Shown here: positions 1-64,000 of the stretch, one piece after another
How positions within the stretch are numbered: position 1 is the first letter of the stretch
Layout of the letters: the number at the start of each line of letters is the position of its first letter
DNA from: a virus
DNA length: 64,000 nucleotides
Strand: one strand, 5' to 3'
Virus record (IMG/VR): IMGVR_UViG_3300020187_000015
Coordinates: 1 to 64,000 of that record
The notes under the pieces: generated by a model
What the model saw: only the letters and a program-made list of their open reading frames with translations
Told to the model about the DNA's origin: nothing
Databases searched by the model: none
Program-made: the position numbers and the translations under genes

Positions 1-39
1 GGATGTTTGTGGGTCGAGTAGTATAGCTTTAGTCTTCAT
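1..39 (-). CDS. 5' part of an early hypothetical gene (MKTKAILLDPQTS...), truncated by window edge
   Basis: ATG at 39 downstream of promoter TTGACG-N16-TACCTT (~91-118). Confidence 0.55.
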   Translation of the reverse strand, partial: MKTKAILLDPQTS

Positions 40-329
40 AGGTTTGATAAGGTAAGGTTGTTTGAGCTGAATTGCTCCCCTACAGACATGAAGGTATACC
101 AACGGATAGGGTCGTCAATGGCTAAATGAAGAAAAACGAATCTTTTTTTCATGCCATAGGCGAGCAGCGTTGCCTTGATATCAAGGTAACATAGTGAACA
201 AGTGATCAGTTTCTAACGATCAGTATGATCACGATTATAAAGGCTAGTATCAGCATGTGCGTATATATATATTTGAGAGTATTTGAAAGGAAAAGAGGAC
301 GCCGACTATTTCGACGTCCTCGGATATTC

Positions 330-461
330 CTAATCGTTTGCTTTATGCCATTTGCTTTCTTGGATTTGTCTTGCTTGGTCGTCGAGTTTTAATCCAACGA
401 ATGCCGCATACCCGATTAAGCAACCTAGCATTAGGATTGCAATCAATTCAAACACTTTCAT
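330..461 (-). CDS. small membrane-anchored protein (43 aa)
   Basis: Manually read ORF MKVFELIAILMLGCLIGYAAFVGLK...; overlaps end of 448-891; followed by hairpin; loosely resembles 6318-6515. Confidence 0.55.
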   Translation of the reverse strand: MKVFELIAILMLGCLIGYAAFVGLKLDDQARQIQESKWHKAND

Positions 462-891
462 TGATCAATTCCTTTCCTTTTTGCTTTAGGCTTACAAGTC
501 CGCTTTCCTTTACAGTGATGCAAAGTGGCTTTTGGCTTGGTTTGATTTTTGGCAACATTTGCTTGGCAACATTTGCCGCAACTTTTACACCATCAACTAG
601 GTAAAACACTTTGAGAGATTGCCCCAAGTAAAGTCTCAAATAGCGGTTGCCCTTGTGGGTGATTGCGTAGGGGTAAGATTCCCATTCGCCCCAAGGCAGT
701 GATCCAACTTCCTTTCCGCTTTCCTTAACTTCTTTTTGATTGCGGAACTCAATACCAGTGCGGACAGTGCAAAGAATTACCTTTGTAATGTCATGCTGTG
801 CATAGGCTTTGAGTGGCTTCTTTTTAGAGACGATCCGAGCAATGGCAAAAGAGCCTTTGCGAAGTGTTTGTAGTGCATTCAGTTTATTCAT
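448..891 (-). CDS. basic hypothetical phage protein, paralogue of 5152-5586
   Basis: Shares LPWGEWESYPYAITHKGNRYLRLYLGQS with 5152-5586; own promoter. Confidence 0.85.
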   Translation of the reverse strand: MNKLNALQTLRKGSFAIARIVSKKKPLKAYAQHDITKVILCTVRTGIEFRNQKEVKESGKEVGSLPWGEWESYPYAITHKGNRYLRLYLGQSLKVFYLVDGVKVAANVAKQMLPKIKPSQKPLCITVKESGLVSLKQKGKELINESV

Positions 892-1091
892 GTGCTATAA
901 GGTCGAGTTGTTTGAGCTGAATTGCCCCCCGACATCCATGACAGTAGGGCAATGAATATATGCGTCAAGTGCATAAATAAATCTTTTTAAAAAAAAATCA
1001 TAGCATATATATGGTATGAAAAGGTCCGATCACGCTATAAGTTGATGCAAAGTAGAAGTATAAAGATGATGATGAATATCATTTTGTTTGG

Positions 1092-1155
1092 CTATTATTG
1101 AGTTATTATTGAGTTATTATTGAGTTATTATTGAGTTATTATTGAGTTATTATTT
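1092..1155. repeat. 11-bp tandem repeat (TTATTATTGAG) x~5.8
   Basis: Directly visible; one of the intergenic TATT arrays. Confidence 0.95.
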
Positions 1156-1225
1156 AAACGATCTGATGTATTTGGAAGAAAAGGAGCGATCAGATATTAA
1201 GTCCAGTCGCGCCTATGTCTCATCT

Positions 1226-1648
1226 TTAGACACTTGCCACGCCAAAGATGTTTTCTCGACCATAATAGGATAGCAGGTCGGTGATCTTTTGTGGCATCGG
1301 AAGCTCCTTCCACTGATCTGCACTTAAACCAGTGTATGAGTAGATCGAATCAAACTCGACCCAATCGAACTCTGAAAAGACATCGATGTCGCTATCGAAG
1401 AAGCAGTGGTCGAAGGCAGTGAATTCGCCTTTCGAGCCGTTCCACTCGACGCCATAAACAAACTTGGTTTTACTCCCAAGAACTTGCCATGCGACGCCAT
1501 ATTCCTTTAAGGAGATGTCGATTGAAACGTCTTGTCCCTCGAAACTGCTTTCTCCGAAGGTGCTGATTAGATGGTCGTATGTGAATGACATGGTATAAAA
1601 GCGATTAAGGAAATCGCGACCTTTAGGTTGAAATGGCAACAGCGCCAT
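1226..1648 (-). CDS. acidic hypothetical early protein (alternative start 1591, MSFTYD)
   Basis: Single ORF in a cassette with TTGACT promoter at ~1683-1688. Confidence 0.75.
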   Translation of the reverse strand: MALLPFQPKGRDFLNRFYTMSFTYDHLISTFGESSFEGQDVSIDISLKEYGVAWQVLGSKTKFVYGVEWNGSKGEFTAFDHCFFDSDIDVFSEFDWVEFDSIYSYTGLSADQWKELPMPQKITDLLSYYGRENIFGVASV

Positions 1649-1694
1649 GCCACAAATAGAATAGAATAGAATAGCGATTGCAAGTCAAAATTGA

Positions 1695-1758
1695 GAAAAA
1701 CGCGCACCAGATACGCAATAATTCTAGAATGATTCCAAATAAGATTCGCTAATAGTAG
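1695..1758. repeat. ~64-bp intergenic repeat, copy 1 (copy 2 at ~3018-3080; partial at 4946-4980)
   Basis: AAAAAACGCG(C/T)ACCAGATACGCAATAATTCTAGAATGATTC(C/T)AAATAAG shared. Confidence 0.9.
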
Positions 1759-1839
1759 ATGTTTTAGACGGGTGATCGATGTAATAAGATACCAGGGTAA
1801 TCGATGCAATATGGTGATAGGTCAATGTCAGCATAATCA

Positions 1840-1930
1840 TATTATTTGGCTTAAATTATTTCTAATATTTGGCTTAGTTTATTTCTAATATTTGGCTTAG
1901 TTTATTTACGATATTTGATTCCGAATTATT
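1840..1930. repeat. TATTT array with 23-bp higher-order unit (TATTTCTAATATTTGGCTTAGTT)
   Basis: Directly visible. Confidence 0.85.
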
Positions 1931-1935
1931 AAGCC

Positions 1936-1965
1936 AAAAAAAAGGGACTCCCGAAAGAGTCCCTT
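1936..1965 (-). terminator. intrinsic terminator
   Basis: AAGGGACTC-TTTCG-GGAGTCCCTT hairpin plus T-run on minus strand right after 1971 stop. Confidence 0.85.
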
Positions 1966-1970
1966 TGAAT

Positions 1971-2774
1971 TTATGCTACTAGTTCGGCCAGCTTGTCCGT
2001 ATCGATCGATAAGACGCCTTTGGCGCGGTTTTCATCACTTGAAACACCATTGGTATTCCTATAAGACTTGAAGTGATTCTCGTACTCCGTGACAGCGTTG
2101 AACAAGTCCCACGAATTTTCTCCACGGTTCCCTTTCCCGCTTACGAACAATTCACGAATCTCCTCACGAATGTTTTCCGAACGCTTGGAATCGCCTTTGA
2201 CAATTCTCTCTAAACGTTCGTCAACTTCGGGAGCAGACAAACGGATTGCTTTCAAGTCTTCGGCAAGTTGGATGTAGTGTTGTTTCATCCCGCTGAATCC
2301 ATCCAAAGCAAATTGGATGCGTTCGTTGGAAAGGCCTTGCCAGTTCGCTGTAAAGCGTGTGACAGCAGTCCCTTCACTTTTCCATCCCATCATCCCGTTG
2401 GAACAAATCTGTACTAGCATTTGTAAGCCGAACTTGTCGGAACAGGAACTATTCAAACTCCCGAATCTACTGATTCGGCATTCAGTCGATCGACCGCCAA
2501 GGTCAACCGTTCCGAATGGCATTGATATGTTATAGAGCGTGCCTTCTGCTCCGTGACTTGACCGCATAAGGTTAACCGAAGGGTCAAACTCAGTCTGCAT
2601 CCCGTTTGACAACTTAACGAACGGGTCGAGCAATTGCTCGAACGTAGGAACAGCACGATCATTTCCAACCGTTGCCGAATACTCTCCATTAATGCGAACT
2701 TCTTTGAACTCTACGTTCAAAGCGTGTTCAGTGATGTCGAGTGCGAGTACTTCTTGTGCATTTACTTTTTTCAT
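1971..2774 (-). CDS. DUF932/DUF945-like protein, paralogue of 4003-4806
   Basis: ICSNGM and GxNSWDLFNAVTEYENH motifs typical of DUF932. Confidence 0.75.
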   Translation of the reverse strand: MKKVNAQEVLALDITEHALNVEFKEVRINGEYSATVGNDRAVPTFEQLLDPFVKLSNGMQTEFDPSVNLMRSSHGAEGTLYNISMPFGTVDLGGRSTECRISRFGSLNSSCSDKFGLQMLVQICSNGMMGWKSEGTAVTRFTANWQGLSNERIQFALDGFSGMKQHYIQLAEDLKAIRLSAPEVDERLERIVKGDSKRSENIREEIRELFVSGKGNRGENSWDLFNAVTEYENHFKSYRNTNGVSSDENRAKGVLSIDTDKLAELVA

Positions 2775-2947
2775 ATATATGTTTATGTGTGGTTAGTTTT
2801 TAGTTTTCGGGATTTCCAATAATGAATTCTAGTTTTCAAAAAGCAGTTTCGGGCGATTGCTAGAATCCCGCTCCCGACTTACTTTTTAAACGTTCACACT
2901 GCTCACCCATCAAAGGCCGATCAAAGCCAGAGTGGAAAAGTAGGAAA

Positions 2948-2960
2948 ATGTCAAAGAACA
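2948..2960 (-). promoter_or_regulatory. boxA-like antitermination element just after promoter
   Basis: TGTTCTTTGACAT resembles rrn boxA; similar TGTTCTTTTAACC at 3709-3721. Confidence 0.5.
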
Positions 2961-3301
2961 GGCTATAAACAAAGGCATTTGAAAAGGCCTGTCAATGGCA
3001 TAAACAAATCTTTTTAAAAAAAACGCGTACCAGATACGCAATAATTCTAGAATGATTCTAAATAAGTTTTACTAATAGTGGATAAATTGACAGCACATAC
3101 CAAGGGGATTCACTAGCCTTAGCCTACCCATATTATTTGCCCAGATTGCGGCCACTCTTATTAAGCTTATTTCAGACTATTATTTGGCTCAGATTATTTG
3201 TTCTATTTGATCTACTTTATTTAAATCTATTTGGAGTATCTGGACACAAAAAATCTCCTGCCATATTTCAGACAGGAGATGAATTGGTTGGCTTTCTGGT
3301 C

Positions 3302-3667
3302 TTATCCGTAAGAGATGAATCCCTCTGGAAGAGTCGCCGCACCGATAGGCTCTTCCCATCGCGCTTCCCAAGCTTCCCAAGCGCGTTCAAATGCCTTAAG
3401 AACGTCTGAATCGGCATTAGCCTTCCAACTCCAGTCCGCTACAGTCTCACAGGCATCGTTGCCAAGGATTACGAAAGCGGTGATCAGATGCCCTTCTTTC
3501 TCAAAGGTTAATGCACCCTCTTCACATGAGCATGCCCATTCAGCCGAAGCTGTTGGATGATCATGCTTTCGGACTGAACCAGTTCCATCGGTTGAACTGA
3601 TTAGACTGAAACCCTCTTTCTTCTGAAAGCGGATGAATGAGCGAACGATTTGTATGTAGTTTTTCAT
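3302..3667 (-). CDS. hypothetical early protein (start MKNYIQ)
   Basis: AC-rich leader before ATG 3667; hairpin terminator ~3247-3280. Confidence 0.75.
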   Translation of the reverse strand: MKNYIQIVRSFIRFQKKEGFSLISSTDGTGSVRKHDHPTASAEWACSCEEGALTFEKEGHLITAFVILGNDACETVADWSWKANADSDVLKAFERAWEAWEARWEEPIGAATLPEGFISYG

Positions 3668-3955
3668 ATGTATATGTGTGTGTGGTTTATGTGTGCGCAT
3701 CGTGCGCGGGTTAAAAGAACAGCCAGCATTTTCAGCCGATCTCAAAACGGTGTCAATCTTATTCGGTATAAGATTTTTTAATAGTAAATCGATTTTACAT
3801 TAATCCTTTTAATCACATGGTGCAATGATCTACCCTATCTAATCACTACCTTTTATTTGATTTATTTCGCTCTATCCCGTTTATTTTGGGCTATTACTTT
3901 ATTTGATTTATTTTGGGCTATTATAGTTATTTGAGTTGATCTAGTTATTACGCAC

Positions 3956-3984
3956 AAAAAAGCCCTCTCTATTTGAGAGGGCTT
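3956..3984 (-). terminator. intrinsic terminator
   Basis: AAGCCCTCTC-N5-GAGAGGGCTT plus T-run. Confidence 0.85.
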
Positions 3985-4002
3985 GAGAGGGCTTAGGATT
4001 GC

Positions 4003-4806
4003 TTACGCTACCAAGCTTGCTAACTTATCCGTGTCGAGGGCTAAAACGCCTTTAGCGCGATTCTCAGCGCTTGTAACGCCATTTGTGTTGCGATAGACCT
4101 TGTGATGATTCTCATACTCAGTAACAGCGTTGAACAAATCCCATGAGTTTTGCCCACGATTGCCCTTGCCCGAAACAAAAAGCTCGCGGATTTCATCGCG
4201 AATGTTTTCGGCACGCTTAGACTCGCCCTTGACAATACGATTTAAGCGATCAGTGACGCCATCGCTAGTCAAACGAATCGCTTTGAGATCATTAGCTAGT
4301 TCAACATAGTGAGCTTGCATAGAGTCAAACGACCCAAGCGCAAGATCGATGCGCCCTTGTGAGATGCCCTTCCAGTTAGCTGTGAAGCGTGTTACGGCAT
4401 TGCCCTCTGACTTCCAGCCCATCATGCCATTAGAGCAAATCTGAACCAGCATCTGTAAACCAAAGCGATCAGAGCAAGATGAGTTAAGCGACCCGTGACG
4501 CACGATGCGGCATTCTGTATCGCGCTCGCCCAGCTTAATCGTCTTGTATGGCATAGAGATGGAATAAATAGTTCCATCAGCGCCATGACTTGAACGCATT
4601 AGTTTAATCGATGGATTAAACTCGCATTGCATTGCATTTGAGAGATCGACAAAGGGCGCAAGCAATCTGTCGAATGTTGGAATCGAGCGATCATTGCCTA
4701 CTGTCGCGCTATACTCGCCATTAATACGAATCTCTTTAAACTCTACGTTCAAAGCGTGTTCAGTGATATCGAGGGCGAGGGCTTCATTTGCATTTACGTT
4801 TTTCAT
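4003..4806 (-). CDS. DUF932/DUF945-like protein, paralogue of 1971-2774
   Basis: Same length (267 aa), collinear, same motifs. Confidence 0.75.
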   Translation of the reverse strand: MKNVNANEALALDITEHALNVEFKEIRINGEYSATVGNDRSIPTFDRLLAPFVDLSNAMQCEFNPSIKLMRSSHGADGTIYSISMPYKTIKLGERDTECRIVRHGSLNSSCSDRFGLQMLVQICSNGMMGWKSEGNAVTRFTANWKGISQGRIDLALGSFDSMQAHYVELANDLKAIRLTSDGVTDRLNRIVKGESKRAENIRDEIRELFVSGKGNRGQNSWDLFNAVTEYENHHKVYRNTNGVTSAENRAKGVLALDTDKLASLVA

Positions 4807-4945
4807 GATATGATATGTTTTATATGGTTTAATCTAGGTAACTATACGATAGCTACATTGCTCAATAGATAGATCAGTTTACCTTGTGTCAAATTAATTG
4901 CTTTAAAATATATAAAATAATTTTAGCTACCTGTTAGCCATTCAC

Positions 4946-4962
4946 TTTAGAATGATTCTAAA
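4946..4962. promoter_or_regulatory. perfect palindrome TTTAGAATGATTCTAAA (Fur-family/Irr ICE-like box); variants at 1723-1739 and 3046-3062
   Basis: Matches TTTAGAA-N3-TTCTAAA; upstream of three early promoters. Confidence 0.45.
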
Positions 4963-5111
4963 TAAGATTATCTAATACCAGTAAAATCAGATGCACATAG
5001 CTGCATGCCTATGCCCGTATATATTATTTGCATTATTTGTGAGGATTCCTGTTATTTCGATCTATTTGTGAGGATTTCCGTTATTTCGATCTATTTGTTT
5101 TATTTAGACAC

Positions 5112-5142
5112 AAAAAAATCGCTACCCTTTCGAGTAGCGATG
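5112..5142 (-). terminator. intrinsic terminator
   Basis: ATCGCTACTC-GAAA-GGGTAGCGAT plus T-run; related hairpin at ~5844-5872. Confidence 0.85.
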
Positions 5143-5151
5143 TAAATTGTA

Positions 5152-5586
5152 TTACTTAATTAACTCTTTACCCTTCTGCTTGAGGCTAACTAAACCAGCC
5201 TCTTTAACAGTTATGCAAAGCGGCTTTGAAGATGCGCTTGAGCTTGGAAGCATGATCTTGGCTTGGCTAGAAGAAACCTTTACGCCGTCAACTAAATAAA
5301 ACACTTTCATTGACTGACCCAAGTAGAGTCTCAAATAGCGATTGCCTTTGTGAGTAATAGCGTATGGATAGGATTCCCATTCGCCCCAAGGTAGGCTCTT
5401 AGGTTTGATTCCATTGTCTTTTACTTTAGATAGGTTACGATACTCAATACCTGTGCGAACGGTGCAAAGGATGACTTTAGTTATATCGTGCTGAGCAAAA
5501 GCTTTTAAAGGCTTCTTTTTAGATACGATTCTAGCAATGGCAAATGTGCCTTTGCGAAGTGTTTTTAATGCATTTAGTTTATTCAT
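5152..5586 (-). CDS. basic hypothetical phage protein, paralogue of 448-891
   Basis: Collinear high identity to 448-891. Confidence 0.85.
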   Translation of the reverse strand: MNKLNALKTLRKGTFAIARIVSKKKPLKAFAQHDITKVILCTVRTGIEYRNLSKVKDNGIKPKSLPWGEWESYPYAITHKGNRYLRLYLGQSMKVFYLVDGVKVSSSQAKIMLPSSSASSKPLCITVKEAGLVSLKQKGKELIK

Positions 5587-5885
5587 AATGACTTAGTTTT
5601 AATATAGCAGAATTGCTATAACGTATAAAATGACTATCGAAATGCTTGAGTCAAGCAAATGCAGAAAAAAAAATAAAAAAGATTCTAAATCAAATAATTT
5701 AAATTCTACCTAATCCCGTCGATTTCCACGGGTATGAATAAAGGGATTATGTTGACGGATAGACAGGATAGTTTTATTTGCTTTATTTCAGACTATTTGG
5801 GCTATCTATTCTATTTCGATCTATTTGTCTTATTTGGGCAGGAAAAAACCGCCACCCTTTCGAGTGACGGCTTAAACCATATTAC

Positions 5886-6128
5886 TTACACACTTGTCTT
5901 TACATTATAAAAATCAGCCCAAAATTTACCGTCGTTATAAAATTCATAAGCGGCTTGTTTCTCATCTTCATTTTCCTGTTTAAGAAGCCAATACTCTCTA
6001 GCGTCTTCAACGGAATTAAAATGCTCTAGTATATCTTGATCGGAAAAGCATTCGACTACCCAGTGACCACCCTCATCGTAATTGGCGAGAGCGAGTTCTT
6101 TAATTTGATTTACTTTATCTTGTGTCAT
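5886..6128 (-). CDS. acidic hypothetical early protein
   Basis: Cassette ORF with AACCACA leader and terminator. Confidence 0.75.
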   Translation of the reverse strand: MTQDKVNQIKELALANYDEGGHWVVECFSDQDILEHFNSVEDAREYWLLKQENEDEKQAAYEFYNDGKFWADFYNVKTSV

Positions 6129-6317
6129 GTGTTTTTTTGGTTATGTGGTTAATAAATTACTACTGAGCGAGTAGTATCCTATGGCGCACAACTCATGTCA
6201 ACCTTTTTTTTTAAAATAATTTGCCACCTCATCTAATGTTAAAATAGTCTTTTTGCCATTTTCAGTTACAATGAATTGGTTTAGTAGAACGTTTATACTT
6301 ATCTGCATCTATTTGTC

Positions 6318-6515
6318 TTATTTAGTATTATTTAGATTGTAACCTTTTTGCTCCCAAGCTTTCTCTTGCAAATCAATTCTTTTAACTTCTCTATTCTCTG
6401 CTATTTGTAATATTGCGAAGCAAAATAAACTGCATAGAATAGTTGATAATGATATTAAAATAATATTATTTACAATAGTATTCTTTCTAACGCTATTTAT
6501 AATTACAGTTTTCAT
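6318..6515 (-). CDS. small membrane protein
   Basis: One hydrophobic helix. Confidence 0.6.
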   Translation of the reverse strand: MKTVIINSVRKNTIVNNIILISLSTILCSLFCFAILQIAENREVKRIDLQEKAWEQKGYNLNNTK

Positions 6516-6925
6516 TAGTCTGTTTCAATTGCGTCAAGATGATTTTTATGAACCCAAACTTCGTTTACATCTTTATCGCGAACAAGACATAAGTTACCCT
6601 CTTCTTTGATGATCTCTACCCAAATAGCTTTGTTTAAAATTGCTGATTTCATTTTGTTTAATTAGGTTAGTTTACTTCGAGAGGAGAAAGGTCGAGGATA
6701 GGCTCTTCGCAATCTTCGCGAGGAAGACGCTCTACGCCCTCACGCTCAAGGCATGAGTCGATGAAGTCAGACCATTCATAGTCTTGGCGGGCGATTGCTT
6801 CCCAGTATTGACAGGAGAGGTCGTGTAGTTTGTGGTAGTTAATCATGCTTACAGTATAGGTTAAAGAAGTGGCAAGTCAAGCTTATCGCAAAGTTTTTTA
6901 AACTTTTTTAAAGAGCTGACGGCTA

Positions 6926-7252
6926 CTAAGGATAAAGGATAATCTTGGCATAGCGTTGTTCAATATCCTCAATAACCTTACGTTCGTAAGATTGAATGCT
7001 AGGTGTCCCTTCTTTGTAACCATTGCTGGTCTCGCAGTGGGTTCGGTTGCCCTTAGCATCGTATTCATTCTTCCACCAATAACCACGACTGTTCTGATAG
7101 TAGGTCTCTTTGCCGTTGGCACTGTATTCCCGCTTTCTCCAATAGCCATCGCTGTTCTCGTAGTAAGTTTGGTTGCCTTCGGCATCCCAAATCCTGATAG
7201 GGAAATCAAAATCAATCCCTAGTTCTTTGTATGTTTCGCTTAGTGGTTTCAT
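6926..7252 (-). CDS. 21-aa YYE(N/D)S..W repeat protein (YD-like), paralogue 1
   Basis: LSETYKELGIDFxFPI N-cap, repeats, GxKxGTP C-cap. Confidence 0.8.
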   Translation of the reverse strand: MKPLSETYKELGIDFDFPIRIWDAEGNQTYYENSDGYWRKREYSANGKETYYQNSRGYWWKNEYDAKGNRTHCETSNGYKEGTPSIQSYERKVIEDIEQRYAKIILYP

Positions 7253-7635
7253 AGTGCTTTTAATTTGTATTTAATTCCGTCAACTTCTACGACCTTTCCT
7301 TCGCAGGTCTTGGCTGAACGTGGTGTGCCTTCCTTTGTACCACAGCTGTTCTCGTAGTAAGTCTCGCCCCCATTGGCATCACGCTCGTACCTATCCCAGC
7401 AGCCATCGCTGTCCTCGTAATAAAGAACGCCACCATCCGCATCACGCTCCCACTTCTTCCAAGATTTATAGCTGTCCTCGTAGTAAGTAGGGTTGCCACT
7501 GTCATGACGCTCGTACCTCTCCCAGTAGTCATCGCTGTTCTCGTAGTAAGTTGCGTAGCCGTTGGAATCTTCAATTAAGATAGGGAAGCTAAAATCAATC
7601 CCTAGTTCCTTATATATTTCGCTTAGTTTTTTCAT
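7249..7635 (-). CDS. 21-aa YYE(N/D)S..W repeat protein, paralogue 2
   Basis: 63-bp DNA repeats TACTACGAG(A/G)ACAGC. Confidence 0.85.
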   Translation of the reverse strand: MKKLSEIYKELGIDFSFPILIEDSNGYATYYENSDDYWERYERHDSGNPTYYEDSYKSWKKWERDADGGVLYYEDSDGCWDRYERDANGGETYYENSCGTKEGTPRSAKTCEGKVVEVDGIKYKLKAL

Positions 7636-7639
7636 AGTG

Positions 7640-7870
7640 TTATTGTTTAGTTGATTTAGGAGTGCCTCGCTTTACGCCTGTACTGTCCTCATAGTAATCA
7701 ACGTCACCATTGGCATCACGCTCCCTCCGCCGCCAGTAGCCAAAGCTGTCCTCGAAGTAGGTTAGGTTGCCTTCGGCGTTTTTAATCTCGATAGGGAAAG
7801 TGAAGTCGATCCCTAGTTTTTTGTATGTGTCGCTTAGTTTTTTGCGAGATAGTTTTATTTGATCGTTCAT
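7640..7870 (-). CDS. 21-aa YYE(N/D)S..W repeat protein, paralogue 3 (shortest)
   Basis: Same caps, fewer repeats. Confidence 0.8.
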   Translation of the reverse strand: MNDQIKLSRKKLSDTYKKLGIDFTFPIEIKNAEGNLTYFEDSFGYWRRRERDANGDVDYYEDSTGVKRGTPKSTKQ

Positions 7871-7898
7871 GTTTGTGGTTGTGGTTTAACTAGACTGT

Positions 7899-8105
7899 TT
7901 AACGCCCTCTTGTAAATGCTACGGAGCAGTCGATATGACCTCTAACGCCCATGTATAAATAAACGCTATCGTTTGTGCCGTGTTGGCGGGCTGATAATTC
8001 AGTGCAACCACCATAAGTTTTACGCTCGACTGTTAAGCCCTTGCATTCGTTGCGAAGTTTTCGAGCGTGGTAAAGGAAGTTCTGTTTGCTTTGTGTGTTG
8101 GTCAT
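7899..8105 (-). CDS. hypothetical, leaderless
   Basis: TTGACA-N16-CATTCT-N7-ATG. Confidence 0.65.
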   Translation of the reverse strand: MTNTQSKQNFLYHARKLRNECKGLTVERKTYGGCTELSARQHGTNDSVYLYMGVRGHIDCSVAFTRGR

Positions 8106-8480
8106 GGTCAATAGAATGTTTAACTTTTTTTGATTGTCAATACCCTTTTAAAGTTTTCTTCCATAACAGAGACTTTCTTTTCTCCGTATAGTAAATCAAA
8201 CTTTTTAGATTCAACACCCATCTTGCGATTGTGGTTATAGTTCATCTGAGTCAAGAAGTCAATTGCTTCTGGTATTAGGTCTGTGGCTTTTTTCATATGT
8301 ATATAATTTACTACACAAGTGGGCTTGTCAACTTTTTTTTAAAGTTTTTTTGCACTAAAACAAACAAAACCTTTTAAATTTTCCCTCGACAAATAGTCTA
8401 GATTGTTTAAAAGCTACTGGCAATTACATATGCTTACAAGCTATTTTATTATTTCGCCTGTATCATAGTTGTATTTGAAT

Positions 8481-8726
8481 CTATTTAAGATACGGTGCTT
8501 TGACCTGGTTAATCCAAATATTTAGATTTGCCCTAGATACTTCTAAATCATCTAGTTTAAAGCAAAAGCTATTACTTATATCAGATCTATTTGAGTGTCC
8601 AAAATCTAGGTCAACTCTATTACTGCTAATATTATAGTTTAAGAGTTGCCATCCAAAATCAGTTTTCTTTAGAATCAAATCTAAAACTAATGCTTTTATG
8701 TCTTGTGGTAGTGTATCTGTTTTCAT
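8481..8726 (-). CDS. hypothetical protein
   Basis: ORF in early array. Confidence 0.6.
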   Translation of the reverse strand: MKTDTLPQDIKALVLDLILKKTDFGWQLLNYNISSNRVDLDFGHSNRSDISNSFCFKLDDLEVSRANLNIWINQVKAPYLK

Positions 8727-8750
8727 AGTAATAAAAGTTATATAGGAAAA

Positions 8751-8794
8751 GGGAAGCAGTGCAACCTAAAAACACCGCTTCCCATAACCATATG
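8751..8794 (-). terminator. 11-bp hairpin with large U/G loop and U-tail
   Basis: GGGAAGCGGUG/CACUGCUUCCC, loop UUUUUAGGUUG. Confidence 0.7.
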
Positions 8795-9016
8795 TTAACC
8801 GAAAATTCTTTCCATTATATCTTTTGTCAAATCATCTTTTTGGCGATTGAATGTCAAATCGCTTGGAGCATTTTCCGTTGCAATGCTTGGAGCATTGTCG
8901 TCAAGGCTTTTCATGGCTGTGGCATAACTAAGCTTACGTTTCTTAAGTGCAAGTTTTTTGATAAGGGCGAGACGGGCATCTTTTTGAATCTGATTCACTT
9001 GGTCAATTAATTTCAT
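8795..9016 (-). CDS. hypothetical protein (start MKLIDQ)
   Basis: AAACCACATAAACAAA leader before ATG 9016. Confidence 0.7.
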   Translation of the reverse strand: MKLIDQVNQIQKDARLALIKKLALKKRKLSYATAMKSLDDNAPSIATENAPSDLTFNRQKDDLTKDIMERIFG

Positions 9017-9121
9017 TTTGTTTATGTGGTTTATAAGATCAGAATTAATCTTATGCCATGACAATAGGTAGGTGTATAATGATTGTCAATGCCTTTTTTA
9101 ATTTTTTTTTAAAAAAAATAA

Positions 9122-9188
9122 TGGAGGTGGGTGGAGTTGAACCACCGTCTTTAAATTAAATAATTTAAATCGAAACCCTTTCACCCCC
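9122..9188 (-). ncRNA. mini-tmRNA: tRNA-like domain only, no mRNA-like/tag domain
   Basis: GGGGGUG-AAAGGGUUUCGA-[UUUAAAUU AUUU AAUUUAAA]-GAC-GGUGG UUCAACU CCACC-CACCUCC-A: 7-bp acceptor with G3.U70, A73, stemless D-loop, GAC linker, T-arm. Confidence 0.8.
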
Positions 9189-9263
9189 CTTTACTTTAAT
9201 TTATTACTATTAATAGAAGCAAGATAATTATAAATATCATATTTGATTGTATTTGCGCTAGTC

Positions 9264-9950
9264 TTACCCTATTACGAAGCCTGTTGCATCTTTTTTAGCC
9301 ATACCCTTTTGCGCTAATCCAACGACGACGTTTGAATCATCTAAGAATCGTAAATCGCTCTTATCACCGTCAATTACTTTTTTACCTTGCCAAGTCTTAG
9401 GCAATTCATTACGGAAAACGCAAGCAACGTTTCCGCCAAGCTCTAAAATAAGTTTTACCAAGTTTTCGTTTGACTCGCTGCGCGAAAAAGTCAAGTGATA
9501 GTTGCTAGGCATTTCACCTTTAGCGAATGCCATTGCACGTTTAAAATGCTTTGTATAATCGTAAAAAGTGATTTGCGGGAAAGCCTCAAAAACTGTCTTG
9601 CCTTCATGCTTAATCTTTTCCCAAGGCAAATCGGAAAGAACGTTCAAACGTATGGCAAGTTTCAAACCTTTTCGACTCGCGCTTTTTTCGGCTTTAGTAA
9701 CTTCCTCAAAAAGTTGCGTCATAAAGCCCCTCTTATCAGTGAAAAACTTTTTTGTGCGTGCAATACGTGCATCTTTAACATTAGGCATCGCGCCGCGCCC
9801 TGCTGTAAATAAGCAAGCTTCACTGCAACCTTGGCTTGCACTTGTGCAAACATTGCCAAAGCCGCCAAGGGTAAAAGGCGCAAGCTGAATTCCTAGCGTG
9901 TGCCAAGTGGTATCTTTTTCGAGTTTTGTGTTTGTGGTTAGTAGTTTCAT
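9264..9950 (-). CDS. phage Gp88-like Cys-rich protein (radical-SAM-related fold suspected)
   Basis: NVCxxASxGCxxAC, RLNVLSD, FYDYTK, NYHLTFS, DGDxSDLRFLD motifs. Confidence 0.65.
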   Translation of the reverse strand: MKLLTTNTKLEKDTTWHTLGIQLAPFTLGGFGNVCTSASQGCSEACLFTAGRGAMPNVKDARIARTKKFFTDKRGFMTQLFEEVTKAEKSASRKGLKLAIRLNVLSDLPWEKIKHEGKTVFEAFPQITFYDYTKHFKRAMAFAKGEMPSNYHLTFSRSESNENLVKLILELGGNVACVFRNELPKTWQGKKVIDGDKSDLRFLDDSNVVVGLAQKGMAKKDATGFVIG

Positions 9951-9988
9951 AATCGTTATACTGTATGTTTTTTATGGTTTGTCAAGTG

Positions 9989-10222
9989 TTAAGGAAAAAT
10001 AATTTCGCTTGCACCGTGATTAATTGCGGAAGTAATGTTTAAGCATGTTTGCGTGCTTGCGTCAATGTCAAATTGAACCCCAAGCTTAAGAAGGTTTTTT
10101 AAATCAGATAGATTAACAGTCTTCTTTCCTAGCAAGCTCTTTAAATTATCTGCTTTATCACCCGTGATATACAAGTGGTCGTTTCCGTATGATTGTTTAT
10201 GTGTTATAGTTATGTTTGTCAT
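9989..10222 (-). CDS. hypothetical, leaderless
   Basis: TTGACA-N16-CATTGT-N8-ATG. Confidence 0.7.
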   Translation of the reverse strand: MTNITITHKQSYGNDHLYITGDKADNLKSLLGKKTVNLSDLKNLLKLGVQFDIDASTQTCLNITSAINHGASEIIFP

Positions 10223-10397
10223 GATCTATAACAATGCATAGTAAAAAGCATATGTCAACACTTTTTTAAAAAACTTTAAAAAAATAATTACCTTGCAAAT
10301 AGATCAGAAAAGAAAAAACAAATACAATAATATATCTTGACTAGTTGCTTTATTTAATATTATTTAGAGTTATTTGGGGAATTGGGGAAAATGTTAA

Positions 10398-10443
10398 GCC
10401 GCCTAGTCCTAACCACAAGACTAGACGGCAACACACAACACAC
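10398..10443 (-). ncRNA. 3' hairpin element with loop UUGUGGUUAG (copy 1)
   Basis: 11-bp stem GCCGUCUAGUC/GACUAGGCGGC; loop identical to 11207-11249. Confidence 0.6.
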
Positions 10444-10460
10444 CTTGACAGAAAAAAGTT

Positions 10461-10610
10461 TTAATCTTTAGTGAAGATCATAGTGAATCGATCAGAGCCT
10501 CGAACACGTATATTGTTTACGTGTTTAAACCCTTGGGCGAGTAGATCGTCTTTCTTTCTCCAAACATCTGGCGTTGGAATAGAACTTACTTTAATTTCTT
10601 TTGTGATCAT
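10461..10610 (-). CDS. small hypothetical (49 aa, MITKEIKV...)
   Basis: Manually read ORF. Confidence 0.55.
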   Translation of the reverse strand: MITKEIKVSSIPTPDVWRKKDDLLAQGFKHVNNIRVRGSDRFTMIFTKD

Positions 10611-10640
10611 AGTGTTATGATGCAAAGGTTGATGCCGATG

Positions 10641-10988
10641 TCAAGAACTAATTTCGATTCCCGACGTTTTTATTCTGGCTGATGGGGTTTGGAAGATTGC
10701 GATACTTGGATCGTCCTTTAAAAAGAAATGAGATGATTTATATGGGTTGTAGCTAACGCCCTTGGCGGTTGACTCGTCAAATGAATCTGTTTCGTATCCC
10801 TCTACAAAAGCGTGGACATTCTTTCTCTTCTGCAACAGCACTCTTTGTCGCCCTGCTTCAGATACTTTAAAAGACGCTTCGATCAAGCAAATGGATTGAA
10901 CGTGTCTGGTTACTCTCCAGCCCTTGTCTGTCATGGTTTGGACGGAGAGGCATTTTTTGGTTAGGTTGCGATATACTCTTACTTTCAT
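10641..10988 (-). CDS. conserved phage hypothetical protein, leaderless
   Basis: VYRNL..., GRQRVL..KRKNVHAFVEG, YNPYK motifs; TTGACA-N16-CATACT-N7-ATG. Confidence 0.8.
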   Translation of the reverse strand: MKVRVYRNLTKKCLSVQTMTDKGWRVTRHVQSICLIEASFKVSEAGRQRVLLQKRKNVHAFVEGYETDSFDESTAKGVSYNPYKSSHFFLKDDPSIAIFQTPSARIKTSGIEISS

Positions 10989-11206
10989 GCTTCTCAGTAT
11001 GTCTCAGTAAGATGGTATGTCAATACCTTTTTTAAAAAAAGAATTAAAAAAATTATCTACAATATATAGTATAGTAAAACATAATTGCCACTACAACTAC
11101 AGTCCACATACATAATTCTTCTTGACCTATCATATTATTTGGGTTTATTTTGCACTAAATTGTTTTATTTGTGAATATTTCGGGTTAAATTGGATTATTT
11201 GGTAAT

Positions 11207-11249
11207 GTCGCCCCACCCTAACCACAAGATGGGACGACTACCACACAAC
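11207..11249 (-). ncRNA. 3' hairpin element with loop UUGUGGUUAG (copy 2)
   Basis: 11-bp stem GUCGUCCCAUC/GGUGGGGCGAC, covarying with copy 1. Confidence 0.6.
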
Positions 11250-11308
11250 GTTACAATATAACGAGTAACAACAGAAAGATAAAAATGTATAACAAGGTGT
11301 CTACAGTG

Positions 11309-11521
11309 TTAAATGAATCGACTTAGGACGGCAAAATCATCTTCGGATAATTCCACTATGCTTTTTAGTTTGGTATGCCTCTCATCATTGTCATCGTTGC
11401 AATCCTCCTCTATAAGTTTTCTCGCTTCAGATTCGTTGGTTGCTGAATATACATAATTGGTATGGGTTTCATATTCGCCAATAGTAATTATCAGCTCGAC
11501 GAAGTAGTTTTTTTTAGTCAT
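11309..11521 (-). CDS. acidic hypothetical (start MTKKNY)
   Basis: ORF with A/C-rich leader. Confidence 0.7.
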   Translation of the reverse strand: MTKKNYFVELIITIGEYETHTNYVYSATNESEARKLIEEDCNDDNDERHTKLKSIVELSEDDFAVLSRFI

Positions 11522-11543
11522 ACTATTTATTTGGTTGTAGGGT

Positions 11544-11690
11544 CTATTCCGATTCGTAGCCGTCAAACCAGCCGTCACCGTGCGTGTCATCGCGGCGGCA
11601 ATGGGCTTGCGCATCCTCAAGTGTCAAGCCTTTTTTAATCGTGCGGGGTGATCCGTTGAAATGGAAGCGGATTATCTTGTATGTATTCAT
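11544..11690 (-). CDS. small conserved phage hypothetical
   Basis: YKIIRF...[11 protein letters not shown]...WFDGY motif. Confidence 0.7.
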
Positions 11691-11713
11691 AGTATTTTTG
11701 GTTAGTTTGTGGT

Positions 11714-11911
11714 TTATGCGATTGATTCGCAATAGGCGAACTCCTTTGCCGCCTTGTGCGCTTGTTTAATGCTATCCGTAAATAGCACAGTTACATTTTT
11801 CCCCGCATCCGTGTCATTCATTATTACACGATAATCGTGGCGATCATTGCCAGTTGCAACTATGGCTTCCAGTCCGTCGTTGTTGTTTGTATATGTGAAG
11901 TAGTTAGTCAT
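11714..11911 (-). CDS. hypothetical (start MTNYF)
   Basis: AACCAACAACCACCAACAC leader. Confidence 0.65.
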
Positions 11912-12056
11912 TTTTGTGTTGGTGGTTGTTGGTTTTCCAGCTTGGTGATTAAGTCCTGTAGTTTGATTAAATCCTGCTCCGTAACTTCGCATGGTTCGTC
12001 AAGAAGGCAAGCTATTTCGATGGACAGATCCTTTATGATTTCAGTTGTCATAGTAT

Positions 12057-12245
12057 TCATTTGATGTGTTTAAGTATTATAGGTTCTATGATGTCAGACA
12101 CTTCGCAAAATAGATCTTGGGCTTCTTCTGTGAGACCTTCTGATCCATCCTCCCTGTCTTCCCACACAATGTGTGCGCCCATCCTGTGTTCAACAATAGC
12201 TTCAGCAATATCAGCCACAACGTGTATAAGGTTTTCTGGTTTCAT
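12057..12245 (-). CDS. acidic hypothetical
   Basis: TTGACA-N16-CATACT promoter 10 nt before ATG. Confidence 0.7.
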   Translation of the reverse strand: MKPENLIHVVADIAEAIVEHRMGAHIVWEDREDGSEGLTEEAQDLFCEVSDIIEPIILKHIK

Positions 12246-12310
12246 GATGTTGTACAGTATGTCTTAATATTCTAATATGTCAAGCAGAATTTAAATAAAC
12301 TTTAAAAAAA

Positions 12311-12409
12311 CTTAGGCAGGAATCATATTGGTATCGGGACACTATTCTAGAACTAGCTGATTCGTCTGTCTTTTAATTTGTGCCGACCGAGCGACGCACA
12401 AAACCTAAG
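12311..12409 (-). ncRNA. candidate structured RNA (~100 nt)
   Basis: CUUAGG/CCUAAG closing stem then U-run; internal UUUGUGC/GCACAAA and GAAUCA/UGAUUC stems. Confidence 0.35.
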
Positions 12410-12443
12410 CTAAATTTTTGTTTGATTACTTTTGCTGAAGAAA

Positions 12444-12785
12444 TTATAGTTCCTCCCATCCTTGTGATTTGCACATTAGTGTTGTCAGTTTTCCTTCGTG
12501 GTCGATAATCTTAACAACGTCACCAACACTTGTCGAGTAAAAAGTTTCCTTGTCTGAGCAGTTCTCCCACAAAGCCAAAAGAATTTTTTCGTGCGTTTTA
12601 GTTATAAGTTCAATCGGCGCGTTGGTTACGTGAAACAAAAGTTCAGCAAGCTTTGCTGGAATGTGCGGATAGTCGATATGCTCTTGATTAAGGCGAGCAG
12701 AAAAAACGCATTGGCGAGCGACTTCCCATTTCTGAACAAAAGGTTCATCTTTGGAGCGGTGTAGTGATAGGTTCATTATTTTCAT
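12444..12785 (-). CDS. hypothetical (S.SVGDV motif)
   Basis: Promoter TTGACA-N16-CATGAT. Confidence 0.7.
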   Translation of the reverse strand: MKIMNLSLHRSKDEPFVQKWEVARQCVFSARLNQEHIDYPHIPAKLAELLFHVTNAPIELITKTHEKILLALWENCSDKETFYSTSVGDVVKIIDHEGKLTTLMCKSQGWEEL

Positions 12786-13251
12786 TGTTTATAGTATGGT
12801 TATTTTAATAATGTGTGTTAGTTAGTTTTAAGTATCTTCAATCATGCATTGTCTGGAGTGATTGTCAAACTTTTTTTTGAATTCTTTTTCAGCCACAATG
12901 TTCTAACTACCAACGGATTATCTCCGCACGATGGCAACATTCGTTTAAATGTCTCCCAACTCGGCTTTGGAGAGCCTAAAGATTCCCATGATTTTATTCT
13001 TTCTTTTGTATCCATGAGCGTATGTCAAATGTTTTCTTTATGTTTTTGGGTTGGTTGGTTGGTTGGTGTTAAGTTAAATGATCTGGAACTCGGTGCAGTC
13101 GAGCCACCAAGGACTCATGATAAAAACATCACCATTCTCATCGACAAGTTCGCCGTCTTTGATGGTGACGTGAGACCCTTCCTCCCAATCTGGAAGGCGG
13201 ATCCTTTTTTCTTCACGCATAGCGGAGTGGGCTTCGTGTATATTCATTTTA

Positions 13252-13458
13252 TTATTGGTTGGCTATACGTAGAAATTCGGAGGCTAGATCTTCGATCAGA
13301 TCCCAGATGCCGTGTGGCTCCCACTCTTCAAATGGTTCCCACCTGTTGTCTCGGATGAAGTCCGTCACGTCTTGCTCGTCTAGCTCGTCAAAGTTCGATG
13401 GTAGCTCATCGGTTAGGTAGAATTTTGATGCGGTTATGTATGCTTCTGTTTTATTCAT
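13252..13458 (-). CDS. acidic hypothetical, distant paralogue of 15449-15727
   Basis: AS..L...P.N.......FI..N...P pattern shared. Confidence 0.7.
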   Translation of the reverse strand: MNKTEAYITASKFYLTDELPSNFDELDEQDVTDFIRDNRWEPFEEWEPHGIWDLIEDLASEFLRIANQ

Positions 13459-13473
13459 AATGTTTTGGTTTGG

Positions 13474-13938
13474 TTATCGTAGGATCATTACTCCATTTCC
13501 TTCACATTTGCATTCGTAGTTAGGTTCGTCAAGCTCTTGGCAATCCTCGCACTCTTTTATTTCAAAGTCTGTTTCGTTGCCATCTTCATATTCACCTGCA
13601 AACATATATCCCTCGTCTTGGTATTCGGCTTTGACTTTAAAGCCGCGCTTAACCAATTCATCGAAGATAGGAGTGATAGGACTCCAAGCAGTAGCAAAAG
13701 TTAAATTGAGGTTTATGTCGTCTTCATATTCCACAAACATATCAGTCACATCCCACTTACTGCCCCAATTCGTTATATTCCAACAATACCAATTATCTTC
13801 TTCGGCTGCAGGTCTTGGTATAATAGCGTTGCATAAGCTGTTGTTGTTTTCAATAGCTCTCGAAACCAGAGCGCTGAACTCTTTGATTTGTTCTTTAGAT
13901 CCTTCTACGTTTAATGTTGTGTGACACCAGTTTGGCAT
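13474..13938 (-). CDS. YubB/DUF1281-like ferredoxin-fold protein
   Basis: MPNWC start, WYxWNxxNWGSKW and F.TAWSP motifs. Confidence 0.75.
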   Translation of the reverse strand: MPNWCHTTLNVEGSKEQIKEFSALVSRAIENNNSLCNAIIPRPAAEEDNWYCWNITNWGSKWDVTDMFVEYEDDINLNLTFATAWSPITPIFDELVKRGFKVKAEYQDEGYMFAGEYEDGNETDFEIKECEDCQELDEPNYECKCEGNGVMILR

Positions 13939-14003
13939 AATATTTTCCTTTTTGTATTTTTGATTAGTTTTATTGTGGGTTAAGACTGAAACATAGATAA
14001 TTA

Positions 14004-14417
14004 TTATGCTATGTCAACAGTTTTCTTTGAAACTCTTACAATTAATGTAATTCTGTGACATCGCCCTTCGCTCCAGTCATGAATCTCTCCACCCCTTACG
14101 GCAAAGACATGACCTCTAACGAAAACGAGAAATACTCCCCTAGATGGGATAAGGGGTTTAAGGCTTCTAATGGTCTTAGCCTTATTCATCTTATGATCCC
14201 ATACATCAGTGCAAACAAAACCCTTTGATTTAATTGCTGGGAAAGTTATTCTATATGTATTGGTTCGTCCTCGGAAACGTCTCCCAAATTTCTTAGCAAG
14301 GTTCCATGCATCCTTATACTGAATGCCGCAAACGACCGCTATAGCTTTAACGGCGCAGTCATTGGTTTCGTTGATTTTTTCAGATTGTGTTTTTAGGTGT
14401 TGGTATAACTTGGTCAT
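14004..14417 (-). CDS. conserved phage protein with DCxVxAIA..H motif (papain-like suspected), leaderless
   Basis: NDCAVKAIA...GHVFAV; TTGACA-N16-CATACT-N7-ATG places start at 14417. Confidence 0.65.
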   Translation of the reverse strand: MTKLYQHLKTQSEKINETNDCAVKAIAVVCGIQYKDAWNLAKKFGRRFRGRTNTYRITFPAIKSKGFVCTDVWDHKMNKAKTIRSLKPLIPSRGVFLVFVRGHVFAVRGGEIHDWSEGRCHRITLIVRVSKKTVDIA

Positions 14418-14489
14418 GGTTACAAGTATGCATACCATGATTCCTTTGTCAATTCTTTTTTAAATTTTTTTAAATTTTTTTAAATCATG

Positions 14490-14709
14490 CTTTTTGTATT
14501 GACCCCTACGGAAAACTATACTTTTTGTATTAAACCCCTATGAAAAGTAGACCCTTATAGGGTAAACACCCTATTATTTGTCTTTATTTCGGTTTATTTG
14601 GCGTTATTTCAGACTATTTGGCGTTATTTCGGGTTATTTCAGACTATTTGGCGTTATTTCGCGCTATTTTCGCTTGACTTTTTGTATTTACCCCTATGAA
14701 AAGTAGACC
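14490..14709. repeat. ten TATTT units at exact 10-bp period (14575-14669) flanked by three ~30-bp direct repeats TTTTTGTATT..CCCCTATGAAAAGTAGACC
   Basis: Directly visible. Confidence 0.95.
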
Positions 14710-14710
14710 A

Positions 14711-15022
14711 TTAATCTACGCTAATATTCCTAACTACCTTAGTTACAGCGACTTGTCGATTTTTGTATTTATGGTAGCAAAATATCATTGCGGCTGATGC
14801 AATTCCGCTTAAAATAAAGTTGACTTGAAGCCATAAATCTAATCCTACCTTTAATAGGGTATAAGTCAGTGCGCATACATATCCTAGCAGACATATATAA
14901 TATACGCTAACACTCACGTTGTCAACGTCTTTTGTAATAATAGTCTTGACTATTTGCGGTATAAAACACAGCGCAAAGCAAGCTGCATAAATTAATCCTA
15001 GTGTGTTTGTTATCAGTTCCAT
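14711..15022 (-). CDS. PQ-loop / SemiSWEET-like 3-TM membrane protein
   Basis: FIPQIVKT...VS motif, three hydrophobic helices. Confidence 0.75.
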   Translation of the reverse strand: MELITNTLGLIYAACFALCFIPQIVKTIITKDVDNVSVSVYYICLLGYVCALTYTLLKVGLDLWLQVNFILSGIASAAMIFCYHKYKNRQVAVTKVVRNISVD

Positions 15023-15254
15023 AAATTTTAAAAAATTTTTTAAAAAAAATGCTGCTCGGCGTGAATATAAGCTGGCGAACCCCCAATCAATAATCCTTAA
15101 CTTATTAATCCCTTATTTGTTTACTAATCAGCCTCTTACGCAATTCTCTATTTATTATAACTCCTATACCTATTCTATTACTTCTCTCTTACTCTCTATT
15201 GTTATTGATTACTAAGGAAGAATCTATTTATATATATAATTACCATTATATGTA

Positions 15255-15443
15255 TCAATTATATATATTCCTTCTTTCCTTTGTTTTATTCACTATATGT
15301 GTTATTAGCATTGTCGAATCCATAGTCAAGCCTATTAAGGTTTGGGTTATCCTTATTACTCCTGCAACTACAAAAAATACTGGAGTTGCAAGGAAGCCTA
15401 TAATGTAAGCCAAGACAATTGCGGTATCATCATTAATGTTCAT
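15255..15443 (-). CDS. small membrane protein
   Basis: Hydrophobic ORF in operon. Confidence 0.55.
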   Translation of the reverse strand: MNINDDTAIVLAYIIGFLATPVFFVVAGVIRITQTLIGLTMDSTMLITHIVNKTKERRNIYN

Positions 15444-15448
15444 TATAT

Positions 15449-15727
15449 TTAGAAATTTACAACAACGTTTACATCAGACTTTTTGGAAGCACAAAACTCT
15501 CCATATTCTTCAAAATCATTAGCTAGATTATATAGGTTATCATACATAGTATCATTACTCAAACCCTTATAGGGAGTAAAGATATTCTTCTCTATGAAAT
15601 TAAGCTGCTCATCTTTTTCCATAGCATTCCAATTATCTGGGATTCTTTTATTTAAAAATTGACCAGATGCAAGCCATAAGGCGCGGAATATCATCTCATC
15701 TGTTTTAATGTATTTTGTTTTTTGCAT
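15449..15727 (-). CDS. hypothetical
   Basis: Operon ORF; resembles 13252-13458. Confidence 0.65.
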   Translation of the reverse strand: MQKTKYIKTDEMIFRALWLASGQFLNKRIPDNWNAMEKDEQLNFIEKNIFTPYKGLSNDTMYDNLYNLANDFEEYGEFCASKKSDVNVVVNF

Positions 15728-16142
15728 AATTATTTAGTATGTTAATGAATAAGTCGCGTTCATCTGTTACGGACATATCTTTATTATATTTGGGGTTTTG
15801 TCTTAGGTATCCAATCAGCCCCGATTTGTATAATAAGTCCCAATCGAGATCGCGTAAAGCATTTTCTTCTGAATGGATAAACAAATCTTCTTTAGGCTCA
15901 CTCATACTCTCGAAAACCAACCGCTTCTTTTCTGGGTTTTTAATGTCAATATAGTCTTCCATAAAGAAGCCATCAACAACATCAAGATCAGAGATATTTT
16001 TTATTGACTTTGATTGCTCTTTAGTTATTAGACCATCACTAATAACTTTCTTCACTAATTCAGATAGTTTAAATGACACTATCGAAGTTTGCGAGACCTC
16101 CCAAGATGCCCTGCTCTCCATATAATAGATCTTGTCTTTCAT
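15705..16142 (-). CDS. hypothetical
   Basis: Operon ORF. Confidence 0.65.
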   Translation of the reverse strand: MKDKIYYMESRASWEVSQTSIVSFKLSELVKKVISDGLITKEQSKSIKNISDLDVVDGFFMEDYIDIKNPEKKRLVFESMSEPKEDLFIHSEENALRDLDWDLLYKSGLIGYLRQNPKYNKDMSVTDERDLFINILNNYAKNKIH

Positions 16143-16150
16143 AATTTTAG

Positions 16151-16621
16151 TTATAGATGTTTAGAGACCTTTGTCCAGTAAATTTCTAAGTTTTTTTGTT
16201 TTCGGTCATCTCTTGGGTTATTTACACGTTTCCAAGCCGAACCTCCACCATTCCATATAAAAGAAAAGTGTTTTGCAGTTATAGTCTCACCGCCATTCTC
16301 TATATATTTGCCATAATGGTGAAAAATTCCCATTGCAATATCGTGAGAGATAATACGATCTTTCATTTGATCGTGAGTAAAGCTTGTGCCATAGATGCGA
16401 TTATAGTCAGCCAACATGATTGGGCGAATTTGTAAACAACCTAAAGCTTTTTCGCTTTCGTTATAAGCAATCTCGTTTCCGTTAGACTCGACCTTTTCCA
16501 ATGCAAGGATGAGATCGGTCATGGTCGCACCTTGCGCCCTATTCGAGATGAGGGCAATGAAAAGAAATAGGACGAGAACGATAACGACGTAGTGTATTTC
16601 AGTTAATTTATTCATATACAT
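16151..16621 (-). CDS. lysozyme-like (SLT/destabilase-type) enzyme with N-terminal TM/signal
   Basis: VESNGN...GCLQIRP...WNGG motifs. Confidence 0.75.
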   Translation of the reverse strand: MYMNKLTEIHYVVIVLVLFLFIALISNRAQGATMTDLILALEKVESNGNEIAYNESEKALGCLQIRPIMLADYNRIYGTSFTHDQMKDRIISHDIAMGIFHHYGKYIENGGETITAKHFSFIWNGGGSAWKRVNNPRDDRKQKNLEIYWTKVSKHL

Positions 16622-16908
16622 TATTTAGACAAAGATACTGGATTTGCAGGAGGCTCACCAACTAGAACCTTCATAGAATCATCCTTGACTTCTAGAGTAT
16701 AGATTACTTCGTCGTCTAGGTTAGCCTGTGGGCAGCGACAGCAGCAACAACATGATTGTGTCTCAACTAACATATCAGATGATGATGCTGATAGTGATGT
16801 TGAGATCATCATCCACACAATAGCCATTAGCCCTGCGAAAATTACAGCACCCGCTATCCAATAAATTATATCTAGGAAGATGTCTGATTTTGGTTTGTTC
16901 TTTTTCAT
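16621..16908 (-). CDS. membrane protein with CCCCCRC tract
   Basis: One TM helix followed by Cys run. Confidence 0.6.
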   Translation of the reverse strand: MKKNKPKSDIFLDIIYWIAGAVIFAGLMAIVWMMISTSLSASSSDMLVETQSCCCCCRCPQANLDDEVIYTLEVKDDSMKVLVGEPPANPVSLSK

Positions 16909-17027
16909 ATTTGAGTTAATTTAAAGATAGCTGACGCGATAGACCCTATGAGACCAAAGATTATGACCCCAAAAATAAAATACAGCATCATTAATAATGC
17001 TTCTTGTGCTTTTCCTTTCTGTTCCAT
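16905..17027 (-). CDS. small membrane protein (40 aa, MEQKGKAQEALLMMLYFIFG...)
   Basis: Manually read; TGA overlaps next ATG (ATGA). Confidence 0.55.
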   Translation of the reverse strand: MEQKGKAQEALLMMLYFIFGVIIFGLIGSIASAIFKLTQI

Positions 17028-17239
17028 TTAATGAGTTGTTAGTAGATACCCAAGGCTTATTTGATTTCTTGCTGTGTCTGTTGCCTTCCGCAATTGTTTC
17101 CATTTTGGAAAGCATTGAATTGATATGTTTATAGAATTAGAAAATGTAAACATAATGTATTAGTTTATGTGGGTTGTTCCATTTTGGAACAGTTGATATG
17201 CGCCATACTAGTTATAAACAATAAGGAGTCAAGCAAATA

Positions 17240-17785
17240 CTAAATTGATGTTTCGATAATTTTTTCTACTGAGTAATCATACCAATGAGGTTTGTTGGCT
17301 TTCCAGTTTGCTAGATGTGCCTTGTCAATCTTGTAGTATAGTCGATACTGTGTGACAGGATGAAGATCGCCAAAATTCTCCACATTACGACATTCTGAGT
17401 CTTCTGATATGGCGATGGCAAAATCTTCTTGCTTTCCATCTGGGATATAATCAATCAAAGAAAACAGTTTGGTAATAGCGGCTTCGCAGAAGTGAGTCTT
17501 TTCATAACGTCTTGTATATTCTCTAGCTAATGATATACCGTGATGACATAACCACTCGAAATTTCCTTTGGTATTACCCGCCCAAATAGAACTAGGGTGA
17601 TGATGATAGCCGCCCTTAACTGGTGTGCCTTTCTTAGTCAGTGGCAATAAATGGGTCGGAGTCTCATGTCGGATGACGGCACAGGATAGGCATTGCATGA
17701 TTTCTGTAACCATTTTGACACAATGTTTATCGTTGTGCCATTTTGCGGCGACTTCGTGATCTGTTGATAAAGCAAATATATTCAT
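17240..17785 (-). CDS. pyrimidine-dimer DNA glycosylase / DenV-like protein
   Basis: MNIFxL, DKHxVKM, HHPxxxW, EYTRRYxKxH motifs. Confidence 0.75.
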   Translation of the reverse strand: MNIFALSTDHEVAAKWHNDKHCVKMVTEIMQCLSCAVIRHETPTHLLPLTKKGTPVKGGYHHHPSSIWAGNTKGNFEWLCHHGISLAREYTRRYEKTHFCEAAITKLFSLIDYIPDGKQEDFAIAISEDSECRNVENFGDLHPVTQYRLYYKIDKAHLANWKANKPHWYDYSVEKIIETSI

Positions 17786-17786
17786 T

Positions 17787-18026
17787 CTAATAGGTGTTGT
17801 AGAGTAGTAACTTGTTCAGTATGATTGATTCGGCGTATTTCATGAGATGGTCTTCTTCAAGGTCTACCATTTTAGTAAACTTCCAATCTGGATGAATGCC
17901 TTGAGCCAACACTTCTTTCATTGACTCTTCGCTGTATATAACGTCATACGATTCGACTGACTTGCCATCGCACGTAAGAACGTAGTCTTTTTCACTTATT
18001 GTTACTGGCAAATATACTGTCTTCAT
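17787..18026 (-). CDS. hypothetical
   Basis: Operon ORF. Confidence 0.6.
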   Translation of the reverse strand: MKTVYLPVTISEKDYVLTCDGKSVESYDVIYSEESMKEVLAQGIHPDWKFTKMVDLEEDHLMKYAESIILNKLLLYNTY

Positions 18027-18149
18027 AATTTAGTTTCCTTGATATTATCGTTATGCAGTGTAGGATGCTGCGCCCCATATCTTTTAATAGCTCAACTCTG
18101 ATTTAATTCCTTGAGCAAGTCAAGCGTTTCTTTCTTATGTTTGACATTC

Positions 18150-18968
18150 TTAATCATCATCATATTCAGTAGCATCGCCATCTGTATAAACCCCATAATA
18201 AGGTTTGGTAATCTCAGAATCATCTTCAATCTCAATCTCTTGGATAATTTCATACATAGATACCCGAAGCTTTTGGCAAGAACAATCCTCTGGAACACTT
18301 ACTGCATCAGCAGGATTAAAGCGAACCATCAGAAGTTTGCCACCTGCTGCCCAAGACTTAGCGTATTCAAACGAACCAACGTGAAGACCGTGAGAACATC
18401 CGTTGCTACGGTTATCATCAACACATCGGCGCATGACTTCAATGGTATCACCAACACGGTTCATGATTTGACCTCGATCATTTACCTCACCCTGTAGCAC
18501 AGTTGTTTGGGTGTTGCCAGACTTTGACCAGCCATCATCAGCCACACCCTTGTAGGCGATAACATAGCCTTCATCATCAATTGGAAGAGATTTGTAGGAT
18601 AGGAAGTCATACAGCTCATCAACAGATGACTTGCTTGGGTTGTCTAGCAAATTTTTAATAAACTTAATAAAAGGTGCAGACGTTGACATTCCAGACTCAA
18701 GCAGTTCAAGAAGCTTATCAACAACAGCACCATGTAGACGCTCAGAATGATAGTAAACTGCACCATCTATAACAGATAGCACACCATCAGAAAACTCTTT
18801 GATAGAGGTCTTGATGTCTAGATAATTGATTGCGGTTTCAAAGTCTCCATTTAACAACGCCTTCTTGAATGGCGCGAAGTTAGGTTGACTTGCTGACAGT
18901 GTGTAAGGCTTACCCTCGTAAATGAGAGATGCACTTGTTTCGCTAATAATGTATGGGATGTTTTTCAT
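18150..18968 (-). CDS. rIIB: rIIB-like protein
   Basis: NPS...LYDFL, AYKGV, CSHGLHVG, NPADAVSVPED..KLRV motifs; next to rIIA. Confidence 0.85.
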   Translation of the reverse strand: MKNIPYIISETSASLIYEGKPYTLSASQPNFAPFKKALLNGDFETAINYLDIKTSIKEFSDGVLSVIDGAVYYHSERLHGAVVDKLLELLESGMSTSAPFIKFIKNLLDNPSKSSVDELYDFLSYKSLPIDDEGYVIAYKGVADDGWSKSGNTQTTVLQGEVNDRGQIMNRVGDTIEVMRRCVDDNRSNGCSHGLHVGSFEYAKSWAAGGKLLMVRFNPADAVSVPEDCSCQKLRVSMYEIIQEIEIEDDSEITKPYYGVYTDGDATEYDDD

Positions 18969-19105
18969 ATTTGTTTATATTTTAGTTATACTTGATTCTT
19001 CATTATATGGTAATCTAACAATGCTGATTGTCAAATGTATTTTTTATTTTTTTAAAAAATTGCATCCCCATGAGTTACCAAGCCCATGAGGATGTCTTTA
19101 TGATA

Positions 19106-21196
19106 CTACCAACTCTTTATGTAATCAAAGATGTCTGACAACTCTTCATTACTATACCTATCTACGCATTGGATAATGCGCTTCACTAGAGGGTATTTTT
19201 TATCAAAGTCTTCTATAGCTTTCTTTTCTTTTGATATAGTTGGATTAACCAATCCAAGATTGACTAGATTTTGAACTGACCAATTATTTTTAGCTGTATC
19301 CTGCGTTTTACTTAAAGCATTTTTCAATGTTTTTATTAATTCGTTTGAAGGAATTTCTTTAGATATTCTTGGAATAAGATTGAAAAGCTTATAGGCATGG
19401 TTGCCAAAGCTGTCTCGCAATTTTTCATTTACTGCATCATGGTTTACCTTGTCTATGATTTTTTCAGAATTCTTAATCCAGTCAATATAAACGCTTTCAA
19501 GTGGAATCCAGTTGTCCATACTAGCTATCTTCTTTAAAGAAGAGTGACGAATGCCATAAACCTTTTTTAGGCTTGGATTTATCCGCATCAAGGCTTTCAC
19601 TAAATCCCTGTTGCAAGAAGGAGAGTCACCATTCGGAAACGATTCTCCATTGATTTTCTGAAATTTATTACTATAGTATTTAACATAATAGTATGTTTCA
19701 CTGTTTGGCAAGTCCTCTTTCTGAGCTTTCCAAAATTGCGATTGCGTGTAGCAGACATTGTCTGTTGAAAACGATAAAATGTCTGCCCCTGCAAGCAAGG
19801 AGTTTGAAGACTTTTGAGATGCTGTGCTTTTAGAAATAGTTCGTTCGCACTCGGATAGAAGCTTGACATTTGCAGACTTCATTAGCTTGGAGCGGTCAAT
19901 AAGTTTCTTGACTACTGATTCATCTGTGCTTGTAAAAACTATCGCCTTTTGAGTACTAGTTAAAAAGGAGAGGCGATTCAAGATAGAGCGAGGCTTTACG
20001 CCATCATCTATTATGAAGAACCTATTTTCAGATGGAGACAAATCATCATCAAACCAAGCTTTCTTTGAAGTCGATAAATTGCCTATACTGTTCTGTAGAA
20101 CTCTCACTGTTTCAAACTCACCCATCATTTTACGTGGAAATAGTGTTGTTTCAACAGTTTGATTTCCAAATTTATTTGAATCAAACTCTACCTTGGTTGC
20201 TTCCTTGGAGAAGTATTTGCCATACTTTTTTTGAATCGAGCCTTTAATGTTAGTAGCCTCATACAAGCAATCGCACGAATCAAATTGGTCTTTTATTCGC
20301 TTTTGTAGTGCCGCCGCAATCCTATCGGATGCTTTTTCGAGTTTTTCAACGGTGCTGTTGTTGTATTCTAAAGCCTCACGACTGTGATGGAGCTTAAACT
20401 CACCAATATCTGCTTTATATACCAAACCCTTTACAAAGTTTTTATAGTCGTGCCTGTTTACAGGATACATGATGCCTCCCATAAGGATGTGAGGGTTGTT
20501 GCATTCTGAGTGTTGAGAAGTTCTATAATAATAATCGCTTGAGTCTTCAAAAAAATCAAATACATCGCATGAAATTTCTGGCTCGATATAATCAAAGGAA
20601 TTATTCTTGACATTAAGATTATCCCGTAGGTATCGAGAGAAGTTTTTAAATTTTAAATTAAAATTATCGATGTGTTGGTTTTCGATAGGTACTTGTACAT
20701 AGATACCATTAGCCTCTCCAGAATTTGACTCAGAGCAAAGGCGACTGACAACTGTATCGTCGTTTTCGTCAACACGAATTGAGTAAGATGTTTTGGAGTC
20801 TCCATTGATAGAGATAACAACAAAAGATTCTGTGTACGATAAAGGTGCAAAGCGTCCGATACCGAAGCCGCCGATTGCATTGTTGCTACCGCGCTTAGTT
20901 GACTTACCGTACTTAGTGTATAGACCCATCATATCATCTTCACTCAAACCTGTGCCATAATCACGCACAATGAAGTTTGGCTCAATTCTTGTGGGAAGCT
21001 GAACATCGACTTTCTTACCATTACTAACATCGATTGCGTTTGCGATAATCTCACGCATTGTAGCAAGCATAGTGTCAGAATAGTTATTGCGAAGTAGACT
21101 AGCGATATAGCGCATATCCTCTGCATCAATAGAGCAAGATGCGGATTGAAGATTTGCGGAGGACTTTATGTTTTTTGGTTGGTTTTGTAGTATCAT
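19106..21196 (-). CDS. rIIA: rIIA-like protein (GHKL ATPase N-terminus)
   Basis: REIIANAID, RDYGTGLS, STKR, GGFGIG motifs. Confidence 0.85.
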   Translation of the reverse strand: MILQNQPKNIKSSANLQSASCSIDAEDMRYIASLLRNNYSDTMLATMREIIANAIDVSNGKKVDVQLPTRIEPNFIVRDYGTGLSEDDMMGLYTKYGKSTKRGSNNAIGGFGIGRFAPLSYTESFVVISINGDSKTSYSIRVDENDDTVVSRLCSESNSGEANGIYVQVPIENQHIDNFNLKFKNFSRYLRDNLNVKNNSFDYIEPEISCDVFDFFEDSSDYYYRTSQHSECNNPHILMGGIMYPVNRHDYKNFVKGLVYKADIGEFKLHHSREALEYNNSTVEKLEKASDRIAAALQKRIKDQFDSCDCLYEATNIKGSIQKKYGKYFSKEATKVEFDSNKFGNQTVETTLFPRKMMGEFETVRVLQNSIGNLSTSKKAWFDDDLSPSENRFFIIDDGVKPRSILNRLSFLTSTQKAIVFTSTDESVVKKLIDRSKLMKSANVKLLSECERTISKSTASQKSSNSLLAGADILSFSTDNVCYTQSQFWKAQKEDLPNSETYYYVKYYSNKFQKINGESFPNGDSPSCNRDLVKALMRINPSLKKVYGIRHSSLKKIASMDNWIPLESVYIDWIKNSEKIIDKVNHDAVNEKLRDSFGNHAYKLFNLIPRISKEIPSNELIKTLKNALSKTQDTAKNNWSVQNLVNLGLVNPTISKEKKAIEDFDKKYPLVKRIIQCVDRYSNEELSDIFDYIKSW

Positions 21197-21258
21197 GTTC
21201 GTAACAATGTTGATTGAATCCGTAATGTCAATTGTTTTTTTAAAAAATTTAAAAAAAA

Positions 21259-22188
21259 TTATTTTACCATCTTAAGCAAGTCTACGCCTTTTTTAGTTAT
21301 CTTCCTTAAGCCATCTATCTTGAGCAGACCCTGCCTAAGCAAATAAATTTCGGCATCTCTCTGTAAGGCTGATCTTGACATTCCTGTTACAGAAGAAAGC
21401 ATTTGAAGTGTGCAATCTCCCCTCTCATCAAGAATTCTTAGGATTTCTACCTCTATATTTGACAGACCCATTGGCTTAATTCCTAGAATATGCTTCATCT
21501 CGTCCCAAGCCTTTTTGTTAAAGGTGGGGCAGTCTCTTGATTCGACGAATAGAAGAATCTCTTTAGCTCTTTTGACTGCTGACCTAGCATTGCCCCTTGC
21601 TGTTGATGCTACGTCTTGCAGTATATCATCTTCTATATTCACCTTTGACTGACTACGAACTATTTGACCTAACTCACAAACTTTATACGGCGCAAAGTCA
21701 ATCATCGAAAGCCTGTCTTTTAGAGGTGGAAATATCTTGTCAAGCTCAGTCGTAGCGAAGATATAATTCTGTTTCTCAAAGTCGAAAGAATAATTCTCCT
21801 CCTTATACATAAACTCTCTCCATGATTCCATTTCTGTATTGAAGATCGTTAGAAACGCATTTGTCAAATCCTTTGGAAGGCAATGAGCTTCGTCGAAGAA
21901 GACTGTAACCTCATTATGCATTACAATGGGTAAAAAGATTTGAGTAAAGAAAGAATTTGCATTTGGTATTGTAGAGCAGTTTATTTCTAAGAATGGTCTT
22001 TTGCTACCATCTTTATTTTTCAACGAGTTTGAATACGATCTAGCGAACTGTGTTTTGCCAAGCCCCTTAGCACCACTAAGCATGATGAAGGGAGACTTAC
22101 CTGTCGCATTTTGCGCATCAGCATAAAAGCTGAGTTTACGTTTTACTTCTTCCTGTCCAACTAAATTAGAGAAATTGCTGCTTGTCAT
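21259..22188 (-). CDS. ruvB: RuvB-like Holliday junction AAA+ ATPase
   Basis: LVGQE, GxxGLGKT, DEAH, ATTE, LKDR, RGNAR, C-terminal wHTH. Confidence 0.8.
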   Translation of the reverse strand: MTSSNFSNLVGQEEVKRKLSFYADAQNATGKSPFIMLSGAKGLGKTQFARSYSNSLKNKDGSKRPFLEINCSTIPNANSFFTQIFLPIVMHNEVTVFFDEAHCLPKDLTNAFLTIFNTEMESWREFMYKEENYSFDFEKQNYIFATTELDKIFPPLKDRLSMIDFAPYKVCELGQIVRSQSKVNIEDDILQDVASTARGNARSAVKRAKEILLFVESRDCPTFNKKAWDEMKHILGIKPMGLSNIEVEILRILDERGDCTLQMLSSVTGMSRSALQRDAEIYLLRQGLLKIDGLRKITKKGVDLLKMVK

Positions 22189-22231
22189 AGTATAATGAAT
22201 AGAATAAAAAAGATGAGAATGTAAAGCATAT

Positions 22232-22483
22232 TTACTTGTGCAATTTGAATTGTATGGAGGCTTGAGGCAAGACCTCTTCCTTAACTTCTACTATTTCAGT
22301 AGTCTTATCACCTACAATTGTTACTCCAATCTGTTCTAGCCATACTCTGGATACTGGAACAATAGTTGCGCTACCACATATATTAGATAGCTCCGAAAAA
22401 GTCATTTTAGTAAAAGACTTTGATCCTTTTTTTCGTCCACTGCCAGCTTTGCGAGGCAATTTATTTATTTTTTTGTCATTCAT
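22232..22483 (-). CDS. small basic protein with AT-hook-like GSGRKKG
   Basis: Own TTGACA promoter. Confidence 0.65.
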   Translation of the reverse strand: MNDKKINKLPRKAGSGRKKGSKSFTKMTFSELSNICGSATIVPVSRVWLEQIGVTIVGDKTTEIVEVKEEVLPQASIQFKLHK

Positions 22484-22680
22484 ATCCCACCATATAAATA
22501 CATGGATATAAAGATTGTCAATATTTTTTTAATTAATTTTTAAAAGACTATTTGTTTTTTTTATAATTATATTATTGACATTTGATAGAAAATTGTCTGC
22601 GAGAAAATACAAATAAAATTATTTATCTGTATAAAATATAATTTATAACACATCGCTCTTGCGCTACTCGCGTGTGCCTA

Positions 22681-22736
22681 TTATTTGCAAAAAAAACACG
22701 GAGTTCGCATGTTATTTGCAAAAAAACACGGAGTTC
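22681..22736. repeat. two copies of TTATTTGCAAAAAAA(A)CACGGAGTTC at edge of early region
   Basis: Directly visible. Confidence 0.85.
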
Positions 22737-22751
22737 CTGTAAGTTTTTTAA

Positions 22752-23156
22752 CTAAAAAGAAACTTTATTTTTTTTAAACTGAATTTTAAGTTGCTCTGAT
22801 TTTTCTTCTGACAAATATTTTCTTATAAAATATAAATATCTATTGCAGAAAGCTTTGCCATGTGGATTTTTGCGTACTCTTTTCACCGAATGTGCTAATT
22901 CATGAAGTACGCTAGACATTGTCCAATGCTCATTTTTAAGCATATATATCTCTTTATATCCAGCAAAGGAGTAATCGAATAAACCCGTTCCGCATAAAAA
23001 TATCTGAAAATCGTAACCATACTTGGCTATAAACTCATCATCCCCAATAACTTTTAGGAAAAATATCTTTAACTGTATTTCAGATAGAAGCTTTTCATCA
23101 GAAAAAACAAAATTCTCTGACTTATAAACTCTTTTGGCCTGTAATTTTTCACTCAA
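22752..23156 (-). CDS. SprT-like HEXXH metallopeptidase
   Basis: VLHELAH...HGKAF. Confidence 0.65.
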   Translation of the reverse strand: MSEKLQAKRVYKSENFVFSDEKLLSEIQLKIFFLKVIGDDEFIAKYGYDFQIFLCGTGLFDYSFAGYKEIYMLKNEHWTMSSVLHELAHSVKRVRKNPHGKAFCNRYLYFIRKYLSEEKSEQLKIQFKKNKVSF

Positions 23157-23208
23157 CTTATTAAGGTTTTGCTTTTATACAGGTTCATATAATGTATCTA
23201 CACCATTT

Positions 23209-23424
23209 TCAATCTGATATATCTATAACCTTTCTGATTTCAGAGAAATCTTCTATTTGGCTCTTAGTTCTAATATCAAACTCAAAATAACAACCAGTCA
23301 TTTTGGATTTCTTGTATAGATGGCTTATTACTGGATAAACCGAAGAGCTATTCTGTAACTTGAATTTATTCCAAGCATCAAAGAGATCATTCTTATCCTC
23401 ATAAATTTTACTTTTATATTTCAT
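23209..23424 (-). CDS. hypothetical
   Basis: Operon ORF. Confidence 0.55.
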   Translation of the reverse strand: MKYKSKIYEDKNDLFDAWNKFKLQNSSSVYPVISHLYKKSKMTGCYFEFDIRTKSQIEDFSEIRKVIDISD

Positions 23425-23617
23425 ATTTACTAAAAATTTGCAGACATTTTACCATTCTTTTAAAACAGTTCTTGTCGCTTATGCTAGAAAACATAAAGGT
23501 AATTTCTGGCAAATTATTTACTACCTTACAACTACAACATTCACTAGCTATCATATATAGTTTAGCTGCTGAGGAATAGTCATTGACGTTTTTAACTTTT
23601 GCTGAGTATGTCTTCAT
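23414..23617 (-). CDS. hypothetical
   Basis: Preceded by GTGTAAATA motif. Confidence 0.55.
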   Translation of the reverse strand: MKTYSAKVKNVNDYSSAAKLYMIASECCSCKVVNNLPEITFMFSSISDKNCFKRMVKCLQIFSKYEI

Positions 23618-23631
23618 ATTATATATTTACA

Positions 23632-26256
23632 CTAAAGTTCTAAATTTAAAATCTTCAACCTATCTACAAATGCACATCTATCTTTTTTAGTGCCTCTAAA
23701 AACAACTATATCCTTCTTTACTGGATACCTGCCGTGAGTGGCCTTGATATCGTCAACATTATTAACGCTGACCCTTTGTCGAGAGCTGGAATCAAAATAC
23801 TCAAAATTAAACGCTTTTAGATTAAATCTACCATGCTCATCCGCTATATCAATGTTGATCATTGACCCACCCTTTTTAGTCTTAGAAATTCTAACCTCTT
23901 GGACTATGCCACAAGAAACTATCTTAGAGTCTGTGGGTAGGTCTTCAACTTCGGAGATATTGATTGCATCTGGATACAAGTCCTCAATTACCTTTGTTAG
24001 GTTCATCGAATAAGCAAATCCAAGGATATCTACTTCGTAAAAATAGTTATAAAAGTTAGGATTATTAGAATATTTAATATATTCCTCCTTTATATTTAAA
24101 TACTTACCATAGAATGTATCCCAAGTTGATACCGTTTCACCATTTTTATTCTGCCTTTTATTTGTAGAGAATATTTCCTTACCATCATATAGCAGATCTC
24201 CATTTTTAACATCGAGAAGAAGCTTTAGTAAGTCAAAATTATATTTACTACCATACTTATAAATTTTCAGCTTTTGAGATTCTGTTAGGAGATTCCAAGT
24301 TTTTGCTTCTAAAAAAAGTTTTCCACGATTATCAGAGAAGGAAGATAGGCAACCCGCCTTTATAATATTGCAGAGGATCGTAATATTAATTCCGCTTTCT
24401 TTGGCAAACTCAAACATCTTAAACTTATTCATGTCAGAAGGGTTGAAGTCTTTAAGCTTTTCAATGCTTTTATTAGATACGGATTTAATTGATTTCAATC
24501 CATATCTAATGACGTTCCCTTTTACTGTAAAGTCTTCGCTGGACTCAATCAAGTCGGGTGGCTTAATCTCTACTCCAAAGTGAGGAGCTTCTTTAGAGAT
24601 TTGCAATATTCGAGCCTCACTATTTTGAAAGGTTCTAGCAAGCATCAGACAATTTTTGAAAAACTCAGCAGGATATGTTATCTTTAGATAGGAACATAGC
24701 GTAGAAATGTAGCTGTAAGCCACAGAATGGGACTTATTGAAGGAATACTTAGCAGATGCCTGAACTGTATTCCAAAAGATCTCTGTGGCCTCTCTGGGTA
24801 TCTTATGGCGTTCTCCAGCCTCATAGATCTTATTCTCCCACTCTCTTACTGCCTTTACCTTCTTTTTGCCTATAATTTTTCTAAGTACGTCTGCTTCTAG
24901 CAATGAAAATCCATATACTTTATTTGCAATGGCCATGATCTGCTCTTGATATAGGATAGCACCAGAAGTCTCTTTAAGTATTTCATCTATTGATGGATAA
25001 ATTGACTCTTGATTTCCAGTTTCTCTAGCCTCAACGAACTTATCTAAGAAAGCCAAAGCTCCAGGACGAGCTATAGCAGATATTGCCGAAACGTCACTAA
25101 GGCACTTTGGCTTAACTCTTCTGGTAACTCTGCTTGCAGTATCTCCGTCTAATTGGAATATACCATAGGTATAATCAAATGAGCATAAAAACTTATAAAT
25201 TTCAGGATCTTCTGGGTCGAATTTGCTTATATCGTAACCTACTTCCTTTGCAGTATTGTAAATGATATCTACTGTTTTTAGTCCCAAGCAATCTAACTTA
25301 ATTTCTTTTTCTGCCACATCATCCTTGCAATAGGAAGTGATTATTTTTTCTTTGCCCTCGTTATCTTTTCTAGTTTCAAGAGGAAGCGAATCGAATACTT
25401 CGTCGTAGGAAACGACAATACCTGCGGCGTGAACACCGAAATTTCTTGGTAGATTAATTAACTTTCTGCATATATTGAAAATATCTTGGTTGGCTTCTGC
25501 CCACTCTCTAAAGTCGTTATTGTTTTCAATGGTTTTTTCTAGACTATCTAGTGTGCCAGCATCGCTACCGATCATGGAAGATATTCTATTCGCCTTAGAC
25601 TCGTCGTACATAGCATACTTTTTGCATACTTCTTTTAGCACGAGCTTAGTAGATAGAGTATTCATCGTAGAGATGTGGCAAGTTCTATTTGGATATTTTG
25701 ATTCCAAATACTCCTTAACGACTCGATCTCTATGTAGGTAAGATACATCAATGTCGATATCTGGAACTGTGCTTCCATCGGAATACTGTTCTCCATTAAT
25801 CATCTTGCTCTTTGCTCTAGATTCATTGATAAATCTCTCAAAAATCAAACCATGTTCAATCGGGTCTACGGCAACCAAGCCAGACAAATAGGCTATTAGG
25901 GAGCCTCCTACAGAACCTCTACCCCAACCTCTGGCAATCTTTCTTTCATCGCACCACTCGATGAGATCCCAAACCATTAGCATATATCTAGTAAATCCAA
26001 GCCTCTCCAGTGTGGATAGTTCAAATTTTACACGATCAATGTATTCTTGTTTATTAGGTAGTAAATCTATTCCCCTGTTTTTGTATCCAATTAAACATAT
26101 TTGCCTCAAAATATCGCTATCTGGCATACTTGTATCTAAACCATGCTTTCTCTTATAAGCGTCATCGATATCTACAGAAGGAATCCTTACCCCATCAATA
26201 GAATAGGATTCTGAATAGCTTTTAAATTGGCTTTTAAATTTTATATCTTCGATCAT
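23632..26256 (-). CDS. dnaE: DNA polymerase III alpha core (family C), PHP domain on separate gene
   Basis: GRGSVGGS, PDIDID, HAAGIV, KLDCLGL, YQEQIM, YSFNKSH motifs. Confidence 0.93.
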   Translation of the reverse strand: MIEDIKFKSQFKSYSESYSIDGVRIPSVDIDDAYKRKHGLDTSMPDSDILRQICLIGYKNRGIDLLPNKQEYIDRVKFELSTLERLGFTRYMLMVWDLIEWCDERKIARGWGRGSVGGSLIAYLSGLVAVDPIEHGLIFERFINESRAKSKMINGEQYSDGSTVPDIDIDVSYLHRDRVVKEYLESKYPNRTCHISTMNTLSTKLVLKEVCKKYAMYDESKANRISSMIGSDAGTLDSLEKTIENNNDFREWAEANQDIFNICRKLINLPRNFGVHAAGIVVSYDEVFDSLPLETRKDNEGKEKIITSYCKDDVAEKEIKLDCLGLKTVDIIYNTAKEVGYDISKFDPEDPEIYKFLCSFDYTYGIFQLDGDTASRVTRRVKPKCLSDVSAISAIARPGALAFLDKFVEARETGNQESIYPSIDEILKETSGAILYQEQIMAIANKVYGFSLLEADVLRKIIGKKKVKAVREWENKIYEAGERHKIPREATEIFWNTVQASAKYSFNKSHSVAYSYISTLCSYLKITYPAEFFKNCLMLARTFQNSEARILQISKEAPHFGVEIKPPDLIESSEDFTVKGNVIRYGLKSIKSVSNKSIEKLKDFNPSDMNKFKMFEFAKESGINITILCNIIKAGCLSSFSDNRGKLFLEAKTWNLLTESQKLKIYKYGSKYNFDLLKLLLDVKNGDLLYDGKEIFSTNKRQNKNGETVSTWDTFYGKYLNIKEEYIKYSNNPNFYNYFYEVDILGFAYSMNLTKVIEDLYPDAINISEVEDLPTDSKIVSCGIVQEVRISKTKKGGSMINIDIADEHGRFNLKAFNFEYFDSSSRQRVSVNNVDDIKATHGRYPVKKDIVVFRGTKKDRCAFVDRLKILNLEL

Positions 26257-26969
26257 ACGATGTTAAAGCTTTTGCTTGCAAAGCCCTCTAGGTTGGGCTT
26301 TTCCATATTGGTCTTATTTTTGATACACTTATATGTCTGAAATGAAATTACGTCAATCTTTCTTTTGTATAGAACTTTATGAGTATCTAAAGTTTCACAG
26401 CCATTTTGATCTGCAAACTGCTTAACCTTCTTTTTTATAATTACATCGTATGGGAGATCGTGATTCTCTAAACATAAGATCGGATTCTGATTAAGAGAGA
26501 TATTGCATTTATACCCTAAGAGCAAGTTATTGTACAAAAAACTATCGTAGAAAGGTATTACCATTACTAAGTCTTGGTCCCAATTATTATCAATTGTTTT
26601 AAAGTCTAATCTTGGTTGACCATTATAATCTCCTTCCGTGGCTGCGATAGAATATAGCTTCATCAGAAAGTTACTGTAAGAAGAACCGCTTTTCGCAAAA
26701 ATAATAACCTTATGCTCTGTTTCAACTGATGCAGGGGTCTTGTCTTCAATATTTTGACAGACTATAAACTCTATTCCATAGACAAGCTTTTTGCCAAGAT
26801 TATTAAATGCCAAAGGGAACGAAGAGGGATTCTTTTCTACTAAAAATACCTTATCTATACTCATTTCCTCTGCTATTTCTACGATAGAGTTACTCCCTCC
26901 ACCAACAGCTTTTTCAGATAAAGAAAGTATTGAGTTAAATGAATTTGCGCTATAAAATAAATATATCAT
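26253..26969 (-). CDS. stand-alone degenerate PHP domain of DnaE
   Basis: YGIEF, HKVIIFAK, PRLD motifs; overlaps dnaE start. Confidence 0.7.
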   Translation of the reverse strand: MIYLFYSANSFNSILSLSEKAVGGGSNSIVEIAEEMSIDKVFLVEKNPSSFPLAFNNLGKKLVYGIEFIVCQNIEDKTPASVETEHKVIIFAKSGSSYSNFLMKLYSIAATEGDYNGQPRLDFKTIDNNWDQDLVMVIPFYDSFLYNNLLLGYKCNISLNQNPILCLENHDLPYDVIIKKKVKQFADQNGCETLDTHKVLYKRKIDVISFQTYKCIKNKTNMEKPNLEGFASKSFNIV

Positions 26970-27694
26970 TTGATATGGTTAGAGGTTATTTCCAATTTCC
27001 AGAACAGAGACTTTAGTATCTCCCATGTAACTTGTACATCATAAAGACCGTTGTGCCAAGCATCGCCAGTAACTGATACATCAAGCTCTTTGGCCATAGA
27101 TGATAGAGTTGTAGACCCATTCATCTGTTTCTTTCTAAGAGACCTTAATTTTGGACTAGAATAATATGAAGCTAATTGCTTTTGCCAGAAAAAGAACTCT
27201 TCCCTAGTTTCTGGTGGCTGCTTCTCCAGCCTGAATGCTCTACATAAGCTCAAAACGTCTAAACTTCGATATAAAAATGAGTAATTGGGTGGCTTACCAA
27301 GCTTTTCTCGAAAAAGTTGATGAATATACATGTCAAAATTAAGACCATTGTAATGAACGACTGTAAACTCTGGATCAAATAGATACTTTTCAAAAGAAGA
27401 TAAAACTTTCTCTGGATCTTTGGCGGTCTTTTTGTATTCTTCTATGTCGAACTTAGTGATACGTTTTGCGTCTTCGGATACATTTAGATCTTTCCATAGT
27501 ATTCGGTCATTGACCTTTTCTATGACCTCTCCATTCTGCACGACTATATAGCCAAGTTCCCAAGGCTTATTTAAACAGCAAAGATTTAAATTTTCAGTTT
27601 CATAATCGAAGACTAAAAATTTATGTTCCTTGAATTTATATCTAAGTAAGTTTTGTCCAGTATCCTTTTTATACATTATAGTAGGCGATGACAT
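26966..27694 (-). CDS. DEDDh 3'-5' exonuclease (DnaQ-like)
   Basis: FDYETE, YNGLNFD, HNGLYDV. Confidence 0.85.
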   Translation of the reverse strand: MSSPTIMYKKDTGQNLLRYKFKEHKFLVFDYETENLNLCCLNKPWELGYIVVQNGEVIEKVNDRILWKDLNVSEDAKRITKFDIEEYKKTAKDPEKVLSSFEKYLFDPEFTVVHYNGLNFDMYIHQLFREKLGKPPNYSFLYRSLDVLSLCRAFRLEKQPPETREEFFFWQKQLASYYSSPKLRSLRKKQMNGSTTLSSMAKELDVSVTGDAWHNGLYDVQVTWEILKSLFWKLEITSNHIK

Positions 27695-28445
27695 TCTTGA
27701 TTGCAGACTCCAATGTATATTGGGGTTTCCAACCTGTCAAGAACTTTCGTTCATCTGCGCAAGTATAATTTTGGTACTGAGACTTAATTGGGTTTTGTAT
27801 GTATTGAACTTCCTTGCCTAGTATTTCTGCGAAGTCCTCGAAAGGTCTAGCAGTTGCAGTCCCTACGTCAAATACTCCATGAAGCTTATTTTCAAAAGCA
27901 TAGATATTCGCATCTACGACATCATCTACATATACAAAATCTCTTTTGGGTCGCCCATCAAACAAAGTGAATTTATCTTTATGTAGGTATTGGTAAAGAA
28001 CCGAAGTCATCTTAATATCTTTATTATGCTCTCCAATTCCAAATACATTATAATATCTCAGAGCTGTAAAAAGATGATGGCCCTGCCACTTGTTTTCTGT
28101 AACCCATTTGCTCCAAGCATAGGGGTTCATAGGGACATTATTGCCATTGCCATAAAGGGAAGCGGAGGAGGAAAAAATTACTGGTATGTTTAAGGATAAA
28201 GATAACTCAATAAGATTGTCAGAAAAGAGAGAGTTGTATGTAAAAATTTCTTGAAGATTATTAGATATAGTATCCGTCTCTGCGCCAATGTGGAATACGC
28301 AATCTATGTCCTCCTTTAGTAGAGAGGCATTCAGTAGATGAGCCTCATCCTTATCTAAAGTAACAATCTCGTAACTGTCAGACATAAGTTCTAAAAACCT
28401 AGATCCAACAAATCCTTTTGATCCTGTCAATAAAATCTTCTTCAC
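27669..28445 (-). CDS. gmhD: ADP-L-glycero-D-manno-heptose 6-epimerase-like SDR
   Basis: TGSKGFVG, SSASLYG, YAWSK, LRYYNVFG, RDFVYV, YQNYTCAD. Confidence 0.75.
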   Translation of the reverse strand: MKKILLTGSKGFVGSRFLELMSDSYEIVTLDKDEAHLLNASLLKEDIDCVFHIGAETDTISNNLQEIFTYNSLFSDNLIELSLSLNIPVIFSSSASLYGNGNNVPMNPYAWSKWVTENKWQGHHLFTALRYYNVFGIGEHNKDIKMTSVLYQYLHKDKFTLFDGRPKRDFVYVDDVVDANIYAFENKLHGVFDVGTATARPFEDFAEILGKEVQYIQNPIKSQYQNYTCADERKFLTGWKPQYTLESAIKNVIAYYNV

Positions 28446-28804
28446 TAATCTCCTTTAGTTATTCTATAACTATCTTCATCCAAATGCTGAGTAGAAAACT
28501 CAAACATTTTTGTATCTACAATGGCTTCCATTTGATGGACGAGGCCAATCGGAACTTCAAATATATCACCTTTGTTTAGAATAATTGTTTTAGATTTTAA
28601 AATGTCCTCGTCAAAGCCGTATGTAACTTTTAACGACCCCTCTTGTATATAAAAGGTCTCATGTTTCAACTTATGAAAGTGCCAAGAGCATTTCTTGCCT
28701 TTCACAAAAAACAAGATTTTGCCACAATACTTCTCATTGTTGACTATCCATTCTTCATATCCCCAACCTTTAGGTACAAATTTATCTAGTTCCTTATAGC
28801 CCAT
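28445..28804 (-). CDS. cupin (sugar isomerase-like)
   Basis: KGWG, YCGK, SWHFH..KHETF, H motifs. Confidence 0.8.
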   Translation of the reverse strand: MGYKELDKFVPKGWGYEEWIVNNEKYCGKILFFVKGKKCSWHFHKLKHETFYIQEGSLKVTYGFDEDILKSKTIILNKGDIFEVPIGLVHQMEAIVDTKMFEFSTQHLDEDSYRITKGD

Positions 28805-29336
28805 GTTTATAAGTATCTACTAAAAGCTGTATTCCTACAAGCCTTTTTTTAAATTCTGAATCACAAAAATCTTTTTGCCTAATCTCTTGCCAATGAAAGA
28901 ATTTACCACCCCTCTTTTCCCAGAGGAGCTTATGTCTATCGTCATCATCGATGAGAAAGTTATTGGGGCAAGCACAGACGAACTTATCTTTCGACGTAAC
29001 GATAAGCCTATCCTTATAGGTTGGAAAGTATTTTTTAATCCAATCAATTTTGCCTCCAAAGCATGGAGAGTTAGGCCTCGCCTTTGAAAGAAAATATAGC
29101 TCCCCCATTTCTGAAACCCTTTTAATTAAAGCTTCGCTCCATGAAAATGGCTTTAGGGAAATCCAAAAAAGATAACTCTCCATAAGCTCGTCAATCTCTT
29201 TCTGCTGACTTTCTGTAGTAAGTTCTGATACTTCTCTAGGAATGCTTCCATCTATGTCAAGATCTAGATATTTAGCGACTGGATCTGTCCAATTCACAAT
29301 CACAGAATCCATGTCAAGAAAAATAATAGGCTTCAT
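28794..29336 (-). CDS. HAD 5'(3')-deoxyribonucleotidase-like
   Basis: FLDMDSVI, K..WI, LIDDD. Confidence 0.75.
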   Translation of the reverse strand: MKPIIFLDMDSVIVNWTDPVAKYLDLDIDGSIPREVSELTTESQQKEIDELMESYLFWISLKPFSWSEALIKRVSEMGELYFLSKARPNSPCFGGKIDWIKKYFPTYKDRLIVTSKDKFVCACPNNFLIDDDDRHKLLWEKRGGKFFHWQEIRQKDFCDSEFKKRLVGIQLLVDTYKHGL

Positions 29337-29337
29337 A

Positions 29338-29682
29338 TTATCCCTCTTTGACAAAAAGACCGTCAACCATTTTTCCTTTGCGATCCTTTATCTCATCGTA
29401 AGCTGACTGTAAGCAGTCTTCCATTTTTACTCCAACCATTTCTGACAATAAAATGATTGTTACGATCATATCTCCAATGCCATCTTTAACTTCTGCCATA
29501 GCCTCAGATTTAGCTATTAAGTTTTGCGGATTAGAGAGTAAGCTAAGCTTATTCAAAGCCTCTAGAGTCTCGTCAAGCTCTTCTTGAGTTTTGCCTATTT
29601 GCTTGATTGGGTTAGAGTTTGCAAAAATATCTCTATCTTCAGCCCAATCAATAACTAAGTTTTCTAAGTCTTTGTAGTTCAT
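29338..29682 (-). CDS. MazG-like nucleotide pyrophosphohydrolase
   Basis: KTQEELDE, DGIGD, AYDEIKDRKG. Confidence 0.85.
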   Translation of the reverse strand: MNYKDLENLVIDWAEDRDIFANSNPIKQIGKTQEELDETLEALNKLSLLSNPQNLIAKSEAMAEVKDGIGDMIVTIILLSEMVGVKMEDCLQSAYDEIKDRKGKMVDGLFVKEG

Positions 29683-29739
29683 GTATGCATTATTATATGC
29701 ACACAGAGCCGAGATCAAACAAAAAACTATGTCATGAAT

Positions 29740-29958
29740 TTACTTTTTCTTGATAACCTTTTTAGGATTTTTTTTGGGTGATTTTCCTCCTATCCAAGCT
29801 TCATTCTTGCTTGTATTGGGGTTGTCGGCTACAAATCTACCCTTCTTATTTCTAGCTCTTTTTGCCTTAGGTTTAAGTCTCTTGGATTTGTACGCCTTAA
29901 GAGCCTTATCTCCTAAGTAAACTGCAACGAGTGCTAGTGTTATATATATTAATGGCAT
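29740..29958 (-). CDS. small basic membrane-anchored protein
   Basis: RARNKKGRFVADNP.T..NEAW motif. Confidence 0.7.
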   Translation of the reverse strand: MPLIYITLALVAVYLGDKALKAYKSKRLKPKAKRARNKKGRFVADNPNTSKNEAWIGGKSPKKNPKKVIKKK

Positions 29959-30050
29959 GATATTTTATATTAATTTAATTATTTTCCCGTAGGAGGAGCT
30001 ACTATTAGTTAGAGTTGCTTGTATCTATATTATATATATACACAAAAAAT

Positions 30051-30224
30051 TCAAAGTATTAAAGTAATACTGACATTGGGACTTGCTGTAATCGTAGTAG
30101 TATTTGCGCTAGACGCTACTACTTCTATCTGATTATTATCAGATAGAGATATCGAGGCGGTTGAAGGTGAATTGAGTATAACTGAAGCAGAATCTTCTCC
30201 ATAAACTATTACAGGTATGCTCAT
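30051..30224 (-). CDS. small Ser/Thr-rich protein (57 aa)
   Basis: Manually read; ATG overlaps protease stop. Confidence 0.5.
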   Translation of the reverse strand: MSIPVIVYGEDSASVILNSPSTASISLSDNNQIEVVASSANTTTITASPNVSITLIL

Positions 30225-33200
30225 TATAGAAATCTATTTTTAGATTTTGGATATAAAACTCCCTTAGGAGTTCTCTCTGGGGACACTCTTTGTGGATATA
30301 CTATTCTATAAAATGAGTTCAATTTTTCATAGTTCCAATATTTAGGAATAAAATTATTAGAATCATAAAGGTTGACGTTATTTAAAGGAACGTTTGGATA
30401 ACTTTCTTCACTTGGATCTGGATCGTACATTTCATCTCTCTCTGATCTAGATTGCATAATATTGGAAATATCTTCATGCTTTAAATTTGGATATTTTTCC
30501 AAATAGAGCGCAGCTATTCCACAAACTTGAGGTGATGCCATACTTGTTCCATTCTTTTTTGAATAGTAAGAGTCCAACACTTTAAATGAACCTCCTCCGC
30601 TATTGACGGCTCCAATAATGTTTTCTCCAGGAGAATAAACATGAACTTGTGGACCATAATTAGAGAAAAAGCTTCTGTTTATTTGACCCGTTTCTTCTCT
30701 ATTCGCAGCTAATGATCCCACATTAATGCCCACGGACTGAGGAGCGCCAGCTGAATTGAATTCTAAGTTGCTGAAAAGAGGAGTAGAGCCAGTAAAAGGG
30801 AAAGAATAGTTCGTGGGTATAGAGCCAATGACTTTGGCATAATTTATATGCCCCGATGGAACTAATAAGTTATTATCATTACCTGCGGCATTAATTATAA
30901 CTATCCCATCTTCAATACAGTCTTCCATGTCGGAATTGACGGAGTCTAGGGTAATATTGAAGTTATAACCTGCAAATTGCTCCTGCTGCCCAAAATCTTC
31001 GAGCAGATCTATATCTATATCATGAAAAGTTGAGATAAGCCCAACAAGGCTTTTATCGTGTCCTGGTAGAGTTTCGCCCAAAACATATAAAGCGGGCGTC
31101 TTGGACTTAAACGCGAAATCTTGAGGTTCAGATCTATTTTTAATTAGAGCATAAGTCTTATTAATTGATATGGCGCAGTCTACATTACCTAGTCCAGTTA
31201 AAGTTTTTTGATTTATTACAGGCTCAAGCCTCCACGCATTTTGTAAGCCAGGAACGTCGTCCGTATGCCACCCGAATCTTTTTACATAGCAATAAGAAGA
31301 AGGAAGCCCATTATTAATATCTTTTTCATTTACCTGAGTAAACTCTCCATACAAGTGGTAATAACCATTATTAAAATCGCTTACCATCTTTGTCACTGGA
31401 CCGTTAACAGTAAAGTTTGAATATTGATCTACAGATGCTCCTGTACGCAAATTATATCTGCAGGAATAAGGAGAGTTTGTGTTATTCCCAGAAGTAAAAG
31501 AGCCTAATACTATATACTGGGAATCAACATTAAGTATGTTGGTTTGATTGACTATTGAACGGATTTCTCCATTAGTACCAGAAAAGTTTTCAAGAAATTC
31601 AACAACTACGCCTCCAGTAGGATCTATAGCGCATATATTTTGACAAGAATGCTCTCCTACTTGATTAAAATCTCCTACAATGACCATTGAGTGGTTCATT
31701 GTGAATCTATCAGCCCTAGTAGATTCTGAAAAATCATTTATAACGGCATTTCCAAGATTAGACAAAGTTGGAAGGTCGAACGTATCATATCCTGAAATAC
31801 CAGTCTTATTGAAAGAGGTGTCTGTTATTAGTATGCTGTTCTGTGTAGATCCATTATATTGATTAAAATCTCCAAGAATACGGTATGTATCGCCGAAGTC
31901 CGAATTTGTCTGTTTCTTAATTTTTTTAACTTTGCCGTTTAAAGTTTGGAATAATGGGTTATTTATGTCTGAAACGCCTCCGTATGTAAGATCGAAGGCT
32001 ATTAAATTTGACACTGGACTCAAAGAGCCGTTTTTATTTATAAAGTTTGAAAATTCGCCTCCTACTAAAATTTTTCCTAATGAAGCGGGGCTTGTGTTAG
32101 TTTGGTAGTAGCCTCTGAATGTTGTGTTGACCTCTATTGTTTCAACTGGTCCGTCTACGCCCTTACCAAAGAAAAGGTCGTTTGAATTAAATGGGTCTTT
32201 TAATATTGTATTATTATAAAGATCTAGTGCAAAGAGATTAGAAACATCATAGCTTTCGCCATTTAGTTCTACACCAGTAAATGCTCCACCTATAATCAAT
32301 CTTGTTGAATCAAAGGCTCCATATATATAATTTGCATCATTTATCTTTCCGCTAACTTTTAAACTGTAAGGAAGTTGAATTTCATCACCAATCGGAGAAT
32401 AAGTATTGGAATATTTTTCACTAAATTCTGATGTTATACCAGTTAGGTTTTCGATTTCTGGTGGCGTATAAGAGTATTTCCAACTATTGTTAATTACCGT
32501 TGGGTTTTTTCTATTCGTTCCTGTGTTTATCGGCTTGGAATTGTGAAATTCTCTGATAGAATCAAATATAAGGTTAGCATTATTTTCATACGGATTAATA
32601 TTATATATATTGGACTCAGAGGCTAATCCTTGTGAATTTCCACAGGCTATAGATGCTACATGCATCCCATGATTACTTTGTGACGAGTTTTGTGGATTGT
32701 AGCTGTATCCTGGCCACCAAGTTCTTTGTGTAACTCTACTGCTCGGTCCGTAAACGAAATTAGAGGTCCCAGAAGCTGATGAGATAAGATCAAAAGCTGC
32801 AGTATAAATATCTTCTCTAAAACGGAGAGGACTACTAATAAGGGATGTAGAAGGGTCAGAAGTATGTATAATATCTGGGGCAACGTATTTTCTATAATTT
32901 AAGGCCCCTCTAGCGGAATTTAATATGTAACGAAAATCTAATGGCCTATTTTTAACAAAATATCTACCTTCATATTCTTCATTCAAAACAATTTGAACAT
33001 CTGACTGAAGCGAAATTACTTCGTGCTGTGTAGAATCATCTCTATATGGAATAATCTTATATTCATTTGACATGACTCCATCATTAGAGTATTCGCTACT
33101 GTTATAAGAGGGTGACGAATAGAAATATTGCGAGTAATCAATGCAGGAGTACTCAAAATTATATTGATAGCCACTATCAAGTATAGATGGCTTTGGCATA

Positions 33201-33985
33201 GTTTTTGTAGCGATATTAGGATAGTATCCGCTTTTGAGAGCCAATGTAATGTCTGTACTAGTCAATCCAAAACAGTATAATCTCACCATATCTTCACGAG
33301 GGGTGCTTTCTACGTCTGAATAGAAATGAGTAAGCGGCGTAGTTTGCGCGAATCGATCAAAATACCTGTTTAAAACTCTACCAGTTGGAAATGAATCACC
33401 ACTTACAATAATTTTTTCGGGCAATCTTTCTACGTCTGATCTTACCCTGGATGTATGTTTTTTAAATTCTATATGGTAGGGGTCAAGATCTCCATCTACT
33501 ATAACAACATCGACATCTTTGCCCTTGTTGGAGTCTATTTCGGATGTCGATATAGAACGCGTTGTAATATAGTTACCTAGTTTTTGTTGGTCTACAAAAA
33601 AATATGCCGTTCGATAGTTAAAGGCCCCATTTGAAGAATAAAATTTGTAGGAATCTGTGTTCGAACCATTAATAGCAGTCCTTAATCCCCAATTTGATTC
33701 GCCAAATATATAAGAAGGGTCAACGTTTGAGGTACTGCTTATTGGTACTACTTTAGCACCTAGCGCTTCTGGAGTTAAAGAAACACTTCTAACCCTTTCG
33801 TCGTTTGCAAGAGCTAATGCTTCCTCGTCATCTAAAAAATAATGCGTATTGCGGCTAATTTCTCTTCTATTTATACATTCTACACATCTGTCTGGCAAGC
33901 AATCACAATTACTAGAGCTTTCCATTTCATGATAGAATGAATTTAAATCCTCATGATTCCATAAAGTTACTATGTACTCTTTCAT
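30224..33985 (-). CDS. large subtilisin-like S8 serine protease with inserted beta-rich domains
   Basis: Triad VVIVDGD / HGMHVAS / GTSMASP, plus NNSW and AAGND; repeated xxGxFxxxNG units. Confidence 0.85.
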   Translation of the reverse strand: MKEYIVTLWNHEDLNSFYHEMESSSNCDCLPDRCVECINRREISRNTHYFLDDEEALALANDERVRSVSLTPEALGAKVVPISSTSNVDPSYIFGESNWGLRTAINGSNTDSYKFYSSNGAFNYRTAYFFVDQQKLGNYITTRSISTSEIDSNKGKDVDVVIVDGDLDPYHIEFKKHTSRVRSDVERLPEKIIVSGDSFPTGRVLNRYFDRFAQTTPLTHFYSDVESTPREDMVRLYCFGLTSTDITLALKSGYYPNIATKTMPKPSILDSGYQYNFEYSCIDYSQYFYSSPSYNSSEYSNDGVMSNEYKIIPYRDDSTQHEVISLQSDVQIVLNEEYEGRYFVKNRPLDFRYILNSARGALNYRKYVAPDIIHTSDPSTSLISSPLRFREDIYTAAFDLISSASGTSNFVYGPSSRVTQRTWWPGYSYNPQNSSQSNHGMHVASIACGNSQGLASESNIYNINPYENNANLIFDSIREFHNSKPINTGTNRKNPTVINNSWKYSYTPPEIENLTGITSEFSEKYSNTYSPIGDEIQLPYSLKVSGKINDANYIYGAFDSTRLIIGGAFTGVELNGESYDVSNLFALDLYNNTILKDPFNSNDLFFGKGVDGPVETIEVNTTFRGYYQTNTSPASLGKILVGGEFSNFINKNGSLSPVSNLIAFDLTYGGVSDINNPLFQTLNGKVKKIKKQTNSDFGDTYRILGDFNQYNGSTQNSILITDTSFNKTGISGYDTFDLPTLSNLGNAVINDFSESTRADRFTMNHSMVIVGDFNQVGEHSCQNICAIDPTGGVVVEFLENFSGTNGEIRSIVNQTNILNVDSQYIVLGSFTSGNNTNSPYSCRYNLRTGASVDQYSNFTVNGPVTKMVSDFNNGYYHLYGEFTQVNEKDINNGLPSSYCYVKRFGWHTDDVPGLQNAWRLEPVINQKTLTGLGNVDCAISINKTYALIKNRSEPQDFAFKSKTPALYVLGETLPGHDKSLVGLISTFHDIDIDLLEDFGQQEQFAGYNFNITLDSVNSDMEDCIEDGIVIINAAGNDNNLLVPSGHINYAKVIGSIPTNYSFPFTGSTPLFSNLEFNSAGAPQSVGINVGSLAANREETGQINRSFFSNYGPQVHVYSPGENIIGAVNSGGGSFKVLDSYYSKKNGTSMASPQVCGIAALYLEKYPNLKHEDISNIMQSRSERDEMYDPDPSEESYPNVPLNNVNLYDSNNFIPKYWNYEKLNSFYRIVYPQRVSPERTPKGVLYPKSKNRFL

Positions 33986-33991
33986 AGCTTA

Positions 33992-34756
33992 CTATAGGAA
34001 TTGTAAAATATCAAAATAACCAGTTAGGGAACTTTCTGTTTGACCAGATGTCGTGCTTATAGCAACCATCATTGATTGACCGCTATTAGTAGTATTGTTT
34101 ACAGACCCAATAAGAGATGGCGTAAACTGCACAGTCTCTCCAGAGGTCAAAATTACCTCAGTAACTAAACCAGCTCCGTTGGCTGGGTCTTGAAAGGATG
34201 GTCTACTTAGATCGCTATAATCTACGCTGTTATATAATCTTACTCTACAATCCCGATTGGCAGATACTGCATTTAAACCAACCACATCAATTCCAGAAAA
34301 GGTCTCAGTATCTATGTAATTGTATTGAGATACCCCAGTACTTATAAGGCTAGAGTTTAGAAAACCAACATTTCTCCTTGGCGTATAAGTGCTGGCTACT
34401 GGAATCGGATTAGCGGAAAGTGCCGTTTCATTTTCTACAATTGTAACTGATCCTTGTAATAGTTTCTCTGAAGTTCCGTCACTTTTATCTACAAATAAAT
34501 CATAAGAGCTTGGGCCAACAGAAAGGGCATCTGTCTGAATTTTTGAAAGTGATAATGTGACTGAGCCATCTGCTGGGTCGCCAATAACATCTATCGTAAA
34601 ATTAGCCTGTAATCCATTACCCGCATTACCTCTTATTTGAGAAGATAGAGAAGTATTAGAAAGGTCATAACTACTTCCGTTTGAGTTTTTTATTGATAAA
34701 TTTATTGAAAAAGTTGCTCTTTTTTCAATTATAAGGTTATAAATTCCTACTGCCAT
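33992..34756 (-). CDS. virion/tail-associated protein (BppU-like N-terminus)
   Basis: YNLxIExxATF...YDL...LLQG pattern; GTGTAAATA upstream. Confidence 0.6.
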   Translation of the reverse strand: MAVGIYNLIIEKRATFSINLSIKNSNGSSYDLSNTSLSSQIRGNAGNGLQANFTIDVIGDPADGSVTLSLSKIQTDALSVGPSSYDLFVDKSDGTSEKLLQGSVTIVENETALSANPIPVASTYTPRRNVGFLNSSLISTGVSQYNYIDTETFSGIDVVGLNAVSANRDCRVRLYNSVDYSDLSRPSFQDPANGAGLVTEVILTSGETVQFTPSLIGSVNNTTNSGQSMMVAISTTSGQTESSLTGYFDILQFL

Positions 34757-34761
34757 ATAAA

Positions 34762-34770
34762 TATTTACAC
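34762..34770 (-). promoter_or_regulatory. putative late promoter motif GTGTA(A/T)(A/T)(T/A)A; also 23624, 30035, 35268, 44538, 46024 (-) and 60533 (+)
   Basis: Usually 0-8 nt before ATG of genes lacking a TTGAC promoter. Confidence 0.55.
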
Positions 34771-34775
34771 ATTTA

Positions 34776-35261
34776 TCAGCCTCTTCTGCCGCCAGGAGTG
34801 AAATAAAAACCTATTATCGCCCCAAGGGTGGTGATTGCGACCAAAGCGATGTGTCCCGTAGTAATGCTTGTGGTGATTTCTGCTCCACTTGGGAACTTAA
34901 TGAGTCCCCAGATAAGATTGATTTGCTCTTTACTTTCTGGAGGGGTAAAAGTAACGAGGGTTGTATTTGGGTATAAGGTGCAGAGTACTGAGATGACGAA
35001 AAAGTTGAGCATCCCCATAAAAGCAATGAGGCGGCGAGTAGTCCTAGTGAAAATACCAGTGTCTTTATCGGTTTCGCCAACGAGCATTTTTTGAAACTCA
35101 ATATCCATTTCACGAACCTGCATATCTCTAATAAGCTCTCTGCGCTCTTTGGCTGCTTTGGCTTCTGAAATCCCCTGAAAGGCGCCACCAACAATCTTAA
35201 GCATACTGCCCATGCCAGTCGCCCCAAGTGTAGATAGTAACATTGTGATAAGTCCAAACAT
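34776..35261 (-). CDS. holin-like membrane protein
   Basis: Three hydrophobic segments, R..I and IIGFYF end motif. Confidence 0.5.
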   Translation of the reverse strand: MFGLITMLLSTLGATGMGSMLKIVGGAFQGISEAKAAKERRELIRDMQVREMDIEFQKMLVGETDKDTGIFTRTTRRLIAFMGMLNFFVISVLCTLYPNTTLVTFTPPESKEQINLIWGLIKFPSGAEITTSITTGHIALVAITTLGAIIGFYFTPGGRRG

Positions 35262-35354
35262 ATAATGTATTTACACTTATTTGCAGACTTATTGTAATAT
35301 GTCATATATTTATGGGTTTTCTCAGTATTCTTTAAAATATAATTATCAAATATT

Positions 35355-35957
35355 TCACATCGTCTCCAAGAATTCTTTCCAATTCTCTTTGATTAATTCT
35401 TCGTCTTCAAATTTTTCTCTTTTTTCGTGCCACTCTGGATTAATCCATCCAACCTCGGCGTAATAACCTTTTCCCCTCGTATCTACGTATTCATCGTTGA
35501 GTTCTAGTTTTTCACCATTGTAGTAAAGGTCTTGAATAAATTCTCCAAAATCTGTTTCAATAACAGCAGCGGAAATAAGTTTTGAATCGAAATCTTCGGC
35601 TTCTAATTCCCAACTGCAAAAATCACCTTTCTCTGCGCTGTGAAAAATCATTACTGGAACTGAACCATGTTCAGAGTCAGTTATATAAGCTTCGCGGCTC
35701 ATAAGGCAACTTACTGGTATGTCCTCTTCAATCTCTACCTCTTCTCCATCCTTAATTTCGTAAGCGGTCAAATTAGAATCGGAATACATTCCAAAGACGT
35801 GTTCTAAATCAGCATCGTCGTAAAAGGTATCTAAAGCCTCTTCAATTAAGTCTGGATGTTCTTTGTTCGCCCATTTATTTACAAAATCTGCGTCTTTAGT
35901 GCAGAGTGCGTACTCGCCGCCATAACCAGCACCTACAATTTTAAATTTTCTTTTCAT
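35355..35957 (-). CDS. acidic hypothetical
   Basis: 200-aa ORF. Confidence 0.75.
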   Translation of the reverse strand: MKRKFKIVGAGYGGEYALCTKDADFVNKWANKEHPDLIEEALDTFYDDADLEHVFGMYSDSNLTAYEIKDGEEVEIEEDIPVSCLMSREAYITDSEHGSVPVMIFHSAEKGDFCSWELEAEDFDSKLISAAVIETDFGEFIQDLYYNGEKLELNDEYVDTRGKGYYAEVGWINPEWHEKREKFEDEELIKENWKEFLETM

Positions 35958-36107
35958 TTGTTATTTATAAATTTTTTAATATGTTTTTCTTTTATTTGCG
36001 ATTGTTTTATCTGGTTATATGTAGAGATATGTTCTTTAGGTAGCAAATTAACGCGCCCATCTTCAAATTTAATCAGGATATTATTCGCCCCAACAAAGTG
36101 TTTAAAT

Positions 36108-36368
36108 TTAATACTCATCTGGATCGACTTCAAATACTTCTCCGCCAGAGATTACATTTATATGGTATTCATCATGCCAAAACAATGCGTCGATAGCTTG
36201 TTGTACTTCGAGAGGAACATTATCGCGCTCGTCAAACTCGGTGTCAGCGGCATTACAATCTTCCACTCTGTAAGCTGTATATACTACGCCATCAACCTCC
36301 ACTACTAAAGTGTGAACAGTTTTCTGGTATGTTAATTCTGGGGGTTTTACTATTTTTACTTTTTTCAT
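36108..36368 (-). CDS. hypothetical
   Basis: ORF in small-gene block. Confidence 0.65.
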   Translation of the reverse strand: MKKVKIVKPPELTYQKTVHTLVVEVDGVVYTAYRVEDCNAADTEFDERDNVPLEVQQAIDALFWHDEYHINVISGGEVFEVDPDEY

Positions 36369-36392
36369 AATTTACATAATTTATCTTAGATT

Positions 36393-36587
36393 TTAAAAAT
36401 TGTCAAGTTTTTTTTGTTCTGCATTATTCTTTTTCCAAACTTTATGTTTATTATCAATTTCACTAGATAGGATCATTATTTTATGGTATGGCTTATACAT
36501 GATCCATGCCGTGCAGTCGTATCGCAAAAAGATCTTAGCGATCATGTCACCTGCCCAAAAGAGTATTAATGATGCTATTGTTCTCAT
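36393..36587 (-). CDS. hypothetical
   Basis: ORF in small-gene block. Confidence 0.6.
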   Translation of the reverse strand: MRTIASLILFWAGDMIAKIFLRYDCTAWIMYKPYHKIMILSSEIDNKHKVWKKNNAEQKKLDNF

Positions 36588-36588
36588 T

Positions 36589-36855
36589 TTACTCTACTTC
36601 GTATTTTGAACACTTATCGATACACTCCGTGAATGTATCTTCGAATCCGTCTTTATCATTATTCCAACCATTAAAACAATAATCAAATAACCAATCGTGA
36701 ATTTCAGTCTCATCCATACCTTCGATCCATTTCTCTTTCTTGACTTTAGCTACAAGCTTATCCAAATACTGGTCTTGAATCTTACCCAATTCTTGGATAA
36801 AATCTCCAGTCTTAAATGCTTCGTCGTCTAGTTCTGCTTTGATTTTTACTTTCAT
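36589..36855 (-). CDS. hypothetical
   Basis: ORF in small-gene block. Confidence 0.65.
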   Translation of the reverse strand: MKVKIKAELDDEAFKTGDFIQELGKIQDQYLDKLVAKVKKEKWIEGMDETEIHDWLFDYCFNGWNNDKDGFEDTFTECIDKCSKYEVE

Positions 36856-37115
36856 AATTGTTTGTGTATATCTTTTTTCGATTGCTGCCGTTCCTTTTTA
36901 CTTTGATCGCGCTTGCGCCACTTCAGATGTTTCCACCATTCGACCTTTTTTACTATCCAAGAGCGCGGCATAATTTTATAGTAATAGTGTGACAGACGCT
37001 ACGATAGTAATTCCAACTACCATTCCAGTCATAGGACTACCTAAAAAGTATCCAACGCAACCGCAGATCGCGATAAGTGCTAAGGGTTTAATATTCTCTG
37101 ATATATATTTCATAA

Positions 37116-37340
37116 TTATTTGTGTCTCGGTACTTTCTTATTTGCATCATCCATACCCATCGCTAACTCGAGAACCATACGCTCACTCCATCCAGCAAAC
37201 GGACCTCGCATAAAGACTTGAGTCAGTTCGTCAGGTTCGAATCTATCATACTTCTCAAGAGTCAACTTAACCCAATTGTCAGTCGCTTCTTGCCATGCAT
37301 TTTGTTTTTCTTCGTATTCATTCATACTAATTTCATCCAA
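37116..37340 (-). CDS. hypothetical
   Basis: ORF in small-gene block. Confidence 0.6.
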   Translation of the reverse strand: MDEISMNEYEEKQNAWQEATDNWVKLTLEKYDRFEPDELTQVFMRGPFAGWSERMVLELAMGMDDANKKVPRHK

Positions 37341-37621
37341 TCTGTTTTTTCATCCATTAGTTCAGTGCCATCTATTTCAAGTAATTGTTTAAGGATACCA
37401 TAGTTATTCATTCTAGTACCGTAACCTTCTTTGTGACACTTATAGACACTGCCGCTTTCGCCAATGAATAGCCAATGACCACCATCGTCTTTTACTTCAG
37501 AGATACCGCTATTAAGTTTCCAACTATCACCATCGAGATATCCACCGCTCCAGCCCGCAAGGACTTTATAGATTCCTTCTCCGACTTTTACTACTACCCA
37601 ATTGTCTGGTGTATTTTCCAT
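37322..37621 (-). CDS. conserved phage hypothetical
   Basis: PDNWV...YKVLAGWSGGYLDGDSWKLNSGI motif. Confidence 0.8.
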   Translation of the reverse strand: MENTPDNWVVVKVGEGIYKVLAGWSGGYLDGDSWKLNSGISEVKDDGGHWLFIGESGSVYKCHKEGYGTRMNNYGILKQLLEIDGTELMDEKTDWMKLV

Positions 37622-37625
37622 TTTA

Positions 37626-38171
37626 TTACTTTACTGTGAGATAGTAAGTACCCATTCTCGATTTATCGCGTTTGATCTTTATAACAGTTAAGCCTTCTAA
37701 CTCCTTATGAACTTTACTGAGATTTGTACCTACAGCAATATACGGTCCACCACTTGGGTCAACTGAGTCTAAGCTACCATCATCCTTTCGAGAACATCCA
37801 ACATGACCATCATCTTCAAAGGAATACTCAACACAATTCTTAGATATGATAGTGAATTTTCGTTCCTCATTGTATCGGCTTTTAACTACAACATCTGGCC
37901 ATCCAGCCCAACTACCTTGAATTGGATCAGAGACACCCGAAGACACTACATCTTCAGCAGAATCAAAATCAACTTCGATTTTATCATCTGGATAAAGATG
38001 CTCTGTCATTTCTCGACCTTTTTCAAAAAAGGACTCACCTACAGAATCTGGATGATACCCCGCGGCAACGCACAGACTGTACAACTTCTCGGTCAGGACA
38101 GTCATCCCCATTGAATCGTGTTTACTTTCGTATGTAACCTTTTCTTCGTAATGCTCTATTGTAATTTTCAT
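37626..38171 (-). CDS. hypothetical (VDPSGGP motif)
   Basis: 181-aa ORF. Confidence 0.7.
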   Translation of the reverse strand: MKITIEHYEEKVTYESKHDSMGMTVLTEKLYSLCVAAGYHPDSVGESFFEKGREMTEHLYPDDKIEVDFDSAEDVVSSGVSDPIQGSWAGWPDVVVKSRYNEERKFTIISKNCVEYSFEDDGHVGCSRKDDGSLDSVDPSGGPYIAVGTNLSKVHKELEGLTVIKIKRDKSRMGTYYLTVK

Positions 38172-38400
38172 AATTTATAGACAACTCAACCAGATACAGA
38201 GGCATACAAAAATGCACACTGAAAATACACCAATAGTAATCTTCTCGATTAATTCGAGCGAGCCGTCCTTGGTCCTTTGTTCGTTAAACGACTTTTTCAT
38301 AATTATTTCTTCTTCTCTGGATTAACATTAACTACCCACCACACAAATCTAGAGAATGCAGCAACTGAAACTACTGCGGTAATTATATATATTACTTCAC

Positions 38401-38661
38401 TCATAATCTTTCCTCAAATTCAAGTTGTATATTCAAAGATCTCATTGCATATTTAGCAACGTGATTCAATGCTTCCATATCTTCATACTCAACATATCGA
38501 TTCCCGATAGTTCTCATATAGCAACCTTCGTTGTCTTGCATGATCCAACAGAGAGTAATACAAGTTTCCCTGTCTAAGCTCTCGCTATAAGTCCAAGCAA
38601 CAATCTCGGCGCGGCGGTCCACGGTTGCTGGTCTAAATTCAACATCTTTATATCTCATCAT
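38401..38661 (-). CDS. hypothetical
   Basis: Start adjusted to MMRYKD. Confidence 0.6.
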   Translation of the reverse strand: MMRYKDVEFRPATVDRRAEIVAWTYSESLDRETCITLCWIMQDNEGCYMRTIGNRYVEYEDMEALNHVAKYAMRSLNIQLEFEERL

Positions 38662-38876
38662 GATTGTTTTATATTTACAGTCATTTCTTGTCCAGATTTT
38701 TTTTGATGGCCTTGTCAATCTTTGGAGTCACCAAATGACCGACATGATCGTTGTGGACAAGTGCGCCGCTTGAGCGTCCCATGAGTTTTCTCTTTGTTGG
38801 ATTCGGCGCTCTTAAATCAGCACCTGGTTTTGTTTTTTTAGACATACAACATATAATGCCTAAAATTTAATCAATG

Positions 38877-39113
38877 TCAACAAAAAAAGTTTGGTTTGCT
38901 GCTTTTTTCTTTATTAAGATAATTTTTTAAAATTAAATAAGCCTCTTGTATTGTTTTGGGCTTCCACTCTGGATTAACTTCACGCATTTCTGGGAGAGCT
39001 ATTTTCTCAAAATATGTTTTGCGCAAATCAGTTATTTCGCCAGATTCAACAAAAGATTCAAGCATACAATAAGTTGATTGAAGGTTTTTATGTGTTTTGT
39101 CCAAAGGTTTCAT
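38877..39113 (-). CDS. hypothetical
   Basis: ORF. Confidence 0.55.
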   Translation of the reverse strand: MKPLDKTHKNLQSTYCMLESFVESGEITDLRKTYFEKIALPEMREVNPEWKPKTIQEAYLILKNYLNKEKSSKPNFFC

Positions 39114-39279
39114 AGATAATAAACTCTGGTTGGTTATCTTTGGATTTGTACTTATTTGGGAAGACGGTTACTGGCATCTTCTTGCCATCAATAACGACGT
39201 ATCCAGCGAGATACTTGCCGTTTTTCCCATCTTTCTTCCAGAAAGCGCCGCGTTGTTGATCGGTCCATGTAGTATTCAT
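39088..39279 (-). CDS. DUF736-like small protein, leaderless
   Basis: GAFWKK..YLAG...N..K..NQP; TTGACA-N16-TATAAT-N7-ATG. Confidence 0.65.
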   Translation of the reverse strand: MNTTWTDQQRGAFWKKDGKNGKYLAGYVVIDGKKMPVTVFPNKYKSKDNQPEFIIYETFGQNT

Positions 39280-39310
39280 ATGTGCAATTATAGCACATAA
39301 AACAACGTTG

Positions 39311-39562
39311 TCAAGTTAAATTCTTCCAAGCATTTTCACAATGCTTTTTATCTCTAAATAAAAAATTAATAAATTTATAAAATTTTCCTCTTACTGGTAA
39401 ATTTAATTGTTGCCAGTAGCCACAGTAGGCAGAAAAAGTTAGATTAGCATTTAAGCCAAAAACCGAGGCTAGTCCTTGCGACACAGCCTCGGCTAAATTC
39501 CAATAGTAAGACTTACCTCTCGATTTCGAGGGGTCAGCTTTTATAGTTATTCTCATTACCAA
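39311..39562 (-). CDS. hypothetical (tail module)
   Basis: INxLF....HC..AW motif. Confidence 0.6.
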   Translation of the reverse strand: MVMRITIKADPSKSRGKSYYWNLAEAVSQGLASVFGLNANLTFSAYCGYWQQLNLPVRGKFYKFINFLFRDKKHCENAWKNLT

Positions 39563-40134
39563 ACAATAGCACTTAATTCTGCGAAACTAGTGGCGTTAGC
39601 GATTGCTTCGTTAAGTTCTTTTTCACGAGAAAATGCTGCCGACTTTCTTTGAATACCTTCCGAAATTGCTGTTTGAAACTGAGCCTTTGAAATTGTATTG
39701 TACGAACCATCGGCGTTCTTATAATCTGGGAAAGAGCCGCCGTCTGGCAGGATTTCGATAATTGTTTTTGTGTCGATGATGGTTTCTAGGTCGGCCTTAA
39801 ATTGAAAACCATCACTAGTCGTGAGAATAGAGTTGTATTCCGCATCTCTAGCTCTTTTAATCTCTGCAAACTTTCTAGATTTAAACATATCGGGATATTC
39901 AATAAATCTTTCTTCTCGTCGCTCCAGTCGTTTGATCTCCATCTTTTCTTGAAAAGTAACAACGTTATTGTTAATCAGGAAAAGTGGTTCGTCCGAAGAC
40001 TCAAAAGTTGCAGCCTTCGCATTCGAGATTTGAACGACTTCTTCAGAATTGGTATTATAAGAGCCATCTTCGTATGCATCTTCTTGCACTTCGATGATTC
40101 GTCTTGTTTCGATGTTAATTAGGGCGTTTTTCAT
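39556..40134 (-). CDS. DUF4376-like tail-fibre-associated protein
   Basis: C-terminal ...I.NATS..EL.AI.W. Confidence 0.65.
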   Translation of the reverse strand: MKNALINIETRRIIEVQEDAYEDGSYNTNSEEVVQISNAKAATFESSDEPLFLINNNVVTFQEKMEIKRLERREERFIEYPDMFKSRKFAEIKRARDAEYNSILTTSDGFQFKADLETIIDTKTIIEILPDGGSFPDYKNADGSYNTISKAQFQTAISEGIQRKSAAFSREKELNEAIANATSFAELSAIVW

Positions 40135-40931
40135 AATTCGTTGATCCAGTTAAATTTTTGGTTAAGTTGTTCTGAGAGTTGGCGGCCAAGTGTTTCGTGC
40201 CAATCTTTTTTTAGTGGTTTTACTTCTTGGCGAATAACATGGTCTCCATATGGGAAACCTACATCATTTTCTTTGGTGTATTGTTCTACGTTGGAAGTGT
40301 TGTGAACGAAAGGCTCTTCTCCAAGAAACTCCCATACATTATTCATTACACTTTGTGGGTCTTCTGTTAAGTCTTCAGCATGAATAAACATTAATTTATC
40401 ACCAAATCTTTCGGCAGCTTCATGTAATCTCTCGATTGCAATACCAATTGGAGGGCTTTGTAGCCAACCTTGAGCGCGTTTATCGATAGTTGTCCAGCTT
40501 TGTGGGTTTTGTTGCTCCACTCCGTTAAAAACTTCTGGGTGCTGCTGGCGTTTCTTTTCCATGCTGGAAAGAATGCCGCGTATATCGCGGACTGGCACAA
40601 GAACCTTTGCGTCTGGCCACACCTTAAAAAGTTGATCTAGGTGACCAATCCAAGAGCGGCACTTGTCTACAACTACAGGGCGGTCTGTGATACTATTAAA
40701 TGCGTTCTCACATCCAGCCTTAACGTAATCCAAATACATAGGCTCAAGAACTTTTTCCATATCCACTGCCTTTGCCTCTTCAGTCTGAAAGACTTGGCGA
40801 GCTATGTAGCCAATTTCGTGCAAGGCACTTGTTGGTGTAGCGTGGACCCTTGGGTTCTGCGCTAGAAGATTGCAGAGCAGCGTGGAGCAAGCTCTTGGAA
40901 GACCAGATACGAAGTGTAATTTTTTACTCAT
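40131..40931 (-). CDS. sulfotransferase family protein
   Basis: SGLPRACSTLL PAPS loop; VRD...S. Confidence 0.85.
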   Translation of the reverse strand: MSKKLHFVSGLPRACSTLLCNLLAQNPRVHATPTSALHEIGYIARQVFQTEEAKAVDMEKVLEPMYLDYVKAGCENAFNSITDRPVVVDKCRSWIGHLDQLFKVWPDAKVLVPVRDIRGILSSMEKKRQQHPEVFNGVEQQNPQSWTTIDKRAQGWLQSPPIGIAIERLHEAAERFGDKLMFIHAEDLTEDPQSVMNNVWEFLGEEPFVHNTSNVEQYTKENDVGFPYGDHVIRQEVKPLKKDWHETLGRQLSEQLNQKFNWINEL

Positions 40932-40965
40932 ATTATTATGGTGTATCTAATCCTTTAAAAGTCAA

Positions 40966-41982
40966 CTATAAATCAAAGAAAACTGTCAAACCTCCATATG
41001 TAGCTGGGTAAGTTGCTCCTACTGGAACGTGAATTGTTGAAGCCGCTACACCAGAAAACACATCAGAACCCAAGGCAGGAGCAGTTGTAGCTAGGCAGTT
41101 GATTGTAGCCAGGCTAGCGCAGTTATAGAATGCTTGACTCCCGATGCTGGTGACGCTGCTGGGAATGGTGATGCTCGCCAAGCTAGTGTTAATAAATAGT
41201 GTAGCCTCAATGCTTGTAAAGTCAACATTATTTGGGAGGGTAGCGCTTTCTAAGATACTGGAGTAACCGAATGCGTAAGACCCGATACTGGAGACGCTGT
41301 CAGGGATGATAATGCTCGTCAGGACGTTGCATCTACTGAATGCGCTAAAACCGATGCTGGTGAAGTTAACGTTATTTGGGAGGGTGACGCTCGTCAGGCT
41401 AGTGCAGTAATCGAATGCGTAAGACCCGATGCTGGTGACGCTGTCGGGAATCGTGACGTTCGTCAGGCCGCAGTTATAGAATGCTAGAGACCCGATGCTG
41501 GTGACGCTGTCTGGAATGGTGATGCTCGTCAGGGCGCTACAGTAAGCGAATGAGGAAGAATCGATGCTGGTGACGCTGTCGGGAATGGTGATGCTCGTCA
41601 GGCCAGAGCAGCTAACGAATGCGCCAGCCCCGATGCTGATCACGCTGTTGGGGATGGTGACGCTCGTCAGGCTGCTGCAGCTATTGAATGCGGAAGTCCC
41701 GAAGCTGGTGACGTTACTTCCAATGTAGATGCTAGTTAATGTCGTGTTACCATCATAACCATCTAAATCAGTAATAGTTGTAAGATTTCTAGTCTGTGTT
41801 ACGCCAGCCTGAATATCTGTAGTGAATGGCACAATAGATTCCTTTTCCGCATCACTCAGAGGAAGATCTGCCAACTTAATCTTTTTGGTCTGATTTAGGT
41901 CGCTGTCTACTAGTGGTAGCACATCGATTGCTGGATCAGCTGAAGTTAGTTCTGTTAGTTGTGATATTTTTTTGTCTGCCAT
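40966..41982 (-). CDS. BspA-type leucine-rich-repeat protein 1 (putative virion adhesin)
   Basis: ~10 IPDSVTSIGxxAFxxCxxL repeats; MADKKISxL N-domain shared with paralogues. Confidence 0.9.
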   Translation of the reverse strand: MADKKISQLTELTSADPAIDVLPLVDSDLNQTKKIKLADLPLSDAEKESIVPFTTDIQAGVTQTRNLTTITDLDGYDGNTTLTSIYIGSNVTSFGTSAFNSCSSLTSVTIPNSVISIGAGAFVSCSGLTSITIPDSVTSIDSSSFAYCSALTSITIPDSVTSIGSLAFYNCGLTNVTIPDSVTSIGSYAFDYCTSLTSVTLPNNVNFTSIGFSAFSRCNVLTSIIIPDSVSSIGSYAFGYSSILESATLPNNVDFTSIEATLFINTSLASITIPSSVTSIGSQAFYNCASLATINCLATTAPALGSDVFSGVAASTIHVPVGATYPATYGGLTVFFDL

Positions 41983-41994
41983 GATTTTTAAAGA

Positions 41995-43827
41995 TTAAAT
42001 TATATTAACGGTTACGTTTGCGTTTCCACCAATATTCAGGCCAGATCCAGCTGTCCAACCAAGTCCAGCTAGTACATTTATAGTAAGAGGAGATGCCGTG
42101 CCGAGGAAAATATTAATTGCGTTGTCTATAACAGTTTTATCTACATTGCAGTTAATTGTATTTAGTAGATTACAACCCTGAAAAGCTCTCTCTCCTATGC
42201 TGCCGACACTAATAGGAATTTCAACAGTTGTCAAAACATCAAGATTGCGGAATGCGTATGAACCGATAGTCGTTACTGTAGTGGGTATGGTCAAACTCAG
42301 TAAAGATCTAAGTTCAGCAAATGTGAATTGCTCAATGGTAGTAAAGCCAGTGTTGCTTGGGAGGGTGAGACTTTCTACCCTGTCACAGCCTTGGAATGCT
42401 CTTAGTTTGATGGTGGAAACGCTGTCTGGGATGGTGATGCTCGTAAAGTCGCAGTTTTGGAATGCGCCTCTACCGATGCTGGTGACGCTGTTGGGAATGG
42501 TGACGCTCGACAGGCTAGTGCAGTTATAGAATAAGTAATCTTCGATGCTGGTGAAGCCAACATTATTTGGAAGAGTGGCGCTCGCGAGGTCAGTGCAGTT
42601 TTGAAATGCGCTATTCCCGATGCTGGTGACACTGTCGGGAATGATAATGCTCGTCAGGCTTTTGCAGTTGTCGAATGCATTCGCCCCGATAGTTTCGACG
42701 CTGTCGGGAATGTTGATGCTCGTCAGGCTGCTGCAGTTATCGAATGTGAACTCCCCGATGCTGGAGACGCTGTTGGGGATGGTGACGCTCGACAGGCTAG
42801 TGCAGCCAAGGAATGCGTAATCCCCGATGGTTTCGACGCTGTCGGGAATGACGATACTTGTAAGAAATACGCAAATGCCGAACGTATCTCCCGCAATCGA
42901 GGTAAACGCAGGATTATTTGGAAGCTTGATACTCGTTAGCGCAGAATAATAAAACGCAAAACTCCCAATGGTGGTGACACTATCAGGAATGGTGACGCTC
43001 GTCAGGCTGCTGCACCGATAGAATGCGCTAAACCCGATGCTGGTGACGCTGTCGGGAATGGTGACGATCGTCAGGCTGCTGCAGACAGAGAATGTGTTAT
43101 TCTCGATACTGGTGAAATTGTTATTATTTGGAAGTGTGACGCTCGCGAGGTCAGTGCAGCGATAGAATGCCGCAGACCCGATAGTTTCGACGCTGTCGGG
43201 AATGACGATACTCGTCAGGCTAGTGCAGAAATCGAATGCGGAATCCGCGATGCTGGTGACGCTATTGCCGATGGTTGCGCTCGCGAGGCTAGTGCAGCCA
43301 CGGATTGCGCGATCCCCGATGGTTTCGACGCTGTCGGGAATGACGATACTTGTAAGAGATATGCAACCGCCGAACGTATCTTGCTCAATCGAGGTAAACG
43401 CAGGATTATTTGGAAGCTTGATACTCGTTAGCGCAGAATAATAAAACGCAAAACTCCCGATAGTGGTGACACTATCAGGAATAAAAACGCTCTGATTTGT
43501 TAAATTAGCTCCTGCAAAATTGCTATTGCTAAACGCCGCCGATCCAATGCTAGTTACATTAGTCCCAATATAAATGCTGTCTGGTTGATACGTATTGTAA
43601 AACCCATCCGAATTACTAATAGTTGTAAGATTTCTAGTTTGCTCCACGCCAGCCTGAATATCTATCGTGTATGGGTATGCGGTATCTTCAGAGGCATCAC
43701 TAAGCGGAAAGTTGGCTAATTTAATTTTTTTAGTTTTACTTTCGCTGGAGTCTACAACTGGTAAAAAATCTACTGCCGAGTCTGCTGAAGTTATTTCTGT
43801 GAGGTCTGATATTTTTTTGTTTGCCAT
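41995..43827 (-). CDS. BspA-type LRR protein 2 (~20 repeats)
   Basis: Same architecture; internal 197-bp duplication. Confidence 0.9.
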   Translation of the reverse strand: MANKKISDLTEITSADSAVDFLPVVDSSESKTKKIKLANFPLSDASEDTAYPYTIDIQAGVEQTRNLTTISNSDGFYNTYQPDSIYIGTNVTSIGSAAFSNSNFAGANLTNQSVFIPDSVTTIGSFAFYYSALTSIKLPNNPAFTSIEQDTFGGCISLTSIVIPDSVETIGDRAIRGCTSLASATIGNSVTSIADSAFDFCTSLTSIVIPDSVETIGSAAFYRCTDLASVTLPNNNNFTSIENNTFSVCSSLTIVTIPDSVTSIGFSAFYRCSSLTSVTIPDSVTTIGSFAFYYSALTSIKLPNNPAFTSIAGDTFGICVFLTSIVIPDSVETIGDYAFLGCTSLSSVTIPNSVSSIGEFTFDNCSSLTSINIPDSVETIGANAFDNCKSLTSIIIPDSVTSIGNSAFQNCTDLASATLPNNVGFTSIEDYLFYNCTSLSSVTIPNSVTSIGRGAFQNCDFTSITIPDSVSTIKLRAFQGCDRVESLTLPSNTGFTTIEQFTFAELRSLLSLTIPTTVTTIGSYAFRNLDVLTTVEIPISVGSIGERAFQGCNLLNTINCNVDKTVIDNAINIFLGTASPLTINVLAGLGWTAGSGLNIGGNANVTVNII

Positions 43828-43839
43828 TGTGGGTTTACT

Positions 43840-44532
43840 TTATATTATGTTAACGGTCACGTTTGTGTTTCCGCCAATTGTTTGGCCAGGTCCAGCTGTC
43901 CAACCCAGTCCAGATGGCGCGTTTATAGTAAGAGGAGATGCCGTGCCATTGAAAACATTATCTAGGCCATTTATAATAGAAAAATCTACATTGCAGTTAA
44001 TTGTCGCTAAGTTAACGCAATTACGAAAAGCGTTATCCCCAATACTAGTCACACTGCTGGGAATGGTTAAGCTGTTCAGGACATTGCAGTTTTGAAGTGC
44101 GCTAACCCCGATGCTGGTAACGCTGTCTGGAATATTGATACTTTGGATAGCGAAGCAGAGCCGAAATGCATTTTGATCGATACTTGTGATACCGTTAGCG
44201 ATGGTTACATCCGTCAGGGCATCGCAACGAATGAATGCGGATTGCCCGATGCTGGGAACATTGCTCCCAATATAGATACTAGTTAAAGTAGTGTCATCGC
44301 CGTAATACTGATTGTAAGTCAACGGAGCAGTAATATTTCGTGTTTGCTCCACAGTGCCGTGAAAGTCTGTAGTATACGTATACACATGGTTTTTAGCCGA
44401 ATCGCTCAGTGGCAAATTACTAAATCTAATCTTTTTGGTCTCATCTGCGCTGGTATCTACAACAGGTAAGAGGTCAGTTGCTGCGTCAGCTGAAGTTAGT
44501 TCCGTAAGTTCTGATATTTTTTTGTCCGCCAT
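43840..44532 (-). CDS. BspA-type LRR protein 3 (~4 repeats)
   Basis: Same N-domain; C-cap similar to protein 2. Confidence 0.9.
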   Translation of the reverse strand: MADKKISELTELTSADAATDLLPVVDTSADETKKIRFSNLPLSDSAKNHVYTYTTDFHGTVEQTRNITAPLTYNQYYGDDTTLTSIYIGSNVPSIGQSAFIRCDALTDVTIANGITSIDQNAFRLCFAIQSINIPDSVTSIGVSALQNCNVLNSLTIPSSVTSIGDNAFRNCVNLATINCNVDFSIINGLDNVFNGTASPLTINAPSGLGWTAGPGQTIGGNTNVTVNII

Positions 44533-44559
44533 AGTATTTATTACACTATAATTTATAGG

Positions 44560-44940
44560 TTAATCTATAATACTAGCAAAATCATTTTCTAAGTTAGTCT
44601 TTGGCTTATCTTCAACGTGCTTATTACCTACTTCTTTTTCATATTTTTCAAAATATGATTTTTTGACTGGATCATATCCAAGCCTCTCTTCTCTTTCTAT
44701 GCTAAGCTCTTTAGAGTAGTCCAACATATCTCCATATGTGCCTTTCATTTTTCCAGTCTTATCAGTAAAAGCCACTTTGTCGAAGGCATCGATTTTACTA
44801 TGGGTACTGAAGTTTATTGGGGTATAAGATCTATCCCATTTTAAGCCGTCCTCATCATGAAAAACATGTTCATCGTTGACCGATTGAATTAACTCAATAT
44901 ACTCTTCTCTTTCTGGATGTTTGTAAATGTATTCTGGCAT
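44560..44940 (-). CDS. FmdB-like hypothetical
   Basis: MPxYxY start without Cys. Confidence 0.55.
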   Translation of the reverse strand: MPEYIYKHPEREEYIELIQSVNDEHVFHDEDGLKWDRSYTPINFSTHSKIDAFDKVAFTDKTGKMKGTYGDMLDYSKELSIEREERLGYDPVKKSYFEKYEKEVGNKHVEDKPKTNLENDFASIID

Positions 44941-44978
44941 AATACATTATGCTATAGTTTTAACCTTATTCCAATTAT

Positions 44979-46016
44979 TTAAGATATAATATCCTTAACG
45001 CTTTCTCCAGACTCCCACATTCTGCAGGACCAGTAGCGAGCTTTATATTTTGGACCAGGATTTGTATCGCACTTATGCCTAGCTCTAAATGACTTTCTGC
45101 GATCTGGATCATCTCTCTTTATTTCCATATTAGGATCTCCGAAATTAACCTTTACTACATTCCCCTTTTCGTTTTTAACATAAACCGAAAACTTCTTTGG
45201 ACCCTTTGGTGTTCTGAATGGTTTATTCAATTTGACACCCTTTTTTAATTCAGCCGCAAAAGTAAAAGAGTCAACTTCTTTTCCATCTCTATCCAAATCA
45301 TCGTCACAATCGCTAGACATTATACTCTTTGGTTTATTGTAAGAAGCATCATGAGAATCATTTTCGTTAAACCATTTTTGGAAAACGTCTTCGCTTGATC
45401 CTGGAAAATACATAGGAGTTCCGTCAGCCATTTCGTCTGTGTGAATTTCGCCCTTAAAACCAATTTGAATTGATTTTTTTCTTGCGCCTTCTGGAGTGGA
45501 AAAAATATAATCTTCCATTCCAGCTTTACACTTCGCCGCACCATTATGATCAGAGTCTTTCATTAATTTGCCATCAGGCATATAGTGATAACCTTCAGGA
45601 GCTTCTTTGGAGGCTTTTTTGGGTCTACCATCTTTTCCAGAAGGACCAGACATTGGGTGGCTCTTTGGCAATAAATCAGTGTCGTGTTTTCCACTTTTGT
45701 ATTTTAAATTTCTTAATGCATGCAAGAAGGAATTGACTCGCGCCATAGCCCATTGCTGCGAGCTTTTTACGCTTGGTCTAACACTCTGAGGGTTTGTTCG
45801 ATAGGCTCCAACCCCTCTTTTGTATACCGCTTCTAGTTTAGAGAGGGTAACTCTCTTTCTTTTGTCGTCTCCGAATTTTTCATTGTGTTCTTTTACCTTC
45901 TTTTTCAAGGATTCTGCAAGAGACGCTTCACTCATCTCTATAAAGCATAGCTCATCTTCTGAGAAAGATACTTCCATTATTTGTTTTCCGTTTTTTAAAA
46001 AATTACGAATGTCCAT
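44979..46016 (-). CDS. multi-domain conserved phage protein
   Basis: VYKRGVGAY..QWAMARVNSF and KPFRTPKGPKKFSVYVK...RKSFRARHKC modules; start MDIR after GTGTATAAT. Confidence 0.7.
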   Translation of the reverse strand: MDIRNFLKNGKQIMEVSFSEDELCFIEMSEASLAESLKKKVKEHNEKFGDDKRKRVTLSKLEAVYKRGVGAYRTNPQSVRPSVKSSQQWAMARVNSFLHALRNLKYKSGKHDTDLLPKSHPMSGPSGKDGRPKKASKEAPEGYHYMPDGKLMKDSDHNGAAKCKAGMEDYIFSTPEGARKKSIQIGFKGEIHTDEMADGTPMYFPGSSEDVFQKWFNENDSHDASYNKPKSIMSSDCDDDLDRDGKEVDSFTFAAELKKGVKLNKPFRTPKGPKKFSVYVKNEKGNVVKVNFGDPNMEIKRDDPDRRKSFRARHKCDTNPGPKYKARYWSCRMWESGESVKDIIS

Positions 46017-46043
46017 AGTAGGTATTATACACAATAATATTGC

Positions 46044-46072
46044 AAAAAAGAAAGGCCTTCCCGAAGGAAGGC
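46044..46072 (-). terminator. intrinsic terminator
   Basis: GGCCTTCC-TTCG-GGAAGGCC plus T-run. Confidence 0.85.
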
Positions 46073-46078
46073 CATCAA

Positions 46079-46285
46079 TTATACTACAGCAAGACTCTTG
46101 ATTGAGTTTCGATGGACTTTAATTTCTCCACGCTTTCCAGAGAAGCGATCAAAGATTACGAATGTTTCTCCGATAGATTTAACTTTACCCATAAAGCATT
46201 CGGAAACTTTAGAATTTTGTAGACTTACTCTCATAAATTTACCGCGGGACTTTGTTACTTTTGATTTAATAGTACTTGTATTCAT
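46079..46285 (-). CDS. small basic hypothetical (Sm/SH3-like size)
   Basis: Coupled to upstream GT. Confidence 0.6.
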   Translation of the reverse strand: MNTSTIKSKVTKSRGKFMRVSLQNSKVSECFMGKVKSIGETFVIFDRFSGKRGEIKVHRNSIKSLAVV

Positions 46286-47397
46286 TATATTTTTATTAGT
46301 TCTAGTATTTCGTCACAGAATTTTGCATCTGTGAACTGAGATGGTAGCTTTTTGCCGCCTTCATTAATTTTCCCATCAAGGACATTTTTAACGGCAGAAT
46401 CTAATGAAGTAGACATATTTTCTATATCTAAATCATAAATATTTCCGCAATTAAATGGAGACCCCTGTTGAAAGAAAAGATTATCGATTGCTGAAATTTT
46501 ACCATTAGGAGCCACTTTAATAGAATTACTATCAGTTGCCCACTCTTTAATTCCAGAATTAAAATTAACTACACATTGCTTGCCGAGTCCAGCCATATGG
46601 AAAGAAGGTAGAGACCAAGATTCTCCACCGCTTCCATCAACAACAATGTCTGCAATATTATATGCTTGATTCAACTCCGTTAACTTTCTAAAGTAGGGCA
46701 TAAAGATCATGTTATGGGGAACATCTCCATCACAAGCCTCGACTACTTTCATTTTGTTTATCTCCATAGATTTATTCGGGTCTTGATGGAAAAAGGGATT
46801 GAATATATGAAGATGTATCTTGAATCTCTTATCATTCCCAAATTTATTTTTTAACAAATTAATGATACTAGCAGTATGCTTTCTTTTTTCAAATTTGCCA
46901 GCTAAAGCAATTACAATTTCATTATTTTCATACTTTTTAACTTCAGTCTCTTTAAAAGCAAGGGAGTTGTAACCCAAGTTAATTGTTTTGTGGTTATCAA
47001 CTCCATATTCTTTGCAGACCTCTTCCGTGAAAGAACAAGGTGATGCAACTTTGTCATAGGAGTTCAAAATATTTTTTTCAGTCGCAGTAAGTTGATCTAG
47101 CTCATGGAAAAAATAAAGGAAGGGGTTTTTACTGATTGAATCTTGAGAGCCATTGATGTGCCAAATTCTCAAGGACGGTTCAGTTCTCTTGAAGTCTTTC
47201 AATGATTTTTGAGTACACAATTGCAACCAAGCCATGAACTGTTCAGGAATGATATCTTCATAAGAAGATAGATCTATTCCAGCTATTGGAAAAATATTAG
47301 GCTCCAGCTTTCTAGAGAATAGCTCATATAGAAGATTGGTAGATACTTGACCTAAGCTAGTGCCATTAATGGGGACCTGCAAACTAAAATTACTCAT
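46285..47397 (-). CDS. GT-B glycosyltransferase (GT4-like)
   Basis: GKFEKRKH, SGGESWSLP motifs. Confidence 0.75.
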   Translation of the reverse strand: MSNFSLQVPINGTSLGQVSTNLLYELFSRKLEPNIFPIAGIDLSSYEDIIPEQFMAWLQLCTQKSLKDFKRTEPSLRIWHINGSQDSISKNPFLYFFHELDQLTATEKNILNSYDKVASPCSFTEEVCKEYGVDNHKTINLGYNSLAFKETEVKKYENNEIVIALAGKFEKRKHTASIINLLKNKFGNDKRFKIHLHIFNPFFHQDPNKSMEINKMKVVEACDGDVPHNMIFMPYFRKLTELNQAYNIADIVVDGSGGESWSLPSFHMAGLGKQCVVNFNSGIKEWATDSNSIKVAPNGKISAIDNLFFQQGSPFNCGNIYDLDIENMSTSLDSAVKNVLDGKINEGGKKLPSQFTDAKFCDEILELIKI

Positions 47398-47914
47398 TAT
47401 TTAAAATCTGTTTATATCTATCTAAAATTCTATTGTACTTTTGACGAATCCATTCGCCAGAATATTTGTTATTCATGTCTTTAGCTATCTCTGAAAATGT
47501 CATTCCTGACAACCTTTTTTCTAAAATTTCTCTATTTTCTTTATTTTGAATATCATTTTCAACATAACTCAATAACTCCCTTTTACCGTAATTGGGCATG
47601 TGTACTAAGTGGTTATCCTCTATTTCTACGAAATACTTCTTTGAGCTGCAAAGGCTCTGACATGTCCAAAATGCTTTATTGCCTATCCAGGTTGAGAATT
47701 TGCTCCTACTAACATCAAATTCTTTTGCAGCATCATAAAAAAAACTTAAAGGATTTTCTTTTAAATCTTCAATCTCCATTATTCCAGAGTAAGCATTGGC
47801 CTTTTTATAAAAGATTCCGCTGTGCCGCTCTTGTAACTCTTTCAAACAGTTATTTACGTCAATACCATTTTTTATATTTTCAGTAAGCTCTAAATCAGAT
47901 AAATCATCAATCAT
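47390..47914 (-). CDS. sigma70-like factor (regions 2 and 4)
   Basis: AAKEFD..RSKFSTW and TFSEIAK...SGEWIRQ; leaderless start 47914. Confidence 0.7.
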   Translation of the reverse strand: MIDDLSDLELTENIKNGIDVNNCLKELQERHSGIFYKKANAYSGIMEIEDLKENPLSFFYDAAKEFDVSRSKFSTWIGNKAFWTCQSLCSSKKYFVEIEDNHLVHMPNYGKRELLSYVENDIQNKENREILEKRLSGMTFSEIAKDMNNKYSGEWIRQKYNRILDRYKQILNNE

Positions 47915-47992
47915 TCCTCCTAATATACTACAAATAAAACAAATGTCAATAAAAAGTTGACTTTTTTGCAAGATATTTTATATGTTTGATAA

Positions 47993-48286
47993 ATGGAAGA
48001 TATAAAACAACCTAAACGTGCGTGGAAAGGGACTTGGATACCTAAAAATATCTGGGAGAACGAACAACTAACTTGGATGGAAAAATGCATCTGGGCAGAA
48101 ATCTTCAATCTGGATGATGATGATCGAGGTGGATGCTGGGCATCGAATGCTTTTTTGGCGAAAAAATTTAACACCAGTCCTCAAACCATAACCAATACAA
48201 TATGCAAACTAAAAAAGCTTAAATTACTTAAGCAAGTAGCCTTTGATGGGAGGCAAAGAGTGCTAAAATCTACCTATTTAGACTAA
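47993..48286 (+). CDS. winged-HTH protein, replication-initiator N-terminal type
   Basis: WIP..IW...L...EK, GCWASNAFLA; at strand switch. Confidence 0.7.
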   Translation: MEDIKQPKRAWKGTWIPKNIWENEQLTWMEKCIWAEIFNLDDDDRGGCWASNAFLAKKFNTSPQTITNTICKLKKLKLLKQVAFDGRQRVLKSTYLD

Positions 48287-48328
48287 ACCTATAGGTTTAC
48301 TCTGACCAAACCCTATGGTTTACCATAG
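48284..48328. promoter_or_regulatory. palindromes TAAACCTATAGGTTTA and CTATGGT-TT-ACCATAG
   Basis: Perfect 16-bp palindrome at HTH stop, followed by an AT-rich tract. Confidence 0.45.
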
Positions 48329-48429
48329 AATAAAGGATAAAATAAAGATTTATTTCTAAAGAAATAAATAAGAAAACGAGTTTTCTAAAAAAGAATTGTT
48401 TTTAAATCATAATATGACTATAAAAGTTT

Positions 48430-49272
48430 ATGGAAGATTTTACAGATAAGATAACGATTGGGATTCTTGACTTTTTTCAAGAGAAAGAGTCAAAGGAACT
48501 GCTAATGTCCTTAGCTGAAAATCTTTTGATAGATGTTAACATTCTTTTTATCGACAACGGAACTCCAAAAAGTTATAGTAAACAGTTCCTGAATGATGGA
48601 CTAATTGATGAGTTAATTATAAACGATAGTAATCTTGGCTGTGGCCCAGCTACCGTTCAAATGTATGATTATTGCAAAACTCCATATTTGATATACGTCC
48701 AAAGCGATCAAAGGCTAAATCAAAAGATTGACGCAGATTCAATGAATGGGATGATTAGAGCTTTGGACGAATACCACTGCATTGACTTGGCTGGAAATCA
48801 AGGGAATGGAAAATTCTCAGAAAGAGCTAATATGATGAAAACGGAATTCTATAAAAGAATTCCAAAACCTACTTTAGGTGGACCAGGAATCACAAATGAT
48901 CAAAAGTATGTAGAGGAATGGGTTCAAGATTTTTTTGCAGACAATAATTGCGTTATAGCTCATGTTAGGCCAACAGTATTTTCTGACGAAGGTTATTACT
49001 CAGTAAGAGAATTGTCACAAGAAGACCCTTGCATTTTAAAACATTCTTGCTGGACCAAGGAGATGTGGATTCTTACTGACCCCCCGAAGAATAGGCATGA
49101 GGTTTATCCACCTCTTAACGAAGAGGAGTGGGATAGATTGATAAAAGGAGATTTTCCTAGGTGGAAAAACAACGAAAGGGGCTATGTACCAGAGGCTTGG
49201 AGAGACAACATTATTACCAATGAAATCGTGGAATCAAAAATTAGAGAAGACATAAAAAATGACACCGATTAA
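48430..49272 (+). CDS. GT-A glycosyltransferase-like
   Basis: IDNG, NLGCG, YVQSD. Confidence 0.6.
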   Translation: MEDFTDKITIGILDFFQEKESKELLMSLAENLLIDVNILFIDNGTPKSYSKQFLNDGLIDELIINDSNLGCGPATVQMYDYCKTPYLIYVQSDQRLNQKIDADSMNGMIRALDEYHCIDLAGNQGNGKFSERANMMKTEFYKRIPKPTLGGPGITNDQKYVEEWVQDFFADNNCVIAHVRPTVFSDEGYYSVRELSQEDPCILKHSCWTKEMWILTDPPKNRHEVYPPLNEEEWDRLIKGDFPRWKNNERGYVPEAWRDNIITNEIVESKIREDIKNDTD

Positions 49273-50128
49273 AAATAAAATTTGGCTATGCGGACTTACT
49301 TATGGCCCAGCTATTGAAGCCGTAAAAAATAACATTATCCCTATTGCTAAGCATTTCGATGGATTGAATATTGTTCTCCATAAGAGTGGACCAATCCTAA
49401 CTGAACAGGAAAGCCAGTTATTTAGCATACTAAATGAAAATAGGGGACAAGGTAAAATTCATATTTTCGATTGGATTAGAAGATATGATTTTTCTAGGAA
49501 TAGATATTTGTTTGACCCATTAATGAATTCTGGAGACTTCTTTGTAGTTTTAGACTCGTTGGAAAATATGACAGAAAATTTCTGTACAACAGATCTTCCG
49601 AAGATTAGAAAATCAATGGTAGACAATGACCTTGAGGGAGTCTTTCTTCATGGCAAGGGTTTTATTTTTAGAAAAAACGAATGGATGAAATATGAAAACG
49701 GAACTCATGAATGCATCAGACCCATGAATAGAGCTGCTGAGCTTACGCAGATTGCGGGCTATGAAGACAGTTCAAAATACTTCACAAACACTAGGCCAAA
49801 CAAGAGAGAAAAACTTCATTTTGTAGAACACTTTTTTAGATATTATCTAATCGATAACACTATGCAGTGCTATTTAGGCACTGAGAAAGATGAAGGACTT
49901 ACTAGAATTAGGTTAGAGAATAGACATGATTTTAGAAATCATCTGTTAAGCAAAGGAGTTGAATTCAATTACGAATCAGTCCTTGAGTTCTTTGAGCAGG
50001 ACATAGATCAAGATACTAAAGATCTTATCAATAAAGAAAAAATTCTTAATGACTTCTATAGAAATAAAATACTAGGTGAAGTAGACATTTTAGATAATCA
50101 CGATTACGAAAACATAAAGCCTATATGA
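49259..50128 (+). CDS. GT2-like glycosyltransferase
   Basis: DFSRN, LDSLE, THE motifs. Confidence 0.55.
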   Translation: MTPIKNKIWLCGLTYGPAIEAVKNNIIPIAKHFDGLNIVLHKSGPILTEQESQLFSILNENRGQGKIHIFDWIRRYDFSRNRYLFDPLMNSGDFFVVLDSLENMTENFCTTDLPKIRKSMVDNDLEGVFLHGKGFIFRKNEWMKYENGTHECIRPMNRAAELTQIAGYEDSSKYFTNTRPNKREKLHFVEHFFRYYLIDNTMQCYLGTEKDEGLTRIRLENRHDFRNHLLSKGVEFNYESVLEFFEQDIDQDTKDLINKEKILNDFYRNKILGEVDILDNHDYENIKPI

Positions 50129-50907
50129 TATCTCTAGCAACTAGTGCATTTAACATAGAGTCTAATGACTTTGACATTCATTCTGCAATTAAAAACTGGG
50201 AATTGTACGTAGATGAGATTGTTATAAGTACTATACCCTCTAGAGACAACTCTCTGCAAATCCTAAAGGAACTCGAAAGTTCTAAACCTATAAAGATAAT
50301 TGAGGAAGATTTTTCACTGGAAGATCCTGAGTTTGATGGTAAGCTTAAAAATAGCTCGCATCAAAACTCTTCTAACGAAATTGTCGTTCAGTGTGATTTA
50401 GATGAAAGAATGGGCGGAAAGCCAGAAGCCTGGAAAAGCTTTGCAGAAACTCTTTTATCAAATGAGAGTGTAAAATCCTTGTTCATTCCAGTTATTGATC
50501 TTTATGGATCTTATTATGAATATTCCTCTATCAATAAAAAATGGTATATATGCAAGAAAGAGGGTACTAAGAGGGGAGTAGTCTCTTTTGCTAGAAAGCA
50601 AGATGGTAAAATTGATATAGAAAAATCAGATACTTGCGAACTTCTCGATGAAGATGATAATTTAGTTCCATATATTGACATATGCCATCATTATCAAATA
50701 GATCCTCTAAGATATTGCCAGCTACATAATCCCTTCATTTGGCACTTAGGTTATATAGATATGGATAGAAGATCGAAAATTAATTCTTGGTGGAAACCCC
50801 ATTGGGAAAACCGTAAAGGAGAAAGTATTGAAGAGGTTGGAATATCTAAAAAAGATTTAGAATCAAGAGAAACTTTTAAACATAATATTGAAATAGATTT
50901 CTTATAA
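50125..50907 (+). CDS. GT2-like glycosyltransferase
   Basis: VDEIVI, DLDE, WHLGY. Confidence 0.65.
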   Translation: MISLATSAFNIESNDFDIHSAIKNWELYVDEIVISTIPSRDNSLQILKELESSKPIKIIEEDFSLEDPEFDGKLKNSSHQNSSNEIVVQCDLDERMGGKPEAWKSFAETLLSNESVKSLFIPVIDLYGSYYEYSSINKKWYICKKEGTKRGVVSFARKQDGKIDIEKSDTCELLDEDDNLVPYIDICHHYQIDPLRYCQLHNPFIWHLGYIDMDRRSKINSWWKPHWENRKGESIEEVGISKKDLESRETFKHNIEIDFL

Positions 50908-50912
50908 GAATC

Positions 50913-51545
50913 ATGAATAAAAATAATAAAATAAAACAAATTCAAGAAGAGTATGATAAACTAGGGCTAAATTCTTGTTCCGTACCAGAAGAGGATGGCT
51001 GGATATTTGAATCTGCTATGAATATAACGGAATCAAATAATATTCTAGAAATTGGATTTTATAAGGGTGGTAGTGCATTTATTATGCTTTCTTTAGATGA
51101 AGGTGTGAATTTAACTTCAGTTGACCCTATAGATGGATTGGCTTCCGAAGCATATCAAGCTGCTGAACAAAAGCAGTATGATGAAAAACTCAAAGCAACA
51201 GAAAAAGTTAAAGAAAAGTTTGATGATCGATTTACTTTCATTAGAAAGTATTCTCAAGATGTCAGACCAGATTTAGAAGGGCAGTCTTTTGATATGATAT
51301 TTATTGACGGTGATCATTGGGAAAGTGGCATAAGAAATGACTTTCAATTAATGCTAGATTTGAAAATTCCATATGCTCTAGTAGATGATTGGATACAGCC
51401 AAATAATTGCCACAAATCAGTTCCAACAGTATGGGCAGAAAGTTTTCAAGATAAATTGAAAATGAAAACAGTTTTTTTTAGACATGCTATTTCTTGCAAT
51501 GGTGGTCCGATACCAGTTGTATTGCTGGAAAACTTGACCCTTTAG
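50913..51545 (+). CDS. class I SAM methyltransferase (Methyltransf_24-like)
   Basis: LEIGFYKGGS, FDMIFIDGDH, VDD. Confidence 0.8.
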   Translation: MNKNNKIKQIQEEYDKLGLNSCSVPEEDGWIFESAMNITESNNILEIGFYKGGSAFIMLSLDEGVNLTSVDPIDGLASEAYQAAEQKQYDEKLKATEKVKEKFDDRFTFIRKYSQDVRPDLEGQSFDMIFIDGDHWESGIRNDFQLMLDLKIPYALVDDWIQPNNCHKSVPTVWAESFQDKLKMKTVFFRHAISCNGGPIPVVLLENLTL

Positions 51546-51550
51546 AAAGC

Positions 51551-52306
51551 ATGAAGAACTTACCCATATCATTAACGTTGTATACAACAACCAAAGGACA
51601 TTTTGGCTACAAGGATTGTGCTAAAGATACAATTAATCATCTTTCTAAGATTGACGAAGGTTGTTTTTCTAACAAGTCTGCCCACATAAAGGTATGTGAT
51701 AGCCAGGAAGGTGAAGACAAGTGCGAGGATTTAAAGTCTTTCTTTAAATCAAAAGGTTTTGATGTATTCACGACAAAGGGTAATTGGAACAGAAAAAACA
51801 ATAATCATGCAATAGAGTATTTCAAAGACATGGAAACTCTAATGAATGAAAATGTTGTTCACGATAATGAATTTATCCTATTCCACGAAGATGACTGGTT
51901 AATAAACACTGAAAAGCCTTTGATATATCTTTTGCAGGAGGGCATAAAATTGATGAAAGCAAATAAGGATATTCTTTGTGTAAGAGTTAATGCAGATATA
52001 AATACAGATGTTTCAAAAGCCACAAAAATCACAAATGAAATATACTTACAAAATTTTGATTATACTGAATATGGGCCAACAATAACATTTCAGCCTACTC
52101 TAATGAGAACTAGAGATTGGTATGCAGCAGTAAGACAAATAAACCGAAATGATTTGAGATTCAAATCCCATTGCGAATTACTTAGCGGCATGTTTATGAA
52201 GGGGCTTTTTGCAACAGTGAGTACGCCATTTGCTTTCTTTGATCCTAATACGATTAATGCTACCCACATTGGCTCAGAAGAGTTTGCAAAGGAGAATACT
52301 AAATGA
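51551..52306 (+). CDS. GT-A glycosyltransferase-like
   Basis: FHEDDW, HIG; start MKNLP. Confidence 0.6.
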   Translation: MKNLPISLTLYTTTKGHFGYKDCAKDTINHLSKIDEGCFSNKSAHIKVCDSQEGEDKCEDLKSFFKSKGFDVFTTKGNWNRKNNNHAIEYFKDMETLMNENVVHDNEFILFHEDDWLINTEKPLIYLLQEGIKLMKANKDILCVRVNADINTDVSKATKITNEIYLQNFDYTEYGPTITFQPTLMRTRDWYAAVRQINRNDLRFKSHCELLSGMFMKGLFATVSTPFAFFDPNTINATHIGSEEFAKENTK

Positions 52307-52352
52307 TTTACTTTGATGAAGGCAGATCAGATTATATTTTAGATTGGTGGCT

Positions 52353-53108
52353 ATGAAAATAGGTTTTATGCTTTGTGCTTTCAATCAAGAAGAGTTTCTT
52401 GATGGCTGCTTACAGGACCTTGTTCCTTTTTGTAAGGAGTATGGTCATATTATTAGTGCTGTTTCAGTACCTTTTCTCGAATATAAAGATAAAGGTATAA
52501 AGTACGATGGCACTACTAGTATTTTAAAAGGTAAGTTAAAAAATGGTGATATTGATTATTTGATTAGTGATCCCAAATACATAACAGATGCTGAAGCGAG
52601 AAACTTCGCCCTGAAGCCTCTTCTCGAAAATGATTGCGACTTAATATTCTTGATTGATTCTGATGAAAAATTCAGCAAATTGGATTTAGAAAACATTATT
52701 AATTATGTAGAGAATTCTGAATTTATTGATTGGTGGGCTATAAGCTACAAAAATTACGTTGGTAATGGTTACTTGATAGAGCCTTTTACTCCACCAAGAA
52801 TATTCAAAGTAAACGCAAGGGGTTTAAAAGCCTCTCATTTTTATTTTGATAACGACTTACTTTACATCTCTAAAGATGGAAGTGAGTTGAATTACAAATC
52901 CCTGTCCAATAAAGTTATTCCACAGTCCATCGCATGGGTTCCACATTTTACTTGGACTAATACAGAAAGAAATAAGCTCAAAATAGAATATCAAAACATT
53001 CATAATCATGGCTGCTCATACAAATGGGAAGATGGAGAGGTTAAGTTGAATGATGATTTTTATCATCGAAACAATCTTATCAAACCAAATATAATCTATG
53101 AAGATTAG
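52353..53108 (+). CDS. GT2-like glycosyltransferase
   Basis: AFNQEE, DGT, RN.AL, IDSDE. Confidence 0.7.
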   Translation: MKIGFMLCAFNQEEFLDGCLQDLVPFCKEYGHIISAVSVPFLEYKDKGIKYDGTTSILKGKLKNGDIDYLISDPKYITDAEARNFALKPLLENDCDLIFLIDSDEKFSKLDLENIINYVENSEFIDWWAISYKNYVGNGYLIEPFTPPRIFKVNARGLKASHFYFDNDLLYISKDGSELNYKSLSNKVIPQSIAWVPHFTWTNTERNKLKIEYQNIHNHGCSYKWEDGEVKLNDDFYHRNNLIKPNIIYED

Positions 53109-53268
53109 ATATTTAAAATTTAAGTTAAAATTGTATTTGACAACTCCAATATTTTCATCATACATAAGGGCTGCAACAATTGCAGCAGTTGGATAAAATA
53201 TCCAAAATAAAAAACACCACCAAATAAAAATGAAAGAAAAAAAAGAAATGCAAGTTAACGTTGATGGA
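53082..53268. repeat. ~187-bp direct repeat, copy 1 (copy 2 at 53954-54140)
   Basis: Near-identical at 872-bp offset; includes GT 3' end, promoter, UTR and first 13 codons. Confidence 0.95.
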
Positions 53269-53949
53269 GAAGTTATGGATGAATTAAAAAAAAATAGAGA
53301 GAGCTTATTAAAAAGTATGCATAGTAGTTTTTTTGGTTGTTTTACGCAACAAAGGCATGAAGCTTTTGCGGCAATTAATGATCTTTTAAATTATTATAAT
53401 TTTACAAATATTATTGAAATCGGAACCCATGACTGTGGATTATCTATACCTCTTGCTCTTTATTGCTTGAATTCAAAAATTCCAGTTGAAGCAGAAAATC
53501 CCTCAGAGCCATCTACCCATAAAGCCAGAACTCATCATAAACAACCAAAACAATTTTACACTATGGATATAACTGTAAGAGATATTCATTCTATAAAATT
53601 AATTATTGGGATGGGAGCAAAGTTTTTTAAAGAAGATTGCTTTTTAAAAGAAGCTGAAATTGGAAATTTAATCCAACAAAATGGACGAAGTCTGTTATTA
53701 TGTGACGGAGGGGACAAACCAAAGGAAGTAAATACTTTTGCCAAATATCTTAAAAAGGGCGACATTATCATGGGTCACGATTATTTTCATAGTGAAGAGG
53801 AGGAAGAAAAATATCTTAATAAAATTTGGTATGGCAAGGAATTATGTTATAAAGATGTAGAAAAAACTTTGGAGAAAGAAAATATTTCTGTAATTTACAG
53901 AGAAACTTTTGATCCAGTAGTTTGGATGTGCGCTATAAAAAACGAATAA
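53230..53949 (+). CDS. SAM methyltransferase-like (cephalosporin-hydroxylase/Methyltransf_24 type) with borrowed N-terminus
   Basis: IEIGT..G, CDGG, LKKGD..HDY. Confidence 0.7.
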   Translation: MKEKKEMQVNVDGEVMDELKKNRESLLKSMHSSFFGCFTQQRHEAFAAINDLLNYYNFTNIIEIGTHDCGLSIPLALYCLNSKIPVEAENPSEPSTHKARTHHKQPKQFYTMDITVRDIHSIKLIIGMGAKFFKEDCFLKEAEIGNLIQQNGRSLLLCDGGDKPKEVNTFAKYLKKGDIIMGHDYFHSEEEEEKYLNKIWYGKELCYKDVEKTLEKENISVIYRETFDPVVWMCAIKNE

Positions 53950-54101
53950 AATAAAACCAAATATAATCTATGAAGATTAGATATTTAAAATTTAAGTTAA
54001 AATTATCTTTGACAACTCCAATATTTTCATCATACATAAGGGCTGCAACAATTGCAGCAGTTGGATAAAATATCCAAAATAAAAAACAACACCAAATAAA
54101 A

Positions 54102-54275
54102 ATGAAAGAAAAGAAAGAAATGCAAGTAGAGGTCGATGGGAAATTTGAGACCAGGGAAGTGGACTTTATTGTCCATAGAGATGGTTCCCCTTTTAGATAT
54201 CCAAAGATTAATGACTTCGAACATATTTACGAAAATGAAAAAAGAATATTTGTTTTTACTAGTACGGTAAAGTAG
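54102..54275 (+). CDS. small hypothetical (57 aa, MKEKKEMQVEVDG...)
   Basis: Manually read; shares N-terminus with 53230 gene. Confidence 0.6.
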   Translation: MKEKKEMQVEVDGKFETREVDFIVHRDGSPFRYPKINDFEHIYENEKRIFVFTSTVK

Positions 54276-54385
54276 ATTCCGTTACACAATTTAGAGCTAT
54301 AATTTTATTTCTTTTAAACTTCTTGCAAAAGTTTTTTGAAAGATGTAATTACCTATTGCCCTAACATACAAAACAAAAAAAACAA

Positions 54386-55354
54386 ATGATATTCGAAGAA
54401 CAAATCGCAAGAAAACCAGATCACTATCCTTGGACAGAGGAATTCATGAGAGCAATGTGGGAAGGACATTGGACAGATAAAGAATTTAGCTTTACGTCCG
54501 ATGTTCAAGACTACAAAATTAACATGACTGACCAAGAAAGGGAGATTATTATTAGAGCCTTATCGGCCATCGGGCAGATAGAGATAGCTGTTAAGACGTT
54601 CTGGGCTAAGATTGGAGACAATCTTCCTCATCCATCTATTAGAGATATGGGTTACGTCATGGGCAATATCGAAGTAATTCACAACAACGCATATGAGCGC
54701 CTGATTGAAGTGCTTGGTTTGGATGACGTATTCGAGCAAAATCTTAAACTGGATTGGATCGATGGTCGAGTTAAGTACCTAAAGAAGTATACTCATAGAT
54801 ATTATAAAGACTCTAAAAAACAGTTCGTTTATGCTTTGATACTATTTACTCTTTTTGTAGAAAATGTGAGCCTATTCTCTCAATTTTATATCATAAACTG
54901 GTTTGGCAAAAAGAACTTGTTGAAGGATACTAATCAGCAAACAGCATATACTGCTAGAGAAGAAGATATCCACGCAAAGATAGGTATCAAGCTAGTCAAC
55001 GTTATTCGTAAAGAGCATCCAGAACTTTTTGATAAAGATCTAGAAGACAAAATCCTACATGAAGCAGAAGAGGCTTTTAAGGCAGAGTCTCAAATTATTG
55101 AATGGATGATCAATGGGATTAAAGAAGAGGGGCTGTCTTCAGATCTGCTCAAAGAGTTCGTAAAAAGTAGGTTAAATGATTCTCTTGAACAAATTGGCTA
55201 CAAAAAGATTTTTGAAGTTGACAGTGAACAATTGGAGAGTACGCTTTGGTTTGATGAAGAGGTATTAGGTAATTCAGCTACGGATTTCTTTAACTCTCGT
55301 CCAGTGGAATACAGCAAAGGAAACAAGTCTTTTGATGAAGACGATTTATTTTAA
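54386..55354 (+). CDS. nrdB: ribonucleotide reductase class I beta subunit
   Basis: EVIH..AY, E..SLFSQF, EEDIH, DFF. Confidence 0.93.
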   Translation: MIFEEQIARKPDHYPWTEEFMRAMWEGHWTDKEFSFTSDVQDYKINMTDQEREIIIRALSAIGQIEIAVKTFWAKIGDNLPHPSIRDMGYVMGNIEVIHNNAYERLIEVLGLDDVFEQNLKLDWIDGRVKYLKKYTHRYYKDSKKQFVYALILFTLFVENVSLFSQFYIINWFGKKNLLKDTNQQTAYTAREEDIHAKIGIKLVNVIRKEHPELFDKDLEDKILHEAEEAFKAESQIIEWMINGIKEEGLSSDLLKEFVKSRLNDSLEQIGYKKIFEVDSEQLESTLWFDEEVLGNSATDFFNSRPVEYSKGNKSFDEDDLF

Positions 55355-55359
55355 AATTA

Positions 55360-57006
55360 ATGGAAAAATATTATTGGTTAAACGAAGACTCTAGAACATT
55401 TCTTTCTAGAGGTTATTTAAAAAAGGGTCAAAGCCCAGAAGGTAGAATTTCTGAGATTGCCGAAAATGCTGAGAAGATTCTTGGTGTAGATGGGTTTGCA
55501 GAAAAATTCTTAGACTATATGTCTAAAGGTTTTTACTCTCTATCTACCCCTGTATGGGTCAACTTTGGTAACAAGAGAGGTCTTCCAGTGTCATGCTTTA
55601 ATTCTCACGTATCGGATACTATGGAGTCGATCTTAGATAAAGCTTCCGAGGTGGGCATTATGTCTAAAATGGGAGGTGGTACTTCTGGATTTTTCGGAGA
55701 GCTTAGGGCTAGAGGTAAAAATATTTCTGTTGGTGGCGAGTCGTCGGGACCAATCCATTTCATGGAAATTTTTGACAAAATCGCTGAAGTCGTTAGTCAA
55801 GGTTCTGCAAGGCGAGGATCTTTTGCTGCTTACCTTCCCGTTGAGCATCCTGACATTGAAGAGTTTTTGCAGATTAGAGAGGATGGGCATCCTATTCAAA
55901 AAATGAGTATTGGGGTTACGATCACCGATGACTGGATGGAGTCAATGACCGCAGGGGATAAAGATAAAAGAAAGGTTTGGGGTAAGATTATAAAGAAGCG
56001 TTTTGAGAGCGGTTACCCTTATATCTTTTTCTCTGACACGGTCAACAACAACTCGCCTAAGATATATCAAGATCTTGACAGAAAGATAAACAGTTCTAAC
56101 CTTTGTTCTGAAATTTGCCTTAGCTCTAATGAAAACGAGTCTTTTGTCTGTGTATTATCTTCTTTAAATTTACTACACTGGGACAAAATTAAAGAAACTG
56201 ATGCAGTAGAAACTCTAACATATTTTCTTGATGCAGTTAATCAGGAGTTTGTTGATAAGACTGAGAATATCAAGCACATGGAATCTTCGCACAAGTTCGC
56301 TAAATCTCAAAGAGCTTTGGGTATGGGAGCTTTGGGCTGGCATTCTCTACTTCAATCTAAAGGCATTTCCTTTGAAGGTCTAGAGGCAAATATACTTAAC
56401 AGTTCAATTTGGAGTGAAATAGAAAGTAGATCACTAAAAGCATCAAAAGAGATGGCTGATAAGTTTGGTGAACCAGAAATGCTAAAGGGTAAAGGAATAA
56501 GAAATGTTACTAGACTAGCAATAGCCCCAACAACATCATCCTCTTTCATTCTGGGTCAAGTATCTCCGTCTATTGAGCCGTTGAATAGTAATTACTTTGT
56601 AAAAAAACTGGCTAAAGGAAATTTTACTTATAAAAACCCTTTCTTGAAGTCACTTTTAGAATCTAAAGGTGAGAATAGTCCAGAATCTTGGAGATCAATC
56701 TTACTGCATGGTGGATCAGTGCAACACCTAGACTTCTTAAGTCAAGAGGAGAAGAATGTATTTAAAACATTTGGGGAGATATCTCAAAAAGACATTGTTA
56801 TTCAAGCATCTTCTAGGCAAAAGTTTATAGACCAATCCCAGTCCCTCAATTTAATGATTGGACCAGAGGTAAAACCCAAAGATGTTAGCGACTTGTTGAT
56901 TTTTGGCTGGAAGTCTGGAATTAAAACGTTCTATTATCAAAGAAGTGCTAATCCCTCTCAAGAATTAAGTCGGAAGATTAATAACTGTACTTCCTGTGAA
57001 GGATGA
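55360..57006 (+). CDS. nrdA: ribonucleotide reductase class I alpha subunit (no ATP cone)
   Basis: SCF, GGG, SNLCSEI, APTTSS, DQSQS, YY, C-terminal CxxC. Confidence 0.95.
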   Translation: MEKYYWLNEDSRTFLSRGYLKKGQSPEGRISEIAENAEKILGVDGFAEKFLDYMSKGFYSLSTPVWVNFGNKRGLPVSCFNSHVSDTMESILDKASEVGIMSKMGGGTSGFFGELRARGKNISVGGESSGPIHFMEIFDKIAEVVSQGSARRGSFAAYLPVEHPDIEEFLQIREDGHPIQKMSIGVTITDDWMESMTAGDKDKRKVWGKIIKKRFESGYPYIFFSDTVNNNSPKIYQDLDRKINSSNLCSEICLSSNENESFVCVLSSLNLLHWDKIKETDAVETLTYFLDAVNQEFVDKTENIKHMESSHKFAKSQRALGMGALGWHSLLQSKGISFEGLEANILNSSIWSEIESRSLKASKEMADKFGEPEMLKGKGIRNVTRLAIAPTTSSSFILGQVSPSIEPLNSNYFVKKLAKGNFTYKNPFLKSLLESKGENSPESWRSILLHGGSVQHLDFLSQEEKNVFKTFGEISQKDIVIQASSRQKFIDQSQSLNLMIGPEVKPKDVSDLLIFGWKSGIKTFYYQRSANPSQELSRKINNCTSCEG

Positions 57007-57325
57007 TATACTAAATAAGGAGGAGATGGATCTACTCAAGGAAGATTCCCTACCTTCCATAAATCGGTGTCTCGATGTTATAATTAAATCGCGAGACATC
57101 GTTATGGATACGCATAAGTGGAGCGTAGATCGCAGAACGGACGATAGAGTTCTGGATTTATACTCCGCTCTATGTATTTCCTACAAAGGTATGGTTAAAT
57201 ATAAGAATAAGTTTGCTAGAAGTCAAAAACTTGAATCCATGATAAACAATAAGGAGGATTTTACATCCTCTTACTTAGTATGCACAAGAATTATAGAAAG
57301 AATGCTAAAAGAATACAAAGAATAG
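56996..57325 (+). CDS. hypothetical
   Basis: GTG start overlapping nrdA end. Confidence 0.55.
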   Translation: MKDDILNKEEMDLLKEDSLPSINRCLDVIIKSRDIVMDTHKWSVDRRTDDRVLDLYSALCISYKGMVKYKNKFARSQKLESMINNKEDFTSSYLVCTRIIERMLKEYKE

Positions 57326-57361
57326 TTGCTCAATTGCTCTAATCTCAATATCATCTTCCGT

Positions 57362-58390
57362 ATGAAGAAAGTAATTATTACTGGTGTTACGGGGCAAGTT
57401 GGATCTTATATGGTAGATTTTCTGTTGAAAAATACAGACTACAAGATTTTTGGAGCAATCAGAAGATTGAGCGTACCAAATCATCGGAATATTAGCCATA
57501 TCGACAACCCGCGCTTTGAATTGATCGAAATGGATCTGACGGATGAACCAAGCATCTCATCATGTATCCATGAAATTAACCCAGATTATTTTATTAATTT
57601 TGCTGCGAACTCTTTCGTAGGAAATAGCTGGAAAATGCCAATAAATCATTTTGATGTTAATGCCGTAGGTGTTATGCGTCAACTTGAGGCGATAAGAAAG
57701 TTTTGCCCTAACTGTAGATATTATAATGCTGGATCTTCGGAAGAATTTGGCGATGTTGCGTATAGCCCACAAGACCTCAAGCATCCATCCAGACCAAGAA
57801 GTCCGTATGGTGCGGCTAAAGTTGCAGCTAGACAAATAGTAAAGGTATGGAGAGACTCATACGACCTGTATGCGGTTCAGGGCTATTTGTTTAATCATGA
57901 GTCGGAGCGCCGTGGCGAAGAGTTCGTAACAAGAAAGATTACTAAGGCTGTAGCTAGAATCAAGAAGTCTATTGAAAGTGAAGAAGATTTTAAGCCGCTA
58001 GAGCTTGGGAACATGAACGCCAAGAGAGACTGGAGTCATGCAGAGGATTTCGTTGAAGCAGTTTGGCTAATGATGAATCAGGAAAATCCCAAAGACTATC
58101 TTCTTGCTTCTGGCGAAACTCACACAGTAAGAGAGTTTGTTGATTTGGCATTTAAAAATGCTGATATTAATAACAGCTATTTTGAATGGGTTGGCTCAGA
58201 AGAGAGCGAAATTTTATATTGTAATGGTAAAGCTGTTGTTAGGGTTAATCCTGAGTTTTATCGGCCAGCAGAGGTTGACTTATTGCTAGGTGATCCATCA
58301 GAAGCTGTAAATGAATTGGGTTGGATCAAGAGAGTAGATTTTGAGACTTTAGTCAAAAGAATGGTTAATAATGATTTAATCATTGACTAA
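57362..58390 (+). CDS. gmd: GDP-mannose 4,6-dehydratase
   Basis: TGVTGQ.GSY, SPYGAAK, FNHES.RRG..FVTRKI, RDW, RPAEVD.L.GD. Confidence 0.93.
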   Translation: MKKVIITGVTGQVGSYMVDFLLKNTDYKIFGAIRRLSVPNHRNISHIDNPRFELIEMDLTDEPSISSCIHEINPDYFINFAANSFVGNSWKMPINHFDVNAVGVMRQLEAIRKFCPNCRYYNAGSSEEFGDVAYSPQDLKHPSRPRSPYGAAKVAARQIVKVWRDSYDLYAVQGYLFNHESERRGEEFVTRKITKAVARIKKSIESEEDFKPLELGNMNAKRDWSHAEDFVEAVWLMMNQENPKDYLLASGETHTVREFVDLAFKNADINNSYFEWVGSEESEILYCNGKAVVRVNPEFYRPAEVDLLLGDPSEAVNELGWIKRVDFETLVKRMVNNDLIID

Positions 58391-58418
58391 TACTCTACTA
58401 TTAGCATAGTCATAATTT

Positions 58419-59024
58419 ATGATTAAAAGAATTAGGGGAATATACAAAGGAAACATATGCAAAAAGGGAGAATATGGAATAGCGCCAAAAATGCTTTTTA
58501 TAGATCTTTATGCAGACGACCAGTTCCTATGTAGCTCTTACGACTTTTCTTTATTAAAATCTTTTAAAAATTTAAACATTAAGCCAAGCAATCTTATTGA
58601 GTTTGATGCTACTGTAGAAACGGAAGACGGATTAAAGATAAAGAGACCCAAAAATGTAAAAAAGATTGACCTGTCCTTCTTGAAAGATTCTTTTGAATAC
58701 TGTTCAAGTAAATTTATCAAGAAAAAGAAGGCCTTGTCTCGTGAAGAAATGAAGTCAGAGAAAATTGCATTCATAAGGATGTATAATAACTATGGAGATG
58801 ATTTTAACTTTTGGAAATTTCTAACACTTGGCTTCGAGTTGAATTCACTGCACTGGTTTTTAACTGACAAGGGGGAGAAATTTGTTAGAGAAAACCTAAA
58901 AAAGTATTATTATAATAATGTTGACATTCCAGAAATAAAGCCTAACTATATTCTTGAAGATGAGTTCGTCGCAGAAAAGATTGAACTAAAAAAACCTAAA
59001 ACAATTATGAATTTTTTAAAATAA
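58419..59024 (+). CDS. hypothetical, leaderless
   Basis: TTGACT-N16-CATAGT-N8-ATG. Confidence 0.7.
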   Translation: MIKRIRGIYKGNICKKGEYGIAPKMLFIDLYADDQFLCSSYDFSLLKSFKNLNIKPSNLIEFDATVETEDGLKIKRPKNVKKIDLSFLKDSFEYCSSKFIKKKKALSREEMKSEKIAFIRMYNNYGDDFNFWKFLTLGFELNSLHWFLTDKGEKFVRENLKKYYYNNVDIPEIKPNYILEDEFVAEKIELKKPKTIMNFLK

Positions 59025-60127
59025 TGGCCAAGCAAAAAATAAAAGAGGGTATGGACCCCACATCTCAGTTAACTTCGTTCTTAAAGCAGAACAAGGATGA
59101 TCACTTTAATTTCGAAGAGTCTGTTGACTTTAGCGTTACCCAAGGAAGTCTACTACTTGACTTACATGTTGGGAAGATTACCCCAGGAATCATTCGTCAT
59201 ACTGGAGTTAGTAGGGGTGGAAAAACTTCTCAAATGCTGGAAGATGTTAAGAACTTTCTACAGGGAGTAGAAAACGCAAGATGTATTTGGGTGTTGGCTG
59301 AAGGTAGGCTAGGCAAAGAAACTAAGAAGCGTTCTGGTTTAAAGTTTACTCATGATCCAGAGACATGGGAAGATGGGAGTGTTTTTGTTTTCGAGTGCCA
59401 AGTATACGAAGCTGTATTTGATCTAGTGAGAAGCTTAATTCGTAACAACCCAGAAAATAAGAGATACTTTTTTGTCATTGATTCTACCAATGGCCTTAAG
59501 CGTAGGGAAGATCTAGAGAAGGCCTCTGGAGCCGTTGAGAAGGTCGCAGGAGCCGCCCTGATAACTTCTGACTTCCTTAGTCGTGTATCACTCGCTATGT
59601 CCAAATTCGGCCATGTATGTGGCCTTATAGGTCAAGTTCGTTCAACTATTAGAATTAACCCGTATGAAAAGGGTTCTCCGCAACTTTCCAGCGCATCTGG
59701 TGGTGCAGCGCAAGATCACTATCCAACAATCTTCCTTGAGTTTCAGCCAAAGTATAAATCAGACTTGATTGGAGATCCAAACGATCCTTCTGGTCACTGG
59801 TGTAAAGTGAACGTTATTAAAACTGATAAAGAGAGGACCTTATCCGTTAAATATCCTATTAAATACAATTCTACTGGGACATCTGGAAGTGTTTGGCTTG
59901 AGTATGAAATTGCCAGCCTTATGATGGAATGGGGATTTGTTAAGAAGGCTGGGGCTTGGCTATCTTTTAGCAGTGAATTCCTTGAAGAGGCAAAATTAAA
60001 TTCTCTAATCCCAGAAAACTCTGAAGATTTCAAGCTTCAAGGCGAACAGAAGCTTAGAGACTGGCTAGAAGAGAATGAGATTGCTAAAAAGTATTTATTT
60101 GAAAAATTTCAATCCCTGCTCTCTTGA
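59024..60127 (+). CDS. recA: RecA/UvsX-like recombinase
   Basis: GSLLLD, GxxxGGKT, VIDS, GQVR, SGG, KKAGAW. Confidence 0.85.
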   Translation: MAKQKIKEGMDPTSQLTSFLKQNKDDHFNFEESVDFSVTQGSLLLDLHVGKITPGIIRHTGVSRGGKTSQMLEDVKNFLQGVENARCIWVLAEGRLGKETKKRSGLKFTHDPETWEDGSVFVFECQVYEAVFDLVRSLIRNNPENKRYFFVIDSTNGLKRREDLEKASGAVEKVAGAALITSDFLSRVSLAMSKFGHVCGLIGQVRSTIRINPYEKGSPQLSSASGGAAQDHYPTIFLEFQPKYKSDLIGDPNDPSGHWCKVNVIKTDKERTLSVKYPIKYNSTGTSGSVWLEYEIASLMMEWGFVKKAGAWLSFSSEFLEEAKLNSLIPENSEDFKLQGEQKLRDWLEENEIAKKYLFEKFQSLLS

Positions 60128-60540
60128 AGATAAAGAATATATTCGGCAAAGATGTAAACAAGTCTTTTGCAAAGAGTAAAATTGATTGGGATAGGTCCGT
60201 ATCAAAACCTCAAAAACGAATAAAGGATATCGTTAAACCTCTTTGGTGCTTCCAAGATGTTCACGAAGAACTTTATATACCAAGTAGTAAGCTTAGGGTC
60301 GATCTAATTAACTTTACAACTTCAACAGTAATTGAAGTTTCCCCAAAACAGCATGATACATACAATGAGTTTTTCCACAAGGATAGGCAAAAATTTTTAC
60401 GATCCCTAGAAAGGGACTTTAAAAAGATTGAATGGTGCGAAATGAATGGTTTTCAATATATCGAAATCGATGAGAAAACACTAAAACTAACAAATGAACA
60501 GATCTTTAATTTTATTAAGGATTCAATAGAAAGTGTATAA
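60124..60540 (+). CDS. PD-(D/E)XK endonuclease
   Basis: EE..IP...LRVD...IEV...QH, RD..K..WC. Confidence 0.7.
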   Translation: MKIKNIFGKDVNKSFAKSKIDWDRSVSKPQKRIKDIVKPLWCFQDVHEELYIPSSKLRVDLINFTTSTVIEVSPKQHDTYNEFFHKDRQKFLRSLERDFKKIEWCEMNGFQYIEIDEKTLKLTNEQIFNFIKDSIESV

Positions 60541-60541
60541 T

Positions 60542-61822
60542 ATGAGTATGGAAGACAAAAAGTTGACAAAGGATTGCATCGATCTTTACAAGGATGGTTG
60601 CAGTAGAATGGAAGTGGCTAGACATATCATGTCTGAAACAGGATTAAAAGAAACTGCTTCAAAGGTTAGAGCTAAAAATATATGGGATGAAAATTTTGAC
60701 GCGGATTACTCTCCGCAACAAAGTAAAAACGAAGAGTCTATTAATCCTGAAAAGGCTACTTTTGACGAAAAGAAAGATTCGGCCACGGCAGAGTCTAAAT
60801 CTTCCAACATTAGAACTCTTGAGGATCTTATCGAAGTGTGCAAGATTGACCTAGATATTTGGGAGATTGAGAGATACATAGTAAATAAATGGGAGGTCGC
60901 AGCTAAAGGCAATGACGGAGAGATGAGACACTCTCCGCTCTATCAAGTAAAGGCATGGCTAAAGAAGAAGGAAACAGTAAATGCCAAAGAAGTAATCAAA
61001 CTCTTCAAGGAGGAGCTTAATAACATCTCCAGACCAGTACAAAAAAGAAACTCTGCTGGTCAACATATCTATGAAATATCTATTCCAGATCTGCATTTAA
61101 GCAAATTATGTTGGGGCAAAGAAACTGGCTATGAAGATTATGACATTAAGATTGCCAGCAACCTCTTCAGAGAAGCCATGCATTATCTGGTTTCTAAGGT
61201 CGATCTAAAATCTGTTGATAGAATTGTGCTTCCCATTGGAAATGACTTCTTTAATTCAGAGGGTCTATCTGGGATGACTACAAAGGGTACTAGGCAGGAT
61301 GATGACTCAAGATGGCCGAAGTCTTTTCAAGTTGGTTGTAATTTGATTGCAGAAGTGGTTGATGAACTATCGAAAAAGGTAAATGTAGATATAGTTATTG
61401 TTCCAGGAAATCATGATTTCGAGAGATGTTTTTATCTTGGAGAATTCTTAAGCGCTTGGTATCGAAACAATGATGCTGTCAAAATTGACAACTCCCCTAC
61501 TTCTAGAAAGTATGTTACCTTTGGCAAAAATCTAATTCTATTTACTCATGGCAACGAAGAAAAGGCAGCTAACCTACCTCTTCTCATGGCTACAGAGAAC
61601 GCAAACTTCTCTAAGTGTAAGTTTAGAACTGCTCACCTTGGTCACTTTCATGGCACAGAAATGAAAGAATATAATGGAGTTAAAGTCAGGATACTTCCAT
61701 CTCTATGCGCCCCAGATGCTTGGCACTCCAATAAAGGGTATGTGGGGAATGTTCGCTCAGCTACAGCTTTTCTCTATGAAGAGTCGCTTGGAGAAGTAGC
61801 TAACTTTTACTATAACGTCTAG
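60542..61822 (+). CDS. calcineurin-like metallophosphoesterase
   Basis: DLH, GND, GNHD, THG, GHFH. Confidence 0.85.
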   Translation: MSMEDKKLTKDCIDLYKDGCSRMEVARHIMSETGLKETASKVRAKNIWDENFDADYSPQQSKNEESINPEKATFDEKKDSATAESKSSNIRTLEDLIEVCKIDLDIWEIERYIVNKWEVAAKGNDGEMRHSPLYQVKAWLKKKETVNAKEVIKLFKEELNNISRPVQKRNSAGQHIYEISIPDLHLSKLCWGKETGYEDYDIKIASNLFREAMHYLVSKVDLKSVDRIVLPIGNDFFNSEGLSGMTTKGTRQDDDSRWPKSFQVGCNLIAEVVDELSKKVNVDIVIVPGNHDFERCFYLGEFLSAWYRNNDAVKIDNSPTSRKYVTFGKNLILFTHGNEEKAANLPLLMATENANFSKCKFRTAHLGHFHGTEMKEYNGVKVRILPSLCAPDAWHSNKGYVGNVRSATAFLYEESLGEVANFYYNV

Positions 61823-61840
61823 AACATATTGATCAACTTT

Positions 61841-61880
61841 GCTCCCGATTACTGACTTTCAGTTTTCGGGAGTTTTTGTT
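61841..61880 (+). terminator. intrinsic terminator
   Basis: CTCCCGA..ACTGA/TCAGT..TCGGGAG followed by T-run. Confidence 0.7.
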
Positions 61881-61915
61881 TGACATGCTAAAGAAATTGC
61901 CCATATTCAACTCCA

Positions 61916-63403
61916 ATGACAAACGTAGAACTTCCCAAGAACAAAGCACTAGAACGCAAGTTTATATCTGGATTGATATATAACTCAGATAAAGTATGGG
62001 ATGAGTTTTCTGAATTTATTAGTGAGGAAGACTTTAAAGACACTGACTCAAGGTCGCTATTCCGTATTTGCAAAAGTCTATTAGAAGAAGGTCTCTCTCT
62101 TGATGCAGCCATAATTTCTGCTAGATGCAAAAGTAGTGGCATAAGTTTAATGTCGGGTAACGTAGAGGACTTTATCGACAATATGTTGCTAACTCCCCTG
62201 TCTGAAAAGGCGACTGTGGATGCTGCAAAAGAGCTAGTAATTTTACGGATAAAGAGAAATGTAATTGTAAACTCTAATGAGATTGCAGAGATTGCTTCTC
62301 AATATAGTGGCAGCAATCTATCTGACTTCATGGCATCTATTGAGAGCAAGTTCTCTGAAAATGGCGAAAATATCATAAGTAGGAATGAACCAATAAATAT
62401 TGCTTCAGTTGCATACGACCTTGTTGAGGCAACACTTCATGACGATAAGGCTAACTATATAATTAAAACTCCTTGGCCAACCTTCAATGAGGCTTTTAGT
62501 GGGTTTCGCCCAAAGGACAGCTATTGCTTTGCTGGTAGGCCTTCTCATGGCAAATCTGGCGCTTTACTTAGTTTAGCGCAACAATGTGCAAATCAAATTA
62601 AAGAGAATTTTATTGACGGTAAAAAGCTTCCAGTTTTATATCTTGATACAGAAATGGAGCATAAAGAGCAAGCATTGCGGTGGGCCGCTTTGGTTGCAGA
62701 TGTAGACCCCTATCTCATTGAAAGTGGTCAATGGGCTAAGAATAAAGATTCCGTTAATAAAATTAGAACGGTTCTTAAAAGTAGCTCCTCTACTGACAAC
62801 TTCCACCACGTTTATATTCCAGGAATGAATGCGATTGAAATTCGATCTATCTTTCGAAGATGGATACGTAAGCATGTTGGCAAAGAGAATCCAGCCATCG
62901 TTGTCTTTGATTATCTTAAGATTACTGGAGATGGTTTAGCTAACCCTAAGCATGCTCGATTTGATATAGCTAGAACTCTAGATATTTTAAAAGATGAGAT
63001 TAAGCAAAACTCCAATGCAACATTTCTTTTCGGCGCTCAACGAAACAGACATGGAGAAGATGACGATTCATCTTTAGCAGAAAGTGACTACATTCAGCAA
63101 CTCTCGACCTTCGTTGGACTAATCAAGAAAAAGACTATGGATGAAAAAGCTGAGCAACCAGTAGAGCGATTTGGAACCCATGCTTTGATACCAGTTAAAT
63201 TCAGAAAGCTAGGAAAAGATGGATGGAAGTTTGAAAATCCAGTTAAGATCAATAATAAGTATTGCTCTAATTGGATAAATTTAAATTTCCACAACTTTAG
63301 ATTCGAAGATGGCGGAGATGGTAGAGCTGTTCAAGAGTACCTCGAACTACTTGCTGATGGTAATCCAAGAGACAACAATTCAACTAGAGAGGCAATACTT
63401 TGA
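61916..63403 (+). CDS. dnaB: replicative DNA helicase
   Basis: GRPSHGKS, DTEM, DYLK, AQ.NR, K.R motifs. Confidence 0.9.
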   Translation: MTNVELPKNKALERKFISGLIYNSDKVWDEFSEFISEEDFKDTDSRSLFRICKSLLEEGLSLDAAIISARCKSSGISLMSGNVEDFIDNMLLTPLSEKATVDAAKELVILRIKRNVIVNSNEIAEIASQYSGSNLSDFMASIESKFSENGENIISRNEPINIASVAYDLVEATLHDDKANYIIKTPWPTFNEAFSGFRPKDSYCFAGRPSHGKSGALLSLAQQCANQIKENFIDGKKLPVLYLDTEMEHKEQALRWAALVADVDPYLIESGQWAKNKDSVNKIRTVLKSSSSTDNFHHVYIPGMNAIEIRSIFRRWIRKHVGKENPAIVVFDYLKITGDGLANPKHARFDIARTLDILKDEIKQNSNATFLFGAQRNRHGEDDDSSLAESDYIQQLSTFVGLIKKKTMDEKAEQPVERFGTHALIPVKFRKLGKDGWKFENPVKINNKYCSNWINLNFHNFRFEDGGDGRAVQEYLELLADGNPRDNNSTREAIL

Positions 63404-64000
63404 ACTCAGTAAAAGACATTTTAGACGAAATAGGTGTAAAAGTCATCAGCGTTAATGACTCTGGCTTTGCTCAATTCTGCCCAACTTATAGAAATAGTGA
63501 TAACCCTTCTGGGGCTTCTATAAATCTAAAGAATGGTTGGACTACAGATTGGTCAATAAACGAGAATTTCCCTATTGAGATTTTGATTGAAAAGATGACT
63601 GGCAAAAAGCCAGACAAGGCGGTTATAAATAAAATTGCTTCCTTAGATCTAGACATCATCAATGACGAAAATGAAGTAAAGTTTTGGTCAAAGGATTCCT
63701 TACTCCACCTCTTGCCAGAACACTCTTACTGGATGAATAGAGGAGTATCCAAAGAAACGCTGGACTTCTTTCAAGGTGGTGTTTCTCATAGCGGAAAGCT
63801 TTACCAGCGATACGTATGGCCAGTCTTCGACAGACATCAAAGAATTGTAGGTTTTACAGGAAGAGATCTTACTGAAAAACACAGTGTAAAGTATAAGCAC
63901 GAAGGCAAGTCTACAAATTTCTTATTTGGGCTTTACAATAAAAAGAATGACGAGTTTCCTATTTTAAAATCTATTTTAAAGAATTCTCATTTGATTCTTG
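63400..64000 (+). CDS. dnaG: DnaG-type primase, truncated by window edge
   Basis: Manually read from TTG overlapping dnaB stop: YWMNRGVS, RYVWPVFD...VGFTGR, KYKH. Confidence 0.8.
   Translation, partial: MNSVKDILDEIGVKVISVNDSGFAQFCPTYRNSDNPSGASINLKNGWTTDWSINENFPIEILIEKMTGKKPDKAVINKIASLDLDIINDENEVKFWSKDSLLHLLPEHSYWMNRGVSKETLDFFQGGVSHSGKLYQRYVWPVFDRHQRIVGFTGRDLTEKHSVKYKHEGKSTNFLFGLYNKKNDEFPILKSILKNSHLIL

Follow-up and report, generated by a model that had tools for sequence, protein, structure and literature searches.

A phage-encoded tmRNA tRNA-like domain in which a hairpin takes the place of the tag-coding part

Position and structure of the RNA

The DNA analyzed in the current work (hereafter the window) corresponds to the first 64 kb of an IMG/VR virus record (IMGVR_UViG_3300020187_000015), which in its entirety comprises 105,788 bp and has a CheckV completeness of 62%. 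The record encodes rIIA, a DnaE-type polymerase, a ribonucleotide reductase, a DnaB-type helicase and an SbcD-like exonuclease, the polymerase sharing ~30% identity with its counterparts in Streptomyces, Listeria and Pseudomonas phages. Comparison of the region and of the RNA described below with 50,697 phage records, performed with megablast and blastn, revealed no relatives and returned only short tRNA T-arm matches, and no close cultured phage was found. No integrase was detected in the 105.8-kb record, and the phage is apparently lytic.

Between 3.7 and 15 kb, the minus strand of the window contains a series of early cassettes with about ten to a dozen perfect TTGACA boxes at a spacing of 16-17 nt (box positions 14925, 14452, 14017, 12868, 12283, 11023, 10644, 9985, 9089, 8331, 6201 and 3756). 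The associated -10 boxes (window positions 3700-15000) are variable, often conforming to CAnnAT or CATACT, and in several cassettes the ATG is located only ~6-7 nt after the -10 box (for example at 9950 and near 10610), so that the early transcripts may be leaderless. One of these cassettes carries a gene of the GP88 family (PF17338; 9264-9950, minus strand, 228 aa, Pfam score of 160.8 bits), whose likely promoter TTGACA-16 nt-CAGTAT (9958-9985, minus strand, with TTGACA at 9985-9980) immediately precedes the ATG at 9950. The RNA which is the subject of this work starts 75 nt from the end of the GP88 gene, with no terminator between the two, and it occupies the place where other cassettes carry a terminator hairpin. 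The unit holding the RNA ends at the promoter of the next cassette (TTGACA-17-TATTGT, 9061-9089, minus strand), which is kept in L008, one of two closely related loci (L008 and L147) retrieved from IMG/VR.

In its predicted mature form the RNA comprises 67 nt (9122-9188, minus strand), extending from G1 to the discriminator A73. The acceptor stem consists of a 5' strand GGGGGUG (9182-9188, with G3 at 9186) paired with a 3' strand CACCUCC (9123-9129, with U70 at 9125), followed by the discriminator A which is read directly from the sequence at 9122. The 5' strand of the stem leads into a stemless, unpaired D-loop analogue AAAGGGUUUCGA (9170-9181) containing the GG and UUCGA motifs of tmRNA, and its aligned counterpart in the Infernal RF00023 alignment is the tmRNA consensus GAucuGGaUUCGAC. 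The sequence and its fold then define an 8-bp all-A/U hairpin, UUUAAAUU-AUUU-AAUUUAAA (9150-9169), representing a stump of helix 2a, while both the sequence and the RF00023 alignment identify the GAC linker (9147-9149) and a perfectly paired T-arm GGUGG-UUCAACU-CCACC (9130-9146), all of these elements being located on the minus strand. UUA is found where CCA would be expected (9119-9121), directly followed by a run of eight T's (9111-9118) and then by nine A's. This 3' trailer (9111-9121) is the probable end of transcription; a consensus scan detected no separate terminator hairpin 3' of the RNA, and a T-run of 7-8 nt is also present 3' of the RNA in L008 and L147. The locus had previously been described by a model from its letters and open reading frames (the sequence-only reading), and re-reading of the minus strand returned identical letters, stems, D-loop, GAC linker and T-arm, together with the non-encoded CCA and the downstream T-run which that reading had reported.

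The RNA folds into the expected three-helix shape with a free energy of -20.8 kcal/mol (z of -2.3 relative to shuffled sequences), the all-A/U 8-bp helix being weak. No ORF of at least 40 aa overlaps it.

Assignment to the tmRNA tRNA-like domain

Two programs had been proposed by the sequence-only reading for verification of its assignment, namely Infernal with the Rfam tmRNA family RF00023 and ARAGORN, of which the former supported the assignment and the latter returned no call at default settings. The RF00023 match (9119-9188) has a score of 57.7 bits (E of 5e-20), which is above the gathering score of 47 bits. The alignment spans model positions 1-374 and includes both ends of the model, every consensus position of which is matched, whereas 306 internal positions are skipped at the 4-nt loop of the hairpin. 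As a control, five bacterial genomes were searched in the same manner, with ordinary tRNAs reaching 20-35 bits and the true tmRNAs of these genomes 150-172 bits. ARAGORN called nothing and reported no tag peptide in the window or in the whole 105.8-kb record; with a relaxed threshold it placed a 'tRNA-???' with a 2-nt 'anticodon' at this position and otherwise reported noise. Such genes are missed entirely by ARAGORN, and in Rfam they surface only as odd, internally deleted 'tmRNA' matches.

The skipped model positions comprise the resume codon, the tag reading frame and the stop codon, all of which are absent from the RNA, as are PK1-PK4 and helix 5, since only 20 nt separate the D-loop analogue from the GAC linker. 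The helix 2a stump stands in the place of ~300 nt of pseudoknots and tag frame. Assignment as an ordinary tRNA (RF00005), or specifically as tRNA-Ala, was rejected, as the RNA has no cloverleaf, D-stem or anticodon arm and the tmRNA model outscores the tRNA model in clan competition. It does have in common with tRNA-Ala the G3.U70 pair, A73, the T-arm and a 7-bp acceptor stem, but instead of a D-stem and an anticodon arm it possesses 8 bp closed by a 4-nt loop with no anticodon.

The possibility that the RNA is one half of a two-piece tmRNA, which the sequence-only reading had named as a result that would speak against it, was likewise rejected. Both acceptor strands reside on a single hairpin-closed 67-nt molecule, and therefore no strand is left to pair with a second RNA; furthermore, no coding piece was found in the record, and the permuted-tmRNA families (alpha, beta and cyano type) have no match in the window or in the rest of the record. 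The RNA is the only one recognized in the 105.8-kb record (~62% complete) by Rfam, by ARAGORN or by the covariance model R1 described below, which also argues against it being half of a two-piece tmRNA. The sequence-only reading had described it as sitting alone, and this holds within the record; however, a relative (G033, which contains L147) carries a six-tRNA array (Ser-GCT, Ser-TGA, Thr-TGT, Glu-TTC, Pro-TGG and Met-CAT; L198, G033:C1:16500-17600) ~10.6 kb from its own copy of the RNA, and the region homologous to that array falls just past the left end of the present contig. The present phage may, judging from this synteny, carry tRNAs outside its assembled contig.

Taken together, these results support the assignment of 9122-9188 as a phage-encoded tmRNA tRNA-like domain (TLD) in which the tag-coding part is replaced by a hairpin, here referred to as a mini-tmRNA, and the structural reading made earlier from the letters is borne out by the match to RF00023, by the covariation observed among 45 homologues (see below) and by the lack of a second tmRNA piece in the record.

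Comparison with known tmRNAs

Phage tmRNAs of the TLD-only type are already published, although little studied, and the window RNA is a further member of this type. The published case is the 'TLD only' (CDS-less) tmRNA of mycobacteriophage DS6A (tmID 11587; JN698994, 28478-28560), as recorded by Hudson, Lau and Williams 2014 (PMC4131195) and Mao 2009. Just as the window RNA, it is a phage-encoded complete TLD with G3.U70 and A73 and with no tag frame or pseudoknots, in which a short helix of tens of nt connects the two halves in the standard, unpermuted order; neither phage encodes an SmpB, and both RNAs match R1. The DS6A RNA differs in being 83 nt long, with a longer GC-rich helix and an inner hairpin, as opposed to 67 nt and a plain 8-bp A/U hairpin, and in scoring 43.2 bits on RF00023, below the cut-off of 47, as compared to 57.7 bits for the window RNA. 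The phages themselves are unrelated, DS6A being a temperate actinophage, whereas the window phage is large and uncultured, with a DnaE-type polymerase and rIIA and with no integrase found. No broader description of the TLD-only class in phages was found beyond DS6A in the literature searched.

Bacterial tmRNA (SsrA) shares both ends with the window RNA, i.e. 5' GGGG..GA...GG.UUCGA and 3' GACG-T-arm-acceptor-A, but contains ~300 nt more, which specify the resume codon, tag frame, stop codon, four pseudoknots and helix 5. In the absence of a tag frame, templated tag addition by the window RNA is impossible. Full-length and two-piece phage tmRNAs (those of Bxz1-type mycobacteriophages, Bacillus phage G, Melnitz and pelagimyophages) are likewise phage-borne, ssrA-derived and located in the early region (PMC4131195, PMC9004378), yet they retain the tag frame, while the present record contains neither a second piece nor a coding part. 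The CDS-less organellar tmRNAs, either mitochondrial or encoded by ~65-bp plastid genes of Mallomonadaceae, also consist of approximately the TLD only, with SmpB being encoded elsewhere; each is the organelle's only tmRNA and a presumed rescuer (PMC11915505). A full host tmRNA is presumably present in cells infected by the window phage, which would make the phage RNA a competitor, unlike the organellar tmRNAs.

TLD-only RNAs in IMG/VR and covariation

In order to retrieve homologues, IMG/VR was first scanned with a pattern in which only the 5' motif and the T-arm were fixed, U70 and A73 being left free. All ten loci obtained in this way continue as NNNCUCC-A, that is, with U70 and A73. A second, looser scan yielded at least 59 complete TLD-only genes, at least 43 of which are unique, the other matches listed being fragments from the 3' part of full-length or permuted tmRNAs. 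When IMG/VR was then scanned exhaustively, in two rounds, with a strict pattern of 28 bases, 24 and 53 contigs were identified, in total 77 with the same architecture. This number is a minimum, since neither DS6A nor a variant, L253, conforms to the pattern. The latter (L253:1072-1138, plus strand) is a short-form mini-tmRNA which scores 53.5 bits on R1 and lies outside the strict patterns; its 8-bp hairpin has a UUUG loop, CCA is encoded, and the first pair of the T-stem is A-U (GACA as compared to GACG).

Among the 43 unique matches listed, the 16 short forms (56-67 nt) have a plain hairpin as does the window RNA, and the 27 long forms (73-82 nt) possess an inner hairpin; CCA is encoded in 25 and not encoded in 18. 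Many long forms have in common an inner hairpin CCGCAUGCGG, or close variants thereof, inside helix 2 (alignments A1 and A2), and this recurrence in the alignments suggests a second conserved element that is missing from the short forms, including the window RNA.

Covariance model R1 was based on 45 sequences (the window RNA, the 43 unique matches and DS6A) realigned to R1. The window RNA aligns end to end with DS6A and the 43 other unique sequences under this model, with a score of 72.2 bits. Across the 45 sequences, 99.2% of cells pair, as compared to 46-61% in slid controls, and 11 of the 17 pairs exhibit double changes; the covariation score is 0.60, versus 0.14 in shuffles, with none of 500 shuffles reaching 0.60. 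Acceptor positions 5-7 covary across the family, although acceptor positions were partly fixed by the sequence selection. Helix 2 and T-stem positions 2-3 had been left free in the patterns: all five modelled pairs of helix 2 covary, with a closing pair that is C-G in 37 sequences and U-A in eight, and T-stem positions 2 and 3 each display 100% pairing, with four pair types. The G3.U70 pair is present in all 45 sequences and A73 is invariant, as are T16, G18 and A19 of the D-loop analogue (alignment A1). Thus the homologues that the sequence-only reading had suggested collecting exhibit compensatory changes in helix 2 and the T-stem and no uncompensated decay, and the mini-tmRNA structure is kept by selection.

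In the records carrying these RNAs (carrier records), the RF00023 cut-off is exceeded in 40 of 41, and none of these 41 contains a full-length tmRNA. The presence of at least 77 contigs together with the covariation indicates that the TLD-only class is broad and under selection, and this makes a comparative and biochemical study worthwhile. The TLD could not be used to name a host, being too conserved when compared with the tmRNAs of Verrucomicrobia and Bacteroidota. A scan of genome contigs with the 5' 17-base motif returned 47 loci, 46 of which are chance matches in GC-rich DNA, the single true locus (L045) being the full tmRNA of an unclassified MAG.

A similar picture emerges from two close relatives. 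The L008 RNA differs from the window RNA by one loop base (98.5% identity) and the L147 RNA by one D-loop base and one U-A to U.G change (97% identity), and the identity of the flanking intergenic DNA amounts to 92-93% in L008 and 70-75% in L147. The block consisting of GP88, the RNA and the next gene is retained in these relatives, while the rest of the early region is shuffled or mosaic.

These data bear directly on whether the RNA is non-working, being either what is left of an ssrA gene captured from the host or an attP site for integration into the host tmRNA gene. Phages which integrate into ssrA do carry the ssrA 3' end (PMC10865867, PMC9004378), and in two temperate carriers, G037 (L158) and G040 (L163), the mini-tmRNA is situated within ~0.3-1.2 kb of a tyrosine integrase. 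Nonetheless, a remnant or attP site would not account for the presence of the 5' half with perfect pairing, for the compensatory changes in helix 2 and the T-stem, or for an RNA that is far better conserved than its flanks; in addition, the 105.8-kb record contains no integrase and DS6A integrates at tRNA-Lys rather than ssrA. This explanation was rejected as largely refuted by the covariation, the conservation relative to the flanks and the lack of an integrase, and its residual probability is close to negligible. The integrase neighbours in G037 and G040 raise the separate question of whether some members of the family serve in, or derive from, ssrA integration.

Expression signals and neighbouring genes

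The sequence-only reading had suggested a private promoter for the RNA, TTGCTT-N18-TAAAGT. The letters do exist (9193-9222, minus strand), but this weak candidate fails a sigma-70 scan, its -35 box is not preserved in L147, and it differs from the promoters of adjacent cassettes with their perfect TTGACA, a box which the RNA itself lacks, so that a private promoter is not supported. The arrangement with GP88 upstream is the same in L008 and L147. Considering that no terminator separates GP88 from the RNA and that the RNA lies where a terminator hairpin is found in other cassettes, the RNA more likely rides on the GP88 transcript, presumably from the GP88 promoter, than on a transcript of its own.

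This linkage does not extend to the family as a whole. GP88 is encoded in nine of 42 carrier records and a mini-tmRNA lies within 5 kb at only three of 80 GP88 loci; GP88 was for this reason rejected as a general functional partner. Clustering of neighbours across carriers revealed no neighbour gene that recurs from one lineage to another and no conserved partner gene pointing to a pathway; the RNA of one small-phage group is placed after DnaB and ERF genes. GP88 itself belongs to a family of more than 3,400 proteins (PF17338), many from Tara and other marine samples, with three invariant cysteines (C35, C42 and C46). Its predicted model has a pLDDT of 86, with weak fold matches that are TIM-barrel-like, and a PDB sequence search with GP88 returned no match; the protein may be an enzyme that binds a metal or a cluster.

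Downstream of the RNA, the 5' leader of the next gene contains GCAUAAGAUUAAUUCUGAUCUUAUAAA (9020-9050, minus strand), which is identical in L008 and L147, while the rest of the leader varies. This block comprises a hairpin of 7 bp (AUAAGAU/AUCUUAU) and, between the hairpin and the start codon immediately downstream, AACCACA.

Proposed function in the infected cell

The TLD is the part of tmRNA that is charged by alanyl-tRNA synthetase (AlaRS) and bound by SmpB and EF-Tu, and a solved structure (PDB 4V8Q) shows the A site of a non-stop ribosome occupied by the TLD together with these two proteins (PMC8012679). No SmpB gene is present in the 105.8-kb record or in 42 carrier records, and therefore the mini-tmRNA depends on host factors; since CCA is not encoded, its activity also requires host 3' processing. 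The record furthermore contains no gene for an RF-1-domain protein or ArfB, for Pth or for a CCA-adding enzyme.

Based on the conserved identity elements and on published work on similar RNAs, the mini-tmRNA probably interferes with the ribosome-rescue and protein-tagging system of the host, and its action as a tag-less competitor of host tmRNA is the best reading, one that we consider reasonably probable. The mini-tmRNA would be produced by early transcription of the GP88 cassette, at whose 3' end it lies, and freed by an RNase P cut, after which its 3' end would be trimmed and CCA added by the host enzyme. It would then be charged by the host AlaRS and bound by host SmpB and EF-Tu, and would in this form compete with host tmRNA for SmpB and for stalled ribosomes, the outcome being that the tagging of unfinished proteins for degradation is lowered or blocked during infection. 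In the account of Mao 2009 given in PMC4131195, a DS6A-like molecule strongly inhibited tmRNA in E. coli whether or not it could be charged, perhaps, according to the explanation offered there, through titration of SmpB; the same is restated in a 2025 database paper (PMC11915505). The titration of SmpB which the sequence-only reading had put forward for the window RNA agrees with this literature on a similar molecule, and would apply here by analogy. No infection experiment on a TLD-only phage tmRNA was found in the literature searched.

Some phages grow worse without trans-translation, and the gain from blocking this process is for that reason not obvious. Should the RNA indeed act as a competitor, it would demonstrate that phages interfere with ribosome rescue. 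Almost all bacteria possess the tmRNA-SmpB system, which is under study as a drug target, and under the same proviso a natural 67-nt RNA made by a phage would constitute a ready-made inhibitor scaffold.

The conserved charging and SmpB-binding elements would serve equally well in a productive, tag-less form of rescue, in which the alanylated mini-tmRNA, with host SmpB, takes over the nascent chain and drop-off follows with Pth or a release-type factor; ribosomes would in that case be freed while phage proteins remain unmarked for proteolysis. Rescue of this kind has been proposed for the CDS-less organellar tmRNAs; those that co-occur with SmpB, reported from mitochondria and more recently from plastids, are presumed to aid with incomplete mRNAs (PMC11915505). 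The A-site complex mentioned above (PDB 4V8Q, PMC8012679) also speaks for this reading. We nevertheless regard tag-less rescue as unlikely, given that release would rely wholly on the host (the record having no ArfB/RF-1-domain or Pth gene), that an empty mRNA channel after translocation again amounts to a non-stop complex, and that the sole experiment on such an RNA reported in PMC4131195 resulted in inhibition and not in rescue.

The early region in which the mini-tmRNA is located is rich in small genes of unknown function, a setting in keeping with an anti-defence decoy that, instead of acting on trans-translation, soaks up or misleads a nuclease cleaving tRNA or tmRNA, or an SmpB-like RNA-binding domain of a restriction-type system. 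SmpB-like domains occur in the predicted RNA-targeting CoCoNuT defence systems (PMC10542128), and t(m)RNA fragments are used by a phage anti-CRISPR (PMC11662646). However, the mini-tmRNA has no linked defence or anti-defence gene, and the strict G3.U70 and A73 and the whole elbow, which point to real charging and SmpB binding, would be needless in a nuclease decoy, leaving this explanation with a rather low probability.

Alanine identity elements in an RNA with no anticodon could also suit an alanine donor acting outside the ribosome, for a tRNA-dependent transferase involved in cell-wall, lipid or peptide modification. tRNA-dependent aminoacyl transferases accept mimics of the acceptor/T-arm. 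Such a role is very improbable, as no transferase gene of this kind adjoins the mini-tmRNA in any lineage, while the D-loop analogue and GAC linker are specific to tmRNA and not generic to minihelices.

Returning to competition with host tmRNA as the preferred reading, a more speculative extension may be mentioned, to which we attach only a small likelihood. Beyond serving as a passive sponge for SmpB, the mini-tmRNA could operate as a template-free tailing device that adds one alanine per round to the nascent chain and leaves a new non-stop complex, so that repeated rounds, or a final round carried out by a host factor, would generate short C-terminal Ala or Ala-Ala tails; or else it could disarm a defence that senses or uses tmRNA-SmpB. 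If tailing were to occur, the phage could reprogramme which unfinished proteins are destroyed and which are spared. Some tmRNAs found in nature have a tag consisting solely of Ala-Ala (PMC11915505), and a minimal alanine tag is thus not absurd.

What the first reader, a model, noticed from the sequence alone, without database searches (positions are those of the whole stretch)
41100..43480. BspA-LRR repeats have a DGR-like codon signature: hypervariable positions 1-2 with fixed third base
Seen: across 19 repeats read by hand in two genes, the consensus is ATC GGG NNT NNC GCA TTC NNT NNC TGC. The four variable codons encode many amino acids yet end in T (16/19), C (15/19), T (16/19) and C (17/19). 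One repeat retains AAT AAC. The repeats are visibly more GC-rich than the rest of the phage. Known: diversity-generating retroelements mutate adenines of AAY template codons and give this pattern. Against it: the silent A of the GCA-position codon is invariant, and no RT or template repeat is in the window. Inference: either a non-canonical templated hypermutation acting on tandem LRR modules, or VLR-like module shuffling with strong diversifying selection, possibly on repeats taken from the host.
Basis: partly seen in the sequence, partly recalled or inferred. Interest (0 to 1): 0.72.

Follow-up and report, generated by a model that had tools for sequence, protein, structure and literature searches.

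The report
Phage LRR tail fibres, no DGR
Three neighbouring genes of an uncultured marine phage encode tail-fibre-like proteins with a leucine-rich-repeat binding part, in which four exposed residues per repeat change very fast; this fits ordinary mutation, repeat duplication and strong selection, not a mutagenic retroelement.

Summary
The codon pattern is real but weaker than reported and not diagnostic. In 33 repeats of three genes (40966-44532, minus strand) the four variable codons end T, C, T, C in 61-67% of cases. The T/C alternation is significant (Fisher 5e-11).

The third bases of these codons are no better conserved than synonymous sites of the framework. Y-ending codons are 80% at variable codons and 73% at framework codons.

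The DGR reading fails every test I could run:
- There is no reverse transcriptase and no template copy in the ~115 kb circle, closed with a relative, nor an RT in four related records.
- Thirteen framework adenines per unit are as conserved as C, G and T.
- 21% of variable codons end in A or G.
- Near-identical phages have identical variable codons.
- Contigs from metagenomes of 2014-2025 carry the repeats at about 98-100% identity.

What is there: three paralogous tail-fibre-like proteins with BspA-type LRR arrays. Repeat number differs between close relatives. Positions 1-2 of the variable codons evolve 2-4 times faster than synonymous sites between orthologues, and are near saturation between young paralogous units.

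The closest cellular homologues are secreted BspA proteins of marine Puniceicoccaceae (48-51% identity).

This scan has met the same signature in other phages, with the same verdict.

The parts
43840..44532 (-). LRR tail-fibre paralogue 1 (230 aa): N-terminal anchor motif, 4 BspA-type repeats, C-terminal cap shared with the 610-aa gene
   Evidence: ORF. Pfam LRR_5 E 9e-28. Clean 1:1 orthologues in L012, L007 and L006.
41995..43827 (-). LRR tail-fibre paralogue 2 (610 aa): same N-terminal motif and 20 repeats
   Evidence: ORF. LRR_5 E 8e-128. Repeats listed.
40966..41982 (-). LRR tail-fibre paralogue 3 (338 aa): same N-terminal motif, 9 repeats, and a C-terminal cap that to my eye resembles that of the bacterial Puniceicoccaceae BspA protein
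   Evidence: ORF. LRR_5 E 5e-83. PDB 4FS7 E 4e-69. AlphaFold2 block-mean pLDDT 56-94 (mostly above 70) over residues 91-338, with one short strand per repeat. Bacterial protein sequence; the two caps were not aligned or scored.
41083..41715 (-). LRR array of the 338-aa gene (69-nt units); GC3 0.68
42148..43560 (-). LRR array of the 610-aa gene; GC3 0.56
43978..44262 (-). LRR array of the 230-aa gene; GC3 0.47
43252..43491 (-). First copy of an internal block duplication in the 610-aa gene (offset 164 codons). 25 of 240 nt differ from the second copy, mostly nonsynonymous, with several two-base changes in variable codons.
   Evidence: codons.
42760..42999 (-). Second copy of the internal block duplication
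41773..41982 (-). N-terminal ~70 aa of the 338-aa gene, starting with the motif MADKKISxLTE..LP(L/V)VD..TKKI. The same motif starts the other two genes (43618-43827, 44323-44532). It heads many phage proteins with tail-fibre or tail-spike matches, so it is the presumed virion anchor.
   Evidence: GC3 0.29-0.38, like the rest of the phage.

Best explanation
The three genes are paralogous receptor-binding (tail-fibre-like) proteins of an uncultured marine phage. Each joins a conserved N-terminal virion-anchor motif to a BspA-type LRR solenoid.

The arrays grow and shrink by duplication and unequal recombination of 69-nt units. Units within a lineage therefore share a young common framework, including its synonymous third bases. 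That shared ancestry produces the lineage-specific NNT NNC .. NNT NNC look.

Four residues per repeat (x1, x2, x3, x4 around the buried A-F), which I infer to be exposed, are then changed in place by ordinary point mutation. These changes are fixed by strong diversifying selection for new binding specificities, so positions 1-2 saturate while the third base drifts only at the synonymous rate. The excess of Y-ending codons reflects the binding-surface residues used (Ser, Asn, Tyr, Asp, Gly), plus inheritance.

Shown here: the fold family, the anatomy, the rate contrasts, the absence of RT and template, and stability across samples. Inferred: the tail-fibre role, the selection agent (host receptor variation), and Puniceicoccaceae as the host.
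For: Family and anatomy:
- LRR_5 hits and PDB relatives.
- The N-terminal motif heads proteins with tail fibre, tail spike or virion-structural PHROG matches (five of the six scanned).

Third bases behave like the framework:
- Diversity is 0.35-0.58 at variable-codon third positions and 0.20-0.58 at framework third positions.
- They are lineage-specific together with framework codons: ATC/GCA/TTC lineages against ATT/GCT/TTT lineages.

Young paralogous units:
- Framework third positions differ 4-15% and variable-codon third positions 16-20%, but positions 1-2 of variable codons differ 56-70%.

Orthologues change gradually:
- G000 against L007: flanks 7.6%, framework third positions 20%, variable positions 1-2 42%, variable third positions 18%.
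- G000 against L012: 12% against 37%.
- In clean 1:1 orthologues of the 230-aa gene, 2-4 of 16 variable codons are replaced against 3-5 of 81 framework codons, with repeat order kept.
- Genomes with identical flanks have no differences at variable codons (0/280, 0/94).

Array structure and population:
- Repeat numbers differ between close relatives: 230/610/338, 230/556/198 and 230/354/1187 aa. There is also an internal block duplication.
- The longer contig pieces from metagenomes of 2018, 2021 and 2025 match the arrays at about 98-100%; the 2014 run is mostly short, more divergent pieces. Of the 40 best-supported variant places, 5 fall on the 278 variable position-1/2 sites and 8 on the 1212 framework position-1/2 sites.

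Amino acids:
- 40% of variable residues are N, D, Y, F, H or C, which have Y-ending codons only. K, M and W are absent.
Against: - The rate contrast between young paralogous units is very large: over 10-fold after correction for multiple hits. Several recent differences are two-base changes within one codon. Selection alone explains this only if it is very strong, so a mutational contribution cannot be excluded from sequence alone.
- Only assembled contigs could be laid, not raw reads, so low-frequency variation would be missed.
- Some orthologue alignments inside the repeats may pair paralogous units and inflate the rates.
- The high GC3 of the arrays (up to 0.68) exceeds that of the Puniceicoccaceae homologues (0.50-0.51) and is not explained.
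- No formal codon-site model was run.
Confidence: 0.8

Rival explanations
1. A diversity-generating retroelement, or another templated adenine-directed hypermutation, rewrites AAT/AAC codons in each LRR module.
For: Most variable codons are NNT or NNC, with a position-specific third base. One repeat has AAT AAC. Two-base changes occur within single codons of a recent duplicate. Many IMG/VR contigs end inside the arrays.
Against: - No RVT_1 match in G000 (105.8 kb) or in G001-G004. G001 bridges the end and start of G000, so the whole ~115 kb circle is covered.
- No unit-like copy outside the three genes, by nhmmer on G000 and on the gap region.
- 13 framework adenines per unit are conserved at 0.79, like C 0.77, G 0.68 and T 0.88. 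The silent A of GCA is conserved at 0.89.
- 28 of 132 variable codons end in A or G.
- Near-identical genomes have no differences at variable codons. The repeats are stable in contigs of 2014-2025.
- The same pattern is seen in chromosomal bacterial BspA genes.
- The papers my search returned describe DGR variable proteins as C-type-lectin fold (abstracts). That known targets are C-type-lectin or Ig-like folds and not LRR is from my own knowledge.
Confidence: 0.03
2. The diversity at the variable codons is old and is moved around by recombination: cassette exchange between phages, or between phage and host, with population-level module shuffling. The framework is kept uniform by gene conversion. 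Little is created by new point mutation.
For: - Repeat number and the middle modules differ between close relatives.
- The arrays are more diverged than the flanks and align as mosaics.
- L003 has an LRR stretch nearly identical to L004, L005 and L011 although the flanks differ 3-5%, which points to lateral exchange.
- Some contigs join distant repeats, but on short sides.
- The F. psychrophilum LRR locus shows recombination of this kind (PMC10392669).
Against: - Third bases of variable codons track the framework clock: 0.16-0.20 in the youngest bins, rising with framework divergence. Import of old codons would not give this.
- Modules at both ends of the arrays, and all four modules of the 230-aa gene, keep their order and differ by single residue changes.
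- No silent donor cassettes exist in the genome.
Confidence: 0.12
3. There is no positive selection. The four positions are simply unconstrained and evolve neutrally, while synonymous sites are held by codon or nucleotide-level constraint.
For: In the bacterial orthologues L081 and L082, positions 1-2 of variable codons (13.1%) match framework third positions (12.5%).
Against: In the phage, positions 1-2 exceed the third position of the same codon 2-3 fold between orthologues and over 3 fold between young paralogues. The T/C changes at those third positions are synonymous. The arrays' C-rich third bases run against the phage's own usage (GC3 0.33), so codon selection is unlikely to hold them.
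Confidence: 0.05

Closest known systems
Diversity-generating retroelements (Bordetella phage BPP-1 Mtd/TR/bRT type)
   Same: A phage receptor-binding protein in which a few codons vary at their first two bases, mostly giving NNY codons.
   Different: No RT, no template repeat and no adenine specificity. The fold is LRR, not C-type lectin or Ig. There are many tandem modules instead of one variable region. The variable codons are stable between near-identical genomes and across samples.
Tandem locus of cell-surface LRR proteins of Flavobacterium psychrophilum (Altae-Tran et al. 2020, PMC10392669, which cites Duchaud et al. 2007)
   Same: Several adjacent genes with a conserved N-terminus, a variable number of ~22-23-residue LRR units, hypervariable positions on one face, and strain-to-strain differences in repeat number caused by recombination.
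   Different: Those are bacterial secreted T9SS proteins with gene fragments between them. Here the N-terminus is a phage tail-fibre motif, there are only three genes, and no fragments lie between them.
BspA-type LRR proteins (Pfam LRR_5; PDB 4FS7, 4GT6, 4FDW, TpLRR 6MLX, PcpA 4CP6)
   Same: The repeat family and fold are the same: E 4e-69 to 4FS7 and LRR_5 scores far above the cut-off.
   Different: Those are cellular surface or secreted proteins. Here the LRR is fused to a phage fibre N-terminus. The closest cellular relatives are secreted proteins of marine Puniceicoccaceae at 48-51% identity.
Lamprey variable lymphocyte receptors
   Same: LRR modules with a conserved framework, hypervariable positions and a variable module number.
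   Different: VLRs are assembled somatically from silent flanking cassettes. Here there are no silent cassettes, and the arrays are inherited stably.

Membership tests
Diversity-generating retroelement | Reverse transcriptase (RVT_1 type) encoded in the element | tested here: not met
   No PF00078 match at E <= 0.001 in G000 or in relatives G001-G004. The positive controls matched. G001 covers the ~9.5 kb missing from G000.
Diversity-generating retroelement | A template repeat nearly identical to the variable region | tested here: not met
   nhmmer with a model of the 69-nt unit finds hits only inside the three genes of G000, and none in the gap region of G001.
Diversity-generating retroelement | Variation restricted to positions that are adenine in the template | tested here: not met
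   The 13 framework consensus-A sites per unit are conserved at 0.79, like C, G and T. 28 of 132 variable codons end in A or G, which AAY cannot give.
Diversity-generating retroelement | Variable region differs between closely related genomes or populations | tested here: not met
   0/280 and 0/94 differences at positions 1-2 of variable codons between genomes with identical flanks. The longer metagenome contig pieces of 2018-2025 are about 98-100% identical. Only contigs were available, so rare variants are not excluded.
BspA-type LRR (Pfam PF13306 LRR_5) | Match to the family model above the curated cut-off | tested here: met
   275.7, 420.5 and 97.2 bits against a cut-off of 27.7.
BspA-type LRR (Pfam PF13306 LRR_5) | Solenoid fold related to solved BspA-type structures | tested here: met
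   phmmer E 4e-69 to 4FS7 and further hits. The AlphaFold2 model has one short strand per repeat and block-mean pLDDT 56-94 (mostly above 70) across the LRR part.
Phage tail fibre / receptor-binding protein | Conserved N-terminal virion-attachment module joined to exchangeable C-terminal binding domains | tested here: met
   The N-terminal ~40-aa motif heads dozens of IMG/VR proteins with unrelated C-termini. Four of six scanned matched tail fibre or tail spike PHROGs, and a fifth matched tail spike and virion-structural families.
Phage tail fibre / receptor-binding protein | Presence in the virion and binding to a host receptor | not testable with these tools
   This needs proteomics of virions or adsorption assays.
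VLR-like somatic cassette assembly | Silent, incomplete donor cassettes flanking an incomplete germline gene | tested here: not met
   All repeat-like sequence lies in three intact ORFs. There are no non-coding copies.

The most novel reading that the evidence does not exclude
The saturation of positions 1-2 of four codons per repeat, between units whose synonymous sites differ by only 4-15%, is produced by an unknown targeted mutational process. This process would have no RT, would not be adenine-specific, and would act on LRR modules of phage receptor-binding proteins. That could explain why the same signature recurs in unrelated phage LRR genes.
Probability: 0.04. Interest if true: 0.85.

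Novelty: new member of a known kind. Interest (0 to 1): 0.3.

Why it matters
It removes a false DGR lead. It also shows how a DGR-like NNY look arises without a retroelement: young, duplicated LRR units inherit their third bases, and selection rewrites the first two bases of a few codons that I infer to be exposed.

It adds a documented case of BspA-type LRR arrays used as phage tail-fibre tips. This phage is widespread in marine metagenomes (17 studies, 2014-2025). Its nearest cellular relatives are in Puniceicoccaceae, which suggests a host and a possible exchange of adhesin modules between phage and host.

The very high substitution rate at the four positions makes these genes good material for studying phage-host arms races and for natural repeat-protein binder libraries. 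The kind of system is already known.

Tried and rejected
- megablast of window 30000-50000 against the GenBank phage collection gave no match, so no annotated relative was available.
- The PHROG hits of the three proteins are families of unknown function.
- The literature search for BspA, phage and tail fibre found nothing directly relevant.
- The joints between distant repeats in metagenome contigs have short sides (20-48 nt) and were laid at 90% likeness. I treat them as unreliable hints of other module orders, not as evidence.
- Parts of the stretch without cover in run X9 say nothing.
- Codon bias alone is rejected as an explanation of T/C/T/C, because the same amino acid uses different codons at different positions.
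- Gene conversion of the framework with old variable codons retained is rejected as the main process, because the third base of the variable codons follows the framework clock.
- A recent transfer from the Puniceicoccaceae genes is rejected. Amino-acid identity is only 48-51% and the framework codons differ: TCG ATT GGA against AGC ATC GGG.
- I did not compute where the four residues lie on the model, because no coordinates are returned. Their exposure is inferred from the A-F-C core pattern and from the modelling in PMC10392669.
Full report
**Anatomy**

The stretch lies in three adjacent minus-strand genes: 43840-44532 (230 aa), 41995-43827 (610 aa) and 40966-41982 (338 aa). All three start with the same ~70-residue N-terminus (MADKKISxLTE..LPVVD..TKKI). 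They continue with BspA-type leucine-rich repeats (Pfam LRR_5, E 9e-28, 8e-128, 5e-83).

The closest solved structures are BspA-type LRR proteins: 4FS7 at E 4e-69, then 4GT6, 4FDW, TpLRR 6MLX and PcpA 4CP6. An AlphaFold2 model of the 338-aa protein gives one short strand per 23-residue repeat. Confidence is moderate to high in the LRR part, and the N-terminus is unstructured in isolation.

The N-terminal motif heads dozens of IMG/VR proteins with unrelated C-termini. Of six scanned against PHROGs, four matched tail fibre or tail spike families and a fifth matched tail spike and virion-structural families. I therefore read the three genes as paralogous tail-fibre-like receptor-binding proteins. 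That role is inferred, not shown.

The window is the first 64 kb of a 105.8-kb IMG/VR virus record. The sequence is held at near-identity by marine and estuary metagenomes of 17 studies.

**The observation**

I parsed 33 repeats with the motif S-I-G-x1-x2-A-F-x3-x4-C. The variable codons end in T (21/33), C (20/33), T (22/33) and C (21/33).

The alternation is significant: x1+x3 give T43/C5 and x2+x4 give T15/C41 (Fisher 5e-11). It is not plain codon bias, because Tyr is TAT 7/7 at x3 and TAC 5/5 at x2 (p 0.0013). The pattern is therefore real.

It is not special to the variable codons, however:
- Diversity among in-register units is 0.35-0.58 at their third positions and 0.20-0.58 at framework third positions.
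- 28 of 132 variable codons end in A or G.
- 80% of variable codons end in Y, against 73% of framework codons.
- 40% of the variable residues are N, D, Y, F, H or C, which have no other choice of third base.

**The DGR test**

- No RVT_1 reverse transcriptase is found in six-frame searches of G000 or of four related records of 52-113 kb. The control genomes scored.
- One relative, G001 (92-97% identical), runs from the start of G000 across a ~9.5-kb gap to the end of G000. The genome is thus a circle, or circularly permuted, of about 115 kb, and all of it has been searched.
- A profile of the 69-nt unit finds copies only inside the three genes, and none in the gap region.
- The 13 framework positions per unit whose consensus is A are as conserved (0.79) as C (0.77), G (0.68) and T (0.88). 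The silent A of GCA is at 0.89.
- Genomes with identical flanks have identical variable codons (0/280, 0/94 sites).
- Contigs of four metagenomes from 2014, 2018, 2021 and 2025 cover most of the arrays. The longer pieces of the 2018-2025 runs are about 98-100% identical; the 2014 run gives mostly short, more divergent pieces. Of the 40 best-supported variant places, 5 fall on the 278 position-1/2 sites of variable codons, 8 on the 1212 framework position-1/2 sites and 6 on the 606 framework third positions. This is a mild enrichment, not scrambling.

These were contigs, so rare variants could be missed.

**What drives the pattern**

Third bases are lineage-specific together with the framework. 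G000, L001, L006, L007 and L013 use ATC GGG NNT NNC GCA TTC NNT NNC TGC. L021 and L023 use ATT GGG NNT NNT GCT TTT NNT NNT TGC. The units of one lineage therefore share a recent ancestor.

Between the most similar unit pairs in G000:
- framework third positions differ by 4-15%;
- third positions of variable codons differ by 16-20%;
- positions 1-2 of variable codons differ by 56-70%, close to saturation.

Because the third base of the variable codons follows the framework clock, the changes at positions 1-2 arose in place and were not imported with old codons.

Between orthologues the change is gradual:
- G000 against L007: flanks 7.6%, framework third positions 20%, variable positions 1-2 42%, variable third positions 18%.
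- G000 against L012: 12% against 37%.
- In the clean 1:1 orthologues of the 230-aa gene, 2-4 of 16 variable codons are replaced against 3-5 of 81 framework codons, with repeat order kept.

Repeat number differs between close relatives: 230/610/338, 230/556/198 and 230/354/1187 aa. The 610-aa gene holds an internal block duplication, 43491-43252 against 42999-42760, with 25 of 240 nt different, mostly nonsynonymous.

The best reading is duplication and unequal recombination of units, plus strong diversifying selection at four residues per repeat that I infer to be exposed. The size of the contrast between young paralogues, and the two-base changes within single codons, leave a small room for a mutational contribution that sequence alone cannot exclude.

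**Controls and relatives in cells**

The best matches in one genome per prokaryote species are two marine Puniceicoccaceae (51% and 48% identity, E 2e-114 and 4e-110). Gut Bacteroides and others follow at 38% or less.

The Puniceicoccaceae gene encodes a 733-aa protein whose N-terminus looks like a signal peptide. It sits in an ordinary chromosomal neighbourhood (ParA-type ATPase, FAA hydrolase). Its repeats show the same look (TCG ATT GGA NNT NNT GCA TTC .. NNC TGC) and a similar, weaker paralogue contrast. Between the two bacterial orthologues, however, the variable positions evolve at about the synonymous rate (13.1% against 12.5%).

Old arrays in a gut Bacteroides and an Oscillospiraceae genome are saturated everywhere and show no such contrast. 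The signature thus marks young BspA arrays in general, in cells as well as phages.

**Comparison with the known**

Tandem loci of LRR surface proteins with hypervariable positions and recombination-driven changes in repeat number are described for Flavobacterium psychrophilum (PMC10392669). The papers my search returned describe DGR variable proteins as C-type-lectin fold (abstracts). That LRR is not a known DGR target fold is from my own knowledge.

This scan has noted the same DGR-like look in LRR genes of several other phages, and follow-up agents reached the same verdict. I did not use those notes as evidence.

**Verdict**

This is a new member of a known kind and of moderate to low interest.

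Still unexplained is the high GC3 of the arrays (0.47 in the four-repeat gene, 0.56 and 0.68 in the two long arrays), against 0.23-0.38 in the N- and C-termini of the same genes and 0.33 for the genome.

Noticed in passing
window 1-12000 and G000 99248-105788; L080 (G001:8001-28000): A related 83-kb record bridges the end and the start of this 105.8-kb record with a ~9.5-kb gap. The genome is therefore circular or circularly permuted, at about 115 kb, and this record is about 92% complete rather than the 62% estimated by CheckV.
   Followed up: yes
window 41083-41715, 42148-43560, 43978-44262: Composition breaks sharply inside the genes. The LRR arrays have GC3 0.47-0.68, the N- and C-termini of the same genes 0.23-0.38, and the genome median is 0.33. 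This exceeds even the Puniceicoccaceae homologues (0.50-0.51). Possible causes are a founder effect of the amplified unit, a GC-richer donor, or GC-biased conversion.
   Followed up: partly
L081:2857-5058 and L082:2199-4403: Chromosomal, apparently secreted BspA-type proteins of two marine Puniceicoccaceae genomes are the closest cellular relatives (48-51% identity). By eye, their C-terminal cap resembles that of the 338-aa phage protein. This is a candidate host lineage and a possible exchange of adhesin modules.
   Followed up: partly
L026-L079 (IMG/VR loci): The N-terminal ~40-residue motif MADKKISQLT..(I/V)VD..ETKKI heads dozens of phage proteins of 190-910 aa with unrelated C-termini, several with tail fibre or tail spike matches. 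It looks like a widespread fibre-anchor module.
   Followed up: partly
L005, L009, L013, L014, L015, L018, L019: Many related IMG/VR contigs end inside the LRR arrays, and Logan contigs also break there. The repeats are assembly breakpoints, so repeat numbers in short-read assemblies should be treated with care.
   Followed up: no
L003 against L004, L005 and L011: The LRR stretch is nearly identical (0-1 differences in ~450 nt) although the adjoining flanks differ by 3-5%. This suggests lateral exchange of LRR genes between related phages.
   Followed up: no
window 40131-40931 and 39556-40134: Directly downstream of the LRR genes lie a sulfotransferase gene (Sulfotransfer_3, E 2e-16) and a DUF4376 protein with a weak tail-fibre PHROG match.
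   Followed up: no
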